A DNA stretch of 61,479 bases, filler included. It is 8 parts of 8 records of this genome, joined end to end, with 100 filler letters (N's around TTAATTAATTAA, not from the genome) between each part and the next. Parts side by side here need not be neighbours in the genome. Positions count along the whole stretch, not along the records: positions 31,666 to 44,757 come from SRR31156797_21853; 7 more parts are not named here. The stretch is one strand, 5' to 3'. Position 1 is the stretch's first letter. The number at the start of each line of letters is the position of its first letter. This document shows positions 1 to 61,479 of the stretch, one piece after another. Made by a program: the position numbers and the translations under genes. The notes beneath the pieces are model-generated. The model did not search any database and was not told the DNA's origin. It was given only the letters and a program-made list of their open reading frames with translations.

Positions 1-1
1 T

Positions 2-586
2 GCAGTTGTTGCACAAGAGGTAAGAAATCTTGCAACTAGATCAGCAGAAGCTGCTAAAGAGATCAGTGATGTGGTAAGTTCTATTCAAGATAGTGTGAAT
101 CTTACAAATGAAAAATTTGATAAAATGACAAAATCAATTGATGCAATTTCTGAAGAGACTAAAAATTATTCTAATGATGTTGGATCAGTAATGGATACAT
201 CAAAAGAAGCCTTTAGTGGTCTAGGACAAATTACAGATAGAGTATTTATGAGTTTAGCAAAACTTGATCATGTTATTTGGAAAGTCAACACATATCTTTC
301 AGTAGCACATAAAAAACCTGCTTTTGCCTTTGTTGATCATAAAAACTGTAGACTAGGTAAATGGTACAATGAAGGTCTTGGAAAAAGATACTTCGCAAAT
401 ACACCAAGTTATTCAAAACTTGATCGACCACACGCTCAGGTACATAATGGAACTCATCATGTTTTTGATGAGATCGAAAAAGGTGAAAATATGAATTATG
501 GGAATCTTCTTTCTTCATTTCAAGAGATGGAAGAAGCTAGTAAAGATGTATTTAAACTACTTGATCAGATTCTTCACGAAAGATAA
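2..586 (+). CDS. Methyl-accepting chemotaxis protein with C-terminal CZB zinc-binding domain (5' truncated)
   Basis: Frame open from base 2 with MCP signalling motif AVVAQEVRNLA; CZB His/Cys ligands DHVIWK, CRLGKWY, HAQVH. Confidence 0.88.
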   Translation, partial: AVVAQEVRNLATRSAEAAKEISDVVSSIQDSVNLTNEKFDKMTKSIDAISEETKNYSNDVGSVMDTSKEAFSGLGQITDRVFMSLAKLDHVIWKVNTYLSVAHKKPAFAFVDHKNCRLGKWYNEGLGKRYFANTPSYSKLDRPHAQVHNGTHHVFDEIEKGENMNYGNLLSSFQEMEEASKDVFKLLDQILHER

Positions 587-588
587 AA

Positions 589-2076
589 TTATATACGAAT
601 AGTAAAGCAACATCCATTATCTTTATTCTCTACTTGGATAGTTGCATCTAATTTATCAAGGATCTGTTTGGTCATATATAGACCAATTCCAGTTCCTTTT
701 CCCTCCTCTTTTGATGTAATATTTGGCTCAAAAATGTGATCTATTATATGAAGGGGGATCCCTCCTGCATTATCTTGAATATAAATATATTTTTTAGTCT
801 TATCTTGATCTAATGCGATAGTGATCTTTTTATTTTCAATATGATTTTCAATAAATGCATCTTTAGAGTTGTTGATAATATTGAGTATTACATGTTTAAA
901 CTCATTTGGGATACCATTGATTTTTAGTTCAGAGTGAACGATTATATCTACAGTGATAAGATTGTCTATAAGAGTATCTTTCATAAGTGTTAAAACCTCT
1001 TGAATGGTTTTTTCTACTATAAACTCTTGGGTTTCTTTGTTTGGACGTAAAAAGTTTCTAAATTGATCCAAGGTTTCATACATATGATCAATTTGTTTAA
1101 ATATTTTTTCTTGGAATTCTATCACTTGCTGTTTTGTTAACATATCATTTTTAAGATCATAGTAGAGATAATCTGTATTAATATGAATTATAGTGAGAGG
1201 TTGTTTCCATTGATGAGCTATTGCATCTATCATCTCCCCCATTGCCGCATGTTTAGCTTGATTAAAAAGAAGTTTATCTTTTTGAAGAAGTTGATTTGCT
1301 TGTCTTTTCACATCTTGTACTAAAAAAACAATAATAAGAAAAAAAGCTATGGTTGTAAGAATAATAATATAAAAGAGTAGTTTCATTTTTTCTTTTTGTA
1401 ATGAGGATTCTTTTTCTAATAAAGTAAAATGGTTTTCTAATAAAGAATCTAGTGGGGAGTCTTTAATCTCAAGATATATGTCATGTAACTTTGGAATATA
1501 GGTATCTAAGACTTTTAAATGTATAAAATCTAGCTTATTATCTTTAAAATAGTTGTACTCAATAGGAGATATTTTTTGCTGGGACATATTGACTTTTTTA
1601 TTCATAAAATAGATGATGTTTTGAGAAAGTTTTCTATAATAGATATCATCATTTGTTTCAAGAGTATGTAATCTGTTATTTAAGATTAATAGTGAGTTTT
1701 TTACTTTATTATTGATCTGAATAAAATCAAAAGTTTTATTTATGATCTTTTGTTGCTCTTTTTTATATTTTTTAAGAGATTTATAGAGTAATGGATATTG
1801 GTAGATCATATTTTTATTTTTTAAAAGTTTTTGTGTAAATAGAGTAGTATTTTTTAAATGGTTTGATATGGCATCATTACTTTGTAAAGTGATAATGGAA
1901 TCTTTTATAAGTAAAAGATGTTGATCCCAGTTTGTTTGAAGTTGATTGAGTTGCTGAGTTAAATGAAAGTATTTTTGATTAAAAGTATCAAGTTTGACTT
2001 TAAAAATAATAGCAAGATATAAAACAAATAATAAAGATACAACTATACTAAAAAAACGCAGATCATATTTTTTCAT
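589..2076 (-). CDS. Membrane sensor histidine kinase, probable DAHL-type helical periplasmic domain
   Basis: Two TM segments; H-box IAHQWKQPL, N-box NIINNSKDA, G-boxes DNAGGI and GTGIGLY. Confidence 0.88.
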   Translation of the reverse strand: MKKYDLRFFSIVVSLLFVLYLAIIFKVKLDTFNQKYFHLTQQLNQLQTNWDQHLLLIKDSIITLQSNDAISNHLKNTTLFTQKLLKNKNMIYQYPLLYKSLKKYKKEQQKIINKTFDFIQINNKVKNSLLILNNRLHTLETNDDIYYRKLSQNIIYFMNKKVNMSQQKISPIEYNYFKDNKLDFIHLKVLDTYIPKLHDIYLEIKDSPLDSLLENHFTLLEKESSLQKEKMKLLFYIIILTTIAFFLIIVFLVQDVKRQANQLLQKDKLLFNQAKHAAMGEMIDAIAHQWKQPLTIIHINTDYLYYDLKNDMLTKQQVIEFQEKIFKQIDHMYETLDQFRNFLRPNKETQEFIVEKTIQEVLTLMKDTLIDNLITVDIIVHSELKINGIPNEFKHVILNIINNSKDAFIENHIENKKITIALDQDKTKKYIYIQDNAGGIPLHIIDHIFEPNITSKEEGKGTGIGLYMTKQILDKLDATIQVENKDNGCCFTIRI

Positions 2077-2969
2077 TGCTTACCTTTTAAGGTTTCAGGA
2101 ATCTCACCTGTAAGTGTTTTTAAAAAGCTTTCAATAGCTGCTACTTCTTCTTTTGTTAGTTTGATACCAACATTATGATAAGCCATCTTTTGGATCGCTT
2201 CTTTTAATGAACTAATACTTCCATCGTGAAAATATGGATAGGTTTTTTCAACATTACGTAAACTTGGTACAATAAATTTTAGTTTTTTCATAGTATCACT
2301 ATTCTTATTCTCAATAGGAATGATAGATCCTAATTCTTGATAGGAGTTAGAACCAATATTGATCCCATTATGGCAGGATACACAGCCATATCCTATAAAA
2401 AGCTCCATCCCCTTTTCTTCTATAGGGCTTAGCTTGATTTCATCTTTTAAGTATTGATCAAATTTTGAATTGGGTGTGATAAGTGTTTTTTGAAAAGCTA
2501 CTATAGCATCTAATACTATATCAAAAGTTGGTTTGGAGTCATATGCTTTTTTTATAAGTGACACATACTCTTTAGAATGATTAATTCTTTCCATGATAAT
2601 TTTTTCATTATTTGCCATCTCATGAGTATTAAACAAGGGGCCATCTATCATTTGTTTTTTTAAAGTAGCACTTCTTCCATCCCAAAAAAATGCAAATTTA
2701 TAAGAGGTATTAAAGAGACTTATTGAATTCATTGACCCTTTTAATCCATCTGTTCCTATACTAACAGGTAGATTGTCTGTCCCATAATTACTATGACAAG
2801 TAAAACATGAAATATCTTTATTTTTTGAAAGAAGAGGATCAAAAAATAGTTTTTTCCCTAATGTAACTTTTTGTTGATCATAAATAATACTAGTGGGAAG
2901 AGGGGAGAAGAATTGATTTGAAAAACTAAAGCTAACAATGAAAAGTGATAGAAGTATAAGTTTGATCAT
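2073..2969 (-). CDS. Diheme cytochrome c peroxidase/MauG-family protein
   Basis: Signal peptide; LGKKLFFDPLLS; heme motifs CFTCH and CVSCH; FFWDGR, VPSLRNV, PYFHDG. Confidence 0.88.
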   Translation of the reverse strand: MIKLILLSLFIVSFSFSNQFFSPLPTSIIYDQQKVTLGKKLFFDPLLSKNKDISCFTCHSNYGTDNLPVSIGTDGLKGSMNSISLFNTSYKFAFFWDGRSATLKKQMIDGPLFNTHEMANNEKIIMERINHSKEYVSLIKKAYDSKPTFDIVLDAIVAFQKTLITPNSKFDQYLKDEIKLSPIEEKGMELFIGYGCVSCHNGINIGSNSYQELGSIIPIENKNSDTMKKLKFIVPSLRNVEKTYPYFHDGSISSLKEAIQKMAYHNVGIKLTKEEVAAIESFLKTLTGEIPETLKGKQ

Positions 2970-3026
2970 AAAAGCTCTTTTTATAAAACGGTCGAAGATT
3001 GATTATATATTTTATTTTCTTAATTT

Positions 3027-5327
3027 TTACTTTTCATCACTTAGAAGATCATCTATAACAGTTTGACGGTGGGTGATCTCTAGTTTTTTACAAGCACTGG
3101 TAAAGGCTTCATCTTCCCCAACCACATAACACATATTTTTTGCTCTTGTAATAGCTGTATAAAGTAACTTTGTATTATGCATAATAAAATGGCTAAAGCT
3201 CATAGGAATTAAGGCTGTATCATATTCCATCCCCTGAGTTTTATGGATAGTGAGACAATAGGCAAGTGAGATAAGATTATCAAGATCTGAAAAGTCATAA
3301 AATACCACCATATCATCGCTTGGATAAAGAATCACAAGCTTTGTATTTTCGTGATCTATTTTTATCACCATTCCAAGCTGACCATTAAAAACTCTTTTTT
3401 CCATAAATTCATGACTGCCACTTTTATAGGACTTCATGGTTTGTGCTTTCATATTCTCATTTTTGATATGGATCACTTTATCAGCTAGTTTATACATATA
3501 TGTTCTAGTTTGGATCCCCTCTTGTTTTGTATTATTAATAAGCTTTTGAAGATTGATATTAAGGTTTTCTACTCCTAGTGTTCCACTTTTAATAGGAGTG
3601 ATTACTTGAAAAAGAGTTAAAAATCGATCGATCTTTTTTTCGTTGATAAACCTATACATAGGCTCTATATAGTTTGAGGCAAGATTTAAAATAGTATGGA
3701 GGATATTGAGGTTATTTTGATTTCTAAGAGCATTGATCTCATAATCACTTAGAGAATTTTTTTGTGCATAATAGTTTTCTATAGAGACATCTACAAAAGT
3801 AAAATCTTCATACTCCTCTTTATATTCTGGGACATTTCCCTTTCTAATTTCATTGGCAATAAGTGCTATTGCTTGATCTTCATTTTGTCTATAGATCTTT
3901 GTAAGTTTACAAATAGGAGCGAGTTCATACAAAATAGTATCTCTTAAAATATCTCCAGCTCCAATAGCAGGAAGCTGACCATCATCTCCAACAATAATCA
4001 AAGTAGTATCAAGATCAATATTTGAAAGTATTTTATAAAAAGTTACACTATTGATCATGCTTGCTTCATCTATTAAGATCACTTTATAATCAAAGGAGTC
4101 TTTTTCACTTGATTCCATTTTGACAAGAGCTGATTGGATAGTGCTACTTTTATATCCTGTAGTATCAGCGATCCTTTGAGAAGCAATCCCACTTAAAGCC
4201 ATACAATGGATATCATCATACACAACAATCTCTTCAAGAAGCTCTAAAATTGCTCTACTTGAAGTAGATTTACCAGTTCCAGCATAACCGATAAGCAAAA
4301 TAGTATTTTCACCCTCATTGATAAGTTCAACCGCTTTTTTTTGCTCGTCACTTAGTTCAAACCCAAGTGTAGATTGTTTTTTTTCTATATAGCTTTCAAA
4401 ATCACTAATGATCTTTTTTTCTCTTTTATGCTGTGATCGCAGTTTAAAAATATCTAAGATCTTTGTCTCACACATATAATATATTGCAGGGGAATATCTA
4501 TCTTTCGAAGTCTCTTTTATCTTCTCTTCACTTAAAAGAGTAATTACTGCACTTTCATAAAGTGTTTCTTGATCTTTAAATCCAAGAGCATTATTTAAAA
4601 GATCAAAAAGCTGATCTTTTCCGATAGAGCTATTTCCATTAGCTTCACAAAATTCACGTAAGGTATAGTTCATACATGCTGTGATTCTAAAAGAACTATA
4701 TTTATCAATCCCTAGACTAAGTCCTATCTCATCAGCTCTTTTAAACCCTATCCCTTTGATATCTGTAAGCATATATGGATTTTGTTTGATCTTTTCTATT
4801 AAATTGTCTACATGGGAGAAGTGTTGATATATCTTATTGATAAAAGTGCTTGTGACTCCATATTGAGCAAGGAAACTTCCAAGTTCTCTTAGGTGCTTAA
4901 ATTTATTCCAAGAGCTTACTATTTGAGTGAGTTTTTTCTCTTTGATCCCTTTTATCTCTAAAAGTTTTGCTGGAGTATTATCAAGGATCTCACACAACTC
5001 CTCTTCAGAATATTTTGAAGTCATTTCAAGAGCTAGTTTTTTTGAAACCCCTTTTACGATTCGTGTTAGGAAAAAATAGATCTCTGCTTCTTTAAGTTCT
5101 AGTGAAGTAAAGACAAACTGTACTCCATATTTTTGATGGGTATTCCAGCGACCTGTGAGAATAATCTCAGAGCCTACAAGTTTTTCTAAGTCTGTATCAA
5201 AGTATTGTCCACATACTTTTTGATCATTGTCTAATACTGCAATATAGTAGTTGTTTTCAGAGTTAAAAAATAGAATCTTTTTTAAAGTTCCTGAGAGTTT
5301 AAACTCTTTCTCTTCATTAGTAGCCAT
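3027..5327 (-). CDS. recD2: RecD2-like ATP-dependent SF1B DNA helicase
   Basis: N-terminal HhH region (GIGFKRAD); Walker A GYAGTGKS; DEASM; GDDGQLPAIGAG; TIHKTQGMEY; YTAITRAK. Confidence 0.9.
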   Translation of the reverse strand: MATNEEKEFKLSGTLKKILFFNSENNYYIAVLDNDQKVCGQYFDTDLEKLVGSEIILTGRWNTHQKYGVQFVFTSLELKEAEIYFFLTRIVKGVSKKLALEMTSKYSEEELCEILDNTPAKLLEIKGIKEKKLTQIVSSWNKFKHLRELGSFLAQYGVTSTFINKIYQHFSHVDNLIEKIKQNPYMLTDIKGIGFKRADEIGLSLGIDKYSSFRITACMNYTLREFCEANGNSSIGKDQLFDLLNNALGFKDQETLYESAVITLLSEEKIKETSKDRYSPAIYYMCETKILDIFKLRSQHKREKKIISDFESYIEKKQSTLGFELSDEQKKAVELINEGENTILLIGYAGTGKSTSSRAILELLEEIVVYDDIHCMALSGIASQRIADTTGYKSSTIQSALVKMESSEKDSFDYKVILIDEASMINSVTFYKILSNIDLDTTLIIVGDDGQLPAIGAGDILRDTILYELAPICKLTKIYRQNEDQAIALIANEIRKGNVPEYKEEYEDFTFVDVSIENYYAQKNSLSDYEINALRNQNNLNILHTILNLASNYIEPMYRFINEKKIDRFLTLFQVITPIKSGTLGVENLNINLQKLINNTKQEGIQTRTYMYKLADKVIHIKNENMKAQTMKSYKSGSHEFMEKRVFNGQLGMVIKIDHENTKLVILYPSDDMVVFYDFSDLDNLISLAYCLTIHKTQGMEYDTALIPMSFSHFIMHNTKLLYTAITRAKNMCYVVGEDEAFTSACKKLEITHRQTVIDDLLSDEK

Positions 5328-5679
5328 CGTTAAATTTTTTCTTTTTATGTTTCTCTTTTTTGTAGCGGTTATTGTTTTTAAGTTTATCTAAAAGGTTGGA
5401 TTGTTTTAGGATTTTTGCTTTTTCATTTTCAAAATCCTCTGAGTGATTCTCTAAAGTATCAAGAATAATTTGTGCAAGGTTTTTTACCGCAATTGGATAT
5501 TCACTATAAAGCTCACAAGTAGGAGCTTTTTTAAGATCTTCATAGCCTTTTAAAATCGCTTTTTTATAAAGCTCTAGATCAAAGTTGTCATATTTTAAAA
5601 GACCAATAGCTTTAGTATTGAACTTTTCAAGGATTCTTATATATCGAAGTCGGGTGGTTTTTTCGTTTCTTTTTTCCAT
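5317..5679 (-). CDS. Hypothetical protein (120 aa, basic C-terminus)
   Basis: Clean ORF overlapping the recD2 start. Confidence 0.75.
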   Translation of the reverse strand: MEKRNEKTTRLRYIRILEKFNTKAIGLLKYDNFDLELYKKAILKGYEDLKKAPTCELYSEYPIAVKNLAQIILDTLENHSEDFENEKAKILKQSNLLDKLKNNNRYKKEKHKKKKFNDGY

Positions 5680-5682
5680 ATC

Positions 5683-5724
5683 TTAGATTCGATAATTGGC
5701 ATTGATCTTTATATTTTCGTACGT
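5683..5724 (-). pseudogene. Relic copy of an argJ 3' end (TYENIKINANYRI*)
   Basis: Matches the ArgJ C-terminus YEYVKINADYRT* at 8/12 residues with an aligned stop. Confidence 0.65.
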
Positions 5725-5726
5725 GC

Positions 5727-5750
5727 AAAAAGTGACGTTAGTCACTTTTT
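5727..5750 (-). terminator. Intrinsic terminator after argJ
   Basis: AAAAAGTGAC-GTTA-GTCACTTTTT hairpin. Confidence 0.7.
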
Positions 5751-5761
5751 GGTTTTTGTAA

Positions 5762-6943
5762 TTATGTTCTATAGTCTGCATTAATTTTCACGTACTCATA
5801 TCCAAGATCACATCCCCAAGCTGTAAAGTTTCCAGTCCCAAGTCCTAGATCACAGATCACTTTATAACTTGACTCTTTTAAAACTTCACCAGCTTTTGCC
5901 TCTTGATTTTCATCAAAAAGGATTTCCCCTTTGTTATAGACCATCACATTATTATATGCTATGGTAAGTGTTGTCTCATCACAAGTTATACCACTTGCTC
6001 CAATAGTTGAAGCGATTCGTCCAAAATTTGGATCTTCTCCATATAGTGCAGTTTTTACTAAAAGTGAATTTGAAAGAGCTTTTGCTGCTATCTCAGCTTC
6101 AGAATCGTTTGCTGCCCCTTTTACTTCAAAAGCAACTGCTTTTTTTGCACCCTCTCCATCAGCTACCATTAACATTGCCATATCATGCATCACCATTCTA
6201 AGAGCCTCTTTAAAAGCTTCTTTCTCATAGGCACCTGATTTTTTATTTGATAAAAGAAGAACAGTGTCATTTGTAGAAGTATCTCCATCAACGCTAATTG
6301 CATTAAATGTTGTATGAGAATTGAGTTCTAATAACTCTTTCATATCTTGTTGTGGTACATTTGCATCTGTACAGATAAAACAAAGCATTGTCGCTAAGTT
6401 TGGATTGATCATCCCTGCACCTTTTGCAACTGAGCCTATTTTAAAACTGCTTCCATCTTCAAGTTTTACTTCATAAAGAGAGGTTTTTGGATAGGCATCA
6501 GTTGTCATAATAGCATGTGAGAGGTTCTCTCCATTTTTAGCTTTTAGATTAAAAAGATTCGCACCATCAATGATTTTATTAATTGGAAGTGGATTTGCAA
6601 TCACTCCTGTACTACTCATAATAGGATTTGTTACTTGGTGATTTAAAGAAGAAAAAATAGTCTCAATATCTATGATCCCTTTTTCTCCTGTAAGTGCATT
6701 TGCATTTTTAGAATTTATCAATACAAAGTTTGTTTGAAACCCTTTTTCATATCTTTGAAAATGTTTGAGAGGTGCTGCTTGAAATTTATTTTTCGTAAAA
6801 ACAGCTTCCACATCACATAAACTATCACTATAGATAAATCCAAGATCAAGTTTTTCATTTGTTTTTAATCCTGCATGGATCCCATCACAATAAAATCCAT
6901 CTATTTGATCAATATATCCTTTTATAGGAAAAATACTAAACAT
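5762..6943 (-). CDS. argJ: Bifunctional glutamate N-acetyltransferase / amino-acid acetyltransferase
   Basis: AIMTTD, KGAGMINPNLATML, DGDTSTND, DGEGA, KINADYRT. Confidence 0.95.
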   Translation of the reverse strand: MFSIFPIKGYIDQIDGFYCDGIHAGLKTNEKLDLGFIYSDSLCDVEAVFTKNKFQAAPLKHFQRYEKGFQTNFVLINSKNANALTGEKGIIDIETIFSSLNHQVTNPIMSSTGVIANPLPINKIIDGANLFNLKAKNGENLSHAIMTTDAYPKTSLYEVKLEDGSSFKIGSVAKGAGMINPNLATMLCFICTDANVPQQDMKELLELNSHTTFNAISVDGDTSTNDTVLLLSNKKSGAYEKEAFKEALRMVMHDMAMLMVADGEGAKKAVAFEVKGAANDSEAEIAAKALSNSLLVKTALYGEDPNFGRIASTIGASGITCDETTLTIAYNNVMVYNKGEILFDENQEAKAGEVLKESSYKVICDLGLGTGNFTAWGCDLGYEYVKINADYRT

Positions 6944-7237
6944 ATTGAAGCTCCTTTGGCTTTTCTGGTTTATTTATTAATTTTTTAGCTCTTACGATAC
7001 CTGTTTGGTTCCCAACCACTAAAAGCTTACATCCTTGCGTTACTTTTGTAGTTGCTTTTGGAGTTTGTACAAATTTTCCATTTGCTTCAGTGATCCCAAT
7101 AATACTTACTTTAAGTTTATCTCTTAGATGTGCATCTTTAATTGGCTGGTCTATAAACCAACTATAATCTTCGATATCGATCTCTTCCATATCAATTGGA
7201 GTGTCTTTTTTATATAAAAACTCTTCAAGTACATTTT
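6936..7237 (-). CDS. Potassium channel/TrkA-family protein, TrkA-C (RCK-C) end only (5' truncated)
   Basis: LRDKLKVSIIGI...LLVVG RCK-C pattern; frame reaches the contig edge. Confidence 0.7.
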
Positions 7238-7337
7238 NNNNNNNNNNNNNNNNNNNNNNNNNNNNNNNNNNNNNNNNNNNNTTAATTAATTAANNNNNNN
7301 NNNNNNNNNNNNNNNNNNNNNNNNNNNNNNNNNNNNN
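7238..7337. other. Artificial contig-joining spacer; identical spacers at 15167-15266, 25788-25887, 31566-31665, 44758-44857, 50043-50142 and 56321-56420
   Basis: Identical 100-nt N44-TTAATTAATTAA-N44 block with stops in all six frames; genes are truncated and composition shifts at each one. Confidence 0.98.
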
Positions 7338-7338
7338 T

Positions 7339-9000
7339 GATATTTTAGATTTTAGTAAAATCGAAGCGGGTAAACTTAGTATGGAAAAAATTACATTTAA
7401 TATCCATGATGTCTTGGAAAATATTTCAAATTTATTAAGTTTAAAAGCTCATGAAAAAGGGATAGATTTTTTGATTAATAAAGATGAAAAAATTCCGTCC
7501 AATCTAATTGGAGATCCTTTGAGATTGGGGCAAATATTATTAAATTTAACAAGTAATGCAGTAAAATTTACTGAAAAGGGAAAAGTAATAATTCGAATAG
7601 AAGCTAAGAAAATTAGAAAGGATAAGATTCAGATTCTTTTTTCTGTAGAGGATACAGGTATAGGGATGACAAAGGAGCAGGAAGGAAAGTTGTTTAAGGC
7701 TTTTTCTCAGGCGGATAGCTCTACAACAAGAAAATTCGGAGGAACAGGTTTAGGGCTTACAATTTCACAGACTTTAGTAGAATTAATGGATGGTGAGCTT
7801 GGTTTTGAGACAGTATACGGAGAAGGAAGTATTTTTTACTTTACTGTTGAATTTGGAATAAGTGCTGATAAAACTTCTGATTCTGAGACAACTCAAAACA
7901 TAAATAAAATTAAAGAGACTAAATTTAATTATCCGGAAGGTTTTTTGGCTATAAGAGGAGCTCAAATTTTACTTGTTGAAGACAATGAAATAAATCAGCA
8001 AGTGGCACAGGAGATACTTGAATTTGAAGGAATCAGAGTTGACATTGCCTCAAATGGACAGATTGCTGTGGAAAAAGCAGATAAAAAACAATATGATCTA
8101 ATCTTGATGGATTTGCAAATGCCTGTCTTAGATGGTTATGAAGCAACAGATAAGATAAGAAAAAGAAGTAAGTTTCCAAAAGTACCAATAATTGCACTAA
8201 GCGCTGATGCAATTGCCGGAATAGAGCAAAGAGTCTTAAGCTCAGGTATGAATGATTTTATAACAAAACCAATTGAGAAGAAAGAATTATTTGAAACATT
8301 GGCTAAATGGATAAAAATATCCGATAGAAACAGAGAGTTAAATACTTTGGAAATAAACAGTGTACACATGATCTTAGAAGAAAAAATAGTAGAAATACTT
8401 AAAAATATTGATGCAAAAGATGGTATATCAAGACTTATGGGAAATGAAGAGAAATACTTGGAACTTCTAAGAAAGTTTAGCTTTAATAATAGTAATTATG
8501 TAAAAACGCTATTAAAAGTAATTAGTGAAAGAAATAAAGAAGAGAGTATAAGAATTATTCACACAATGAAAGGTGTAGCCGGGAATATTGGCGCAAAAAC
8601 GCTTTATAATCTCTCTGATAATTTGCAGAAAGAATTAGAACAAGCAGATATAAACTCTGATAGAAAAGATAGTCTGATTTTGGAGCTTGATAATGAGCTT
8701 AAAATCATTCTAAAACAAATCAAAAGGCTTTTATCAGAATTAGATGTTATAAAAAATAAAGAAGCTGAATCTGGTCTTGAAATAGGTTCAGAAGTTTTTA
8801 TTGAAAAAATAAATAAATTAAAAGAGCTTTTAAATGAATCTGATATGAGTGCAGAAAAATTATTTTTAGAGCTAAAAAAATATTCTAATAAATTTGAATT
8901 AGAGAATAAGTTTGAAAAGATGGCAATTTATCTTCGAGATTATGAATATGATGAAGCTGCTGAGCTGTGCGACGAGATCATAGAGGATTTAAGTAATTAA
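7339..9000 (+). CDS. Hybrid sensor histidine kinase (HATPase-REC-Hpt), 5' truncated
   Basis: DILDFSKIEAGK; GDPLRLGQILLNL; GGTGLGL; receiver LLVEDN...LMDLQMP; Hpt HTMKGVAGNIGA. Confidence 0.92.
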   Translation, partial: DILDFSKIEAGKLSMEKITFNIHDVLENISNLLSLKAHEKGIDFLINKDEKIPSNLIGDPLRLGQILLNLTSNAVKFTEKGKVIIRIEAKKIRKDKIQILFSVEDTGIGMTKEQEGKLFKAFSQADSSTTRKFGGTGLGLTISQTLVELMDGELGFETVYGEGSIFYFTVEFGISADKTSDSETTQNINKIKETKFNYPEGFLAIRGAQILLVEDNEINQQVAQEILEFEGIRVDIASNGQIAVEKADKKQYDLILMDLQMPVLDGYEATDKIRKRSKFPKVPIIALSADAIAGIEQRVLSSGMNDFITKPIEKKELFETLAKWIKISDRNRELNTLEINSVHMILEEKIVEILKNIDAKDGISRLMGNEEKYLELLRKFSFNNSNYVKTLLKVISERNKEESIRIIHTMKGVAGNIGAKTLYNLSDNLQKELEQADINSDRKDSLILELDNELKIILKQIKRLLSELDVIKNKEAESGLEIGSEVFIEKINKLKELLNESDMSAEKLFLELKKYSNKFELENKFEKMAIYLRDYEYDEAAELCDEIIEDLSN

Positions 9001-9012
9001 GTATAAACAAAT

Positions 9013-9055
9013 AAAAGATTAGAATTAGTTAGAAATAAACTAATTCTAATCTTTT
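9013..9055. terminator. Bidirectional terminator between convergent genes
   Basis: 18-bp inverted repeat AAAAGATTAGAATTAGTT / AACTAATTCTAATCTTTT. Confidence 0.75.
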
Positions 9056-9639
9056 TATTTTAGCAATTCCTCATCAATCATAGTGTAAAAGTCATCAAGT
9101 GCATTATTATTTCTCAAAACTTTAGATCTTAATAAGGCACCTTGCCAGGCACTAAGTAAAAAAGATGATAATTTTTTTAGATCCATTTGAGTTGTTAATT
9201 GATTTTTTTCCTTTGCCTCAAGTAAATTATTGTAAACAGCACTTTCTTGGTAGTCAAAGATTTCAGCAATAGCTAATGCTATTGTGTCACTGATATCCCC
9301 CATTTCCTGACTTGTATTACCGACAAAACAGCCGTATTTTTGATTGTTTTCTTTTAGGCTGTCAATTCCTTTACGATAGAATCCTTTTATTCTATCAAGA
9401 GGTTCTAAAGCATTATCAGTTAAGATCGAAACATTTGCCTTTTGCTTTTCGTAAAAGTAATAATTCAACGCTTCAACAGCATAGCTTTCTTTATCTTTAA
9501 AATAATTATAAAAAGATCCTTTTGGAATTCCTGCTGCGTCGGTTATATCTTTGACACTGGTACCGTTATACCCGTTTAAGTGCATTAATTTAATTGAAGA
9601 TTCTAATATCTTATTTTTTCGACTCTCTTTATTCTTCAT
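9055..9639 (-). CDS. TetR-family regulator, NemR/LmrA-like
   Basis: HTH GYNGTSVKDITDAAGIPKGSFYNYFKDKE; C-domain GCFVGN and WQGALLR. Confidence 0.9.
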   Translation of the reverse strand: MKNKESRKNKILESSIKLMHLNGYNGTSVKDITDAAGIPKGSFYNYFKDKESYAVEALNYYFYEKQKANVSILTDNALEPLDRIKGFYRKGIDSLKENNQKYGCFVGNTSQEMGDISDTIALAIAEIFDYQESAVYNNLLEAKEKNQLTTQMDLKKLSSFLLSAWQGALLRSKVLRNNNALDDFYTMIDEELLK

Positions 9640-9674
9640 ATAGTTATTATATGACCGTTCGTCTTAAAAGTCAA
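9640..9674 (-). promoter_or_regulatory. Sigma70-type promoter of the tetR gene with embedded operator; probably leaderless
   Basis: TTGACT-17 nt (tttaAGACGAACGGTCA)-TATAAT, then 6 nt to ATG with no SD. Confidence 0.8.
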
Positions 9675-9684
9675 TACTTATGAA

Positions 9685-9945
9685 CTATTTCTTTTTAGTT
9701 AATTCCATTACTAATTTCATTTTAGTCATCACATGATCAAAACCATGATTTTTTATGTGAGGTAAGGTACAATCAGCACAATTTTTTATTCCCTTTTCAG
9801 TATATTTATAATTTCCTCCGCAATCTTCTCCAAGCATATATAGAGGACAATAGCAAAATAAGCAATTAAACTTCTCCTCGTCTAATTTATGACATGGGAA
9901 ATATTCACAGTTTTTATTTTGTACAAATTTATAATTTTCGCTCAT
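9685..9945 (-). CDS. Cysteine-rich small domain (zf-like) metal-binding protein
   Basis: CEYFPCH, FNCLFCYCPLY, CGGNY, KNCADCTLPH; GGAG SD. Confidence 0.85.
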   Translation of the reverse strand: MSENYKFVQNKNCEYFPCHKLDEEKFNCLFCYCPLYMLGEDCGGNYKYTEKGIKNCADCTLPHIKNHGFDHVMTKMKLVMELTKKK

Positions 9946-10030
9946 AGTAAGTCTCCTTTTAGTTTTATTAATATATTATACACTTTTATGAGCAAAAATA
10001 AAAATAAAAACTATTAATAAAAAAATAAAC

Positions 10031-10090
10031 TTGACTTTTAAGACGACTGGTCATATAATTATACTAAGAAAAACGTGACCGATCGTCTCA
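10031..10090 (+). promoter_or_regulatory. Promoter of the peroxiredoxin-like gene with two TetR-type operators
   Basis: TTGACT-tttaAGACGACTGGTCA-TATAAT; second box TGACCGATCGTCT at 10076-10088. Confidence 0.8.
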
Positions 10091-10115
10091 AGAAAATAAG
10101 AGGAGGATATTAATT

Positions 10116-10766
10116 ATGAATTTAGCGACTCAGTTAGCAAAATTTAGTGAAGAGGGAATAAAAAAACTACCGCAAGATATTAAAGAATTATTTAAATCTG
10201 AAGCTCAGAGAGTTCTAGAATTAGGTATTGAAAAAACTGCACTAAAAACAGGTGATAAACTTCCGGAATTTAAATTGCAAAACGCTTTTGGAGATTTAGT
10301 CAGCTCAGAGGAACTATTAGAAAAAGGGCCATTAATTGTTTCATTTTATAGAGGTGCCTGGTGTCCGTATTGTAATCTGGAACTGGCTGCTTATCAAAGG
10401 GTTATGCCTGAAATCAAAGAAGCCGGAGGACATTTTGTAGCGATATCACCTGAACTGCCGGACGAATCACTTTCCTTAGTTGAAAAACATACATTGAAAT
10501 ATGAAGTTTTAAGTGATATAAATAATGAACTTGCTGATTTATTTGGACTAAAATTTAGAATTAGTGATGAGTTAGCTGCTGCTTACAAAGGATTTGGTTT
10601 TGACCTTGTTAGAGCACATGGAAATGAGAATTATGAGATACCTGTGCCAGCTACATATGTGATCAATTCAGATGGGACAATAGTTCTTGATTATGTTAAT
10701 ACCAATTATAAAACGAGATTGGAACCGGAAGAAGCAATCATAGCACTGGAGCAACACACTTATTAA
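10116..10766 (+). CDS. Peroxiredoxin-like AhpC/TSA family protein
   Basis: FYRGAWCPYCNLEL, VAISPE, PVPATYVI; GGAGG SD. Confidence 0.9.
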   Translation: MNLATQLAKFSEEGIKKLPQDIKELFKSEAQRVLELGIEKTALKTGDKLPEFKLQNAFGDLVSSEELLEKGPLIVSFYRGAWCPYCNLELAAYQRVMPEIKEAGGHFVAISPELPDESLSLVEKHTLKYEVLSDINNELADLFGLKFRISDELAAAYKGFGFDLVRAHGNENYEIPVPATYVINSDGTIVLDYVNTNYKTRLEPEEAIIALEQHTY

Positions 10767-10775
10767 AAACATATA

Positions 10776-10804
10776 AAAAGAAGCCTGATTACAAGGCTTC
10801 TTTT
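10776..10804. terminator. Bidirectional terminator
   Basis: AAAAGAAGCCT...AGGCTTCTTTT between convergent genes. Confidence 0.7.
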
Positions 10805-10813
10805 ATGTAATTA

Positions 10814-11896
10814 CTATTTATTTTTCATTAACTCCAGGTATGCTTCCTCGGTACCTTTTACTCTTGCAGCTATTTTTGCAAAAGCAGTATTTCTACTCGT
10901 AGCTATATCATCACTAAATGGAGAAAAACCGCAATCATCTGTCGTACCAAGCTGTTCTACTGGAATGTGTTTCGCAGCTAATAGTACTCTGTCACGAACA
11001 AGTTCAACAGTTTCAATCTCTTCGTCGATAACATTAATTACTCCTATAAAAACTCTTTGATTCACTCCTAAATTTTCTGAGATTAACTTTAAAGCTTCTT
11101 CTGGATTTTTTTCTCCGGCCATCTCCATATAGAAATTACCGACATTTAATGTCATAAGCATAGGGATAAGCTCACTGTAGGGGACATCAGCACTGTGGGT
11201 AGAGTCATGGTCTCCACCAGGGCAAGTATGTACTCCAATTCTTAATCTTTCTTCCTCTGAAAAATGAGATAAAACTTGATTGATAATATCGATAAAATTT
11301 TGTAATAGTTTTTTAGATGGATCAAGTTTTACGGCAAGTCTTCCTTCAGTAAAATCAATTTGAACTTTATGTGCCCCGTTGTCAAAACAACTTCTAATAT
11401 CCTTTACAGATTCTTGAATTAGATCGGCCAAAAATTGCTTTTTTGAGTAGTTATTGATTTCCTCTTCCGGATAAAGTAAACTCATTGCAGAAGCAGAAAT
11501 TACAGCTTGTTTCATAGGTTTACTCGTAAACTTCTTTGCTCTTTTTAGAAAAGAACCTGCATATTTTGCATACTTAAACGGCCCCTTAGTTAAACAAGGC
11601 AATTGTCTAGTATGCCCGTCTTCAAATGGAATAACAACTCCTTTTGAGCTAAGGTTATCAAGTCCCTCAAGGGGATAAGTAACAAAACTTGATTTTGTTT
11701 GCTCTCCGTCACTTATTACAGGTGAGTTTGTAGCCTCAAGTTTCCTAATGGTTTCTTTTACAGCATCATTAAATATCATATCTAATTCTTCAGCAGCCAT
11801 AACACCTTGTGTATAGGCAGTTATTGCACTCTGAACCTCTTTGGATCTTGGTATACTACCTATCGGCTCAGTAGGTATAGCTTTGATATTTGTCAT
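10814..11896 (-). CDS. Single-barrel ('core') cobalamin-independent methionine synthase II family protein
   Basis: GSIPR, SDGEQ, Zn ligands HTCPG and DDCGF; 360 aa, about half of MetE. Confidence 0.85.
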   Translation of the reverse strand: MTNIKAIPTEPIGSIPRSKEVQSAITAYTQGVMAAEELDMIFNDAVKETIRKLEATNSPVISDGEQTKSSFVTYPLEGLDNLSSKGVVIPFEDGHTRQLPCLTKGPFKYAKYAGSFLKRAKKFTSKPMKQAVISASAMSLLYPEEEINNYSKKQFLADLIQESVKDIRSCFDNGAHKVQIDFTEGRLAVKLDPSKKLLQNFIDIINQVLSHFSEEERLRIGVHTCPGGDHDSTHSADVPYSELIPMLMTLNVGNFYMEMAGEKNPEEALKLISENLGVNQRVFIGVINVIDEEIETVELVRDRVLLAAKHIPVEQLGTTDDCGFSPFSDDIATSRNTAFAKIAARVKGTEEAYLELMKNK

Positions 11897-12200
11897 GTAA
11901 TAATCCTCTCCTTAGAAAATCAAAATAATATTGAATAAATTTTCCTAATTTAAGTATAATCAATATAGTTGAAAAGTCAAGTTTTGTGTGTCTAAAACAA
12001 TAAAAGTTATCTTAATAAGATTCTTTATAGGTTAAATTATGGTGGTTATAAGAGAGGGTTGTTTTGAGTTATTTTGCGTAAAAATTATTCATAAAATAAA
12101 AAAATGGAGATAATATTAGTGTAAAACTAAATTAAAAACACTAATATTAGTATATAAAAACAGACCTCTTCAAAATAAGAGGTCTGTAAAATTTATATAG

Positions 12201-12593
12201 TTACTTAACTAGTGGATATTTCTCTCTAACAAGTGAAGCCATACCACCGATTACGTTATTTACGTTTTTAAATCCTAAATGAGCAGTCATTATCTTTGTA
12301 GCCTGTGTACTTCTATTTCCAGATTTGCAGTATACAACATACTCTTTATCTTTATCAAGTTGATCAACCTTAGTTTTAAAATCATTTGAGAAAAAATCAA
12401 TATGTTTAGAACCTTTGATATATCCCTCTCTAAGCTCCTGCGCTGTTCGAACATCTAAAACTACTACATTTTTCTCTTTAACTTTCTCTTTTAGATCTTG
12501 TACTTTGATATTATTAAACAATCTTTCTCCACCCTTTCTTTTCATTATTATAAATGCTAATACAATAATTATTCCAATTGATATTAAATTCAT
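12201..12593 (-). CDS. Membrane-anchored rhodanese-like protein
   Basis: N-terminal hydrophobic helix; LDVRT; active loop YCKSGNRS. Confidence 0.88.
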   Translation of the reverse strand: MNLISIGIIIVLAFIIMKRKGGERLFNNIKVQDLKEKVKEKNVVVLDVRTAQELREGYIKGSKHIDFFSNDFKTKVDQLDKDKEYVVYCKSGNRSTQATKIMTAHLGFKNVNNVIGGMASLVREKYPLVK

Positions 12594-12727
12594 CTAATCA
12601 CTCCCAGAACTTATCTTATAAATTATTGTAATCTTAATCAGTATAAAAGTCAATAAAAATATGAAATTTCTGATTTTTGATAAAAGTTATGTTTTTTCAT
12701 GTTTGTTGTTTGATAAAATACTATTTC

Positions 12728-13504
12728 TTACCAATCCATTTCATAGGGCTGCCAATTATCATAGGGTTTATGAATTTTATTATATATTTTTTCAAGTTTT
12801 CCTGAATTTTTCAATTTTCTTAATGCAGCTGATAAAATTTTATTGATTTCATCACTATTATCGTTTTTTGGAATTAGAATAACATCATCAAAACTTTTCC
12901 AGTATTCACGGTTAATATTTTTTAATTTTGCTTCTTTTATAATGAAGTCAATCTCTTCCTGTGCCCATATAAGTGCGTCGACTCTTCCTTTAGAGATCAT
13001 TAAGAGACCTTGTTTGAGATCATTTATAAGTGTTGCATTAAAAGAAGTTTGTGACTCTATTCCTCTTCCGATTAGTATAGAATATGGAAAAAAAATATTC
13101 TCATTTGTTGAATCTTTAATTGCCTGATCAAGCATCTCACGTGTAATTATTTTGTCCATATGAGAATATATAACAAAACTTACTGTTCCCATTTTTTCCT
13201 CAACTATCCGATAAGGAAGTTTTGATTCGTCAACATCATTGTTTCTCATAGCTGGAATATGAAAATCTGCATGGGAAGTTTTAATATTGTGGACAGAACG
13301 TGCAAATGGGTAGATGGAGATATTGATACTTCCCTCTGTATAAACTTCGTCGATTGCCTTAACTAAGTCTACAAATGCTCCTTTATTTGGAGTTTCAGCT
13401 AAAATAGGTAAATGCGCTAAACTTGCATTTAAGTCTCTAGCAAATGTAGTTACTTTAAATCCGCATAAACTTAATAAAGTTATTAATAAGATTAGCTTCC
13501 TCAT
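12728..13504 (-). CDS. Extracytoplasmic solute-binding protein (family 3-like)
   Basis: Signal peptide; YPFARS; KGRVDALI; terminal LKNSGKLEKIY. Confidence 0.7.
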   Translation of the reverse strand: MRKLILLITLLSLCGFKVTTFARDLNASLAHLPILAETPNKGAFVDLVKAIDEVYTEGSINISIYPFARSVHNIKTSHADFHIPAMRNNDVDESKLPYRIVEEKMGTVSFVIYSHMDKIITREMLDQAIKDSTNENIFFPYSILIGRGIESQTSFNATLINDLKQGLLMISKGRVDALIWAQEEIDFIIKEAKLKNINREYWKSFDDVILIPKNDNSDEINKILSAALRKLKNSGKLEKIYNKIHKPYDNWQPYEMDW

Positions 13505-13683
13505 GCTATTTCTCCTTTGATTTTAAACACTATAAATAATTCTACCAAAATTACTATACTTTTATAAAATTATACACTATGTTATTGCTTATGACAATGA
13601 AAAGTGCTTAGAGGAAAATAAAACAAGCCCTTAAAACAGGGCTTGCGTAATTTTTTAGATTCTATTTATTGTTAAAACAGGAT

Positions 13684-15018
13684 TTAGTTTAAATCTCTTA
13701 CTAATCTTACGAAATTGAATATTCTGTTTGCATCTCCCTGAGGAGCATCTCCATAGTAGTATCCATTATCAAGTTTAGTTAATTTGTCAAGTGAAGCTTC
13801 TGATTTTGGATCACTTCTTTGTGCACCTGCACCATGTACATCTATCCAACCATTTTCATACCCCATAGCTCTTCCCATTGGTACATAACAACCATTTGAA
13901 CCGTCACCTGATGCTGAAGCATGTGTTGTACCAGACCAGTACCAAGGATAATCTTTTTCATAATTTTCATTTGTAATCTCAGTACAGTTGAAGAAATCAG
14001 TATCAATAGCAGGTTTACCGTTGTAATCAGGAGCATTGCTGTATTCAGTTAAACTTTGCATCTCTTTGATATTTGGTAATCTCCAGTCACTGTGACCTAA
14101 GTAATTTTCAGCATTTTTCTCTTGTACCCACGCTAGAGCTGATTGCCAGTCCATACCTTCTTGGCTATCATCTTGTGACCACATAAGACCAGTTGCTTTA
14201 TCTGTTACAGTTCCGTTAGTATTATCAACGAAATCATTCATTCCATATTGTTCATTTCCTCTAACTAATTGTACGAAGAAAGTTTTATCGATGCTATCAC
14301 CAAATGGCATTAAAGCTCCGTATCCTTTGATTCTACCATCAGCAAAGTTAACACCGAAATAAAGAGTCTCTTTTAAACTGTCTCCACTACCTACATAAAC
14401 GTTTGTTGATAAGTATTGTGAATCGATGATTCTTTCTCTTTTATCAGTTTCTCCATATGCAAAGTTAAATGCATCTGTGTCAATAAATGGATTTAATAAA
14501 GACGTATCAGCTGCAGCCATTGGATCTGGATCAGTTCCTGTAAATTGAATTAATGAGTATAACTCTTTTGCACTTGGTAATCTCCAGTCACTATATCCAC
14601 CATAATTCATTGCATTTACTTCTTCGACATATTCTTGTGCCGCATCGAAACTCATCTTATCTTCTTTTTGAGGAGTATCTAAACTAGTGTTTGGTCCCTT
14701 CATCCATGTTAAACCTGTTACATTATCGAATACTACTTTTCCATCATTACTTACTGTATAGTCAGCTTGGAATCCATCAAAGTTTGCATCTTGTCCGTAG
14801 AACTCATCCTCTACTACTGTAACTGCTTCTATCTCAGCAAGATCACTATAGAATTTAGTTTGATTAGTATCAACTATTGCATAAGATAAAGTATTAGTTT
14901 TGTTCATTTTCACTGTTTCAACAGCTTCCTGCTTTGCTTCATTAGATGTACATGCAGTCATAGCTACAATAGATATTCCAGCTAAAAGTATAGCTGCTTT
15001 TTTCATTAAGTTTGTCAT
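13684..15018 (-). CDS. Lipoprotein with two DUF1566 (Lcl C-terminal) domains
   Basis: Lipobox MTAC; two copies of D..TGL.W...DWRLP..KE; FVRLVR terminus. Confidence 0.85.
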   Translation of the reverse strand: MTNLMKKAAILLAGISIVAMTACTSNEAKQEAVETVKMNKTNTLSYAIVDTNQTKFYSDLAEIEAVTVVEDEFYGQDANFDGFQADYTVSNDGKVVFDNVTGLTWMKGPNTSLDTPQKEDKMSFDAAQEYVEEVNAMNYGGYSDWRLPSAKELYSLIQFTGTDPDPMAAADTSLLNPFIDTDAFNFAYGETDKRERIIDSQYLSTNVYVGSGDSLKETLYFGVNFADGRIKGYGALMPFGDSIDKTFFVQLVRGNEQYGMNDFVDNTNGTVTDKATGLMWSQDDSQEGMDWQSALAWVQEKNAENYLGHSDWRLPNIKEMQSLTEYSNAPDYNGKPAIDTDFFNCTEITNENYEKDYPWYWSGTTHASASGDGSNGCYVPMGRAMGYENGWIDVHGAGAQRSDPKSEASLDKLTKLDNGYYYGDAPQGDANRIFNFVRLVRDLN

Positions 15019-15340
15019 TTTAATACCTCCAAAAGTTTTAATAAATTAATTAATAAAAATGCCGTGAAAGAATTTTTCATAAGTTGCCGTTCTTTGTGTG
15101 GCTTTCATCTTGTAACCATTTTATAGCAAAGTGAAAAAAAAATCGTCTCATTAGCAAAAATGAGACNNNNNNNNNNNNNNNNNNNNNNNNNNNNNNNNNN
15201 NNNNNNNNNNTTAATTAATTAANNNNNNNNNNNNNNNNNNNNNNNNNNNNNNNNNNNNNNNNNNNNGCCGCCAACTTCTTTGGTGCTTTTTTTATTTCTT
15301 AATTTTTCTTACAAATCTTTATTACTTTACTAATGCTTTT

Positions 15341-15922
15341 ATGCTATACTATTATATGTTAAAATTAATATTACCTTTTTTAATCATGTTTTTATTTTCT
15401 GGTTGTGGGTCTTTATTACCTTCAGTTGAAAAACAAAATACATCTACTTGGAAGACTTATGATGATATTGAAAAAAGTTTTAAAGAGATACACTCTTTAA
15501 AAACAACAAAAGAGCAATTACACGCTTTTGGGTTTGATCCTTTCAAAAATAAAAATATTAAACTTTTAAATTATCTTGATATTATGAATAAGTTTCTTAT
15601 ATCTCCTTCAATTAGTTTAGATGATCTTGATAGTAATTTAAGTAAATGTTTAAAAGAACATAATAAGTGCTATGGGTATGAGATTAATTTAGAAGTGATT
15701 AATCAAAAAAGATACGGAAGTGTTTTTTTAGACTTATTTAACTTTGAAAGAAAAACTAAGATCACTGGGTGGAATTTTCATGCGATAGTTGTTTTTCAGA
15801 ATGATATAGTAGTCTATAAGATATCAAATGGAGATCCAAATATCAATACAAAAGAGGAAAAAAGAAATCCACTTGGACCTTTTCAAAGTATGGAGTCTGT
15901 GTTAAGAACAGCTGTTGAGTAG
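15341..15922 (+). CDS. Hypothetical lipoprotein
   Basis: Lipobox FSGC; true start probably the second Met (MLKLIL). Confidence 0.7.
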   Translation: MLYYYMLKLILPFLIMFLFSGCGSLLPSVEKQNTSTWKTYDDIEKSFKEIHSLKTTKEQLHAFGFDPFKNKNIKLLNYLDIMNKFLISPSISLDDLDSNLSKCLKEHNKCYGYEINLEVINQKRYGSVFLDLFNFERKTKITGWNFHAIVVFQNDIVVYKISNGDPNINTKEEKRNPLGPFQSMESVLRTAVE

Positions 15923-16664
15923 GTTAATGAAGTTTTTATTTCTTTTTATAACTTATGTGAGCTTTTTATATTCATCAATTTTAGAAGCAAAGTATGAAGT
16001 GTCTTATGGATCAATTGCTACATTAGGATATGCAAAGACAGTCTTAGAAAAAAAAGAGCATACATATTATATACGTATAGAAGCAAATACAATAGGCTTT
16101 GCAAAAGCTTTGTCAAATAATAGACAAGAGATTTTTGAGAGTCGTGGTAAAGTAATAAATAATATATTAGTTCCTTCTACATATATTCAAACAAAGAAAA
16201 CAAATAGTTATACGAAAATAAAAAGATTTCGTTTTGATCATCCTAATAAAGTGGTTCACTCGGAGTCTATTCATCAGTATACAGATGGAAGACAAGGAGA
16301 GTATTTTAAGGATACCTATAAGTACTATGCCCCAAATGATACACTTACTTTATATTTTAATATTATAGAGTTATTAAAAGACTCTAAAGAGCTTCAGATG
16401 GTTTTTTATGCAATTGGTGGAAGAAAAAATGATGGAAGAATTGATGTGATTCGACCGATAGATGAAGAGCTTGAAAGTTTGAAGAGTTTAATGGATCTTC
16501 AAGATGATGAGACCTTATTAAAAATCATTATCCATCAAGATATTTTTTCTAGTGAAAATGGGGCTTTACTTGTAAAGCTTGATAATCAAAAAAACATTTG
16601 TACAAAAGCAGTGTTAGAAAATGTGCTTTTATTTGGAGATATCGTAGGAGAGATTCTCCCTTAA
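15915..16664 (+). CDS. Exported protein, DUF3108-like
   Basis: Signal peptide, beta-rich body, terminal VLLFGDIVG. Confidence 0.6.
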   Translation: MSRLMKFLFLFITYVSFLYSSILEAKYEVSYGSIATLGYAKTVLEKKEHTYYIRIEANTIGFAKALSNNRQEIFESRGKVINNILVPSTYIQTKKTNSYTKIKRFRFDHPNKVVHSESIHQYTDGRQGEYFKDTYKYYAPNDTLTLYFNIIELLKDSKELQMVFYAIGGRKNDGRIDVIRPIDEELESLKSLMDLQDDETLLKIIIHQDIFSSENGALLVKLDNQKNICTKAVLENVLLFGDIVGEILP

Positions 16665-16669
16665 AAGTT

Positions 16670-17860
16670 TTATTGATTTGTAATACTAAGTATTTTCACA
16701 TTATATTTTTTTTCATAATATTTCATAAGTAGGGCTTGTAAGGTTGGTTGATGAGAGGGAACAAACCAAGCGTTATTAGAAATAGCAATCATATATTTAG
16801 TATCTAGATTTTCAAAGATCTTATCAGTGGTTGCTTCATAACAGATCGCATTTCTAAATTTTATCCCTTTAATAGTAAAGGTAGTTGGATTTTTTGCTAC
16901 TTCATAATCACTCGCACCATTATAAAAAGTATTATTGATCCAGTTTCGTATCATTTCAGGAAAAGGCACCGCTTCTCCAAATGGTACAAGAACAACTTTA
17001 TGGGCTATGGTGATCTTTTCATTATCAAAGAGATAGGTTGAATTATGAAGTTGTTTATTTTCTCTATGAAGTGCTCCTACTACTATGGATATTTTTTTTG
17101 AATAGTGTTGTAGTCGCTCAAGTAAAAAGGTTTCTTGATTTAGGATAATAGGAAATGCTGTCTCAGGAAAGATGATAAGATCATAGTTTTGCTGGATCGC
17201 TATTTTAATGGCATTTAAATTCTCTTTGATGATTTCATTTCGGTTTTCTTTTTTCCATTTCTCTTCTTGTGGTATATTGGTATTATATTGTTTAATGTTT
17301 AGATTTGGCAAATCTATTTGTTGTTGGTGAAAATAGTTAAATGATATGAGTGCTAGGATTGTAGTTATATAAAAAGGGAGTGAAGTTTTTCTTTTTTTAT
17401 AAGTATGAATAAAGAAAGCCGAGATAAATAGAATAATAAAAAACTCTATTTTTGAGATACCAATATAACTATTCACAAACAAAAGCTCAGGTTTAAACCA
17501 ATTAAAACCAAACGGAGCTATAAAACTTAAAAGAAAAAAATAAGAGGCTTTTAGATAAATATTTTTTAAAAAGCCAGCTAGTAAAAAAAGAATACCATAA
17601 GCACTTGCTATTGCAACTACTACAAGTGGAGCTAAATAAAATAGATCATAATAGATAAAACTATACCCTATCCACCAAAACCATAATATCCCAATAAGGG
17701 TACCTGAAATAAAGAGTTCTTTTTTAGAAAGTTCAAATAATAGCAATATTGCACCTAGTGATATAAGTGTATTTAATAATAAAAATTGTATTTCTAAATA
17801 TTCTAGATAAAGAAAACTTGAGAAGAAAAGGGTTAAAATAATAGGTTTTAGATAATTCAT
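16670..17860 (-). CDS. lnt: Apolipoprotein N-acyltransferase
   Basis: Multi-TM N-terminus; nitrilase triad motifs FPETAFP, KVVLVPFGE, ICYE; SNNAWF. Confidence 0.9.
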   Translation of the reverse strand: MNYLKPIILTLFFSSFLYLEYLEIQFLLLNTLISLGAILLLFELSKKELFISGTLIGILWFWWIGYSFIYYDLFYLAPLVVVAIASAYGILFLLAGFLKNIYLKASYFFLLSFIAPFGFNWFKPELLFVNSYIGISKIEFFIILFISAFFIHTYKKRKTSLPFYITTILALISFNYFHQQQIDLPNLNIKQYNTNIPQEEKWKKENRNEIIKENLNAIKIAIQQNYDLIIFPETAFPIILNQETFLLERLQHYSKKISIVVGALHRENKQLHNSTYLFDNEKITIAHKVVLVPFGEAVPFPEMIRNWINNTFYNGASDYEVAKNPTTFTIKGIKFRNAICYEATTDKIFENLDTKYMIAISNNAWFVPSHQPTLQALLMKYYEKKYNVKILSITNQ

Positions 17861-17974
17861 AGATTTATTTTAGCATAAATTTAAAAAATTTAGAGAAATT
17901 GTAAAGATTTAAATATTAATTAAAGTTAGTTTTGTTATGATTTACCAACTTACATATTTATAGGAGATAACGGT

Positions 17975-18247
17975 ATGAACAAGAGTGAATTAATAGCAGC
18001 AGTTGCAGATAAAGCTGGGTTAACTAAAAAAGATGCAGGTGCTGCGTTAGAGGCTACATTAGAAACAATTACAGAAGCATTAGCTAAAGGTGATTCTGTT
18101 TCTTTTATCGGGTTTGGAACATTTACTACTTCAAAAAGAGCTGCTAGAGAGGGAATCAACCCTTCAACTGGTGCTAAAATTAAAATTGCTGAATCAACTG
18201 TTGCAAAATTCAAAGTTGGTGCTAAATTAAAAGAAGCTGTTAAGTAA
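17975..18247 (+). CDS. hup: DNA-binding protein HU
   Basis: MNKSELIAAVA, GFGTF, RAAREGINPSTG. Confidence 0.95.
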   Translation: MNKSELIAAVADKAGLTKKDAGAALEATLETITEALAKGDSVSFIGFGTFTTSKRAAREGINPSTGAKIKIAESTVAKFKVGAKLKEAVK

Positions 18248-18273
18248 TTTCAATTACTTTATAATATCTTAAT

Positions 18274-18305
18274 AAAAAGGGGAAAGATTGTATCTTTCCC
18301 CTTTT
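18274..18305. terminator. Bidirectional terminator between hup and der
   Basis: AAAAGGGGAAAGAT-TGT-ATCTTTCCCCTTTT. Confidence 0.75.
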
Positions 18306-19778
18306 TTAATGCTCTTCATCATCCCCTTCAAAATATTGATACTCTTCGAGTACAAAATCTGTAGGAACTAAAAGTTCTTGGAATTCTGATTCAAACTCTT
18401 CTTCCTCTTCAACTCTTTGCCCTCGACCACGAGCTACGATTCTAAGAGGAACTCCTTCAAAATCAATTCTATCTCTTAGAAAGTTAATCAAGTATCGTTT
18501 ATATGAAAAGTGAAGCATTCTAGGCTTATTCATAATAACAGCTATGGTTGGAGGATTTGTATCAAACTGTGTTGCAAAATAGATTCGAAGACGGTTTCCA
18601 TTTGGACTAGGAAGTGAGTGTCTTCTTATAGCATCTTCAATAGTTCTATTAAGAATCGAAGTTGGTATTCTTTTATGATAGTTATCTGATACCTCTATGA
18701 TCTTCTCTTCTAATCTTTTGATACTTCTTCCTGTTTTTGCAGAGACTGCAATGATCGGCGCATAATAAAGAAATCTAAATCGAAATCGTATCTCTTCTAC
18801 AAGCTTATCATAGGTGTCCATATTCTCATCCCATTTATTAAGAACAATAATAGTGCCTAATCCAAATTTATCCACAAGTCCAGAGATCTTCTCATCTTGA
18901 TCACTAATGGGTTTTGAAGCATCTAATACAACTAAAGCAACATTTGCTTGAGCAAGCATATCTTCTGTTCTTAAAAAGGCATATTTCTCAATCCCTGTAA
19001 TTTTTCCACGACGTCTAAGACCTGCCGTATCAACGAATGTGATAAGCTTGTCTTCTACTTGATATGTTTCATCTACAGGATCTATTGTAGTTCCTGCTAT
19101 TGGTGAGACTACAGATCTCTCTTCTCCTATAAGAGCATTGAGAATAGAACTCTTCCCCACATTTGGTTTTCCAATGATTGCCACTTTTATATGATTTGGA
19201 TCAAATTTTGGTTTTTTCTCTTCAATATCTTCTTGATCAATCTCTTCATCATTTTCATCAAGTTCTTTGGGTTTATTTGGATTCTCTGGAAGTTTTTCAT
19301 AGAGCCAATCAAATAGTTTTCTAGTTCCTCGATTGTGTGAAACCGATATCCCAAAAAGTTCCCCCTCATCGATCCCAAAACTAAAAAACTCCCAAAGTCG
19401 TTCTAGTTCACTATCGTTATCTATTTTATTTACTACAAGAGCAAGTGTTTTTCCTAGTTTTTGTAGCTCATAAAACAGTGTTTTATCACTATCATCTGGT
19501 ATCCTTTTCCCATCTACCATATATAAAACAATATCAGCTTCTTTTGCTGTTTCTATTGAGAGTCTTTTAACACTTGAAAATATCTCATCATTTGTATTAT
19601 CAATTCCACCTGTATCTAACATAAGAGCAGGGCGATCATATATCTCAACCTCTCTTCGTCTTATATCTCGTGTGGTTCCAGCAAGATCACTTACTATGGC
19701 AACCTTTTTTTTTGCTATTCTATTAAAAAGGGAGCTTTTCCCTACATTTGGTTGACCTATTAGTGCTATTTTAACCAT
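18306..19778 (-). CDS. der: Ribosome biogenesis GTPase Der (EngA)
   Basis: Tandem GTPase domains GQPNVGKS/DTGG/NKID and GKPNVGKS/DTAG/NKWD plus KH-like C-terminus. Confidence 0.96.
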   Translation of the reverse strand: MVKIALIGQPNVGKSSLFNRIAKKKVAIVSDLAGTTRDIRRREVEIYDRPALMLDTGGIDNTNDEIFSSVKRLSIETAKEADIVLYMVDGKRIPDDSDKTLFYELQKLGKTLALVVNKIDNDSELERLWEFFSFGIDEGELFGISVSHNRGTRKLFDWLYEKLPENPNKPKELDENDEEIDQEDIEEKKPKFDPNHIKVAIIGKPNVGKSSILNALIGEERSVVSPIAGTTIDPVDETYQVEDKLITFVDTAGLRRRGKITGIEKYAFLRTEDMLAQANVALVVLDASKPISDQDEKISGLVDKFGLGTIIVLNKWDENMDTYDKLVEEIRFRFRFLYYAPIIAVSAKTGRSIKRLEEKIIEVSDNYHKRIPTSILNRTIEDAIRRHSLPSPNGNRLRIYFATQFDTNPPTIAVIMNKPRMLHFSYKRYLINFLRDRIDFEGVPLRIVARGRGQRVEEEEEFESEFQELLVPTDFVLEEYQYFEGDDEEH

Positions 19779-19791
19779 TTATTTTTTATCC

Positions 19792-20847
19792 TTATTCTAC
19801 TTTTTCAGTATTTTCTTCATTTTTTAAATGAAGTGTTTGTGTTGGGAATGCAAACTCTGCACTATTTGTTTCTATGATTTTTATAATTTTAAAATATGTA
19901 TCTTCTCTTACCTGCATAAATTCTCCCCAGTTGGTTGTAGTTGTGAAGTAATAGCAAAAGATATTTAAGCTACTTGCGGCAAACTCACTAAAATAGATAT
20001 GGATCACATCTTGATGGATATCAGGATGGTTTTCTAGCATAAGTTTAATATCTTTTACAATCTTTTCTAAAGTACTTGATGGTGTATCATAGGTTACCCC
20101 TATATTCATTTTAATTCGTCTTTTTCCCATTTGAGACCAATTGAGAATAGCACTATTTGCTAAGGTTGCATTTGGTACAGTCACTAATGCTTGGGCAAAT
20201 GTTCTTACTTTTGTACTTCTTATTCCCACAGTTTCTATGATTCCTTCAACTTGTGGTGTATGGATCCAATCTCCTACTTTAAATGGTTTATCTGTAAAGA
20301 TCACAAGTGAACCAAAAAGATTGGCTGCTGTATCTTTTGCTGCAAGCGCAAAAGCCATCCCTACAAGCCCCATTGAGGCTAAAAACCCACTTACATTGTA
20401 TCCCCACTCTTGAAGGACTGCAATAAAACCTATGATAAGAATAAAAAATCGAATAGATTTGATAACAAAGTTTGCAACATCTACACTTATCTTATCTCCA
20501 AATTTATCAGTTACTTTGTGGAGATTTTGTGCTAAATTTGTAAGAATATTTAAAATTCCCCAAAAAACTACTAATATAAACCCTGATCGTAAAATATGAT
20601 CTACGACCTTTTGTACTTCAGTTTCAATAGGGATGATCCCTATAGCAATATTAGCTCCAATTAAAACAAACAAAAAATCTATTGGTTTATCTATTGAAGC
20701 TAAAAGCTCATCATCAAACTTTGAATTTGTTTTTTGAACTATTTTATAAGAGATTTTTCGAAAAACAGCTCTAAAAACTTGAAAAAAGATAAAGATAACT
20801 ATGGCATAGATATAAAGATCAGTATTTTTATCGATAATTTCTGTCAT
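19792..20847 (-). CDS. MscS-family mechanosensitive channel
   Basis: AFALAAKDTAANLFG, KPFKVGDWI, IGVTYDT, FAFPTQTL. Confidence 0.9.
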   Translation of the reverse strand: MTEIIDKNTDLYIYAIVIFIFFQVFRAVFRKISYKIVQKTNSKFDDELLASIDKPIDFLFVLIGANIAIGIIPIETEVQKVVDHILRSGFILVVFWGILNILTNLAQNLHKVTDKFGDKISVDVANFVIKSIRFFILIIGFIAVLQEWGYNVSGFLASMGLVGMAFALAAKDTAANLFGSLVIFTDKPFKVGDWIHTPQVEGIIETVGIRSTKVRTFAQALVTVPNATLANSAILNWSQMGKRRIKMNIGVTYDTPSSTLEKIVKDIKLMLENHPDIHQDVIHIYFSEFAASSLNIFCYYFTTTTNWGEFMQVREDTYFKIIKIIETNSAEFAFPTQTLHLKNEENTEKVE

Positions 20848-21168
20848 TGAAAAGAGGTCTCCTGTATAGTTTTAAAGTAGGATTTTAGCTAAAATCCTAT
20901 GGTTTCTAGCTTAAGTTATTTATTTTAAAAGGCTTGTGAAAAATGCTGAGATAAAACTTTTTTCTTTCAGCATACTTTTAGCTTAAAATCGAAAAATTTA
21001 GAATATAATTGCATTACAAATAAGGGATAAAAGGAACCCTGAAGATCTATAGTATTCATTGGCGTGAGACTAAATAGATCTTCAAAGTTATCTTGGTGTA
21101 CTTGTGTTAAAACACAAAGTACGTTTATACTAACAAATGAAACTTATATCTATATTAAGGAAGTATAA

Positions 21169-21384
21169 ATGTTCAAAAAAATCTTTTTATCTTTGGCTGT
21201 ATTATTTAGCGTGACTCTATTTGCAAATGAAGAGATGCAACCAATTGAAAAATGTGAATCAACTTACTCAGCGTGCTTAGAAAAATGTGATACATCATCA
21301 GAAGTTCAAGACAAAGAGGTTTGTTATGATAAATGTGATGCAGTGTATTCAAAATGTTTAGATGAGATTAAAACTGAAGAATAG
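21169..21384 (+). CDS. Small secreted six-cysteine protein
   Basis: AAGGA SD; signal peptide; Cx6Cx3C...Cx3Cx6C. Confidence 0.75.
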   Translation: MFKKIFLSLAVLFSVTLFANEEMQPIEKCESTYSACLEKCDTSSEVQDKEVCYDKCDAVYSKCLDEIKTEE

Positions 21385-21446
21385 ACTTTAAAGAAATCTA
21401 CTATACCTTTTCCCCTTATTTGTGAATTTAATAAAAGGTATAAAAA

Positions 21447-22169
21447 TTGTTACAAATCAGTAACTTTGTATATTGTGATGAGATATTTAATAGTTTAGAG
21501 ATTGAAAATAAAATCCTTCCAAATCCTTATAAAGATTATCCCTATCTTATCATTAAAAACTTTCTCTCACGTAAGATGATGGCTAATATAGTCTCAAGTA
21601 TTCAAGCAACTCAGGATCTTAGTAAAGCTGAAGTTATGACCCAAACAGAAAAAGGGATCGTTGATTCTTCTTTGAAAGAAAAATATAGAAAAACAAATAT
21701 TTATGAATTAGATGAAAAATTTTTAACGTTATATAATAAAAGATTTTTAAAATATAAACCAGAGTTTGAAAGTTATTTTAATGTTGCTATGACAAATAGT
21801 ACAGATATTCAAGTATTAGAGTATGAAAAGGGGTTTTTTTATACAAAACATGCAGATGATTCAAGTGAGATCATCGATAAAGATGGAAATACTGCAGGGT
21901 TTTATACAATTGCACCACAAAGAAAGCTAACCACTGTTCTTTTTGCTACTACTTATAGTGAAAAGATAATAGATCCATTTCATTTTAGTGGAGGGGAACT
22001 TCTTTTTAATTATCTTTTTGATAAAAATGGTCAAGAGATAAAGTTTCAACCCCAAGCAGGGGATATGATAGTCTTCCCAAGTAATCCCTATTTTTCCCAT
22101 GAAGTACTAAAAGTTCAACAAGGTTATAGATTAACTTTAGTACAATGGCACGATGCAATAATTTTATAG
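21447..22169 (+). CDS. 2OG-Fe(II) oxygenase (prolyl-hydroxylase-like)
   Basis: HxD (KHADD), GGEL, FPSN..FSHEV, R.TLVQW. Confidence 0.85.
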   Translation: MLQISNFVYCDEIFNSLEIENKILPNPYKDYPYLIIKNFLSRKMMANIVSSIQATQDLSKAEVMTQTEKGIVDSSLKEKYRKTNIYELDEKFLTLYNKRFLKYKPEFESYFNVAMTNSTDIQVLEYEKGFFYTKHADDSSEIIDKDGNTAGFYTIAPQRKLTTVLFATTYSEKIIDPFHFSGGELLFNYLFDKNGQEIKFQPQAGDMIVFPSNPYFSHEVLKVQQGYRLTLVQWHDAIIL

Positions 22170-22172
22170 AGA

Positions 22173-22415
22173 ATGGAAATGGAAAAAAGTTCAATTTTGT
22201 ATGTATTAGAATCAAATGATATAAGTGAAGAGCATATGGCACTTTTTAAAGAAAAGTTAAAAGATAAAAAGATGACTTTGGATGATTGTGATAAGCTCTT
22301 GGTAAAACTAGGTTATGAAAAACTATTTTTAGTTGATGATGAGTATGAAGAAGATGATGAGAGTTATGACGATGATTTTGAGCCCATACGCCATAAAAGA
22401 ATTTTAGAAGATTAG
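22173..22415 (+). CDS. Hypothetical protein with acidic tail
   Basis: ORF packed tightly between co-oriented genes. Confidence 0.65.
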   Translation: MEMEKSSILYVLESNDISEEHMALFKEKLKDKKMTLDDCDKLLVKLGYEKLFLVDDEYEEDDESYDDDFEPIRHKRILED

Positions 22416-22417
22416 GT

Positions 22418-23311
22418 TTGAGTGAAACTATAGACTCCAATAACACTTCCTTAGCCGTTAAATATATGCTGATAGCTTCAGTACTATTTGCCTTTACAGG
22501 TGGATTTGCTAAGGAGCTTAGTAACTATATGAGTTCTATTGAAGTGGTATTTTTTAGGAATGTAAGTGGAGTACTTATAATTCTTTATGCTATTTATAAA
22601 TCCCCTCTAACCCAAAAAGGGGGGCGACCTTTTTTACTTATTGGTCGTGGTATGGTTGGTTTTTTTGCACTCTTAATGTATTTTTATAATATAGCCAATA
22701 TCCCTTTAGCTGAAGCGATCACTTTTAGTAAAACCTCCCCAATATTTACTGCAATATTTTCTTATTTACTCTTAAGAGAAAAGCTTTCATTTACTGCATG
22801 GAGCGGTATTTTAGTAGGGTTTTGTGGAGTGTTATTTATCACAGGCTTTGATATTACAACATTAAGTAAAACTGATTGGCTTGGTATTTTAAGTGGGGTA
22901 GGGGCTGGACTTGCTTATACTTCTATTCGTGAGCTTAGAAAATATTATGATACAAAAACAATAGTTCTTTCATTTATGTTAGCTGGTACTTTAGGCCCTA
23001 TAGTGCTTATGGTCATCGGAGAGTTTTATACAACAACTACTTTAGATTTTATAGTAGCTCCTTTTGTGATGCCTGAGGGGTTTGCATGGGTTTTAATACT
23101 TGGACTTGGTCTTAGTGCTACATTTATGCAGATATATATGACAAAAGCTTATTCTTTGGAAAAGGGTGGGATAGTAGGTGCTGTAGGGTACAGTAATATT
23201 ATTTTTTCAATTTTGATTGGGATGATGTTAGGGGATGCTTTTCCTACAAGCGTTATATTAATAGGTATCTGTTTTATTGTAGCTGGTGGGCTTTTAGTGA
23301 CTAAAAAATAA
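22418..23311 (+). CDS. DMT/EamA-family transporter
   Basis: About 10 TM helices; VFFRN; SPIFTA...LREK. Confidence 0.88.
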   Translation: MSETIDSNNTSLAVKYMLIASVLFAFTGGFAKELSNYMSSIEVVFFRNVSGVLIILYAIYKSPLTQKGGRPFLLIGRGMVGFFALLMYFYNIANIPLAEAITFSKTSPIFTAIFSYLLLREKLSFTAWSGILVGFCGVLFITGFDITTLSKTDWLGILSGVGAGLAYTSIRELRKYYDTKTIVLSFMLAGTLGPIVLMVIGEFYTTTTLDFIVAPFVMPEGFAWVLILGLGLSATFMQIYMTKAYSLEKGGIVGAVGYSNIIFSILIGMMLGDAFPTSVILIGICFIVAGGLLVTKK

Positions 23312-23366
23312 GATATTAAAACTTGCTTTGTTACAATAAGGTAAAGATTCTTATAAGAGGGTATGT

Positions 23367-23744
23367 ATGAATTTAGATAAAGTATTAGCTGGGTTTTTTA
23401 TTATCTTTGCTATGACATTAAACTTTGGGTTTTGGTATGGTGATCCAACAGCATTGCATCTACATAGTAAATATGAACTGTTTGCAGCGATTGTAGTAAA
23501 TCTAATAGCAACTGTTTTAAAGCTTGGGGATAAGTCCCAAGTTGGTTCTGTACTTATTGCAACAAGTTTAGTTGCCGATCTACAGCTTATAGCAGCTGCA
23601 AGTATTTGGACAATTCATGGATATAGTGAACCAATGGATATAGAGACTTTTGGTCTTATTATCTCTTTAAGTGGTGGAGCAGTATTGGCAAATATCACTT
23701 CTGTGGTGATCTATGTGGGTGATACATTAAAGTCCAAAAGATAA
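23367..23744 (+). CDS. Small membrane protein (DUF6394-like)
   Basis: Four hydrophobic segments; directly upstream of a K+ channel gene. Confidence 0.65.
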   Translation: MNLDKVLAGFFIIFAMTLNFGFWYGDPTALHLHSKYELFAAIVVNLIATVLKLGDKSQVGSVLIATSLVADLQLIAAASIWTIHGYSEPMDIETFGLIISLSGGAVLANITSVVIYVGDTLKSKR

Positions 23745-23766
23745 GTTTAGTATCGAGTAATTCAAA

Positions 23767-25479
23767 GTGAAATACAGCTCTTTATGGATCGTCCTTCAAA
23801 GGATGAGATTACCATTTACTGTGATTGTGATCTCTTATGTGATCGCTATGGTTGGTTTTTTGATCATCCCTGGGATAAATGAGAGTGGTGAGCCTTATTA
23901 TTTTACTATTTTTGATGCTTTTTATTTTGTAAGTTATACCGCTACTACCATTGGATTTGGAGAGATCCCTTTTGCTTTTACACATGAACAGCGTATTTGG
24001 GCTTCTATTTCAATTTATCTTACTGTTATTAGCTGGTTTTATGGGATAGGATCTTTGGTCTCTTTATTACAAGATAAACTTTTTTTAAGTGAAATTGCAA
24101 TGGCACGATTTCAAAAATCTGTTAAAAAGATCAGAGATGATTTTGTGATTGTTCTTGGATACAATGACATGACTAGTGAGATCATCAAAAAACTTCTTGA
24201 TGCCCATATGCGTATTGTAGTAATAGAGATAGATCAAGAAAGAGCAAACTATCTTATGCTTGAAGGATTTACTCCACACGTTCCAGTTTTAGTAAAAGAT
24301 GCTCATAATGCAGAAGCATTGGAACTTGCAGGTATCAAGTCTATTCATTGTAAAGGGATAGTCTCTTTATTTGAAAAAAATATTTTAAATCTAAGGGTTA
24401 CTCTAGCTTCAAAGATATTAAATCCTCATGTAAAAGTTGCAGTACGCTCAACTACTGATAATGAGACGGGAAACCTTTTGGATGCTGGGGCTGATATTAT
24501 AGAAAACCCATTTAATATCATCGCATATCAATTACAAATGGCGCTCCATGGATCAAATCTATTTAAACTAAAAAATTGGCTTTATAATATCGACTCTTTA
24601 GATGGAAAGAGCTTCTCTATCCCTTCAGAAAATATTATCGTTTGTGGCTATGGAAGGTTAGGTGAAACTCTTTATAAAATGTTTAAAAACAATGGGATAA
24701 GTCCAATAGTTATTGAATATAATAAAGTAGTTTGTAATCGTGCAAAAAAAGATGGAGTGACAAAACTTATTAATGGAAATGCTGAAGATAAGTTTACTCT
24801 AAAAGAGGCAAATATTGAAGAAGCAAAACTGATTTTTGTAGGAACAAACAATGATACTACAAATCTCTCTATTGTCTCAACAGTAAAAAAACTTAATAAA
24901 AATACAGTGATCGTAGCAAGAGAAAATGAACTTTCAGACTTTTCTATCTTCTCTCATGCAAAAATAGATCATATATTTTTACCTTCTAAAATCTTGATCC
25001 ATAAAACTGTGAATGCTTTGATTAACCCATTAAGCGATAGGATGATCAAACTAGTAGCATCAAAAGATGAACAGTGGGCAAGTGAACTTATTTTACAGCT
25101 TATAAAAACTATTGATGTACATCCAATTACTTTTGAGCTGAATATCAATAAAGTTGAAGCTGAACAAATATATAATCACCTCAAAGAGAATCAAGCCTTG
25201 AAACTTTTTGAACTCAAAAGATCAAGAAGAGATCGAAACCATTTTAACAATATTGTTCCATTATTGATCATTCGCAAAGGGGAAGATATATTGCTCCCAT
25301 CTTTAAATGAAGAACTTCAACTTGAAGATAAAATACTTTTCGCTTGTGATGAGAATGGACAGGATGATCTTGAATATATTGCTAATAATATGTATGAGTT
25401 TCATTATATTGTATATGGGCAAGAGAATAGGTATTTTAAAGATAAAATAAAAAATAAATTTAAAGGAAATATAAAATGA
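23767..25479 (+). CDS. Potassium channel with two RCK/TrkA-N domains
   Basis: Selectivity filter TTIGFGE; VIVLGY and [10 protein letters not shown]. Confidence 0.88.
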
Positions 25480-25787
25480 TATTATTAACAGGACCGTGTG
25501 TTATAGAAAATAGAGATAATGTGATGAAAATAGCAGAAGCTTTAGCAAAACTCAATGAAGATAAAAGAATAGATTTTCATTTTAAAGCAAGTTTTGATAA
25601 AGCAAATAGAACAAGTCTAGATAGCTTTAGAGGTCCTGGACTTGATGAGGGCTTAAAAGTACTAGAAGAGGTAAAGAAAACTTTTGGGATGAAGCTAGTA
25701 ACAGATGTACATGAATCATATCAAGTAGCTCCTACTGCTCAGGTATGTGATGTGGTACAAATACCTGCATTTTTATGTAGACAAACT
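25476..25787 (+). CDS. kdsA: KDO8P synthase (3' truncated)
   Basis: [33 protein letters not shown]. Confidence 0.95.
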
Positions 25788-26097
25788 NNNNNNNNNNNNN
25801 NNNNNNNNNNNNNNNNNNNNNNNNNNNNNNNTTAATTAATTAANNNNNNNNNNNNNNNNNNNNNNNNNNNNNNNNNNNNNNNNNNNNCTTAATTTTAAAA
25901 TAAGTGACAAAGATAAAATATTACTCAAATGTAACCAGTACTATTTGAAAGTAATAGTTATTTCGACAAATGATTTAAAGCGATGGACAAAACCGTTGTT
26001 TTACCGGATTTTAATAAACCTTAAAATTTTTTGAGATATTATCTTTTTTTTGCATTTGAATTAATTGTTTAATTTTAGCACAATTGGAAATTCTAAC

Positions 26098-26931
26098 ATG
26101 AACAACATTAAATTAGTTGCTACCGATTTAGATGGAACTTTTTTAAAAAACGACCGTTCCATTAGCGATAAAAACCTGGAAGCATTACAACTTTTAGGCG
26201 AAAAGGATATTATTCGCGTGGTGGCCACCGGGCGCAATTTAAAGAAAGTTCGAGAGGTTGTTACTTTAGAAACTCCTTTCGATTATATTGTGTATTCATC
26301 GGGGGCAGGTGTATTTAACTGGAGAAAGCAAAAAGAATTATTTCATCAGAATATTACCCAAAGTTCTTCTGAAAAACTATTGCGGTATTTTACGGAGAAA
26401 GACATTAGTTTTCATGCGTTTTTTCCAGCTCCGGAAAATCATAACCACTGGTATTTCAGAGGCGATAATTCATGCGAAGAGTTTGAACGGTACTTCACAT
26501 TCAATAAAGCATATTCATACGAATTAAATAAAAACGAATTGCCGGAAACAGAACTGTGTCAGTTTCTTGTTATCATAAAAGAAAACAAATTTCATTTCGA
26601 CCAGTTGAAAATAGAAATAGAATCGATTTGCGATCAAATTCGTGTAATTCGCACCACTTCGCCCATTACCAATGGATACATTTGGATCGAAATTTTTCAT
26701 CAGTCGGTATCAAAAGGAAACGGAGTAAAACATGTTTGCGAATTGCTTGGGATTTCCCGGGAGCAAACTTTTGGGATCGGAAACGATTTTAATGATCTTG
26801 ATTTACTGGGATTTACACAACACTCGTTTTTGACCGAAAACGCACCTTCCGAATTAAAGGAAAAATATCCCGTGGCTCCTTCAAACGAAAACGATGCATT
26901 TGCCATTGCCATTCAACCAATTGTTTTATGA
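26098..26931 (+). CDS. Cof-type HAD IIB hydrolase
   Basis: DLDGTFL, ATGR, SKGNG, GNDFNDLDL; ATG at 26098 preferred over the upstream TTG. Confidence 0.88.
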   Translation: MNNIKLVATDLDGTFLKNDRSISDKNLEALQLLGEKDIIRVVATGRNLKKVREVVTLETPFDYIVYSSGAGVFNWRKQKELFHQNITQSSSEKLLRYFTEKDISFHAFFPAPENHNHWYFRGDNSCEEFERYFTFNKAYSYELNKNELPETELCQFLVIIKENKFHFDQLKIEIESICDQIRVIRTTSPITNGYIWIEIFHQSVSKGNGVKHVCELLGISREQTFGIGNDFNDLDLLGFTQHSFLTENAPSELKEKYPVAPSNENDAFAIAIQPIVL

Positions 26932-26987
26932 ATTGTTGTAATGTTACCCCGGTTTTTAGTACGAATTATTGAAATAAAATCAGAGAT

Positions 26988-29789
26988 ATGAGAATTTTAT
27001 CAGTTATAGTTTTTTTATTGAGTGTGTATTTTGTTACCGCTCAAAACAGTTTCGATTTAAATGCAGTTATTCCTGAAGATCCAAAAGTAAGTAAAGGAGT
27101 TTTAGAAAATGGAATGACATATTATGTGCGGGCAAATGATAATCCTGAAAACCGTGCAGAGCTGTTTTTAGTTGTACGGGCAGGTTCGGTAGATGAAGAT
27201 GAAGACCAGCAGGGATTGGCGCATTTTGCTGAACACATGGCATTTAACGGAACGAAAAATTTCCCAAAACACGAATTAATAAATTATTTTGAATCGATAG
27301 GGATGGAATTTGGCCCTGAAATTAATGCATATACCAGTTTCGACGAAACGGTTTATATGTTAAAAGTTCCGCTCGATTCTGAGGAATATATGGAAAAAGG
27401 GTTGCAGGTTTTGTACGACTGGGCAAGCCAGGTAACCGATTCTGATGAAGAAATTAATAACGAACGCGGAATTATTCACGAAGAATGGAGAGGAAGTAAA
27501 AGTGCCGATGAACGTATGCAAAAAAAGTGGTGGCCGGTATTTCTGCAAAACTCAAAATATGCCGAACGGTTTCCAATTGGGAAAATGGAAATTGTAGATA
27601 ATTGTCCGCCCGAAGCGTTGCGTCGTTACAGAAAAGACTGGTATCGCCCCGATTTGCAAGCTGTTGTTGTAGTTGGTGATTTTGATCAGGAAAAAATGGT
27701 TCAGAAAATTAAAGCGAAGTTTTCTCAAATACCCGCTGCAACAAATCCACGCGAAAAGGAATATTTTGAAATTCCCGATCATAAAGAGACTTTGGTAAAA
27801 GTTGTTACCGATAAAGAAGCACAATATCCGTTGGCTTATGTAATGTATAAACATCCGCTGGAAAAAGCTAAAACAGTAGAAGGCTACAGGAAAATGATAC
27901 TTGAAAATTTATATAACGGAATGATAAATAACCGGTTGGCAGAATTGACTCAGCAAGCCGAACCGCCATTTTTAATGGGACAGTCGTCGTTTACCGAACT
28001 TATTGGGCCAAAAAGTGCTTACCTTTCAATTGCAGTTACCCAAAATGGTAAAATTGAAGAAGGAATAAAAGCGGTTCTTTTAGAAAACGAAAGAGTAAAA
28101 AAATATGGTTTTACTTCTACCGAACTGGAACGGATGAAAACTGTTCTACTAAACTCAATTGAAAGGTCGTACACCGAAAGAGAAAATCAGAAATCGATTA
28201 ATTACGCCGAAGAGTATAAACGTAACTTTCTGATGACCGAAGAACCGTTCCCGGGAATAGAAAAAGAGTATGCATATTTTAATGCATTTGTTCCCGGAAT
28301 TACTTTGGAAGAAGTGAATCAGCTGGCAGAAAAATGGATAATCGACGAAAACCGTGTAGTAATTGTTACCGCACCCGAAATTGATGGTGTTAAAGTTCCT
28401 GATGAAGAAGAAATTTTAGCACTTTTAAATGAAGTGGAAAATATTGAAATTGAAGGTTATGATGATGCGGTTTCCGATGTTCCTTTATTAGCCGACGAAC
28501 CATCGGGAAGTAAAGTTGTAAGTGAGAAAAATCTTGAAAACGTTGATGCCGTTGAATGGACACTGGAAAACGGGGCGACGGTTGTATTTAAAACTACCGA
28601 TTTTAAAGACGATGAAATTCTATTTAACGCCTGGAGTTTAGGTGGCAATTCGTTGTACGGTTTAAAAGACGATGTGTCGGCAGATTTTACTTCCGATATT
28701 TTGGGAATGAGTGGAATTGCCGATTTCGATAATATTACACTGGAGAAAATGTTGTCTGATAAGGTTTTTAGTATTTCACCTTTTGTAAATCAGCTTCGTG
28801 AAGGTTTTAACGGAAGTTCATCGGTGGAAGATGCGGAATCGTTGCTTCAAATGGTTTACCTGTATTTTACCCAGCCCCGTTTCGATGAAACCTCCTATAA
28901 ATCGTATTTAACACGATTATCGGGAATGCTGGAAAATAAATCGGCATCACCCGAATCTGCTTTTCAGGATACATTAAATGTGGTATTGGCAGATTACCAC
29001 GAGCGTTCGCGACCGTTAACAAAAGAGTTATTGCAGGAAGCCGATTTTAACCGAATTCAGGAAATTGGAAAAGAACGTTTTCAAAATGCTGCCGATTTTA
29101 AATTTTTCTTTGTGGGAAATATAAATCCGGAAGATTTTAAACCGCTGGTTGAGAAATATATCGGGGCAATTCCTTCTTCTTCAGAAAAAGAAAACTGGAA
29201 AAATTTGGGTATAGAAACTCCCGGTGGTGTTATTGAAAAAGTAGTAAAAAAAGGTCAAGCTGATAAAAGCATCCAATATATTGTTTTTCATGGCGATTTC
29301 GATTATACATCGCAAAACCGCGTTGAACTTGATGCAGTAGGAAGAATACTTTCTACCCGTTTGCTTGAAGTTATTCGCGAAGAAAAAAGCAGTGTTTATT
29401 CCATTGGCGCAAGTCCGTCTTCATCGAAATATCCCGATTCGGAATATACAATGGCCATTTATTATGGAACCGATCCTGAAAAACTTCCGGAATTAAAAAC
29501 AGCCGTTTTTGATGAAATTAAAAAATTTGCAGAAAATGGCCCCTCGGAAGAAGAACTGGCAAAAGCACAGGAAAAAATGTTGCGCGAAAGAGAAACAGCT
29601 CAAAAAGAAAACAGTTTTTGGATGAGCATTTTAAGTAATACTTATTATCTGAAAGATGGCGATTTTTCAAAATTCGGAACGTATAATAATTTGGTTGAAA
29701 ATATAAGTATTGAATCGGTTAAAAAGGCATTTCAAAAATATTTCGATTTCGAAAATTACGTAAGTGTTGCATTAGCACCCGCAGAATAA
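26988..29789 (+). CDS. M16-family zinc protease (PqqL-like)
   Basis: Signal peptide; inverted zinc motif HFAEH; NAYTSFDETVY; WYRPD. Confidence 0.92.
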   Translation: MRILSVIVFLLSVYFVTAQNSFDLNAVIPEDPKVSKGVLENGMTYYVRANDNPENRAELFLVVRAGSVDEDEDQQGLAHFAEHMAFNGTKNFPKHELINYFESIGMEFGPEINAYTSFDETVYMLKVPLDSEEYMEKGLQVLYDWASQVTDSDEEINNERGIIHEEWRGSKSADERMQKKWWPVFLQNSKYAERFPIGKMEIVDNCPPEALRRYRKDWYRPDLQAVVVVGDFDQEKMVQKIKAKFSQIPAATNPREKEYFEIPDHKETLVKVVTDKEAQYPLAYVMYKHPLEKAKTVEGYRKMILENLYNGMINNRLAELTQQAEPPFLMGQSSFTELIGPKSAYLSIAVTQNGKIEEGIKAVLLENERVKKYGFTSTELERMKTVLLNSIERSYTERENQKSINYAEEYKRNFLMTEEPFPGIEKEYAYFNAFVPGITLEEVNQLAEKWIIDENRVVIVTAPEIDGVKVPDEEEILALLNEVENIEIEGYDDAVSDVPLLADEPSGSKVVSEKNLENVDAVEWTLENGATVVFKTTDFKDDEILFNAWSLGGNSLYGLKDDVSADFTSDILGMSGIADFDNITLEKMLSDKVFSISPFVNQLREGFNGSSSVEDAESLLQMVYLYFTQPRFDETSYKSYLTRLSGMLENKSASPESAFQDTLNVVLADYHERSRPLTKELLQEADFNRIQEIGKERFQNAADFKFFFVGNINPEDFKPLVEKYIGAIPSSSEKENWKNLGIETPGGVIEKVVKKGQADKSIQYIVFHGDFDYTSQNRVELDAVGRILSTRLLEVIREEKSSVYSIGASPSSSKYPDSEYTMAIYYGTDPEKLPELKTAVFDEIKKFAENGPSEEELAKAQEKMLRERETAQKENSFWMSILSNTYYLKDGDFSKFGTYNNLVENISIESVKKAFQKYFDFENYVSVALAPAE

Positions 29790-29881
29790 CCAAATCTATA
29801 AAATCAGTGGCCGGAGTTTATTTTAAATTCCGGCTTTTTTATACCTCAAAAATTGTAAATTTGATTTTTGAATTTTAAAAG

Positions 29882-30496
29882 ATGAAAATTTATTCTCCTG
29901 TTTATATTGTTCTCCGAATTATAATTTATTCGCTGTTAATGGTTGGTATTGCCGAAGGTATTTTTTACGATGCTTGTCATCCAGATGGAGCGAGTTATTT
30001 TGGCGAAAATACCTTTGCTGAAATTGGTCAGGAAATATTATTGTTTGTGTTATTTCTGTTTTATTTGGTACTCGGATTAAAATGGCAAAACATTCGGGCG
30101 GTAACAAATTTATTGTCGCTTTTTTTTCTGGTTTCATTTATTCGTGAATTTAATTTTTTAGCGCTAAACTGGTTGTATCCGGCATTGGTTGTTGCTGCGA
30201 TATTTGTTTTTCTGTTTATTCGCGATTTTAAAAAAATAAAAAGTTCGTGTATCGAATTTTTCAGCGTGCCGGCAAGTACCTGGTTTATTTCGGGATTTTT
30301 AATAACCTTTATATTTAGTCGTTTAATGGGCCGATCGAAATTTTGGCGGTTGTTATACGACGAAGAAAATTACCGGTTGGCAAAGGCGGCAACCGAAGAA
30401 GGGATTGAATTACTGGGCGATACCATTATGTTTATCGGAGCCATCGAATTTTTAATTTATTTTCTGAATAAAAGGAGTAAAAAATCGGAGCGTTAG
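29882..30496 (+). CDS. Hypothetical multi-pass membrane protein
   Basis: About 6 TM helices; EEGIELLG near the C-terminus. Confidence 0.7.
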   Translation: MKIYSPVYIVLRIIIYSLLMVGIAEGIFYDACHPDGASYFGENTFAEIGQEILLFVLFLFYLVLGLKWQNIRAVTNLLSLFFLVSFIREFNFLALNWLYPALVVAAIFVFLFIRDFKKIKSSCIEFFSVPASTWFISGFLITFIFSRLMGRSKFWRLLYDEENYRLAKAATEEGIELLGDTIMFIGAIEFLIYFLNKRSKKSER

Positions 30497-30514
30497 CATT
30501 TTAATTTCAAAAAA

Positions 30515-31237
30515 CTAACTGTTAAAAAGTTTACGTGCTTCAGCCAGTTGAACAGGTTTCCCAATATCCATCCAAAGTTCAGAATCGTCGAAATAACCAT
30601 TTATTTTTTGGCTTTTTGCCAATTCCAGATAAAGATCAATTATTGAAAAACGATCTTTTGCAGGCATGTATTTAAAGATTTCGGGATGTACAATATGAAT
30701 CCCGCTAAATGCCATTTCTGCAGCCTTTGCAAAATCTTTGGCTACCGAAATTTTAGTTTCTCCGGTTTTTTTATTCAGCCAGCCAACCAATTCTTTCTGT
30801 TGGTTAAATTTTAAATAACGTTGTGTTTCTCGGTGGCGAACAACCAGCGTTGCCAGTGCTCCGGTTTGTTTGTGGAAATCGCTTAGTTTGTTTAGTTCCA
30901 GGTTACTTAATATATCTACGTTGTAAATTAAAATAGATTCATTTCCGGCAAAAAATGAAGACGCATATTTTAGTCCGCCACCCGTTTCCAGCAACTTTCC
31001 ACTTTCATCAGAAATATGAACGGGTATTTTAAAATTGTGTTCAGCCAGAAAAGCAATAATTTTTTCTGAAAAATGGTGGACATTAACCACAATTTCGTTT
31101 ACACCGGCAGAAATTAATTTTTCAATGGCACGTTGTAAAAAAGTTTTACCGCCAATTTCAACCAGCGCTTTTGGTTTATCAGCGGTTTCTTCCTTTAACC
31201 GAGTGCCCAGCCCGGCGGCAAAAATCATTGCTTTCAT
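30515..31237 (-). CDS. Nucleotidyltransferase (MurU-like NTP transferase)
   Basis: MKAMIFAAGLGTRL, KPKALV, LETGGG, WMDIG. Confidence 0.88.
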   Translation of the reverse strand: MKAMIFAAGLGTRLKEETADKPKALVEIGGKTFLQRAIEKLISAGVNEIVVNVHHFSEKIIAFLAEHNFKIPVHISDESGKLLETGGGLKYASSFFAGNESILIYNVDILSNLELNKLSDFHKQTGALATLVVRHRETQRYLKFNQQKELVGWLNKKTGETKISVAKDFAKAAEMAFSGIHIVHPEIFKYMPAKDRFSIIDLYLELAKSQKINGYFDDSELWMDIGKPVQLAEARKLFNS

Positions 31238-31256
31238 ACCGGTTGTTATAGGTGAA

Positions 31257-31565
31257 TTATCTGATTCTGTTTAAACTTCGTACCAGTGCTTCATCTTTTC
31301 CAATGGAGCGAATAGCAAGCCAATCGAGAATAATTGCAACAATTGGAAATGCTACCGGAACTTTAAAAGCCACTTTGGCGTCATCAAATCCAGCGTAAGT
31401 AAAATAGAAAAACATGCCAAACAGCCCAAGTAATAAAACAATAGTAAAAACTATCATTCGAATTTGTCGAATACGTTTTTTATATAAGAAAATAATTGCC
31501 ATATGAATAACAGCAATTAACCAAATAAAAATTAAAATGGGAAGGCCGTTAAAAACCAGTTCTTC
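31257..31565 (-). CDS. DUF4293-family membrane protein (5' truncated)
   Basis: IFLYKKRIRQ...LAIRSIGKDEALVRSLNRIR. Confidence 0.75.
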   Translation of the reverse strand, partial: EELVFNGLPILIFIWLIAVIHMAIIFLYKKRIRQIRMIVFTIVLLLGLFGMFFYFTYAGFDDAKVAFKVPVAFPIVAIILDWLAIRSIGKDEALVRSLNRIR

Positions 31566-31665
31566 NNNNNNNNNNNNNNNNNNNNNNNNNNNNNNNNNNN
31601 NNNNNNNNNTTAATTAATTAANNNNNNNNNNNNNNNNNNNNNNNNNNNNNNNNNNNNNNNNNNNN

Positions 31666-33832
31666 AAAAGTTTCCCAGTCAACACCCGGTGTAAACAATG
31701 CCAATTCAGTAAATGTTTCCGGGTCCGAAGGATCTGTAACTGTACCAAAAGCACAGTCCTGGAGGATGTTACCCTGCTCACCCAGATCAAAATAGATCTT
31801 ATCTGCAGGTTCAATTTCAATGGCCGGGGTAACCAGCATTACCGGATTATCTGTCCAGCTTTGCCTGAAGAAAATTACCTTTCCATCATACCAGTATAAG
31901 AAATCCGAACCTGTCATATGTGTTGTCCAGTCAGAAGGAATTTCAGTATCAAACATTTCGAACCAGTAAAATTGGGGAACTGCTAATGTTATAGTAACAG
32001 AAACATCCTGATCAACAACTGTTACACTACCGGAGTTAGGGTAATATCCTTCTGCCTCGACGTTAATAGCATAAGTACCAGGAACTACATCATTGTATAA
32101 AACAATACCTGCTGTGTTGGTGGTTTTAATACCATTTGATTCCAGCGTTACTTCAGCACCTTCAATTGGATTTTCTTCTTCATCTTCAATAGTAATTTCT
32201 ACAGTATAAGTAGCTGTTGAACTTTCAACATCTAATACAGCGGACTGAACAATGCTTTTATCAGTATCATCCTGCACAAAAACTATTACTGCCAGGTCAT
32301 TGGGAGTCTCCATAAAGGTTAGGCTCATATCATATGATTCACTCAAGGAAACTGATACACCGGTTGACAGTGCATCCAGTGCGGTACCATTGGCATCAGG
32401 CAACATTTTCATCATTACATTATGGAATTCGGTCTCGCCATTTGTACCAACATTTTCAACTGTCAGTTTTTCCACAACCACGATGTGTGCAGTTAGTCCT
32501 GCGGCATAATCATTTAAGGGTGTTAAGTCAGCAGAAATTGAAATCTCCAGGTTTTCATCAATACTTGCCTCGGTGATATCAATTTCAAGTGCAGTTACAT
32601 CATCGGCATAAACATCAAAGATTTCCTGAGATATACTAACTGCAGGTTCGATCTGGTTAGAATTAATATAGAGATCAGGAACCCAGATACATCCATAATA
32701 ATCTCTTCTGACACCACCTTCTACATTATAATATGGGTCACCACTACCAGGCCAGTTCATTTGGTATTTAATAAGTGAATACTCACCTGGATTGGCTCCC
32801 AGAACTTCTTCAATGGCTTCGTTTGCAAATACACAAGGCGCACAAGTTGAACTTGTAAATTCCTCATAAAGAGGTTTTTTTGCTATTAGACCATCCATTA
32901 CCTCAAAGTCAACACTCATCATGTCGTTATCCGGATTTTCATCACCTGATAAATCAACTGTAACCTGCGCAACATAAGTACCTTCAACCGCTACCCAGGC
33001 TGGGAAAGCAACTGAAGTTTCTTCAAAACCTCCCAGATCTGTAACAGTAACAGTTTCAGTATATATTGAAGAGCCACCATTAAGAATTTCAAATACTACA
33101 TCAAAAGTCGCTATTTCAGCCCCTGCATTGCCAACAATTGCTCCAGGTACCACACTCATTCCAGTACCCAATAATAATGGCATATCAACCATAGTAACCC
33201 CGGCATCCAGGGATAATGCTTCGCTTAATAACACATCATCAATGTACCATTGATTTAACTGGAATGAATCACCATCAAAAGTAAATGCAATTTGAAAATT
33301 ATCACTTCCAACATCATCATTATCTATTAATAAGTATTGGGTTTCAGGGCCAACATCGGCCGATATCTCAACTACCCACACTTCGTTCCATGTAGCTCCA
33401 TCACTGGTAGTTTCAACCATTACTGAATAACCTCCACCGTAGTCATTAACGTAATGTTTGAATTCCAGTAGCAGTGCCGAATAGCCATTTGTGGCAATTT
33501 CAGAAGTTACCAGTTTCGAATTTCCAACAAACTGGGGCGTCCAGCTTATCATAGCTTCCGGAGCTTCACCTCCTGCATTATTTGATGTAGCTTCTAACCA
33601 GTTTCCGGCACCATCACCTACAATTGTCCAACCATCAGGTGGGAAAATCCCACTGGAAAAATCCTCAGTAAAAAAAGGCATCTTTGCTATCCAGAATTAT
33701 TCCGGAGGGTTTATAGTCTTTCGAATATTCAACATTTTGTAAAGGCATTCGTGACATATGCTGTGCAAAAGTTACTAATGCAGGCATCAACATTAAGCAA
33801 ACCAGCAATAATTTAAATGTAAGTTTTTTCAT
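31666..33832 (-). CDS. Large secreted adhesin-like protein with Omp28/thioredoxin-like domain; +1 frameshift at 33670-33676; 3' truncated
   Basis: Signal peptide MKKLTFKLLLVCLMLMPALVTFAQ from 33832; adhesin-like FTEDF..FPP.GW; CARDB-like DENPDND; EEFTSSTCAPC; NGETEFHNVMMKMLP. Confidence 0.8.
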
Positions 33833-33859
33833 AGTTTTAAAATTTAATGAATAAAATTG

Positions 33860-34027
33860 TTACTTATTAGTATTAGAATTTCCTTCGGAATTTAATTTGG
33901 ACATGATTTTTTTGAAGGCTTCGGTTTGAATCCTTTTCTTCTCGATAAATTCGCTTAAATCGACACCTTCCGAATTTGAGGTGGAAGGTTTGGGAGAGGA
34001 TGCTTTTTTAGGTTTTTTAGCTGCCAT
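33860..34027 (-). CDS. Small basic protein, 55 aa (MAAKKPKKASSPKPSTSNSEGVDLSEFIEKKRIQTEAFKKIMSKLNSEGNSNTNK)
   Basis: Hand-translated; homologous to 39558-39713; follows a consensus promoter; stop 27 nt before the next ATG. Confidence 0.78.
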   Translation of the reverse strand: MAAKKPKKASSPKPSTSNSEGVDLSEFIEKKRIQTEAFKKIMSKLNSEGNSNTNK

Positions 34028-34051
34028 TTTTGTGGGTTAAAAATTCAGGGT

Positions 34052-34083
34052 CAAAACTAAAATCAGAAAACCCTCAAGCCAAA
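34052..34083 (-). promoter_or_regulatory. Bacteroidota primary-sigma promoter
   Basis: -33 TTTG (34083-34080), 20-nt spacer, -7 TAGTTTTG (34059-34052). Confidence 0.7.
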
Positions 34084-34208
34084 TTTTCTACTGACACAAA
34101 ACCAATAATTGCAGGAAAATCACTGACACAATACTAATACGATGAATAGTAAGGGGTTGTAAATGTGAAATATGGCTTGTGGATGGATGTAATCCGGAAT
34201 CAAAAGTG

Positions 34209-34341
34209 GAGTCCGCTCCGAAAAGCCAAAAACAAGAATTGCCACGAAAACACTAATTCACAAAAACCCCACAAAAGATAGAAAATCAACAATTTGTTTT
34301 TAGTGATTTTGTGGCAAAAAAACACTTTTCAGAGTGGGCTC
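34209..34341. mobile_element. MITE/REP-like element with nested inverted repeats
   Basis: Outer IR GAGTCCGCTCCGAAAAG / CTTTTCAGAGTGGGCTC (14/17); inner IR TTGCCACGAAAACACTAA / TTAGTGATTTTGTGGCAA (16/18). Confidence 0.55.
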
Positions 34342-34372
34342 ATGGGTAAATTACAATATCGTGGCTCGAGGG

Positions 34373-36100
34373 CTAAATTTGAGAAAGGAAAGTAACAAGA
34401 TTGGTCTTTGTATTTACAAGTCCAAGTTTTTTACGTAGGCGGGTCCGGGCCACCTCAATGGTGTGTACCTGCTGGCCCGTTAATTCCGAAACCTCTTTGG
34501 TGGTCATATTTAAACGAAGGAATGCACAGAGCTTTTGTTCATTGGGTGATAAATCAGGAAATTGTTCCAGCAGTTTGCTATAAAATTCACCATGTACCTG
34601 TTTGAACCGGGTTTCAAATTCCTGCCAGATTTCATCATCTGTAGTTTTTTGTAATTCGCGGGCAATTCTTTTAATGGCTGTCTTTGTCTCATCCCTCACA
34701 GCTTCATTTTGGATATCCATTAATTTATCAGCGATTTCAGAAAGGATTTCATTTTTACGCATAAGGATCATTACATTGGAAGCCAGTTCTTTATTTCGAA
34801 TTTCAAGCTCCGATTTAAGTTTGCGTTTTTCAATTTCCTGGTTTTTCCTTTTTAGTCTATATCTATTTATTACAATAATCACAAAAATTATGAGAAAAAA
34901 TAACAGGCTGATTCCGATAAAAATGTAAGTGTACTCCCTTTTTTGCTGTTTTAACCTATTTTCTTGTTCAATTTTATCAAATTCATATAATAGTTCAAGT
35001 TGTGAAAGACGTGTCATTTTTTTCTCTATGTCGAGGCTATCTTTCATCTGATAATGTATCGTACTGTAAAGGTATGCGTTATTAAGATCATTTTTGTTTT
35101 TATATAATTCGTGAAGAAGTATTGCAGCATTATAAATTGTCTTTTTTAGGTTGTTCTTCTGGCCGATATCGTATGCCAACTTTGCGTAATACAAACTACT
35201 GTCTTGTTGATTCAAATCAGAATAATACATCGAAAAATTATTATAAACAGCAGCTAGCTTTGGCAGGTTATTTAATTCTTTAAATATTATAGCTGCAGCA
35301 TTGTAATAGTAAAATGAAGTATCATAGCTTTTTTCATTTTTATATACAGAGCCCAGATTTAAATAATTAATGCCTTCCCATAATCTATTTCCGATTTTTT
35401 TATTGATCTCAATTGCTTCCTTTAAATATGACTTAAAATTCTGAGAGTCTCCCTTATTGCCATAAACAGCAGCAACATTATTAAGCCCTCTTGCAATACC
35501 ATCCAAATCGTCTATTTCAGTTGCTAACGCTAATGATCGCTGAAAATACTCTAAAGCTTCATCATAATTTTGCTGTTCAAAATAATCATTACCTATCCGA
35601 TTTAAAGCTTTGCCTATTCCTTGTTTATCTTTTAGTTTTTCATAAATTACCAGTACCTGAAAATTCAAATCTGAACTTTTTTCAATATCACCTAAATCCA
35701 AATAGTTTCTTGAAATCAGGCCCAGAGACTCCGCCAACTCCTTTTGCAGATTTAGGCTTTCAGCAATCAATCTGGCTTTGTTTCCGAAATCAAGGGAGCT
35801 TCTAATATCGGTTTTAGACCAGTAAATTTCACTTATTTGAAGGTAAGCGCGAAGTTTGCTTTCGTGGTCATTATTTTTTATGGCCAACTCAAGCGTTTGG
35901 TTGGCCAACTCAAGCGCTTTATCAGGATCAGAAGACAACAACAAGTCGGTGAGGTCAATTAAAATGTCAATTTTCTTTTGGATATCCGCTTCCTTTGACA
36001 ATACAATCTCAAGGCTGTCGATTTTATGCTGGTATTGACCAATAAGTTGGCCGGTTAGTAAAAGGAATCCCAGTAGTATGATTTGATATTTGCGAAGCAT
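34373..36100 (-). CDS. Membrane-spanning TPR-sensor / LuxR-type HTH regulator (copy A)
   Basis: Signal peptide, TPR repeats (ALNRIG, GLNNVA, YLNLG), one TM, coiled coil, HTH LSPNEQKLCAFLRLNMTTKEV...ARTRLRKKLGL. Confidence 0.88.
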   Translation of the reverse strand: MLRKYQIILLGFLLLTGQLIGQYQHKIDSLEIVLSKEADIQKKIDILIDLTDLLLSSDPDKALELANQTLELAIKNNDHESKLRAYLQISEIYWSKTDIRSSLDFGNKARLIAESLNLQKELAESLGLISRNYLDLGDIEKSSDLNFQVLVIYEKLKDKQGIGKALNRIGNDYFEQQNYDEALEYFQRSLALATEIDDLDGIARGLNNVAAVYGNKGDSQNFKSYLKEAIEINKKIGNRLWEGINYLNLGSVYKNEKSYDTSFYYYNAAAIIFKELNNLPKLAAVYNNFSMYYSDLNQQDSSLYYAKLAYDIGQKNNLKKTIYNAAILLHELYKNKNDLNNAYLYSTIHYQMKDSLDIEKKMTRLSQLELLYEFDKIEQENRLKQQKREYTYIFIGISLLFFLIIFVIIVINRYRLKRKNQEIEKRKLKSELEIRNKELASNVMILMRKNEILSEIADKLMDIQNEAVRDETKTAIKRIARELQKTTDDEIWQEFETRFKQVHGEFYSKLLEQFPDLSPNEQKLCAFLRLNMTTKEVSELTGQQVHTIEVARTRLRKKLGLVNTKTNLVTFLSQI

Positions 36101-36231
36101 TGCTGCAAAAGTACGAAATCAGTTTAAGGTTAAAAGTTCAGAGATTGAAAGAACCAAAACAAAAGCCTCGGTCCTTGTTAAAGATCGGGGCGTTAAAATA
36201 TTCACGGGGTGGCTTTGATCAAAACCAATTC

Positions 36232-36271
36232 ACCGGGCGACTATTCTCAGCTTTGAGAGTAGTCACCCGGT
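36232..36271 (-). terminator. Long hairpin just after the secreted-protein gene
   Basis: ACCGGGCGACTATTCTCA-GCTT-TGAGAGTAGTCACCCGGT. Confidence 0.6.
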
Positions 36272-36286
36272 AAATTCTTCTCGGTG

Positions 36287-39200
36287 TTATTCAATCACCA
36301 GCTTCTCAGTAATTATTTGATTGTTGAAAAAAACTTTTACAAAATAGATACCCGGTTCAAAATCAAAGGTATTAATCTCTGTTTTGCTTGCTGCTGTGTT
36401 TTGTTCAAAAATCAATTGCCCCGAAACGTTGAAGATATTTACTGATTCCATTATGTTTCCTGATTCAATGTAAACAAGATCGGAAGCAGGATTGGGAAAT
36501 ACCCGGGTTGTACTGGCCAGTTTTTCATTTATACCGGTTACAACATCAATGACAAATTCATTAGAAGGGCCAGATTCACCATTTAAATAAACTGAAGTTA
36601 CGTAATATGTATGGGTGCCTATTTCAGGACCAGCATGGGTGTAGGTTGTGTCAGTAGTATAACCGATGTTTTCGAAAACACCGGAGTTATATTTATGATA
36701 TATATTATAGCCTAATAATCCATTACCCAAAGATTTAGATTCTGCTCTTCCTAAACTAATATTATCAAGCGAAGTAGCATTGCCGTCAGTATAATTATTT
36801 TCCACATATTCCCTAAACGCAATATAAATAGGTGTTCCATCTGGAACAATGCTTGTAAGATCGTATGAATAGTAAGTCCAGCCAATTGGAGTACTGCTGG
36901 GTATATCAATTATATCTACAACAATATTGAATGCTTCAGGATCGTCGGGTACACTAGTTGAGATTAAAACCTCTAAATGTTCTGTCCAGTCATCCCGATA
37001 AATACCCATCCAAAAACTAAGTGTATCCCCTTCAGAATAAGTAAGCTGAGGAGTTACTAACCATTGATCGCTTAGGGGGTCTCCACCCGTTAGCCAGGTA
37101 GCAAATGCCTGCTGAAGCCCTCCATTGGGACAAGCAAAAGCTACACCACCAGACCATCCAGGGATTGGTGATCCAACCTGAAGGGATTGCCATCCTGTGC
37201 CACCATCAAGGTTGAATTTGGTCCATCCTTCGGGCAAAAAGTCACCTTCAAAACCCTCAAAGAAATTAGCACTGGGTGTGCTGGGCGCATCCCAGTTTAA
37301 AGTAATATCCTCATTAAATTGCACCTCTGAAGGTCCTGTAAGGTTAGATGGAGCCTCCAATTCTGAAGAATCAACTTTTATCTCAATATGGATGTCATCG
37401 ATATAAATATTCGAATTGCCCGGATCACTAAAGCCGTGCCAACCAATATAGTATGTGCCATCTTCTTCAGGTAAAAATGAAGCATTAACAAATTGGTAAA
37501 CATTGTTATAGGCAAACATCATATCCTCAAATATTGGCTCACTGCTCATCGATGCAGAATTTGCTTCCGTTCCAAATTTAACTTCGAGGTTGTCATAATT
37601 GGAATCGGAATCAGACGTATAGTAAAAATTAACGATATACGTTTCACCACCTTCTAATTCAATACCTGGAGAAAAGAACCAGTCGTCCATTTGTAATGCA
37701 TTATTAGGCTCAATTGCTACATGATTATCGCCGCTATACGGGTTCGCATCCGAACTAATCCACTGCCATTCATCATCATTCGAATTTTCAACAACATTAC
37801 ATGGAGGCATAAAAGGTAGAATTACATCTTCAAAATCTTCAATATATGGTAGTGATACAGAGGCATTACACAGGGTTGCAAAATAATATGGACCAACCCA
37901 GTTACTTATAGATCCACCACCACAATCGGCCTGAACATAAAAGTCGTAATAAGTCCCTGGCTCTAAACTTTCCAGTAAATATGGGTTTTCGTCGGTATAG
38001 ATCATAGCATTTCCGCTTGGTGTAAATCCCATTTCCCCATATTCAATTCTCCATTGAGAGGCTTCACCATTCTCCACCCAATCCAAGATTGCAGATGTTT
38101 GTGTGATTTCACTTGCATTTAAATCAGAAGGGCTGAGGCAAGGCTGTAAATAATCGATGGCAATATTATCCAATGCGATATCCCCGCCTTGATTGTTAAA
38201 TATACCTTTAAATGCAATGTGTTCATCGGTTCCCGTATATTCATCAAAATATACTTCATATTCTTCCATTATATTGGCGTTATTTATTTCCAATACCACC
38301 AGTTCTGTATAGGTAGTGATATCTGTTGGATCAGACATGGTTCCAACTGATAGTTCAGATCCATACGACCAGGAATAGAATTGCAGGTATTTATTTGCAG
38401 CTCCTCCGTCAAGTGCTGGAGTTATTAAAAGCAAGTCTGCATCTAAATCACTAACATTCACTAATCTAACACACTTTGAATTGTCAACACCTGTATTATC
38501 AAAAGATCTAACATTTGCATAAGTATTATTAGAAATAACGATTTTGTACCATTCTTCAGGGATTTCGGGGACTACTACAGATTCAAAATCCTCATACAGG
38601 AGCTCAAAAACTGCAATATCCTTACTCATACTATCATTTTCAGGGTTTTCATCATTGGGGTGGCTTGCAGTAACTTTTGCTTCAAAGTAACCGCCAATTG
38701 ATATCCAAGCAGGGAACGTTATGGAATAAGATTCAAATGAAGCTAAATCGCTTACCATGAGTTCTTCTGAATAAACAGGGGCTCCATCATCAAGGATTTC
38801 GAAAGTTACACTAAATGTAACAGTTTCTAATCCATTGTTTTTTACAACAGCACCTGGTTCATAAGCATCGCCAGCACCCATAGTAGTAGGAATATCAATT
38901 GAAATGACTGCTGCATCGTAAGACATGGTCTCAGCAAGTGCTATATCATCGATATACCAGTTATTGATGTTATATGATGGTCCGTCGAAAGTAAAAGCAA
39001 GTTGGAAATTATCTGAACCCACATCGTCATTATCAATTATAAATTGTAAAGTCTGGGGGCCAATGTCACCATCAACCAGTTCCGACCAGATTTCATTCCA
39101 AGTATTTCCATCGCTTGTTGTTTCAATTTTCACCGTATAGCCACCCATAAAGTCATCAAGGTAATGTTTCATTTCAAATACCAGTTCGCTATAGCCTGAT

Positions 39201-39535
39201 GTTGCAATTTGGGGTGTTACCAACCTGGAAACCCCTGTGAAATCGGGGGAATAAGTCATCGAACCTTCCGGTTCAAAACCACCAGCATAATTGGTGGCAG
39301 ACAAGTACCAGTTATTTTCCCCTTCACCCTGGATTTCCCATCCTGCCGGTGGAAATGCACCATTTGTAAAATCTTCAGTAAATAATGAGTTTCTAACTGT
39401 GAAAGCGGGTGCCCTGTAATTATTATTCACCGACTCATGGCGAATTGAACGTTCACATGCTTCACGCTGCGAAAATGCAAAAATTGAAGTAGTTAATAAG
39501 AGGCATGTAAACAAAATTTTAATTGTATTTTTCAT
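36287..39535 (-). CDS. T9SS-secreted multidomain protein (cleaved-adhesin/choice-of-anchor-J-like, CARDB-like, FN3, type A CTD)
   Basis: Signal peptide MKNTIKILF...AFSQ from ATG 39535; repeated EDFE/EGFE...GW...WL.TP domains; FN3 LEPGTYYDFYVQADC; CTD VFPNPA...GIYFVKV...EKLVIE. Confidence 0.88.
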   Translation of the reverse strand: MKNTIKILFTCLLLTTSIFAFSQREACERSIRHESVNNNYRAPAFTVRNSLFTEDFTNGAFPPAGWEIQGEGENNWYLSATNYAGGFEPEGSMTYSPDFTGVSRLVTPQIATSGYSELVFEMKHYLDDFMGGYTVKIETTSDGNTWNEIWSELVDGDIGPQTLQFIIDNDDVGSDNFQLAFTFDGPSYNINNWYIDDIALAETMSYDAAVISIDIPTTMGAGDAYEPGAVVKNNGLETVTFSVTFEILDDGAPVYSEELMVSDLASFESYSITFPAWISIGGYFEAKVTASHPNDENPENDSMSKDIAVFELLYEDFESVVVPEIPEEWYKIVISNNTYANVRSFDNTGVDNSKCVRLVNVSDLDADLLLITPALDGGAANKYLQFYSWSYGSELSVGTMSDPTDITTYTELVVLEINNANIMEEYEVYFDEYTGTDEHIAFKGIFNNQGGDIALDNIAIDYLQPCLSPSDLNASEITQTSAILDWVENGEASQWRIEYGEMGFTPSGNAMIYTDENPYLLESLEPGTYYDFYVQADCGGGSISNWVGPYYFATLCNASVSLPYIEDFEDVILPFMPPCNVVENSNDDEWQWISSDANPYSGDNHVAIEPNNALQMDDWFFSPGIELEGGETYIVNFYYTSDSDSNYDNLEVKFGTEANSASMSSEPIFEDMMFAYNNVYQFVNASFLPEEDGTYYIGWHGFSDPGNSNIYIDDIHIEIKVDSSELEAPSNLTGPSEVQFNEDITLNWDAPSTPSANFFEGFEGDFLPEGWTKFNLDGGTGWQSLQVGSPIPGWSGGVAFACPNGGLQQAFATWLTGGDPLSDQWLVTPQLTYSEGDTLSFWMGIYRDDWTEHLEVLISTSVPDDPEAFNIVVDIIDIPSSTPIGWTYYSYDLTSIVPDGTPIYIAFREYVENNYTDGNATSLDNISLGRAESKSLGNGLLGYNIYHKYNSGVFENIGYTTDTTYTHAGPEIGTHTYYVTSVYLNGESGPSNEFVIDVVTGINEKLASTTRVFPNPASDLVYIESGNIMESVNIFNVSGQLIFEQNTAASKTEINTFDFEPGIYFVKVFFNNQIITEKLVIE

Positions 39536-39557
39536 AATAAAAAGCATTAGTGTAGCA

Positions 39558-39713
39558 TTATTTATCGTTATTATCAGCACTATTTAATTTATCCATGATT
39601 TTTTTCAAGGTTTCATTTTGAGTTTTTGTTTTTCGAACGAACTTATTAAATTCATATAGTTCATCCTTATTTTTCGCTCGTTTTTCACTTGATGTTTTTT
39701 TAGTATCAGCCAT
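39558..39713 (-). CDS. Small basic protein, 51 aa (MADTKKTSSEKRAKNKDELYEFNKFVRKTKTQNETLKKIMDKLNSADNNDK)
   Basis: Hand-translated; 12/25 identities to the core of 33860-34027; stop 22 nt before the next ATG. Confidence 0.78.
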   Translation of the reverse strand: MADTKKTSSEKRAKNKDELYEFNKFVRKTKTQNETLKKIMDKLNSADNNDK

Positions 39714-39973
39714 TTTTATTTACTATTTTATTGTCTTTACAAAGGTTATTATTGATTTTAAATTTGCACAAGAATGTGATAATACAAAAACCGTATTTTT
39801 GATAATATCGCCTTTAAAAAAACATTACAGTATTAATACGTACCCATACAATAGCAATACAATTATTGAATACACAATAAACTATCGACAAAAACACCTA
39901 AATTAGTAAGGGTTGTATTAAATTCCCAATTAGGGAATATTAACATAAGATTGGTTCAAGATATTACTGGGTG

Positions 39974-41695
39974 CTATATCTGAGAAAGGAAATTAATTAG
40001 GTTGGCTGAAGTATTGGCAATCCCTAGTTTTTTTCGCAAACGTGTTCTTGCAATTTCTATGGTATTAATACGCTGACCTGTTAATTCTGATATTTCTTTG
40101 GTAGTCATATTTAATCGTAGGAAGGCGCAGATCTTTTGTTCGTTTGGTGTTAAGTCGGGAAACCGTTCCAATAGTTTTTCGTAGAATTCATCATGAACCT
40201 GTTTAAACCTGATCTCAAACTCATCCCATACATCGTCTTCGGTTGTGTTTTGTAACTCATTGGCAATTTTCACTATGGCTGATTTCGTTTCTTCTTTTTC
40301 AGCCTCCCTCCTGACTTTCATCAATTTATCTGCGATATCCGAAAGGATTTCATTTTTACGCATTAAAGAAATAACATTAGAGGTAAGTTCTTTATTTTTT
40401 AAACTCAGTTCAGCTTTGATTTGCAGTCTTTTGGCTTTTTCTACCCGGCGCCGATTTAGGAGTGTAATTATAATTAACACTAACAAAAAAACGATGCTGG
40501 TTCCAATTAGAATATAAGTATATTCCCTTTGTTTTTGTGTGTTTCTTTTTTGCTCTTCCATTTTTTCATACTCATAAAGCAATTCCAAATTTGCCAGTTT
40601 TGTCATACCCCGTTCAAAATCTAAACTGTCCTTGGTATTGTATTCTTTTAAACAATACTGATATGCGTTTATGTAATCACCCTGATCAATATATGCTTGA
40701 TGTAAAAGCTTAGCGGCATCATAAACATATTTTTTTAAGTTGACTGATTCAGCGAGGTCAAGGGCTTTTTTCGCATAAAACAGACTTTTTTCAGAATTGG
40801 AAATTTCAGCATAATATGCAGACAGGAACGTGTATACTTCACAAAGTTTGGGTAGGTTGTTTAATTCACTATATAGCTTTTCCGCCTTTTTAAAATAGTA
40901 ATAAGCGGAATCATAATTATCTTCATCAAGATAAATAAAGCCCAGGTTTGCATAATTTACGCCTTCCCATAACTTATGTCCGATTTTTTTATTGATGACT
41001 ATTGCTTTTCTAAGGTTTGTTTTAAAATCCTGGATTCCACCCTTACCGGAATATGATGTGGCAACGTTGTTTAGTCCCCTCGAAATACCAATTGAATCGT
41101 TAATTTCCCCGGATATCTTTAAGGATTTTAAATCATATTCAAGTGCTTTTTCCCAATTTCCGAGCTCATAATAAACGTTTCCTATTTGACTAAGTGCTTT
41201 ACTTATGCCTTTCTTGTAATTAAGATTTTCAAATAATTCCAAAGCCTGGTAATTTAGATCTGCGCTTTTCTCATAACTTCCTAAATCTGCATAATTCTTC
41301 GATATTAACAATAAAGATTCTGCATATTCCTCCTTCATGTTTAGGTTTTCTGCAAGGTTTTTCGCCTCAAAGGCAAAATCCATGGATAACCTGTGATTGG
41401 CCATACTATTATAAACCTCGCTCAAATGCAAATAAGCCTGAAGCCTGAAATTATGATTATTGTTTATTTCAGCAATTTCAAGAACTTGTTGTGCATATGA
41501 TAGTGCACGATCCGGATCATAAGACAGAATTATTTCGGTTAGTTCAGATAAAATTTCCATCTTCGAAAGCGGATCATTTCTGCCCGTCAATAAATTCTCA
41601 AGGCTGTCAGCTATATAAATTGACTGAGCCCACGAAGAGGACATGACAAAAACAAAAAATAATACCTGGATTATTTTAATCATTACTACTTTCAA
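39974..41695 (-). CDS. Membrane-spanning TPR-sensor / LuxR-type HTH regulator (copy B)
   Basis: Same architecture as 34373-36100; NKELTSNVISLMRKNEILS; LTPNEQKICAFLRLNMTTKEI; identical terminus FLSQI. Confidence 0.88.
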   Translation of the reverse strand: MKVVMIKIIQVLFFVFVMSSSWAQSIYIADSLENLLTGRNDPLSKMEILSELTEIILSYDPDRALSYAQQVLEIAEINNNHNFRLQAYLHLSEVYNSMANHRLSMDFAFEAKNLAENLNMKEEYAESLLLISKNYADLGSYEKSADLNYQALELFENLNYKKGISKALSQIGNVYYELGNWEKALEYDLKSLKISGEINDSIGISRGLNNVATSYSGKGGIQDFKTNLRKAIVINKKIGHKLWEGVNYANLGFIYLDEDNYDSAYYYFKKAEKLYSELNNLPKLCEVYTFLSAYYAEISNSEKSLFYAKKALDLAESVNLKKYVYDAAKLLHQAYIDQGDYINAYQYCLKEYNTKDSLDFERGMTKLANLELLYEYEKMEEQKRNTQKQREYTYILIGTSIVFLLVLIIITLLNRRRVEKAKRLQIKAELSLKNKELTSNVISLMRKNEILSDIADKLMKVRREAEKEETKSAIVKIANELQNTTEDDVWDEFEIRFKQVHDEFYEKLLERFPDLTPNEQKICAFLRLNMTTKEISELTGQRINTIEIARTRLRKKLGIANTSANLINFLSQI

Positions 41696-41808
41696 TATTT
41701 ATGAGCAAAGATAGTAATTTGGCGACTGGTTTATGCTACAACAAGTGAACAGACGAAGCATGGTCAGGAATTTCCCAACTACGTTAATTTGAATACACAC
41801 AAGCGCAA

Positions 41809-42807
41809 TTAGAAAGTTTTACTGCCCAATTGCCCAAAGCCGGTAATCTGATAATTCATGCTTGATGGAATAAGGTTGTCCAGATTGCTTACACTCAACA
41901 ATGACAGGTTTTCACCATTTGCCATTTTTATCCGCAGGATAGCATCACCAGGAATTTTCTTGATTTTCTTTAGTAAATCCGTTTTCAAACTTTCAGACGT
42001 GTAATGTTCTTTTTCCAAAAACAAATCAATCATTGGCCGGGTTTTTAATGGAATGAACTTATAATCGGTTTCACGCTTATCGCTGATGTTTATTTCATAA
42101 AACCCTTTTTCCTCATCCATCTCAGCAAAGGCAGTCCGCTCGATGGAACCGGGATAAATAATTGGTTTGTCGGTTTTCGTCCGGAGAATCTGTGCCCGGT
42201 GGATGTGCCCTGAAAGAATCATATCATATTCATCGGGCAGATCGTTAATTGGAATTACATCCTGCCCGTAGCGGAAAGTAAAATCGGAAGGCCCGACTAT
42301 AGCTCCTTCGATTGACTGGTGCATGCAAAGCAACTTTACACTTTCGCCATTTAAGTGGGGTTGGATTTCTTTGGCTATTTCAGGGAATTGTGATTTCACA
42401 TCCTTTCTTAAACAAGGAAAACCTGCTATATCAAAATCAATCCCTTTGATTGAAAAATTAAAAACCTGTGGCTTCGAGTAATAATAAATATTGGGATGCT
42501 GCATAAAAAGCGATATCGGCAGCCTTGAGCTTTCGTGATTTCCGGGAACAATCACCATCGGGATGCCGGATTCGGCGAAATCAAAAATCCGCTCGTAAAC
42601 CATATCGATGATCGGGGCCGGAACCCGGGTTCTGTAAAAGAGATCGCCACCATGAATTACCAAATCTGCCATGCTGTTTTTTGCGTAAGCCAGCACCTCA
42701 TCAAAATTATTGAAGAAATCCATGCCCCTCCTCCGCTTCTCCTTTTTGGGACGCAGCGGGAAATCAAATCCCAGATGGGTGTCGGCAAGGAAAATTATTT
42801 TGATCAT
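41809..42807 (-). CDS. SbcD/Mre11-like metallophosphoesterase
   Basis: ADTHLG, GGDLF, PGNHE, MHQS, SGHIH, YPGSIER. Confidence 0.88.
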   Translation of the reverse strand: MIKIIFLADTHLGFDFPLRPKKEKRRRGMDFFNNFDEVLAYAKNSMADLVIHGGDLFYRTRVPAPIIDMVYERIFDFAESGIPMVIVPGNHESSRLPISLFMQHPNIYYYSKPQVFNFSIKGIDFDIAGFPCLRKDVKSQFPEIAKEIQPHLNGESVKLLCMHQSIEGAIVGPSDFTFRYGQDVIPINDLPDEYDMILSGHIHRAQILRTKTDKPIIYPGSIERTAFAEMDEEKGFYEINISDKRETDYKFIPLKTRPMIDLFLEKEHYTSESLKTDLLKKIKKIPGDAILRIKMANGENLSLLSVSNLDNLIPSSMNYQITGFGQLGSKTF

Positions 42808-42869
42808 TTATCCCGATTTTTATCAGTTAAACGGTTGCGAACCTACACTAAATCCTGGAGTAATTCTGA

Positions 42870-43028
42870 CTATCCAAATAAAACATCCATTGTCAGATTA
42901 TCCTCCACAAGTTCGTAGAAGTTTTCGTTTTTGGCAACCCCAAAAGTTGTAATCATGGTTAGCACAACTACATGACGGGTTTTTGTGGTGCTTTTAAAAA
43001 GATTGATTTCATATTCCCTTATTACCAT
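42870..43028 (-). pseudogene. Probable C-terminal remnant of an AAA/ATP-binding protein gene
   Basis: 52-aa frame ending FKSTTKTRHVVVLTMITTFGVAKNENFYELVEDNLTMDVLFG*; resemblance recognised by eye. Confidence 0.5.
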
Positions 43029-43230
43029 GATACTATTATTAGCCTACCAAAAGCAATCTTTTTTCTTTAATTTGGTAGATTAATAATTGGCATTCTTTGT
43101 AGAGTAAATTTTTAAGGTAAGCATTAACAGAAAAGCAATCAGGAGCATTCGGTGAAAGTCCGCGTTTGTTTATTTAAATGAAATTGAAAATACAGAGTTT
43201 TATTATCTTTGTGCATTGTAACATCGAATC

Positions 43231-43683
43231 ATGAAACAAATCATCATAAGCGGAATCCTATTTATTTTTGCCGTTGGGGTATTTGCCCAAAAGGAAGTTC
43301 CTTTCACCCTTGATGACAGAGATAGATTGATAAAAGTTGAAGTAGGCCTTGAAGCCACAAACAAACGGCTTGATGATGTAAACAAGCGAATTGATGATGT
43401 AAACAAGCGAATCGATGATATGAATGCAAATTTCACCAATAAATTCGATGAAGTAAACCAACGCATCGACCGCCTCGAAGACCGGTTTACCAGTTTGTTT
43501 ATGTGGGGATTTGGCTTGGTATTCTCAGGTTATCTGGCTTTGTTTGGATTTATACTATATGACCGCAGAACCACCATTGCCCCGGTAAAAAGAGAGCAGG
43601 ACAAAATTCTTAAAGTCCTGCGCGAAGTTGGCCTCAACGACGAAGAAATACGCAAAGCCATGAAAAAAGTGGCGCTGTGGTAA
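43231..43683 (+). CDS. Exported coiled-coil membrane protein with heptad repeats
   Basis: Signal peptide; NKRLDDV-NKRIDDV-NKRIDDM; TM helix near the C-terminus. Confidence 0.8.
   Translation: MKQIIISGILFIFAVGVFAQKEVPFTLDDRDRLIKVEVGLEATNKRLDDVNKRIDDVNKRIDDMNANFTNKFDEVNQRIDRLEDRFTSLFMWGFGLVFSGYLALFGFILYDRRTTIAPVKREQDKILKVLREVGLNDEEIRKAMKKVALW
43360..43423 (+). repeat. 21-bp tandem repeat x3 (coding heptads)
   Basis: AACAAACGGCTTGATGATGTA / AACAAGCGAATTGATGATGTA / AACAAGCGAATCGATGATATG. Confidence 0.85.
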
Positions 43684-43792
43684 CCTTCGCTTTTCTTTAC
43701 CCATAGCTTACTGCGCATTAAATTTTATTAAACACCCATTTATTAAAACCACATGTGCTTATCTTTACCCCAAATTCTTAAACCTGAAAACG

Positions 43793-44506
43793 ATGAAAAA
43801 TCTTTTCCTTTTAATTGCATTATTCGTTTTTACAACCGGCCTGTTTGCTCAGGATTCTTCCTCCCCAAAATCAAAGATTTATGGTGGAATGGGCTATTTT
43901 CAAACTGGTGTATCCTTTTTGGATCTGGATGAACTGAATACCATGCTTAATGACAATGGCATGCCCGAACTGGGTAATGCTTCAGTAACTTTTGGTGGTG
44001 GAGGCCATGGCATCATCGGGAACTTCATCATTGGTGGTGACGGTCATGGAGTGTTCGGAAATTCAGTGCTCAACCAGAACTACCGCGTTGCTTATGGTGG
44101 CGGCTATGGCTTGCTCAATTTGGGTTATGTGGTTTATGCCAATCCGGTTTTATTGGTATATCCCATGCTTGGGATTGGCGGTGGTGGCCAATCTGTTACC
44201 ATCACCGACCGGTCAACTCTTCCGGTAAGTTTCTCAGACCTGCTTGAAGACCCCAAACATCAATCAATAATTACGAAAGGCAGTTTCTTGATCGATCTTT
44301 CACTTACAAGCAATCTGTTTGTTTTTGGTAATACCGGAGGAAGTGCCACCGGAGGCTTCATGGTTGGATTAAAAGCCGGATATCTTTTGGAATTGAACAA
44401 CGACCGGTGGTATATCGACGACCAGGAGCTGGTTGGCGGGCCTCAATCCGGTATATCCGGGCCATATATCAGGTTGATTATTGGAGGTGGTGGATTTTCG
44501 AGGTAG
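43793..44506 (+). CDS. Probable outer-membrane beta-barrel protein
   Basis: Signal peptide; Gly-rich alternating beta strands. Confidence 0.65.
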   Translation: MKNLFLLIALFVFTTGLFAQDSSSPKSKIYGGMGYFQTGVSFLDLDELNTMLNDNGMPELGNASVTFGGGGHGIIGNFIIGGDGHGVFGNSVLNQNYRVAYGGGYGLLNLGYVVYANPVLLVYPMLGIGGGGQSVTITDRSTLPVSFSDLLEDPKHQSIITKGSFLIDLSLTSNLFVFGNTGGSATGGFMVGLKAGYLLELNNDRWYIDDQELVGGPQSGISGPYIRLIIGGGGFSR

Positions 44507-44941
44507 CAACTATTCTCAACCATTCATCATATTGTTCCTTTTCGGCCGAAACAGCGTTTATTGTTCTACGCAGCATATAGCAATTTTCCAATTTATAATA
44601 TTTCTCACACGCACAAAAACCCTGACAGAAGTTTAATCTGCCAGGGTTTTGCAATTCTAAAATTGATGAGAAAACGCAGGTTTTCAGGCTTATGCCGGGA
44701 ATTGTTTTTGGGGGTTATACTTTTCCCTAACTCATCTTCCTAAAAAAGGCTATGTAGNNNNNNNNNNNNNNNNNNNNNNNNNNNNNNNNNNNNNNNNNNN
44801 NTTAATTAATTAANNNNNNNNNNNNNNNNNNNNNNNNNNNNNNNNNNNNNNNNNNNNTCGTTGAAAGGGTTGTTTTCATCGGTAAGTGAACAAAAAAAAA
44901 GCCGGCAACTTGCTGCCGGCTCAATATTCCTGTTTTAGTTT

Positions 44942-45436
44942 TTATCCTCGTGTGTCAAATCCTTTTCCTGGCATTGGTTTATCTTCGAATTTCCCGGGTT
45001 TTCCCCTCCTGCCTTTCATTTCGTCAAATTTAATAAGCTGCTCTTCAGTAAGCATCGAGCGGATTTCCTGGTGTTGTTTTGCTTTAATCTTTGCAATATC
45101 TGCTTTAATTACCGACATTTTGTCGATGTTGCTGTTTATTGCATTTAGATCAGCTTTATCGGCAGTAGTTAAAGTTTGTTGTTTCGCTTCAAGCTCATTA
45201 AGTTGGTTGCGTAAAGGTTTTACTTTCCTGGCAGTTTCCAATCTTAATGTTTTCATTTGGTCAAGTTGCTCTTCAGTAAAGAAATCATTTAATCTTTCCT
45301 GCTTCATTTCGCGGTGTTCAACCATCATTTCCCGTTTCTCAGGATTTCTTTTTTTGCGCTCAGGCTGTTGTGCCATTGCAGTTGTCGAAATTGCAAAAAA
45401 TGCAATCAATGCTAAGCTTAAAATTCTAGTTTTCAT
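44942..45436 (-). CDS. Spy/CpxP-family periplasmic chaperone
   Basis: Signal peptide; two LTxEQ-like motifs (FTEEQ, LTEEQ). Confidence 0.82.
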   Translation of the reverse strand: MKTRILSLALIAFFAISTTAMAQQPERKKRNPEKREMMVEHREMKQERLNDFFTEEQLDQMKTLRLETARKVKPLRNQLNELEAKQQTLTTADKADLNAINSNIDKMSVIKADIAKIKAKQHQEIRSMLTEEQLIKFDEMKGRRGKPGKFEDKPMPGKGFDTRG

Positions 45437-45691
45437 TGTATTAAAATTTAAATTGTTCTGTTAACTTACGCTTTTGACGCATTCAAGAAAGAATGGTTTA
45501 AAGTGAAAGTTTTTTTAACATCGCTTAACTTCTTTGGTTTTAAACCAGGATGTGCCGAATATTTAAATGGCTGGTTTTAATATAAATTAACGTAATGTAT
45601 TTTGCGTGCAAGTGACTTATATCAGGTAAGATTTCTTACTTTTGCGAGTTGAAAACTAAATTACCCGTACAAATTCGGAAAAGGAACGATT

Positions 45692-47431
45692 ATGAAGAGA
45701 AAATTTTGGATAGGAATAACAATAGTAGCAATTTTAAGTATTAGTTTTTTTAGTTTCACCCGTGATCAAAAGAACTTTGAAGTTGCAAAGAACCTCGATA
45801 TTTACCACACATTGTTTCGCGAACTTAATATGTTTTACGTCGACGATGTTAATCCAAACAAGTTGGTAAAAACCAGTATCGACAAAATGTTGGAATCGCT
45901 TGATCCATATACCAATTATATTTCGGAAGATCAGATCGAGGACTTTCGGTTTATGACCACCGGAGAATATGCCGGTATTGGTGCTTTGATAAGCAGACAA
46001 AAAGACCAAATTGTTATTGCTGAACCGTATGAAGGAAAACCAGCTCAGAAGTTTGGATTAAAGGCAGGCGATATCATTCTAGAGGTTTCGGGAAAAGATA
46101 CTAAAGAAATGAGCACTGAAGATGTTAGCAGTTTGTTGAAAGGACCGGCAAATAAACCGGTTAATATTAAAATTCAGCGTCCTGGAGATAAAAAACCTTT
46201 TACTGTTGATATTGTTCGCGAAAAGATTTCAATAAATGCAGTTCCATATTATGGTATGCTCGATGATAAAACCGGCTATATCCGTCTTTCAAGTTTTACA
46301 GCAAACTGTAGTAAAGAGGTGCAAAAAGCATTTTTGGAACTAAAAGATCAAAACCAGGCCGAATCGTTGGTACTTGATTTGCGCGGGAATCCTGGTGGGC
46401 TGTTAATGGAAGCGGTTAAAATTGTAAATTTCTTTGTCCCACAAGGCGAAGAGGTTGTAAGTACCCGTGGAAAAGTAAAACAATGGGACAAAGTATATAA
46501 AGCTACTGTAGCTCCCATGGATACTACCATTAAAATTGCAGTTTTGGTAAACAGTGGCTCGGCTTCGGCTTCAGAAATCGTTGCAGGTGCAATTCAGGAT
46601 CTTGATCGAGGTATAGTCGTGGGAACTCGTACCTTTGGAAAAGGATTAGTACAAACTACCCGCGATTTGAGCTATAACACGAAACTAAAAGTAACTACTG
46701 CAAAGTATTATATTCCAAGTGGTCGTTGTATTCAGGTTCTTGATTATTCGCACCGAAACGAAGATGGTAGTGTTGGAAATGTTCCTGATTCGTTGATTAG
46801 TGAGTTTACCACTAAAAATGGCCGAAAGGTTTACGATGGCGGAGGCGTTGCTCCCGATGTAAAAATTGAAGGAGACCAGCTTAGTCGTTTGGCTATTGAA
46901 TTGGTTACCCGATTTATGATCTTTGATTTTGCCACAAAATTCTCGAATGAACATGAAAGTATACCCGAACCCGAAGATTTTGAAATAACAGATGCTATTT
47001 ACAAGCAGTTTGCTGATTTTATAAAAGAAAATGAATTTAATTACGATTCGCGTTCCCAGAGCAATTTGGAAGCTCTGTTAAAAACAGCAAAACAGGAAAA
47101 ATATTTTGGTATTGCCGAAGCTGAATTCGAAGCATTAAAAGCGAAGCTGGAGCCAAATCTTGAAAAGGATCTGAACGAGTTTAAACCCGAGATATGTGAT
47201 TTGCTTGTTGATGAAATTGTATCGCGTTATTATTACCAAAAAGGAGCCATTCGCGCGGCCATTAACGAAGATAAGGGAATTAAAAAAGCCATTGAGGAAC
47301 TAAATTCCGAGATTACCTATTCGGCACACTTTACTGCAGGTAAAGTTATTGCTGCAGTACTTCCTTGTCGTTTTGTTAAACCTGTTTCTAAAACAAAAGA
47401 GGGAGCTGAAAATAGGATTATGGGAATCTAA
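45692..47431 (+). CDS. S41-family C-terminal processing protease
   Basis: LDPYT, PDZ GIG, DLRGNPGG, SASASEIVAGA, TFGKGLVQ. Confidence 0.93.
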   Translation: MKRKFWIGITIVAILSISFFSFTRDQKNFEVAKNLDIYHTLFRELNMFYVDDVNPNKLVKTSIDKMLESLDPYTNYISEDQIEDFRFMTTGEYAGIGALISRQKDQIVIAEPYEGKPAQKFGLKAGDIILEVSGKDTKEMSTEDVSSLLKGPANKPVNIKIQRPGDKKPFTVDIVREKISINAVPYYGMLDDKTGYIRLSSFTANCSKEVQKAFLELKDQNQAESLVLDLRGNPGGLLMEAVKIVNFFVPQGEEVVSTRGKVKQWDKVYKATVAPMDTTIKIAVLVNSGSASASEIVAGAIQDLDRGIVVGTRTFGKGLVQTTRDLSYNTKLKVTTAKYYIPSGRCIQVLDYSHRNEDGSVGNVPDSLISEFTTKNGRKVYDGGGVAPDVKIEGDQLSRLAIELVTRFMIFDFATKFSNEHESIPEPEDFEITDAIYKQFADFIKENEFNYDSRSQSNLEALLKTAKQEKYFGIAEAEFEALKAKLEPNLEKDLNEFKPEICDLLVDEIVSRYYYQKGAIRAAINEDKGIKKAIEELNSEITYSAHFTAGKVIAAVLPCRFVKPVSKTKEGAENRIMGI

Positions 47432-47482
47432 ATCATACCGAGCTTTAAGTTCTTTGTGTGATATTTTTAATAAACATGAACC

Positions 47483-47905
47483 ATGAAAGTCTATTTTGCA
47501 GGTTCCATTCGCGGAGGACGTGAGGATGCGTCACTTTATCATCAGATTATTACTTTCCTTAAAACATTTGGAGAAGTATTAACAGAACACGTAGGCGACT
47601 CAACCCTAACAAGTGTTGGAGATGATGGCCCGAATGACAAATTTATTCACGACCGGGATTTGGAGTGGCTTATCTCCTGCGATGTACTTGTGGCAGAAGT
47701 TACCACTGTCTCGATGGGGGTTGGTTACGAAATTGGCCGGGCGGTTGAGGTAGGGAAACCGGTTCTTTGTCTGTTCCGACAAGATTCAGGAAACAATCTT
47801 TCAGCCATGATAGCGGGTTGCGATGATTTAAGACTGATAAATTATTCCAATATAGAAGAAGCAAAAATGGCGATTTCCCGGTTTCTTTCTTCTGCGGTTG
47901 GTTAA
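47483..47905 (+). CDS. Nucleoside 2-deoxyribosyltransferase family (DNPH1/Rcl-like)
   Basis: VYFAGSIRGG, VLTEH, SMGVGYEIG, LSAMI. Confidence 0.88.
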   Translation: MKVYFAGSIRGGREDASLYHQIITFLKTFGEVLTEHVGDSTLTSVGDDGPNDKFIHDRDLEWLISCDVLVAEVTTVSMGVGYEIGRAVEVGKPVLCLFRQDSGNNLSAMIAGCDDLRLINYSNIEEAKMAISRFLSSAVG

Positions 47906-48303
47906 ACGCCCGGAGCCAAACAAGTAAAGGGGTACCATGGAAGGTTTCGTACAATCCAAAATAATATAACTACAGCAAGGATTAATTTTGGTGTGTTTTT
48001 CATATAAAAAATGTTGGGTAGGTTCCAGCTAAAAGCCTTGTTCAAGAGCGAATGGATGTAATGATACAGAATTAGAATTGTTGCCGGTAAAAAAAGAAAG
48101 TTGTAGCTAATTACTTCAATTATATCGAAATGTAACAGACTGTGCAAGGCCCGCTGTGATCCGCATCCCGGGCAATAACCACCTGTAAACGAATGAAACA
48201 AACATTTCGGGAATATTTCATTCTTAGTGGGATCTACAATATAAAAAACAACTGCTACCCCTAAAATTAAGAGTAGCAGTAAATTATTAATTGTTCGGTT
48301 CAT
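47902..48303 (-). CDS. DUF2752 membrane protein
   Basis: CLFHSFTGGYCPGCGSQRA...RN. Confidence 0.85.
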   Translation of the reverse strand: MNRTINNLLLLLILGVAVVFYIVDPTKNEIFPKCLFHSFTGGYCPGCGSQRALHSLLHFDIIEVISYNFLFLPATILILYHYIHSLLNKAFSWNLPNIFYMKNTPKLILAVVILFWIVRNLPWYPFTCLAPGV

Positions 48304-48306
48304 TTC

Positions 48307-48600
48307 TTAAAAATCAAATCCGCCCAGAGAAAGACCGGCAAGTACTCCAAATACCGAAAGTAAAACTCCAATTAACATGAGGGCTATTCCTACGGCGAAC
48401 GAAATCCATGACCAAAGTTTGGCGTTTTTGCTTGCAGCTAAAGCACCTTCGTAATCACCCGCATTCCATTTTGAATTAACCTGGGCAGCAAATACAATCG
48501 CAACAATCCCAAAAATCTTTCCACAAAACAATGTTACCAGAATAGCAAATACAAGATAATTGGGAGGTGGCGATTGAGGATGGCTTGCTTGTTCGTTCAT
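48307..48600 (-). CDS. CD225/dispanin-family membrane protein
   Basis: PPNYLVFAIL...GIVAIVFAAQV...GDYEGA..ASKNAKLW. Confidence 0.85.
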   Translation of the reverse strand: MNEQASHPQSPPPNYLVFAILVTLFCGKIFGIVAIVFAAQVNSKWNAGDYEGALAASKNAKLWSWISFAVGIALMLIGVLLSVFGVLAGLSLGGFDF

Positions 48601-48773
48601 AATAAAGTTATTTTTTAAGGTTATTCGTTAACAAATGTAAGTGTAAATTCTAATAAAAGTAAAGATGAACCTGGTTTAATTGATAAATATTCCAGTAAAA
48701 TTGTAACCGGAATTCGTTTAAAGTTGTGGTGTTTTCTGCTTAACTCATAACCGGAAAACTATATTTTTATTTT

Positions 48774-49208
48774 ATGATTCGAATAAAACAGGAATATAAC
48801 CTGAAAACTGCTCTAGATGTTCTCGGGCAAATTCCGGAATTTAACAGGAACTTCAGATTAGCACAGTTGGAGGCAAGAATGACGTGGGATTTTGTAGTAC
48901 TGATTGCATATGCAGAAGATATACCGATTGGGTGCAAAATTGGATATAATCGTTACAATGATGGTTCGTTTTATTCGTGGCTGGGTGGTGTTCATACTGA
49001 ATTTCGAAACAGGGGTGTAGCCCAAATGCTAAACACCGAAATGGAAAAACTGGCCAGGGAAAAAGGTTATTCTTCTATCCTTTTTAAAACCCGTAACAGA
49101 TTCAAAGCTATGCTTCAGTTTGGATTGAAGAATGGCTATGATATTGTAGATTTTCAAAAAAAAGAACACATTTCTGAGCACAGAATTATTTTAAAGAAAC
49201 AGCTCTAA
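48774..49208 (+). CDS. GNAT acetyltransferase
   Basis: YSWLGGVHTEFRNRGVA acetyl-CoA motif. Confidence 0.85.
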   Translation: MIRIKQEYNLKTALDVLGQIPEFNRNFRLAQLEARMTWDFVVLIAYAEDIPIGCKIGYNRYNDGSFYSWLGGVHTEFRNRGVAQMLNTEMEKLAREKGYSSILFKTRNRFKAMLQFGLKNGYDIVDFQKKEHISEHRIILKKQL

Positions 49209-49252
49209 AGGTCATGTAAATAAGTGTTTTGGTAAATTTATAGGGCTCATTA

Positions 49253-49317
49253 AACTGACAAAGCAGTCTGGTAACTGAAAAAACAGTTGCTAAACTGAAA
49301 AAACAGTTGTAAGTTTG
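49253..49317 (+). promoter_or_regulatory. Three palindromic boxes (AACTG-N6-CAGTT) at 20-bp period plus -7 promoter element
   Basis: Boxes at 49253, 49273 and 49293; TAAGTTTG at 49310-49317. Confidence 0.75.
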
Positions 49318-49379
49318 TTCCCATAATTGAAAAAGTCTCACTATTAAGTACTCAGTACTAAATAATAATAGCCGGTAAA

Positions 49380-49739
49380 ATGAAAAAATTAACAAGAAAA
49401 GAAGAGGAGTTGATGAAGATTCTCTGGAAATTGGAAAAAGCATTTGTAAAAGATATTGTTGAATTGTATCCCGATCCGAAGCCACATTACAATACTATTT
49501 CGTCCTTGGTGCGTTTGCTGCAAGACAAGGGGCTTATTGGCTTTAAACAATACGGCAACACCTACCAGTATTTTCCGCTGATCTCGAAAGAAGAGTACCG
49601 CCGCTCGTTTATGAACCAGGTAGTTAGCGATTATTTCGACAATTCGTACAAGAGTGCCGTAGCCTTCTTTGTAAAAGAGAAAAATTTATCGGAAGAGGAA
49701 ATTGATGAGTTGGTAAAACTCATAAAAGACAAAAAGTAA
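49380..49739 (+). CDS. BlaI/MecI/CopY-family repressor
   Basis: LTRKEEELMKILW, PKPHYNTISS, YFPLISKEEY, YFDNSY. Confidence 0.92.
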   Translation: MKKLTRKEEELMKILWKLEKAFVKDIVELYPDPKPHYNTISSLVRLLQDKGLIGFKQYGNTYQYFPLISKEEYRRSFMNQVVSDYFDNSYKSAVAFFVKEKNLSEEEIDELVKLIKDKK

Positions 49740-50042
49740 TGGAAAGTTTCTTGTTTTATATTGGAAAAGTTGCGCTTGCTGCCGGGGCTTTTTATTTGCT
49801 TTACCTGGCATTGTTTCAGCATCAAAAACATTTTGTATTTAACCGCATTTATTTGCCAGTTTCGCTGGCAATTAGCTTTTTAATTCCGCTAATAACTTTT
49901 ACCAGTATTAAATATATTCAGCCTGTAAGCGTTAGCACTGCTAATAGCTTTGCCTACCTGCCTGACGCAGGTGTTGAGGCAGAACCGCAACTTTCGTTCG
50001 AATGGTTTCACTACCTTCTTGGCATTTATGTATTCGGAATAA
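49739..50042 (+). CDS. M56/BlaR1-family membrane peptidase (3' truncated)
   Basis: Overlaps the BlaI-family stop; FNRIYL...SFLIPLI. Confidence 0.82.
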
Positions 50043-50166
50043 NNNNNNNNNNNNNNNNNNNNNNNNNNNNNNNNNNNNNNNNNNNNTTAATTAATTAANN
50101 NNNNNNNNNNNNNNNNNNNNNNNNNNNNNNNNNNNNNNNNNNCGCCGCAGTCCGCTCCCAAGGGAA

Positions 50167-51708
50167 ATGAACATGCCTTATTTGCATGAGGTGTTCCGCG
50201 AGGCCGCGCAGAAGTTCGGTTCGCGGCCCGCCTTCGACGACCTGCGCAGCCGCTTCTCTTTCACCCAGGCCCTGGAGCGGGCCGAAGCCCTGGCCGGGTC
50301 CCTGGAGCATCTGGGGCTGAGGCCCGGAGACCGTGTAGCCATCCTGGCTGAAAACTGCATCGACTACATGATGTATCACTACGCGACGGCCATGCTGGGC
50401 GCGATGCTGCTGCCTTTGAACACTCGCCACACCAATGCGGAACGTTTGTGGATCGTCAACAATGCCGAGGCTGGAGCCCTGGTGACGGACGAAGCCCACG
50501 AATCTAACCTGGTTGAACTGAAGGCCGGATGCCCGTCAATCCGGGTCACTATCGGCATCGGCGCTGTTGAGGCGGCCGAAGCGTCAACAGATGATCTGGC
50601 CGGCGAAGCCAGGGACCTGAGGGATCCTCCGCCCATGGCCGAAACCGATCCTGTCCTGCTGATCTACACCAGCGGAACCACAGGCCGGCCCAAAGGAGCA
50701 TTCCAGACCCACCAGGGGTCGACCATGATCGACAGGCTAACAGCCGATGCGCTGGACCTGGCCGCGGACGACGTATATTTCGCGGTCATGCCATATTTTC
50801 ACCAAGCCGGCCTGATCCGCAGCCGGGCGACTTTTCTGCGCGGTGGACTGAATCTTGTTCCTGGCAAAACGGACCTGGGGAACCTGGCCTCGGTTATCGA
50901 CGAAAAGGACGTCTCGGTGACCATGCTTGTGCCGCCCATGGACGCCCTACTGATCGACGAAGCCGAGCGCAAGGGATTAAAGTTGAAATCGTTACGGATG
51001 ATTATTGGCGGGGGCGGCATGGCCCAAGAGCACGCAAAGCGTATGCAGTCTTTCTGCCGTTTGTTCGACTGCAGTTACGTGGGAGTGTACGGTCAGACCG
51101 AGGCCACCGGTCCGGTGACCGTGGTCCGGGACGACGAATATTTTCTTAACCCATATACCTGCGGGCGTCCCATGCCCGGCATAGATATTCAAATCTGGGA
51201 TGACGAAAAGCGCGCCTTGGACGCCAGTGAGGTTGGAGAGATCATGATCCGCGGTCCCAACACGTCGCCCGGGTACTGGCGGAACGACAAGGCCAACGCA
51301 GAGTTGTACACCGGCCCCTGGCTTCACACCGGCGACCTGGGGCGTCTGGATGATGACGGGTTTCTATACATCGCGGGCCGAAAAAAGGAACTGATCAAGA
51401 CCGGGGGCGAAAATGTATATCCACGCGAGGTGGAAGAAGTGCTGACCCATCACGAGGCCGTGGCGGATGTGACGGTCATCGGCCTGCCGGATCCCGGCGG
51501 GTGGGGGGAAGAGGTTACCGCGGTGATCGTGCCTCGGAAGAACATGCAGGTTTCCCTGGAGGACATCCGGAGTTTCTGTCGCGACAAGATCGCCGGGTAC
51601 AAAATTCCCAAGGAAATCTTTCTGGTGGAGACCATCCCCCGCAATGCAACCGGCAAGGTGAAAAAGGTGGAGTTGAAAGAGGAAATCATACAGCGGAAAT
51701 CCGATTGA
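50167..51708 (+). CDS. Long-chain fatty-acid/acyl-CoA ligase
   Basis: YTSGTTGRPKG, YGQTE, LHTGDLG, GRKKELIKTGGENVYP, TGKV. Confidence 0.92.
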   Translation: MNMPYLHEVFREAAQKFGSRPAFDDLRSRFSFTQALERAEALAGSLEHLGLRPGDRVAILAENCIDYMMYHYATAMLGAMLLPLNTRHTNAERLWIVNNAEAGALVTDEAHESNLVELKAGCPSIRVTIGIGAVEAAEASTDDLAGEARDLRDPPPMAETDPVLLIYTSGTTGRPKGAFQTHQGSTMIDRLTADALDLAADDVYFAVMPYFHQAGLIRSRATFLRGGLNLVPGKTDLGNLASVIDEKDVSVTMLVPPMDALLIDEAERKGLKLKSLRMIIGGGGMAQEHAKRMQSFCRLFDCSYVGVYGQTEATGPVTVVRDDEYFLNPYTCGRPMPGIDIQIWDDEKRALDASEVGEIMIRGPNTSPGYWRNDKANAELYTGPWLHTGDLGRLDDDGFLYIAGRKKELIKTGGENVYPREVEEVLTHHEAVADVTVIGLPDPGGWGEEVTAVIVPRKNMQVSLEDIRSFCRDKIAGYKIPKEIFLVETIPRNATGKVKKVELKEEIIQRKSD

Positions 51709-51749
51709 GTCCGCGTCCGTTCTTTCCCGGTTAATAATGTTAAATGATC

Positions 51750-51772
51750 AAGGGCGCGGATTCGCGCCCTTT
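51750..51772. terminator. Terminator hairpin between convergent genes
   Basis: AAGGGCGCG-GATT-CGCGCCCTT. Confidence 0.7.
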
Positions 51773-51803
51773 GCTTTTATCAAGGACTACATTGGCCTGA
51801 AGC

Positions 51804-52556
51804 CTATCGCAGTCGTTTGAAAATTGTCTTTACCGGCGCGCCATACTGTGTGTTGACTACTGTCAATGTGTCGCCGTCCTCGCTCAATTGAAATGTCGAT
51901 ATGACCACGGTTCCAGGAGGCATGACGCCGCCCGGACATGTATTGGTGGTCATGGTCATTTTCACGTTGGGGCCTTCCACCGAATCCATGGTAAGCAGGT
52001 TGTAGCAAACATCGGTTATGGAATAAAAACTCGCCCCGGTAATTACCGTGTAGGCCGGCGCCTGATTCATCAACTCTTCACTGACGTAGGTATGGGTTCT
52101 GTTCCAGATTCCGCAAAAAGGATGGCTGCAGGGAGGCTCGCCCGATCCATGCATTATCAGCCGGACATAAACCCTTTTTAATTCTCCTTCCCCGGTCAGG
52201 GCGGACAAGGTCATCTTTTTCCAGTCCTGGGAAATATTATAAGTGAACACAATTTCAGAGCCCGAACTGAAACTTCCAGTGCAGGAACCGACGCCGACGG
52301 TCACCCTCATATTATCGCCGGTTACAACCATTGGTCCGCCATAGGCGCAGGCTTTCTCCGGCGGCGCTTCGGTTATAGAGTTAAAGGCTGTGGCTGATAT
52401 TACAAGAGTCTCGGAAAGGCCGGCGACGGGCGCGCCGTTCAAATAAGCTTTTTCAAGAACCCATGTGCCTGCATAATCCGGGGCCGCAAGTGCATGGCCG
52501 CAAGTCATAAGAATCATAAATGTAATCATTATCGCGAATACAGGTTTATTTTTCAT
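51804..52556 (-). CDS. Secreted protein with two lipocalin-like domains
   Basis: GGAGG SD before ATG 52556; signal peptide; two halves starting GTW/GIW, each with two aligned Cys. Confidence 0.7.
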   Translation of the reverse strand: MKNKPVFAIMITFMILMTCGHALAAPDYAGTWVLEKAYLNGAPVAGLSETLVISATAFNSITEAPPEKACAYGGPMVVTGDNMRVTVGVGSCTGSFSSGSEIVFTYNISQDWKKMTLSALTGEGELKRVYVRLIMHGSGEPPCSHPFCGIWNRTHTYVSEELMNQAPAYTVITGASFYSITDVCYNLLTMDSVEGPNVKMTMTTNTCPGGVMPPGTVVISTFQLSEDGDTLTVVNTQYGAPVKTIFKRLR

Positions 52557-52603
52557 AGTCGCCTCCCATGGATTGATATTACGCTTGTGCGGGAAATGTC
52601 GGT

Positions 52604-53092
52604 CTATTCTTTTTTGGAATCTACGATTCCGAGAAGAACAAGGGCGCAGACAGGCACAGGGATCGTCCCCTTTATAATCCACGTATTTTCAAGCCTGGCG
52701 CCGATTTTTAAAGACCATTCACCTTTTCTATAAACCCAGGTATTGGTCGGCCTGGCCCCTATTTTCAAGCGAAGCTCTTCTCCGGTCCACTCCCAGGTGT
52801 TGTCCGGCCTGGCGCCGAATCTCGGCTTAAATAATTCTCCGTTCCATTCAAATGAGTCATGGACGTAAGATCCGTATTTTCTCTTGAGCATCCGGCCGTC
52901 AAAAGTCCATATGTTATCGAGTGCGGCGCCGACCTTCAACTTAAGCTCGCCGCCTTTCCATATGTAAGTGTTGGAAAATGTCGCTCCGATTACGGGTTTC
53001 ATCAAGCCTTCAGCCATAGCCGCGGAAGAAATGGTCATGGTCGCGCAGAATAAGATAAGAGCTTTTATTCCGGCCTTTAACAAAAAGGGCAA
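52604..53092 (-). CDS. Secreted protein made of six 19-aa repeats
   Basis: GGAG SD before TTG; signal-like N-terminus; repeat LKxKxGAxxxNTWxWxGxx. Confidence 0.75.
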   Translation of the reverse strand: MPFLLKAGIKALILFCATMTISSAAMAEGLMKPVIGATFSNTYIWKGGELKLKVGAALDNIWTFDGRMLKRKYGSYVHDSFEWNGELFKPRFGARPDNTWEWTGEELRLKIGARPTNTWVYRKGEWSLKIGARLENTWIIKGTIPVPVCALVLLGIVDSKKE

Positions 53093-53135
53093 GCCGATTA
53101 TCTCCAGGAAATGATTTCTTCCGGTTTATTCATTT

Positions 53136-54581
53136 CTACTGTTTGGCCTGCAGTTTTCTGAGCCGCACAGGGCCGTCCGCATCGTTTGGTTTTAGCTCGA
53201 TAAATTTTTTCATATCCTGTATCGCTTCGGCCAGTCTGCCCGCTTTTTCGTGAACCAGGCTTCGGTCCCAGTAGGCGTTGCCGTGATCGGGCTGCATTTT
53301 TATCGCCTTATTATAGTCGGCGAGAGACTTTGCCAAATCGCCCTTAAGCCTCAGGGCATTGCCCCTGTTTCTGTATAAATACGCCTTGTTGGGACTCAAT
53401 TCGATCGCCCGGCTGTAATCATTCACTGCCTTAGCCAAGTCGCCCTTTTTTCTCCAGCAAAAGGCCCTCTGGTTAAAGGCGTAATCATCCGGCCGAATAT
53501 CGATGGCCCGGCTGAAATCCGCTATGGCCAAATCGTATTTCCTGTTTATGCGGTAAGCTATCCCGCGGTTAACGTAGGCTCGCTGAAATTCAGGTTCAAG
53601 TTCAATGGCCTTGGTGTAGTCCGTGATAGCTTGGTCGACATTCCCCTTCTGCCGATAGGCGACTCCACGGCTGCTGTATGCTTCGGCATGATTGGGATCA
53701 AACTCCACCGCCTTGGTGTAGTCGGCAATAGCCGCATCCAGCATTCGCTTTTGCCAATAAGCCAATCCCCGGTTGTAATAAGCATTTGCATAATCCGGCT
53801 TTATTTCAATCGCCTTGGAAAAGTTGGCAATGGCAAGATCATTGTTTTTTTGTTTTTTATATATAAGCCCCCGGTTAAAATACGGATACACATAATCCGG
53901 CTTGAGTTCCAAAGCCTTTGTAAAGTCGTTAAGCGCCATTGAATACTTGCCGGCGTTCATATAAACAAGACCCCGGTTATTATACGCCGACTCCCATTTC
54001 GGCTTGAGGGAGATGGCCTTGCTATAGTCCCGGAGTGCGGGTTCCAGTTCACCCTTGACGTCATGGTCGTATGCCCGGTTGTAATAAGCCTGGGCCAGGT
54101 CGTTATTGCTCAGATCGCCCGACTCAATGGCCAATGTGGCCAGCCTGATCCCTTCATCGGGCGAAGCAGCTTCAGCCGAAGCGTTCAAATAGTCTATACC
54201 CGATTTCTTGGGAGGGGTTGGTATAGGCCTAGGTTTGGCCGGAACATTCCGGGCGTCGGGCTGAGTATTTTCTTTTTTGACTATTTTCCTTGGCGGCTCC
54301 GGCTCTTTTTCATTTTCGAACAAGTCGAAAATGTAATCATCAAGCAACTCTTCTATCGTCCTGGAAATCGAATCGGGCGTTTCATCGAGTTCCGCCAAAA
54401 GGTCATGGCCAAAATCGGACTTGGCCGCGATCACATAACCCGCGAAAACAATCACGGCCAGGATTACTATTTTTCGAAGAAACCGGTTGAATCCGCTTGA
54501 TTCAAAAGATCGGCCGCAAAAATTGCAATACATGCCGGAAGGACTGCCTGCCTCCCCGCATTTTGGACAATATATAGGCAT
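53136..54581 (-). CDS. Zinc ribbon-TM-TPR protein
   Basis: CPKCG...CNFCG, TM helix, about 9 TPR units (AYYNRG...AIADYTKAIEL.P). Confidence 0.88.
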   Translation of the reverse strand: MPIYCPKCGEAGSPSGMYCNFCGRSFESSGFNRFLRKIVILAVIVFAGYVIAAKSDFGHDLLAELDETPDSISRTIEELLDDYIFDLFENEKEPEPPRKIVKKENTQPDARNVPAKPRPIPTPPKKSGIDYLNASAEAASPDEGIRLATLAIESGDLSNNDLAQAYYNRAYDHDVKGELEPALRDYSKAISLKPKWESAYNNRGLVYMNAGKYSMALNDFTKALELKPDYVYPYFNRGLIYKKQKNNDLAIANFSKAIEIKPDYANAYYNRGLAYWQKRMLDAAIADYTKAVEFDPNHAEAYSSRGVAYRQKGNVDQAITDYTKAIELEPEFQRAYVNRGIAYRINRKYDLAIADFSRAIDIRPDDYAFNQRAFCWRKKGDLAKAVNDYSRAIELSPNKAYLYRNRGNALRLKGDLAKSLADYNKAIKMQPDHGNAYWDRSLVHEKAGRLAEAIQDMKKFIELKPNDADGPVRLRKLQAKQ

Positions 54582-54793
54582 GATCTTTTACTCCTTATTC
54601 ACGTGTTGCTTCCCAAAAGACGCTGCTTACATTATTTCCGCCATAATGTATCAAGTAAAATATAAATAATTATTTTCAGGATTCCAACCTGACCTGTGAA
54701 GAGTTTAACATTGCCGCCAATAAAAAGCGCATCTGGTTAGGGCCGACACGGCTATGAACGGTTATTGTATTTCAAATCATCTATCACAAATAA

Positions 54794-55057
54794 CTACTCG
54801 GACAACTTTTCCTTGCCGTCTTCGATTATCTGCTCCAGCTTTTCCTTGCCCTGATCCAGCATTTTTTCATATAAATCTTTTATTTCACCAGAAAAAAAGT
54901 ATATGCCGGCGACCATGGCAATGATAACTATAAGGCATCCGCCTAAACAGCCCAAGCATCCGCCGCCGCCTTTTTTGAGCGGCGCCCCGCAGCCCGGGCA
55001 ATTCCTGGCCTTGTCGCTTATTTGTTGACCGCATTCAGGACAATTTTGCAGAGCCAT
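54794..55057 (-). CDS. Small zinc-ribbon membrane protein
   Basis: GGAGGT SD before ATG 55057; CPECG...CPGCG; GCLGCLGGC plus TM. Confidence 0.8.
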   Translation of the reverse strand: MALQNCPECGQQISDKARNCPGCGAPLKKGGGGCLGCLGGCLIVIIAMVAGIYFFSGEIKDLYEKMLDQGKEKLEQIIEDGKEKLSE

Positions 55058-55290
55058 TTCTTTTACCTCCCGATAAGACCAATCGTCCCGCAAGTAAAAA
55101 AGGGAATATGGTAAGGGCTGTCAATAATTGAAATTATTGACTCTTTAGAATCAAGCGCGGCGGCGGAGCGACAACGATGATTCGTATAAAACGCCCTGTT
55201 AAACAAGATGCAATACTCTTGACTGCCTGCCTCAATGAAGTTTACTTTACTATATATGTCCCTGTCCATAGTTACAACCAATGAAAGGTT

Positions 55291-56320
55291 ATGGAAATGT
55301 CTTCTTTCAAGACGCAAAACCCAAAATACATCCCGTCATTTTGTATCATTGCCCTACTTCTTTGCCTGCTGTTTTTTTCAAATGCCCGGGGAGCTGTTTC
55401 TCCCCCGGCTGTAGCAGTCGAAGTTTCGGGACCGGCTCACTTCATAACCGAAGAAGGACAATATAAAACCTTGAGCAAAGGCCGGTTTCTGGAAGACGGG
55501 CAGACAATAGAAACAGGCGCCGGGGGACGGGTTAAATTAAAGTTGCGTGACGGTTCTTCCGTTGAAATTTTTGAAAAGGCGCGACTTGAAGTCAACGAAC
55601 TTGTCACTGAGGAGGAAGATAAAAGCGAGACATCGCTTGCTCTGATACTAGGCCACATTGAAATGAAGATAAAAAAATTGTTCGCTCCGGAAATTGTTGT
55701 GACTCCGACCATGATAGCCGGAGTTCGCGGTACGGAATTTTCCGTCAGCGTTGCCGAGGACGGATCTTCCATCGTATCGGTCGGCCAGGGTAAAGTATCC
55801 GTTTCGTCAGGCGACGAACCGGATGCGGAAAAAGGCGTTCTTTTGTCAGCGGACCAGGAAGCCAGGGCCGATGCCATAGGCCAAAGGCTGCAAGCTCAAA
55901 AACGTCAAATCAGATCTTTCAAGGATGCCAAGGCATTCAGGAAGAAGAGACTGAAACAGTTTATACCCATGCTGCCGAAGGCTGTTGGAAAACTGGAAAA
56001 CGGCATTGATAAAAGAATTAGCAGAATGGAAAACATTTCCGCCGCAATCGATAGAAAAGTCCAAAAAATAGACGCCTTGATAAAGGAGGCCAAAAGCCTT
56101 AAGCAACGTGAAAGAAAAAAACTGAGAAAAATAAAAATGCAGCTTAAGCCTGAAATTCAGGCATTGTTCAAAAACGCCAAGGCATTCAAGATCCAGGGCA
56201 TGCGCCTTAAAGCTTTGTACTCAAGAACCGCCGGGCTCAAGAAGATTCTGCCTGATATAAAAGACAAACTTGGAGATAATTACCAGCTGGTTGAAGGAAA
56301 GCTGGAAAGTATTTTAAACA
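55291..56320 (+). CDS. FecR-domain protein with helical C-terminus (3' truncated)
   Basis: IETG.GGRVKL...DGSSVEI; TPTMIAGVRGTEFSV. Confidence 0.8.
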
Positions 56321-56493
56321 NNNNNNNNNNNNNNNNNNNNNNNNNNNNNNNNNNNNNNNNNNNNTTAATTAATTAANNNNNNNNNNNNNNNNNNNNNNNN
56401 NNNNNNNNNNNNNNNNNNNNTTATAGACATAAACCCGATTCTAAATAAATCAATGTGGAAATTTACGCACATCATTATAAAAACGAGGGGATT

Positions 56494-56982
56494 ATGATAA
56501 ACTTATTTATACGCAGATTTAAAGAAAGTGATGCCAATCAACTATCAAAGATTATTCAACGAAACTTTCTTGAAGTAAATATTAAAGATTATTCTATAGA
56601 GGATATGGAAAAACTAGCTGGAATATTCAATGAAGAGAAAATAAAGAAATTAGGTGAATTGACTCATTCTTATACTGCCTGTATTGGTGAAAGAGTAGTC
56701 GGCTGCGGGGCAATATCGGAGTATTTAGCTCAACCGGATCAAAGTATTTTACTTACAATTTTTGTTTCACCAGATTTTCATAATCAAGGAATTGGAAGAA
56801 AAATCATTGAGACTTTGGAACAAGATGAACTTTTTTTAAGAGCTAAAAGAATAGAAATTCCATCATCTATAACAGCATGTGAGTTTTACAGAAAACTCGG
56901 ATATGATTATAAAAATGGAATTAAAGAAATTGATAATGAAGGGCATTATAAATTAGAAAAATTTAATACTCCTTCTAAATAA
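56494..56982 (+). CDS. GNAT acetyltransferase
   Basis: GAGGGG SD before ATG 56494; FVSPDFHNQGIGRK; FYRKLGY. Confidence 0.85.
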   Translation: MINLFIRRFKESDANQLSKIIQRNFLEVNIKDYSIEDMEKLAGIFNEEKIKKLGELTHSYTACIGERVVGCGAISEYLAQPDQSILLTIFVSPDFHNQGIGRKIIETLEQDELFLRAKRIEIPSSITACEFYRKLGYDYKNGIKEIDNEGHYKLEKFNTPSK

Positions 56983-56985
56983 CTA

Positions 56986-57028
56986 TAATATAAAAACTCT
57001 CCACTAAAAATGGAGAGTTTTTATATTA
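56986..57028. terminator. Bidirectional terminator
   Basis: 18-bp IR TAATATAAAAACTCTCCA / TGGAGAGTTTTTATATTA. Confidence 0.75.
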
Positions 57029-57033
57029 AAGAA

Positions 57034-57816
57034 TTATAAATTTGTTCCTTGGAATATTTCCTGCATCTCTTTTTTAAGGAGTTTTTTAACTTTTGCTTTT
57101 TCATTATTAGGTAGATCTTTTTTAGTTATTCCAAACAAATAATCATCTAAATCAAATTTCTTTAGACACATCTTAGTATGATAAATATTTTCCTGATAAA
57201 TATTCACATCAAACATATTATAGTGTGATTTAGTTTCCGGTCTAATAAAGTTCTGTATTGAGTTAATTTTATGATCAATATAGTGTTTTCTTCCATTTAC
57301 GTCTCTTGTAAATCCACGAACTCTATAATCAAGATTAACTATATCAGTATCAAAACTATCTAATAAGTAGTTTAGAGCTTTTAATGGTGATATTCTACCA
57401 CATGTTGATACATCAATATCTGCTCTAAAAGAGCTGATTCCCTCTACAGGGTGCTGCTCGGGATATGTGTGAACTGTAATGTGACTTTTATCCAGATGTG
57501 CAACGACGGAGTCTTTTTCAACTAATTTCCCATCTTCTTCCATCTCATCTTCTGAAACAAGAATTGTAACACTTGCTCCTTGCGGTTCATAATCCTGACT
57601 AGCAATGTTTAAAATATTTGCACCAATAATTTTTGATACATTTGTCAATATTTCAGTAAGTCTTTCTGCATTATATTGTTCATCAATATAATCGATATAT
57701 GCCTGCTTATCTTCTGCAGTTTTAGCATAACAAATATCGTACATATTGAAGCTAAGTGTTTTAGTTAAATTATTAAAACCATGTAGTTTTAGTTTTTTAA
57801 TAGGTCTTACATCCAT
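57034..57816 (-). CDS. speD: S-adenosylmethionine decarboxylase proenzyme (E. coli-type)
   Basis: [23 protein letters not shown], cleavage site [20 protein letters not shown]. Confidence 0.95.
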
Positions 57817-58096
57817 TTATTTTTTTCTCCTTCTTAATAAAATATATATGCTTTATTTGAAATAAATGCTTTTCCAAATTATAGCAAAGAATGAAGAGTT
57901 AAACAATCAATTTTTTTATAAAATTAAATATTTTTTTTAGAAATACTAAACATCGATTTATTTAATTCTCATGTGATTAATTCGAAAAAAATAAAAATAT
58001 AATAGGAAATAAGAAAAAATTAAGTAAAACTAATAGAGGGTAATTAATTTGAAGTTTAATATTGAATATAAATAGATATTAAAATAAAGCATATGA

Positions 58097-60061
58097 GTGA
58101 GGTGGTTGTGCATGAGAGAAAGTGAAAAACTAGCAATTAAAATATTTTCTATGATTTTTTTAATAAGTAGTGGAATTATATATTTTATGTTTTTAATGAC
58201 AAATAGATCCGAAATAAGTAGTATTAAATCAAGAGAAAGAATTGAATTAAGCGGACACAACTCTGTTGTAGTTCGAATAATAAACTCATTAACTTCGGAT
58301 GCGCTTTTTTTATCTAAATTACCTGATGTGAAGCATAAAGATGATACTTTACATATTGCAGAAAGTTTCCTTCAATTTTCAGATTCGAAGAAAATATATG
58401 ATCAAGTTAGATTATTAAATGAAAATGGAGAAGAGGAAGTTAGAATTAACTGGAATAATGGAGATCCTGAAATAATTGAAAAAAGAAAATTGCAAAACAA
58501 AAAAGGAAGATATTATTTTGATGATACAATTAAACTTTTGGATGAACAAATATTTATATCACCACTTGATTTAAATATAGAAAGAGGTGAAATTGAAGAG
58601 CCATTTAAACCTATGCTTAGAGTAGGGACACCAATCTTTGATCATAATAAAAGTATAAGCGGTATTATATTGTTAAATTATTTTGCTAAAGATTTAATAG
58701 ATGAATTAAAGAGTAATATTAAAGCTGAATATAGTGAAATCCAAATGCTGAATGAAGAGGGGTACTGGCTTTACTCTAATAAAAAAGATGAAGAGTGGGG
58801 CTTCATGTTTCCCGAAAAAACAGATAGAATATTTTCTAACAAATATTCAGAAAAAATATGGAAGCAGATAAATGAAAAAAATTCAGGGCAATTGGATACT
58901 GAATTTGGTTTATTTACTTATAGTACAGTTTTTCCATTAAGTATATCACATTCCTCTTCAACAGGTGCAGGGAATGCATATGACTCAAGTTCTAATAATG
59001 TTGAGTGGTTAAATTACAAATGGAAATTAGTTTCTTTTATTCCCAAGGATAAATTAAAAAACCTGACATGGCCAATTAGAAGAAATTATTTCTTTCCTTG
59101 GCTTGCATTTACTATTTTTGCAGCTTTTATCTCATATATTTTGTCCAAAAATATAGTTCGGCGTAAACTGGCAGAACAAAAAAGGTTGGATGTTGAGAGA
59201 AAATACAGAGTTTTATTTGAAGAAGCTAGCGAAAGTATAGTAGTAACTAAAAAAGAACAAACGATTATGGCAAATGCAAGAACTGAAAAATTATTTGAGT
59301 ACAGTGAAGAAGAACTTTTAAGCACACCTATTCAAGCTTTATTTCATACAGAGGATAGAAAAGTTGTTACACAAAATCAAATTAAGCAAATTAATGAAAA
59401 TATTGAATCAATGGTTTTTGAAGCACGTATACTTACTAAAGCAGGTAATACGAAATGGGCAGAAATAAGATCGACAAAAATGGATTTACGTAATGAAGGA
59501 GTTTTACTTTACTTCTTTTTGGATATAACTGATAGGAAAGAATTAGAATTCCAGTTACGTGAATTAGCAACTACTGATCCTTTAACAGGTTGCTACAATA
59601 GGAGATATTTTACTAATGAACTTGAGAGAGAAATAACTCGTTCCAGAAGACTAAATTTCAATTTATCTGTTGTAATGTGTGACTTAGATAAGTTTAAGGG
59701 AATAAATGATACTTTTGGTCATGATATAGGAGATTTAGTACTTAAGAAATTTATTCAATTAACCAATAAAGAAATTCGAACAATTGATACTCTAGGAAGG
59801 CTTGGAGGAGAAGAGTTTGCAATAATTTTACCTAATTGTAATGAGACTAATGCATTTAACTGCGCGGAAAGAATTAGATTGGAGTTGCAAAGATGTGTTA
59901 TTACTCCAAATAGTATGGTTGAAAAAGTTTGCTTTACATCCAGTTTTGGAGTTTCAGAGCTCAAAGATTTTGATGATGTCGCTAGTATTTTGAAAAAAGC
60001 TGATAATGCACTATATAAAGCTAAAGAAAGCGGAAGGAATAAAACGATTATCTCTTCATAA
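58097..60061 (+). CDS. Sensor diguanylate cyclase (Cache-like, PAS, GGDEF)
   Basis: Two TMs; YDQVRLL, SPLDLNIE; PAS; DPLTG, DLDKFK, RLGGEEF. Confidence 0.9.
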   Translation: MRWLCMRESEKLAIKIFSMIFLISSGIIYFMFLMTNRSEISSIKSRERIELSGHNSVVVRIINSLTSDALFLSKLPDVKHKDDTLHIAESFLQFSDSKKIYDQVRLLNENGEEEVRINWNNGDPEIIEKRKLQNKKGRYYFDDTIKLLDEQIFISPLDLNIERGEIEEPFKPMLRVGTPIFDHNKSISGIILLNYFAKDLIDELKSNIKAEYSEIQMLNEEGYWLYSNKKDEEWGFMFPEKTDRIFSNKYSEKIWKQINEKNSGQLDTEFGLFTYSTVFPLSISHSSSTGAGNAYDSSSNNVEWLNYKWKLVSFIPKDKLKNLTWPIRRNYFFPWLAFTIFAAFISYILSKNIVRRKLAEQKRLDVERKYRVLFEEASESIVVTKKEQTIMANARTEKLFEYSEEELLSTPIQALFHTEDRKVVTQNQIKQINENIESMVFEARILTKAGNTKWAEIRSTKMDLRNEGVLLYFFLDITDRKELEFQLRELATTDPLTGCYNRRYFTNELEREITRSRRLNFNLSVVMCDLDKFKGINDTFGHDIGDLVLKKFIQLTNKEIRTIDTLGRLGGEEFAIILPNCNETNAFNCAERIRLELQRCVITPNSMVEKVCFTSSFGVSELKDFDDVASILKKADNALYKAKESGRNKTIISS

Positions 60062-60153
60062 ATCAAAAAGAGTACAGGCATATCCTCTTTTGCTTATAGG
60101 AGGAAATGGAGTATAATATATAAAAATAGAACAAAAAAATTACGGAGGATACA

Positions 60154-60843
60154 ATGAGAAGATACTTAATTAATAATTTATACAACATGCGAGATTTAGG
60201 AGGTTATCCTACCACTGACGGAAAATATACAAAGTTTTCAAGGTTAATTCGAAGTGATAGTGCCAAGAAATTTACAGAAAATGAAATTAATATTATTAAT
60301 GATTTAAAAATAACACAGGTAATTGATCTGAGAACAGAAAAGGAAACGATAACTAAACCAAGTGAATTTGGAAAAATAGAAAATATCGACTATTACATTT
60401 GCTCTTTTAATACCGGGGATATTGCACCGAATGAAGAGGAAGATATTGCAAGTGGTTATCTGGCAATGTTTGAGGATTTTGAAACTGTTAGCAGAGTTTT
60501 AAATTTAATAGCTCAAAATGCTTATGGTGGGACTATTTATCACTGTGCAGTGGGTAAAGACCGTACCGGAATAATTAGTGCAATATTACTAAAGATCTGT
60601 AACGTTCCTATTGAAGATATTTTAGCTGATTATCAGATTTCATACACTTATTTGAAATCATTTGTTGATAAACTACATATTGAATATCCAAGTTTACCTG
60701 AATGGCTGGGTCAGTCAAAACGTGAATATATGGCAGAAGCCTTTCAACTTCTTGAAGAGAAATACGGGAGTTTTGAAGAATATTTAGATAATTTAGATAT
60801 TAATAATTCTACGATTCAAAATATAAAAAAAATACTTATATAA
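60154..60843 (+). CDS. Tyrosine/lipid phosphatase (Y_phosphatase3-like)
   Basis: NMRDLGGY, IDLR, P-loop HCAVGKDRTG. Confidence 0.9.
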   Translation: MRRYLINNLYNMRDLGGYPTTDGKYTKFSRLIRSDSAKKFTENEINIINDLKITQVIDLRTEKETITKPSEFGKIENIDYYICSFNTGDIAPNEEEDIASGYLAMFEDFETVSRVLNLIAQNAYGGTIYHCAVGKDRTGIISAILLKICNVPIEDILADYQISYTYLKSFVDKLHIEYPSLPEWLGQSKREYMAEAFQLLEEKYGSFEEYLDNLDINNSTIQNIKKILI

Positions 60844-60890
60844 ATTTATATATTTAATTTTAGAGCGTTTATTCACCCTAACATCAAACA

Positions 60891-60992
60891 AAATTATTTT
60901 GATTTTCAAAATAATTTATTGTTGAAATAAATTGACGTATCTCTCAAAACTTGATATTATATAACAAATCAAAACATTTTGATTTTCAAAAT
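60891..60992 (+). promoter_or_regulatory. Sigma70 promoter flanked by two identical palindromes
   Basis: TTGACG(60932)-17-TATTAT(60955); ATTTTGA-TTT-TCAAAAT at 60896 and 60976. Confidence 0.7.
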
Positions 60993-61192
60993 AAATTTTA
61001 TTAAGGTGATTAACTGATGAGAAAATTAATAATTATAAATAAAATAAAGGTTGAGATAAAATCTGTTGATGAGGCGGTTGCTCATGTAGAGGTGGGAATG
61101 AAAAAATTGTTGTAGGGTATTAAAAAAATTTCGAGTTAAACTTTGAATAACGAAATACTCGCTTCCCAAAGTGGTGAAGGCAGGGATTAAAA

Positions 61193-61444
61193 ATGATAAA
61201 TAAAATTATTGGAAAGATAAATAAAGAAGGTCAAATAGAAGCGAGAGATTTAATTAATGAGTTGAAAATAAGTCATGTTTTGTTGGAATATTTACTTAGA
61301 GGAATGGAAAAGAAGAGATATATTAAATCAGTGATTTGTGAAAAATGTGAGTTCAAAAATATTTGCCCGAAAGATAGAAAATTCTGTAAAGGATTTGGCA
61401 AATATTGGTTTTTAACAAGCAAGGGAATTAATAAATTGAGGTGA
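61193..61444 (+). CDS. FeoC-like winged-helix protein with Cys cluster
   Basis: wHTH-like N-terminus; CEKCEFKNICP...C. Confidence 0.6.
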   Translation: MINKIIGKINKEGQIEARDLINELKISHVLLEYLLRGMEKKRYIKSVICEKCEFKNICPKDRKFCKGFGKYWFLTSKGINKLR

Positions 61445-61450
61445 ATTCAA

Positions 61451-61479
61451 ATGGAAGTATTTAATCATCATATTTATGA
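61451..61479 (+). CDS. Start of a DUF2023-like protein (truncated)
   Basis: GAGGTG SD; MEVFNHHIY; only 9 codons visible. Confidence 0.45.

Follow-up and report, generated by a model that had tools for sequence, protein, structure and literature searches.

A recurring regulator/small-protein/T9SS-cargo cassette in Bacteroidota and its possible control by a SusR-like transmembrane regulator

ToxR/ToxS and TcpP/TcpH are inner-membrane-anchored DNA-binding transcription factors, each with a nearby small partner. Their HTH is N-terminal and of the OmpR type, and their small partners, which are membrane or periplasmic proteins, are transcribed together with the regulator. Short ORFs are also known directly 5' of the gene that is regulated, as in the case of SecM, VemP, MifM and TnaC, which have a conserved motif near the C-terminus; the secretion-monitoring arrest peptides carry a signal or membrane segment.

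Among the regulators of Bacteroidota, SusR is described, in the part of PMC3878776 that concerns its domains, as having a periplasmic sensor domain, a cytoplasmic DNA-binding domain and predicted direct-repeat sites. The BT3442 family is presented in the relevant portion of PMC2954219 as a TPR multi-domain protein heading a cluster of surface and lipoprotein genes, with MACPF proteins and lipoproteins as neighbours.

The locus described here resembles the SusR-like regulators (SusR, BT3705 and paralogs, as far as that part of PMC3878776 describes them) in its periplasmic sensor, single membrane span and C-terminal cytoplasmic HTH, all of which were found by hydropathy and predicted fold. It also resembles them in having predicted direct-repeat sites and an adjacent operon under control, a control that we infer for the present case. 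It differs in the spacing of the boxes (67 or 77 bp predicted for SusR, 11 and 33 nt here), and in that its putative target operon starts with a conserved small protein, which the same part of PMC3878776 does not report for Sus loci. The likely targets are T9SS cargo, which is the next gene in the related loci as well, and no SusC/SusD-type genes were found on the contig of the cassette. The regulators also score far below the 480-bit cutoff of the NCBIfam model SusR_regulator (NF058541; 21.3 bits for regulator B and 32.7 for regulator A), the similarity being weak (E 4.5e-8 and 1.3e-4). With BT3442 (NF053779) the locus shares a TPR multi-domain protein with surface genes next door; it differs in having T9SS cargo in place of the MACPF and lipoprotein neighbours, and a small ORF, of which the portion of PMC2954219 on this family describes none. 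BT3442_fam is among the two best NCBIfam matches that reach the C-terminal part of the regulators (E 4.8e-14 and 5.2e-10), with scores of 52.0 and 38.7 bits against a cutoff of 940. The resemblance to ToxR/ToxS and TcpP/TcpH lies in a membrane-anchored transcription factor paired with a small protein; here, in contrast, an HTH of the LuxR type stands at the C-terminus, and the small protein is a soluble one whose gene belongs to the target operon. The earlier note on this DNA knew of no account of such a unit, and our search of the literature likewise returned no description of a regulator/small-protein/cargo combination.

Two adjoining copies of the cassette

The window is a stretch of 61,479 nucleotides in which draft contigs are chained by seven N-flanked stop-codon linkers; the contig carrying both modules begins at 31666. 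We observed a tandem duplication of a three-gene cassette in this Bacteroidota genome, in two adjoining copies, and all six reading frames listed in the earlier note were found, on the minus strand. Module B consists of regulator B (39974..41695; 573 aa), small protein B (39558..39713; 51 aa), which is the first cistron of its operon, and cargo B (36287..39535; 1082 aa), whose start lies 22 nt past the stop codon of the small ORF. Module A consists of regulator A (34373..36100; 575 aa), small protein A (33860..34027; 55 aa) and an incomplete cargo A (31666..33832). In a Pfam scan, the neighbours on the contig were small ORFs, T9SS cargo genes and one Metallophos gene.

The earlier observation was partly confirmed. 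The regulators are indeed paralogs (54% identity over the full length), as are the small proteins (42% identity over 33 aa, E 4e-8), and the secreted proteins have a common N-terminal region (51% identity over 275 aa, E 5e-91). The regulator tails, said to be near-identical, are similar only: about four-fifths of the last 80 aa are identical by a hand count on the alignment, and the last 156 aa show 68% identity. The cargo of module A is neither a single ORF nor a whole gene, as had been assumed. The gene is frameshifted in a T7 run (33676-33670), where the frame of the signal peptide (33832-33665) gives way to that of the body (33681-31666), and because the window is made of joined draft contigs the gene is cut at the contig start, 31666, which leaves its C-terminal sorting domain out of sight. 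When the probable source run was assembled independently, both the length of the T7 run and the contig end came out the same.

Regulator B has a signal-like N-terminal segment, a TPR region (Pfam TPR_12, 77.9 bits), one TM, a long cytoplasmic helix, a small helical bundle and a C-terminal LuxR/FixJ-type HTH, as assigned from Pfam, hydropathy, AlphaFold2 and Foldseek. Hydropathy gave one strong TM (approximately residues 393-414 in regulator B), followed by an R/K-rich stretch, with the TPR domain on the periplasmic side, and together with the predicted fold it backs the one-component transmembrane architecture proposed earlier. The LuxR-type label for the HTH did not reach the Pfam cutoff for GerE (PF00196; 23.5 bits), the tail of regulator B scoring 15.7 bits (E 0.012) and that of regulator A not being listed. 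Sigma70_r4_2 was also below its Pfam cutoff, and the C-terminus of the NCBIfam model TtrR matched (E 2.3e-5). At the level of the fold, however, the label is backed. The AlphaFold2 model of residues 418-573 of regulator B (pLDDT 78) has the four-helix LuxR/FixJ DNA-binding fold, and its best Foldseek matches, none of them at E<=0.001, were LuxR/FixJ DNA-binding domains: RcsB, StyR, VqmA, the DosR CTD (TM 0.78, rmsd 2.1 over 62 columns), the VraR CTD (rmsd 1.0 over 48) and the LiaR DBD. The regulator would then be a SusR-like one-component transmembrane transcription factor with its TPR domain facing the periplasm, in which the single membrane helix and the long cytoplasmic helix would join the TPR domain to the HTH.

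Cargo B has a signal peptide, four stretches of choice-of-anchor J (NCBIfam choice_anch_J, NF038128; 165.9 bits over the four, cutoff 30), one fn3 domain and, at the C-terminus, a T9SS type A sorting domain (Pfam Por_Secre_tail, 50.8 bits against a cutoff of 27; NCBIfam TIGR04183, 54.4 bits against 23). The sorting domain (PF18962 / TIGR04183) and the signal-like N-terminus place it among the T9SS type A cargo. Its previous description as adhesin-like is borne out only by a marginal match to Cleaved_Adhesin (22.2 bits, cutoff 21.4); the strong labels are choice-of-anchor J, fn3 and T9SS type A. Cargo A matched Pfam CarboxypepD_reg, with Omp28 below its cutoff, and its N-terminus stayed below the choice_anch_J cutoff of 30 (21.2 bits).

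Recurrence of the cassette in other genomes

With the small ORF as the only seed, we collected 18 instances in other genomes and in metagenomes. A regulator of the family lay upstream on the same strand in 15 of the 18; two could not be judged due to contig ends, and one had none. All 18 had a protein with a signal peptide directly 3' of the small ORF. A gap of 2-51 nt was measured in eight instances, and in the others it was similarly short. Por_Secre_tail was above the Pfam cutoff in 16 of the 18 following proteins scanned, the window included, and the remaining two were cut by contig ends. The possibility raised in the earlier note, that the small ORF would have no homologs elsewhere, or only ones lying apart from regulator and T9SS genes, is thus not what was found. 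Searches seeded with the regulator gave a small ORF at five of six loci of the close subfamily and at none of 13 loci having distant regulators of the same architecture.

Some of the loci depart from the simple order. At L002, one regulator is flanked by two small-ORF/cargo operons, each with its own small ORF. At L112, the regulator and the small ORF are separated by a cargo gene (3491-7516) that lacks its own small ORF. L117 has the small ORF and cargo, and no regulator in the stretch inspected, which covers ~8 kb 5' of the small ORF, while L003 has a regulator and no small ORF on its 8.9-kb contig.

The proteins that follow the small ORF have unrelated passenger domains (choice-of-anchor J, Omp28, thioredoxin/PKD, Flg_new_2/GLUG, subtilase, GEVED and Laminin_G_3). 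The small ORF therefore goes with the regulator and the promoter and not with a type of cargo, and for the same reason its previous assignment as a dedicated partner of the surface protein is unlikely; the earlier interpretation is to this extent only partly supported. The same evidence bears on the proposal that the small protein serves the cargo, as a holdase or a targeting factor in the cytoplasm, by recognising something that all these cargo proteins share, either the signal peptide or the T9SS C-terminal domain. Its position, always directly 5' of a T9SS cargo gene and hence made in step with the cargo, would suit such a helper. However, most T9SS cargo genes lack a small ORF, including the one at L112, the distribution follows one regulator subfamily, and the family is rare, with 2 carriers among the 401 genomes of a class-wide sample, which hardly suits a general role in secretion. 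Together with the unrelated passenger domains, this makes a helper of the cargo quite improbable. On our preferred reading, the regulator, operator and small ORF would travel together, a portable platform behind which various T9SS cargo genes have come to lie.

Direct repeats upstream of the small ORFs

In an unbiased enumeration of gapped 8-mers, TGTANNGG ranked first: it was counted 21 times, where 0.81 would be expected, and 12 of the 18 upstream regions contain it. Direct TGTAnnGG repeats are present 5' of the small ORFs, spaced 11 and 33 nt; at six loci the boxes lie at approximately -112, -101 and -68 from the start codon, and the same spacing was seen elsewhere. No exact box was found in six of the 18 non-redundant upstream regions, several of which have relaxed or variant boxes. 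A triple-box scan of ~1.5 Mb on both strands, with a PWM that had been trained on the very sites later scored, gave 10 matches, all of them 5' of small ORFs.

Motif enumeration and the triple-box scan placed the operator-like repeats of module B at 39811..39861 on the minus strand, where two boxes (39861-39854 and 39850-39843) are exact TGTAnnGG and the third (39818-39811) has one mismatch, with spacings of 11 and 32 nt. The repeats of module A (34091..34141, minus strand) are variants: the boxes 34130-34123 and 34098-34091, 32 nt apart, both read TGTGTCAG, and a weaker box (34141-34134) lies 11 nt upstream. The claim that the regions upstream of the two small ORFs share motifs stands for the direct-repeat boxes and their spacing, but not for the box sequence, which differs between A and B. 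Of 20 upstream regions, 15 have TTTG at -48 to -13, compared with 22% of background windows, and we take it as the likely end of a -7-type element of the Bacteroidota promoter consensus. In module B the likely candidate (39740..39748, minus strand) ends in TTTG ~30 nt 5' of the start codon of the small ORF.

The conserved operator-like repeats support a probable control of the adjacent operon. Our preferred reading, which we regard as moderately probable, is that the small-protein/cargo operon is bicistronic and is switched on by a SusR-like transmembrane activator; a feedback of the small protein on the regulator belongs to it as a more doubtful step. The regulator would bind the three same-orientation TGTAnnGG boxes, which at spacings of 11 and ~33 nt would lie on one face of the DNA just 5' of a Bacteroidota-type promoter, and would activate a bicistronic transcript, with the ~50-aa small protein as cistron 1 and the T9SS-secreted surface protein as cistron 2. 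The locus was found in no RNA run.

Gene order could instead be kept by descent only, with the regulator controlling other genes and the repeats being unrelated promoter features. The evidence for control is all comparative, and many of the carriers may be fairly close relatives, since the small ORF was found in 4 of 16 genomes of one family against the 2 of 401 class-wide. Yet the regulators of linked loci fall to 28-35% identity to regulator B, with the cargo exchanged and the adjacency kept. The minus-strand operon of L002 is in a divergent arrangement and still has the repeats, and modules A and B differ in HTH residues as well as in box sequence. For these reasons we consider mere descent very unlikely.

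The small protein and its possible roles

A profile made from 13 members of the small-protein family retrieved 142 clusters (E<=1e-3) among 1.84 billion representatives, all of 37-88 aa, and one pair of orthologous small ORFs gave pN 0.094 and pS 0.83 (ratio 0.11). The small ORFs thus form a genuine protein family under purifying selection, and this protein of ~50 residues is previously undescribed; its profile matched nothing in the PDB below E 0.1. The conserved core, F-I-x-K-K-K-I-Q-N-x-A-L-K-K-I-I-x-K-L-N, is near the C-terminus. Nearly every residue of this 20-aa stretch is conserved, beyond one face of a helix, and the tail past it is variable (0 to ~15 residues). The protein is predicted as one helix (residues 6-49), with a pLDDT of 97 for the core. 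Signal peptides and hydrophobic segments were absent from all 58 members inspected, in which hydropathy over 11 residues peaked at 0.97. The small protein would remain cytoplasmic, a single basic helix.

These properties weigh against a signalling pro-peptide that is exported and then detected by the periplasmic TPR domain, similar to systems of the Rap/NprR/PlcR type, in which a TPR regulator has a small ORF next to it. The TPR region does match NprR and Rap profiles, among those of many other TPR proteins, and a ~50-aa ORF is located directly 3' of the regulator gene in most loci. However, RRNPP systems combine a pro-peptide having a signal sequence with a cytoplasmic TPR domain, and here the hydrophobic segment is absent and the TPR domain periplasmic. 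Pheromones of the Rap/NprR/PlcR type are usually in the C-terminal tail, whereas the conserved part here is an internal 20-aa helix followed by a variable tail, and the small ORF is in the target operon and not in that of the regulator. We consider a pro-peptide of this kind extremely unlikely.

Under the reading that we prefer, the small protein most likely docks on the cytoplasmic module of the regulator, such that the output of the operon would feed back on it. In this it would resemble the anti-activators of LuxR-type or TPR regulators (TraM-TraR, QslA-LasR and paratox-ComR), small proteins binding and modulating a transcription activator, as described for QslA and paratox; it differs from them in having no sequence relation, and its binding is weakly predicted. 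The predicted complex of residues 418-573 of regulator B with small protein B had an ipSAE of 0.43 against 0.00 for the best of three controls, with at least 87% of the contacts agreeing across runs and a partner pLDDT of at least 66. Of 78 solved complexes, 51 reach the mark used, as do 2 of 108 mismatched pairs. The band of ipSAE <=0.60 holds five of those 78 complexes and all four passing mismatches (of 180), so that 0.43 falls where passes are more often wrong, unless the pairing is likely a priori. The resemblance of the core to residues 448-458 of the regulator was not significant (hhalign E 0.31, probability 0.2%). The model weakly suggests binding; feedback on the regulator is the least certain step of our proposal, and we put it forward as tentative and somewhat doubtful.

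The small ORF may instead act in cis as a leader, its translation controlling the cargo gene through a nascent-peptide ribosome pause at the conserved K-rich core or through translational coupling, with no role for the free protein. The resemblance to SecM, VemP, MifM and TnaC is in a short ORF directly 5' of the cargo gene and a conserved motif near the C-terminus; the family differs from the secretion-monitoring arrest peptides in lacking a signal or membrane segment. In each of the 26 instances observed, the small ORF comes first in the operon, with the short gap to the cargo gene noted above. Known arrest peptides have a conserved core near the C-terminus and then a short variable tail, as is the case here, and conservation over nearly all of the core, rather than one helix face, is also what a leader would predict. 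At L002, moreover, each of the two operons served by one regulator keeps its own small ORF. On the other hand, both the tail past the core and the gap to the cargo gene vary in length, therefore there is no fixed geometry, and neither small-ORF/cargo junction of the window has an Rfam match or a terminator-like site. A stable helix is predicted for the peptide with high confidence, and the small protein scores, if weakly, above all controls against the regulator. We judge a leader to be rather unlikely.

Several features of the loci, namely the constant first position of the small ORF and the arrangements at L002, L112, L117 and L003, nevertheless suit a cis-acting leader no less well than a partner acting in trans.

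Organization of the two modules

The window carries N-flanked TTAATTAATTAA linkers at seven sites (7282, 15211, 25832, 31610, 44802, 50087 and 56365). It is a chain of draft contigs, and genes on either side of a linker are possibly not neighbours in the genome. Modules A and B are truly adjacent, since both are located on one contig (31666 to about 44760). The ORF positions proposed in the earlier note, all on the minus strand, were confirmed for both modules except for the continuity of cargo A. In module B, the regulator (41695–39974, 573 aa) precedes the small ORF (39713–39558, 51 aa) and the cargo gene (39535–36287, 1082 aa). The order is the same in module A, where the regulator (36100–34373, 575 aa) and the small ORF (34027–33860, 55 aa) are followed by an incomplete cargo gene. 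The 3′ end of this gene is lost at the contig end (31666), and it is not a single intact ORF as had been thought. Its signal peptide (33832–33665) and its body (33681–31666) are in different frames, which meet at a T7 run (33676–33670). A second assembly of the probable source run had the identical T7 length and the identical end base; this is not independent data, but it excludes an artefact of a single assembler. The T7 tract (33670–33676) could indicate a pseudogene, or it could be a slippage-prone on/off switch for the surface protein.

The proposed paralogy was borne out by the sequence comparisons. The two regulators are 54% identical end to end and 68% identical over the last 156 residues, and the small proteins are 42% identical across 33 residues (E 4e-8). 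The cargo proteins have a common N-terminal region (51% identity over 275 residues) and are divergent beyond it. A search of the whole window with Rfam at the gathering threshold gave no match.

Linkage of the regulator, the small ORF and the T9SS cargo

We analysed the domains of the cargo proteins using Pfam and NCBIfam. Cargo B has four choice-of-anchor J stretches, fn3 and a T9SS type A sorting domain. In cargo A, the N-terminus matched choice-of-anchor J below threshold, and CarboxypepD_reg and an Omp28-like part were also present. The assignment of the secreted proteins to the T9SS thus holds for cargo B, while the C-terminus of cargo A is off the contig. The next same-strand gene after the small ORF encoded a signal-peptide-like N-terminus in 26 of 26 instances, the window's two counted. 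Por_Secre_tail (Pfam) was over the cutoff in 16 of the 18 post-small-ORF proteins scanned, a set that leaves out L111, L109 and L120–L125, most of which are truncated. The two proteins under the cutoff, cargo A and the protein of locus L095 (partial, 23.4 bits), are both cut at contig ends. The passenger domains differed from locus to locus: choice-of-anchor J; Omp28-like with CarboxypepD_reg; thioredoxin/AhpC with PKD; Flg_new_2 with GLUG; a 2490-aa subtilase; GEVED; and Laminin_G_3. As these domains are unrelated across the loci, the constants of the unit are the regulator, the small ORF and the secretion signals, and the kind of cargo varies. For the same reason the small protein is unlikely to be a helper or chaperone specific to one cargo.

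Eighty genome loci were fetched with the regulator alignment. In 19 of them the match to the regulator profile reached the C-terminus, 6 being close (at least 895 bits) and 13 distant (148–317 bits). The small ORF was present in five of the six close loci, whereas the 13 distant loci and the remaining ones all lacked it. The close locus that is the exception, L003, had no small ORF on its 8.9-kb contig, where the region upstream of the regulator is off the contig. At L002, one regulator is located between two small-ORF/cargo pairs, one of them divergent, and at L005 an unrelated opposite-strand gene is located between the regulator and the small ORF. Some of the distant regulators with the same architecture (26–30% identity; L008, 9854–17825, and L013, 1078–15466) stand beside large T9SS cargo genes without a small ORF; at L008, a 125-aa signal-peptide protein takes the small-ORF place and precedes a subtilase/MAM/GEVED protein. 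Linkage of the regulator with T9SS cargo may extend beyond the small-ORF subfamily.

A non-circular test of the linkage is one seeded with the small ORF. In the five genomes behind the regulator loci, the strong small-ORF matches were those at the regulator loci plus one, L095, where regulator, small ORF and cargo were again found in order; seven weak matches in these genomes (E 0.097–0.67) were left out. Of the 401 genomes of a class-wide sample, 2 gave a small-ORF match, although non-detection here does not amount to absence; in one family, 4 of 16 genomes had it, two of them with five copies each. A metagenome scan with a 14-row alignment gave six confirmed loci among 489 pattern matches. 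The linkage expected for small-ORF homologs elsewhere was indeed observed: a member of the regulator family was upstream on the same strand in 15 of the 18 small-ORF-seeded instances, directly adjacent in 14 of these. At L112, the regulator is 4.9 kb from the small ORF, with another T9SS cargo gene intervening. At L110 and L125 the small ORF is too close to a contig end (within about 300 nt) for the linkage to be assessed, and L117 had no regulator on the fetched stretch, about 8 kb upstream of the small ORF.

L112 (3491–8904) and L117 (3846–9285), from two genomes, have in common a two-cargo layout: first a 1342-aa T9SS protein without its own small ORF, next the small ORF, and last a 341-aa thioredoxin/PKD T9SS protein. 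The regulator is adjacent in only one of the two genomes. At another locus (L113, 8484–10201, minus strand) the regulator is broken into two ORFs that overlap (270 and 305 aa), and the small ORF and the cargo gene are apparently intact despite this.

The regulator and its candidate operator

To our knowledge, the regulation of individual T9SS cargo genes is little understood beyond a few model species, and SusR-like transmembrane regulators are known almost solely from glycan utilization loci. TPR families alone were matched at the Pfam cutoffs in the regulators. The NCBIfam matches (the FimS TPR part, the BT3442 family and SusR_regulator) were all weak and far under their cutoffs. From hydropathy, each regulator has a hydrophobic N-terminus and a single strong TM near residues 390–417, followed by an R/K-rich stretch; by this arrangement, the TPR region is periplasmic and the last ~155 residues are cytoplasmic. 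The LuxR-type HTH attributed to this tail did not reach the profile cutoff (GerE, 15.7 vs 23.5 bits), and Sigma70_r4_2 of Pfam was also under its cutoff. Support for it came instead from the predicted structure. An AlphaFold2 model of regulator B residues 418–573 (25 sequences, pLDDT 78) has a 46-residue helix, three short helices and a terminal helix-turn-helix unit. Its best Foldseek matches, none of them reaching E 0.001, were all LuxR/FixJ-type DNA-binding domains (RcsB, StyR, VqmA, DosR, VraR and LiaR).

For each of 18 non-redundant small ORFs, the upstream 250 nt were taken and all 8-mers containing two free positions were counted, with background rates from 1.2 Mb of fetched loci. The top-ranked motif, TGTANNGG, occurred 21 times in 12 of the 18 regions, against 0.81 expected. 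The boxes are direct repeats, two of them 11 nt apart and the third 33 nt further. They are located at about −112, −101 and −68 from the start codon at six loci (L004, L005, L006, L110, L111 and L114), and the same spacing, shifted upstream, was found at L002 (minus strand) and in module B of the window. Upstream motifs common to the two modules had been reported; the spacing is indeed equal, but the box of module A is a variant, TGTGTCAG. Another variant, TGTAGCAG, is present at L116. Scanning about 1.5 Mb on both strands for the three-box arrangement gave 10 hits, 10/10 upstream of small ORFs. The scores of these hits are circular, as the matrix was built from the same sites; the absence of other hits is not.

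Between the last box and the start codon (−48 to −13), TTTG was present in 15 of 20 regions, compared to 22% of random windows, and it fits the −7 element of Bacteroidota promoters. Sigma-70 promoter predictions carry no meaning in this phylum. The gap from the small-ORF stop to the cargo start (2–51 nt in the eight instances measured) is too short for a promoter, and we infer that the cargo gene is transcribed together with the small ORF from the upstream promoter. A terminator scan gave 6 sites against 7.3 expected, none of them at small-ORF/cargo junctions.

Each module would then be a one-component transmembrane activator that switches on the small-protein/cargo operon by binding the three boxes, on one face of the DNA, beside the promoter. 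Differences between modules A and B in the boxes and in the HTH residues would keep the two switches separate, and the paralogous modules with their different boxes are a natural specificity test. The closest described systems are the SusR-like regulators, which, in the excerpted text of PMC3878776, combine a sensor in the periplasm with a DNA-binding domain in the cytoplasm, have predicted direct-repeat sites and activate adjacent operons. BT_3442, a TPR protein heading a surface-protein gene cluster, is uncharacterised in the excerpt of PMC2954219.

The regulator subfamily comprises 1140 proteins at E ≤ 1e-10, whose sole labels in public sources are 'TPR repeat protein' and 'CsgD family regulator'. 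A full-text literature search, at the level of listings and abstracts, returned no account of the unit or of the small protein, in agreement with the earlier note, which had regarded the three-part unit as undescribed. What is new is that a transmembrane regulator of the SusR-like kind is coupled both with T9SS cargo and with a small-protein family that is itself new; a sizeable regulator subfamily is now tied to T9SS surface proteins, with a predicted operator.

The small protein and its putative role

The small-protein family is unnamed, is covered by neither Pfam nor NCBIfam models and lacks a solved relative. A word-seeded search retrieved five called proteins of 50–54 aa. An exhaustive profile search of 1.84 billion representatives gave 142 clusters at E ≤ 1e-3 and 12 at E ≤ 1e-10. 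All clusters are of 37–88 aa, which indicates that the small protein is free-standing and never a domain within a larger protein. The core of the alignment is close to F-I-x-K-K-K-I-Q-N-x-A-L-K-K-I-I-x-K-L-N, with nearly all residues conserved; it is preceded by a polar variable N-terminus and then an acidic patch, and followed by a K/N-rich variable tail. One ortholog pair from two genomes had pS 0.83 and pN 0.094 (ratio 0.11). Judged from these sequence comparisons, the small ORF encodes a real conserved protein. Its predicted structure is a single helix (residues 6–49; core pLDDT 97).

The small ORFs matched no Pfam or NCBIfam model; the XkdX and Lsa rows of NCBIfam for small protein A were far under the cutoff and were taken as noise. 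The best PDB sequence match to the profile, a segment of a LAGLIDADG endonuclease (E 0.11), was taken as chance, and the best ESM Atlas matches (0.76–0.78) were unnamed clusters under the useful range. At L095 (~3044–3183, minus strand) the small ORF is seemingly frameshifted in an A-run close to the 5′ end, and its conserved core is not in frame with the start codon; the shift could be real or an assembly error.

It is possible, if doubtful, that the small protein is a new type of built-in modulator that docks on its cognate SusR-like activator and reports operon output to the sensor, the regulator, the three-box operator and the small ORF together forming a portable switch. Docking would be on the cytoplasmic helix/HTH module of the cognate regulator, possibly by mimicry of its conserved N-E-x-L-x-x-I-x-x-K-L helix. 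Such a switch would be insulated, and lineages would reuse it to place different T9SS surface proteins under separate environmental control. We predicted the complex of regulator B residues 418–573 with small protein B and obtained an ipSAE of 0.43 (best of three controls 0.00). The mark for support was reached by 51 of the 78 solved complexes and by 2 of the 108 mismatched pairs; at 0.60 or under, only 5 of the 78 and all 4 passing mismatches (of 180) reached it. Contact agreement in the runs was at least 87% and partner pLDDT at least 66. This modelling weakly suggests that small protein B binds the cytoplasmic part of regulator B. The small-protein profile matched the regulator profile best at regulator B residues 448–458 (N-E-I-L-S-D-I-A-D-K-L), a conserved helix that the core resembles; this match was not significant (hhalign E 0.31, probability 0.2%) and serves as a lead only.

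The small ORF could also act in cis, as a leader peptide. It is the first cistron without exception, a separate copy is present in each operon where two of them flank one regulator, and residue conservation across the core is near-complete. These three points argue against a purely trans-acting role and make the cis-acting leader a serious rival. An exported pheromone or signalling pro-peptide is unlikely, because the small protein is without a signal sequence: a hydrophobic stretch is lacking in all 58 members of the alignment. Modulation of the regulator by the small protein, if real, would be a new case in Bacteroidota in which a small protein controls a membrane sensor. The cassette, with one regulator, an operator of about 60 bp and one 150-nt ORF, is compact and therefore directly testable by reporter fusions.

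Two further features of the window were observed. A Metallophos gene (calcineurin-like phosphoesterase, 56 bits; 41809–42807, minus strand) is located immediately upstream of regulator B on the same strand, and no link of this gene with the cassette was seen at other loci. The contig at 50099–56364, which encodes an AMP-binding enzyme, a TPR protein and a FecR-domain protein, has 47–55% G+C compared to 28–39% in the rest of the window, and may be foreign or a contaminant in the draft assembly.

Follow-up and report, generated by a model that had tools for sequence, protein, structure and literature searches.

A conserved small protein encoded beside membrane-spanning one-component regulators in Lentimicrobiaceae and its predicted binding to the regulator linker helix

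TraM of Agrobacterium is a small, all-helical cytoplasmic protein that is encoded beside the LuxR-type activator TraR and acts as its anti-activator. It is thought to be induced by TraR and to bind TraR, thereby giving feedback. In two further systems, MgrB acts on PhoQ and Sda acts on KinA; each has fewer than 60 residues and attaches to a sensor at its helical signalling core. MgrB inhibits the same system that induces it, and Sda binds the helical dimerisation stalk of its kinase.

A different class of regulator spans the membrane and lacks phosphorelay domains. Parts of one study describe membrane-spanning one-component regulators as abundant in Bacteroidota (PMC10269533). The main text of a preprint presents BguR as a membrane-spanning one-component activator, with SusR as the only other example described, and reports, in the case of BguR, that a conserved motif separates the regulator gene from the first structural gene (bioRxiv 10.64898/2026.01.10.698779). 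Signalling by these regulators is described there as unresolved, and neither "small" nor "feedback" appears as a word in that main text. In the main texts covered by full-text literature searches, we found no small-protein partner described for TPR or Y_Y_Y transmembrane LuxR/GerE regulators.

The window, by which we mean the whole stretch of DNA that was analysed (61,479 bp, G+C 34.7%), contains a region that, when read along the minus strand, is one module duplicated in tandem (Table 1). In module B, regulator B is followed by a 260-nt spacer, small ORF B, 22 nt and the gene for a 1082-aa protein. In module A, regulator A is followed by a 345-nt spacer, small ORF A, 27 nt and a gene with a signal-peptide-like start. 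A preliminary description of the sequence had proposed an unannotated 55-residue ORF at 33860-34027 without stating its strand. Translation of the minus strand, from a start ATG at 34027 to a TAA stop at 33862-33860, reproduced the residues that it quoted. The regulator that it invoked is likewise real, as 575-aa and 573-aa TPR/TM/HTH proteins are encoded upstream of copies A and B.

Table 1. Features of the duplicated module. Positions are those of the window.
Feature	Position	Strand	Description
Regulator A	34373..36100	(-)	575 aa; TPR sensor, one membrane helix, linker helix, divergent LuxR/GerE-like HTH
Regulator B	39974..41695	(-)	573 aa; architecture as in regulator A
Small ORF copy A	33860..34027	(-)	55 aa; disordered Lys/Ser/Pro-rich tail, then one amphipathic helix at about residues 17-51
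Small ORF copy B	39558..39713	(-)	51-aa paralogue of copy A
Gene after copy A	31618..33832	(-)	ATG at 33832, 27 nt past the copy A stop; signal-peptide-like start
Gene after copy B	36287..39535	(-)	1082 aa; ATG 22 nt past the copy B stop
-7 box TAGTTTTG	34052..34059	(-)	TAnnTTTG match; ends 24 nt before the copy A ATG
TTGTGTCAGT direct repeats	34090-34099, 34122-34131	(-)	two exact copies, 32 nt apart

Regulators A and B are 54% identical over 569 residues. Their N-terminal part consists of a hydrophobic segment followed by periplasmic TPR repeats, and the repeats are confined to this part of the proteins. The membrane segment lies at residues ~388-412, where hydrophobicity is kept in an alignment of 18 sequences, and the conserved linker helix spans residues ~431-465. 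Searches of Pfam and NCBIfam reported no phosphorelay family (HisKA, HATPase or receiver) in either regulator. Both proteins combine a periplasmic sensor, a single membrane helix and a helical linker with the lack of phosphorelay domains. At the C-terminus, the Pfam GerE family (PF00196) was matched weakly by regulator B (E 0.025, below the cut-off) and was not reported for regulator A, and the same part of the regulators matches the LuxR-type response regulators TtrR and MctR at E-values of 2e-5 to 1e-3.

As far as the main text of the preprint describes BguR and SusR, regulators A and B resemble them in their periplasmic sensor, their single membrane helix and their alpha-helical linker, probably in a GerE-like HTH, and in lacking phosphorelay domains. 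The resemblance to BguR is also apparent through a 970-aa protein encoded at another locus, L034, which contains Reg_prop, Y_Y_Y and GerE domains (GerE above the Pfam cut-off) in a BguR-like architecture, and whose C-terminus is 36% identical to the cytoplasmic 160 aa of regulator A. On the same partial comparison, the regulators here differ from BguR and SusR in their sensor, which is made of TPR repeats rather than a beta-propeller with Y_Y_Y, and in their targets, which are T9SS-secreted proteins instead of SusC/D loci. The linker helix is conserved in the Y_Y_Y/GerE regulator of L034 as well, which suggests that this helix has a role of its own, apart from the small protein.

The output module, consisting of the linker helix and the HTH, is present in 6-12 copies per genome in five genomes (G071, G313, G058, G344 and G211), with 49 such places in all. 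The frames that contain it fall into a TPR type of ~530-630 aa and a propeller/Y_Y_Y type of ~970-1000 aa. Membrane-spanning one-component regulators have thus expanded into many paralogues in these genomes. Tandem regulator genes were observed in two different genomes, at L046 (5399-8010) and L047 (314-2913), together with L057 and L058.

The two small proteins of the window were compared with each other in full. They are identical at 19 of 47 positions in a gapless alignment (E 1e-10, single BLASTP comparison), and reading the translations side by side confirmed the ungapped core match of 12 identical residues in 25 on which the preliminary description had been built. A family profile was also run against every stop-to-stop frame of at least 25 aa in the window. 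Copies A and B were recovered at E-values of 3.5e-21 and 7.1e-20, and the next best frame scored 0.047. Two further features that had been attributed to copy A are seen in its sequence, namely the Lys/Ser/Pro-rich N-terminus and the lack of a signal peptide or transmembrane segment, since the protein contains no hydrophobic stretch long enough for either.

A HMMER profile built from copy A, copy B and a 91%-identical protein was searched against 1.84 billion representatives and found 52 proteins at E ≤ 1e-3, of which 7 were at E ≤ 1e-10. A homolog search had been recommended earlier as a check, and the 52 relatives indicate a genuine conserved small protein. The family is uniform in length, with 46 of the 52 members spanning 46-61 aa. 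Five of the six outliers are longer and one is 37 aa; among the alignment rows viewed, which were every second one, three of the longer outliers were displayed and have N-terminal extensions ahead of the aligned methionine. The core consensus is (D/E)L..FI.KKKIQNEALKKII.KLN, and six columns are near-invariant across 54 sequences (M1, F27, Q34, L38, K40 and I41). A word-indexed protein search with copy A returned a single match, which is 91% identical, and the closest metagenome relative found by scanning is 62% identical.

Known families offered no counterpart, as no described family was matched by the small proteins above noise or cut-off in Pfam, NCBIfam, PHROGs, the PDB or the ESM Atlas. 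For copy A, Pfam gave nothing at E ≤ 0.01 and, up to E 1, only NAF (E 0.042, below cut-off), and NCBIfam gave only XkdX (E 0.004) and Lsa (E 0.014), both under their cut-offs. Copy B had no match in NCBIfam. PHROGs returned no match for copy A and one unnamed family for copy B (E 0.0017), and this search lent no support to a phage or defence origin of the small ORF, which was rejected. The best match of the small protein in a PDB profile search was a designed helical repeat (E 0.033), and the ESM Atlas contained only unnamed clusters with scores of at most 0.80.

Selection on the small ORF was analyzed with 15 coding sequences, two from the window and 13 from other loci, which form 105 pairs. 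The 25-codon core showed a pN of 0.30, a pS of 0.86 and a pN/pS of 0.35, and the N- and C-terminal tails showed pN/pS values of 0.78 and 0.87, all of these ratios being rough because synonymous sites are saturated. In the core, identity at the first, second and third codon positions was 0.63, 0.78 and 0.39, which is a three-periodic substitution pattern of the coding type. The core is under purifying selection and the tails, in which composition alone is retained, are not. These results agree with the earlier remark that the flanks diverge, and they answer the check for purifying selection that had been proposed with it.

We considered the possibility that the ORF is not a functional gene, but a chance reading frame, or a non-coding RNA structure or DNA binding site that happens to be open. 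It is short and unannotated, and the ten representatives whose annotation was looked up are listed as "hypothetical protein" or are without a name. Against this possibility, the frame has stayed open over 45-63 aa, and its ATG has kept its place in the alignment, despite the saturation of synonymous sites. In 13 of the 15 sequences, each of the remaining five frames is interrupted by one or more stops. In the other two, L032 and L039, one reverse frame is stop-free, so that every sequence has four or more of these five frames closed. No stops or frameshifts were seen within the motif among homologous loci with E ≤ 1e-5, and the family-profile E-values reach 1e-19 to 1e-30. The core substitution pattern together with the closed alternative frames excludes a chance ORF or a purely nucleic-acid element, and we rejected this explanation as exceedingly improbable. 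The small ORF is a real gene of a conserved and previously undescribed family. The family provides a clean example of a conserved gene of fewer than 60 codons that annotation pipelines have missed or left unnamed.

The genomic context of the family was examined at loci from other genomes and metagenomes. Of 58 loci, 47 have a homologue of regulators A and B upstream of the small ORF and in the same orientation (23/26 loci, 19/25 further loci and 5/7 metagenome loci), and the genetic tie between small ORF and regulator that had been surmised from the window is thereby substantiated. The gap between regulator and small ORF is 128-443 nt in 18 of 23 loci and 738-1266 nt in three, and the extended loci L014 and L026 place it at about 220-300 nt. 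A contig scan with regulator A recovered one true relative, L001 from a Lentimicrobiaceae MAG, in which a regulator 63% identical to A is followed after 366 nt by a 55-aa family member. A second contig from that scan, L002, was discarded as a relative of regulator A, since its match consists of the TPR repeats alone.

No regulator was detected upstream of 11 of the 58 small ORFs. One of these, L018, is probably a false match, being contained in a frame of 1642 aa, and three others (L071, L080 and L082) have less than 1 kb of upstream sequence. The genuine exceptions are L020, L024, L072, L076, L093, L095 and L100. At L043 (6027-6209), L100 (2254-2445) and L095 (2426-2596), the small ORF has no regulator upstream, yet it lies beside a large secreted-protein gene. 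At L100 it comes after a T9SS-type gene rather than before it.

The converse association was assessed with the 20 best regulator paralogues of the five genomes, which are at least 44% identical over the cytoplasmic 160 aa. A small ORF follows 14 of these 20, two of the matches being weak (E 5.5e-3 and 2.2e-2). Two paralogues are the first of a tandem regulator pair in which the small ORF comes after the second regulator, one is at a contig end and three are without a small ORF. For 10 more distant paralogues (≤43% identity), a significant small ORF was found downstream in none, with L065 partly masked and L059 containing a non-significant candidate. The pairing of regulator and small ORF is not obligatory, as 11 of 58 small ORFs and three of 20 close regulator paralogues are unpaired.

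The small-ORF profile was matched in 17 of 23 genomes in the family of the reference genome G001, in 17 of 401 genomes in a sample of its order and in 2 of 401 genomes in a class-wide sample, G001 being counted in all three tallies. The family is found mainly in Lentimicrobiaceae, plus some other genomes of the same order.

The genes downstream of the small ORF commonly encode proteins with features of secretion. The 1082-aa protein after copy B contains four choice-of-anchor J domains, fn3 and a T9SS type A C-terminal sorting domain. In the gene after copy A, Pfam and NCBIfam searches detected no T9SS sorting domain. This gene is split at a run of seven T near 33681-33690. Its upstream fragment is a 55-aa ORF at 33665-33832 (-) that has the signal-peptide-like start and stops just past the run, and its downstream fragment is a 687-aa ORF at 31618-33681 (-) in another frame with an ATG that overlaps the run. 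The orthologues at L029, L030 and L094 are uninterrupted. This split reflects either an error of assembly at the homopolymer or a genuine frameshift or phase switch.

Among 20 extended loci, the gene after the small ORF has a signal-peptide-like hydrophobic start in 17, as judged by eye. In L046 and L047 it encodes an ECF sigma factor, and L044 is unclear. At L046 and L047, the next large gene is located ~500 nt further along. The T9SS type A sorting domain is present in all seven of the large downstream proteins that were tested, and their other domains vary (choice-of-anchor J, Omp28-like and Ycf48-like propeller). The spacer between small ORF and next gene is 2-100 nt in the 16 loci with a next ATG, L001 ending earlier, and the two genes overlap in two further loci.

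The region upstream of the small ORF was inspected for promoter elements. TAnnTTTG is the Bacteroidota -7 promoter consensus. The preliminary description had located such an element 24 nt upstream of the copy A ATG, and the match is indeed found there, reading from 34059 to 34052 on the minus strand. L001 has kept a TAnnTTTG box 25 nt before its ATG. In 15 of 17 loci a box is situated 13-33 nt before the ATG of the small ORF, exact in 7 and one-off in the rest; L037 and L039 have one-off boxes only, further out at 33-48 nt.

Direct repeats are located upstream of the box. The first TTGTGTCAGT repeat begins ~104 nt ahead of the copy A ATG and the second ~75 nt, and ten-mer direct repeats 32-34 nt apart that begin 92-115 nt before the ATG are present in 10 of 17 loci. 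The loci have in common a TTTGTAnnGGT-like frame, which in many is TTTGTAtAGGT-like (the L001 repeats are at 4960-5010). The central bases differ between paralogous modules, with TGTGTCAGT in A and L001 and TGTATAGGT in many others. From their sequence, the repeats are candidate regulator-binding sites that look like paralogue-specific operators. A third exact TTGTGTCAGT copy occurs at 36646-36655 (+), within the gene after copy B; it is probably there by chance, because the window contains 5 matches with one mismatch allowed versus 3.09 expected.

A search of 33500-34500 revealed no terminator-like site. No other ORF comes between the small ORF and the promoter-like region with its direct repeats, as had been suggested when it was described as the first in line. 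From the boxes, the repeats and the lack of a terminator-like site, we infer that a transcript activated from the repeats has the small ORF as its first cistron.

A first cistron may also serve as a translated leader that, in an organism without Shine-Dalgarno sites, loads ribosomes or keeps the mRNA open for the secreted-protein gene, with the peptide itself being functionless. The preliminary description had raised translation coupling as one of its options. In every case the small ORF comes first, with the next gene a short distance away (spacers of 27 and 22 nt in the window), the two overlap at some loci as noted above, and no terminator-like site separates them. However, the core peptide has been conserved while its synonymous sites became saturated, and the same motif is common to the 52 relatives. 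In addition, the length of the spacer is not conserved, and the small ORF tracks the regulator clade and not one type of downstream gene, be it choice-of-anchor J, Ycf48-like, Omp28-like or ECF sigma factor. Because the peptide is conserved and the spacer to the next gene is variable, it is quite improbable that the ORF is purely a coupling leader.

The structure of the small protein was predicted by AlphaFold2 with the 54-sequence alignment. Copy A was modelled as a single helix over residues 17-51, with a mean pLDDT of 75.8 and values of 91-96 over residues 21-40. The predicted helix is amphipathic and highly charged, consistent with the amphipathic helix that had been proposed from the sequence.

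The preliminary description had also recommended a complex prediction with the cytoplasmic part of the regulator. Copy A was folded together with residues 415-575 of regulator A from single sequences, with no alignments. The complex score was 0.62 (0.64, 0.62 and 0.58 in the runs) versus 0.00 for the best of three controls, a level that is reached by 51 of 78 solved complexes and by 2 of 108 mismatched pairs, and the same test is passed by 7 of 44 blindly drawn neighbouring gene pairs; since the regulator was given as a single monomeric fragment of a probable dimer, its exposed dimerisation face could attract any amphipathic helix. The runs share at least 85% of their contacts, and the partner pLDDT is at least 61. 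The model places the conserved helix of the small protein on the cytoplasmic linker helix of the regulator. Its predicted interface comprises residues 21-46 of copy A, which is the conserved core, and residues 436-464 of regulator A in antiparallel orientation, plus 480-495 and 530-542. Among the regulator residues contacted in the model are N450, which is invariant in the 18-sequence alignment, and V443, K449/E451 and L460, which are nearly so.

The two families were also related to each other by profile-profile comparison. The top match of the small-protein family in the regulator family was the linker helix, at a level that is not significant (probability 0.7%, E 0.081). In this alignment the core QNEALKKII.KLN is paired with KNEiL.eI..KL of the linker helix in regulator residues 431-476. 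The binding of the small protein to the cytoplasmic linker helix of its regulator is a prediction, one that the complex model supports, with the caveat that the conservation of the contacted helix extends to the Y_Y_Y/GerE regulator of L034.

A real small protein may instead act on another target, such as DNA or RNA polymerase at the promoter, an ECF sigma factor, or the downstream cargo before its secretion. The basic disordered tail with one helix would suit a co-activator, the small ORF directly precedes an ECF sigma factor gene in L046 and L047, and at L043 and L100, where no regulator lies upstream, it is still found next to a large gene for a secreted protein. On the other hand, the strongest signal is the linkage to the regulator clade, both in the 47 of 58 loci and in the contrast between the closest paralogues (14/20) and the distant ones (0/10). 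The tail is poorly conserved (pN/pS 0.78, on the rough scale given above), the downstream proteins differ too much among themselves to be served by one specific chaperone, and the complex model lays the conserved core on the regulator. We therefore consider a different target to be possible but rather unlikely.

If the small protein does bind the regulator, TraM would be the nearest parallel, in that a small helical cytoplasmic protein is encoded beside a probable LuxR/GerE-type regulator, its binding being a prediction in the present case. The two are unrelated in sequence, and copy A has no match to the TraM family of Pfam. The family protein is about half the size of TraM and is one helix as opposed to a helical bundle. 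Its partner is a membrane-anchored one-component regulator, on which the predicted contact is mainly to the linker helix. Neither MgrB nor Sda was matched by copy A in Pfam and PDB searches. MgrB is a membrane peptide whereas copy A has no hydrophobic segment, and Sda is a helical hairpin whereas copy A is one helix in the AlphaFold2 model. The targets differ too, those of MgrB and Sda being histidine kinases and the one here a membrane-spanning transcription factor. The modulation of sensors or LuxR-type activators by small proteins is known in kind. The family described here is unrelated in sequence to the known ones, and the literature searches found no small-protein partner for its partner class, the TPR-sensor membrane-spanning one-component regulators that would drive T9SS cargo genes.

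We propose that the regulated transcript begins with the small ORF as its first cistron and that this ORF encodes a regulator-binding modulator, probably one acting in feedback, a proposal to which we assign an even chance of being correct. In this scheme, the regulator would bind the candidate direct repeats and activate the promoter, and the small protein would be the first product of the transcript so activated. Its helix would pack antiparallel on the conserved cytoplasmic linker helix of the regulator and touch the HTH, and this packing would alter the output of the regulator. Negative feedback may be the most likely direction, by analogy with TraM-TraR and MgrB-PhoQ, although we hold even this direction to be doubtful. 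A more specific version is that the small proteins mimic the linker helix of their own regulator and replace the second regulator subunit, which would create a private feedback loop for each of the 6-12 regulator paralogues of a genome. We regard such mimicry as speculative and on balance unlikely.

The tandemly duplicated module in the window constitutes a natural pair for comparing cognate and non-cognate combinations of small protein and regulator. If true, a dedicated small-protein partner within the regulated transcript would add a new component to the one-component signalling route, and it would offer experimental access to the linker helix, through which the signal passes from the membrane to DNA. 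Should the mimicry of the linker helix prove true, it would represent a previously unrecognised means of control and insulation of transmembrane one-component regulators in Bacteroidota.
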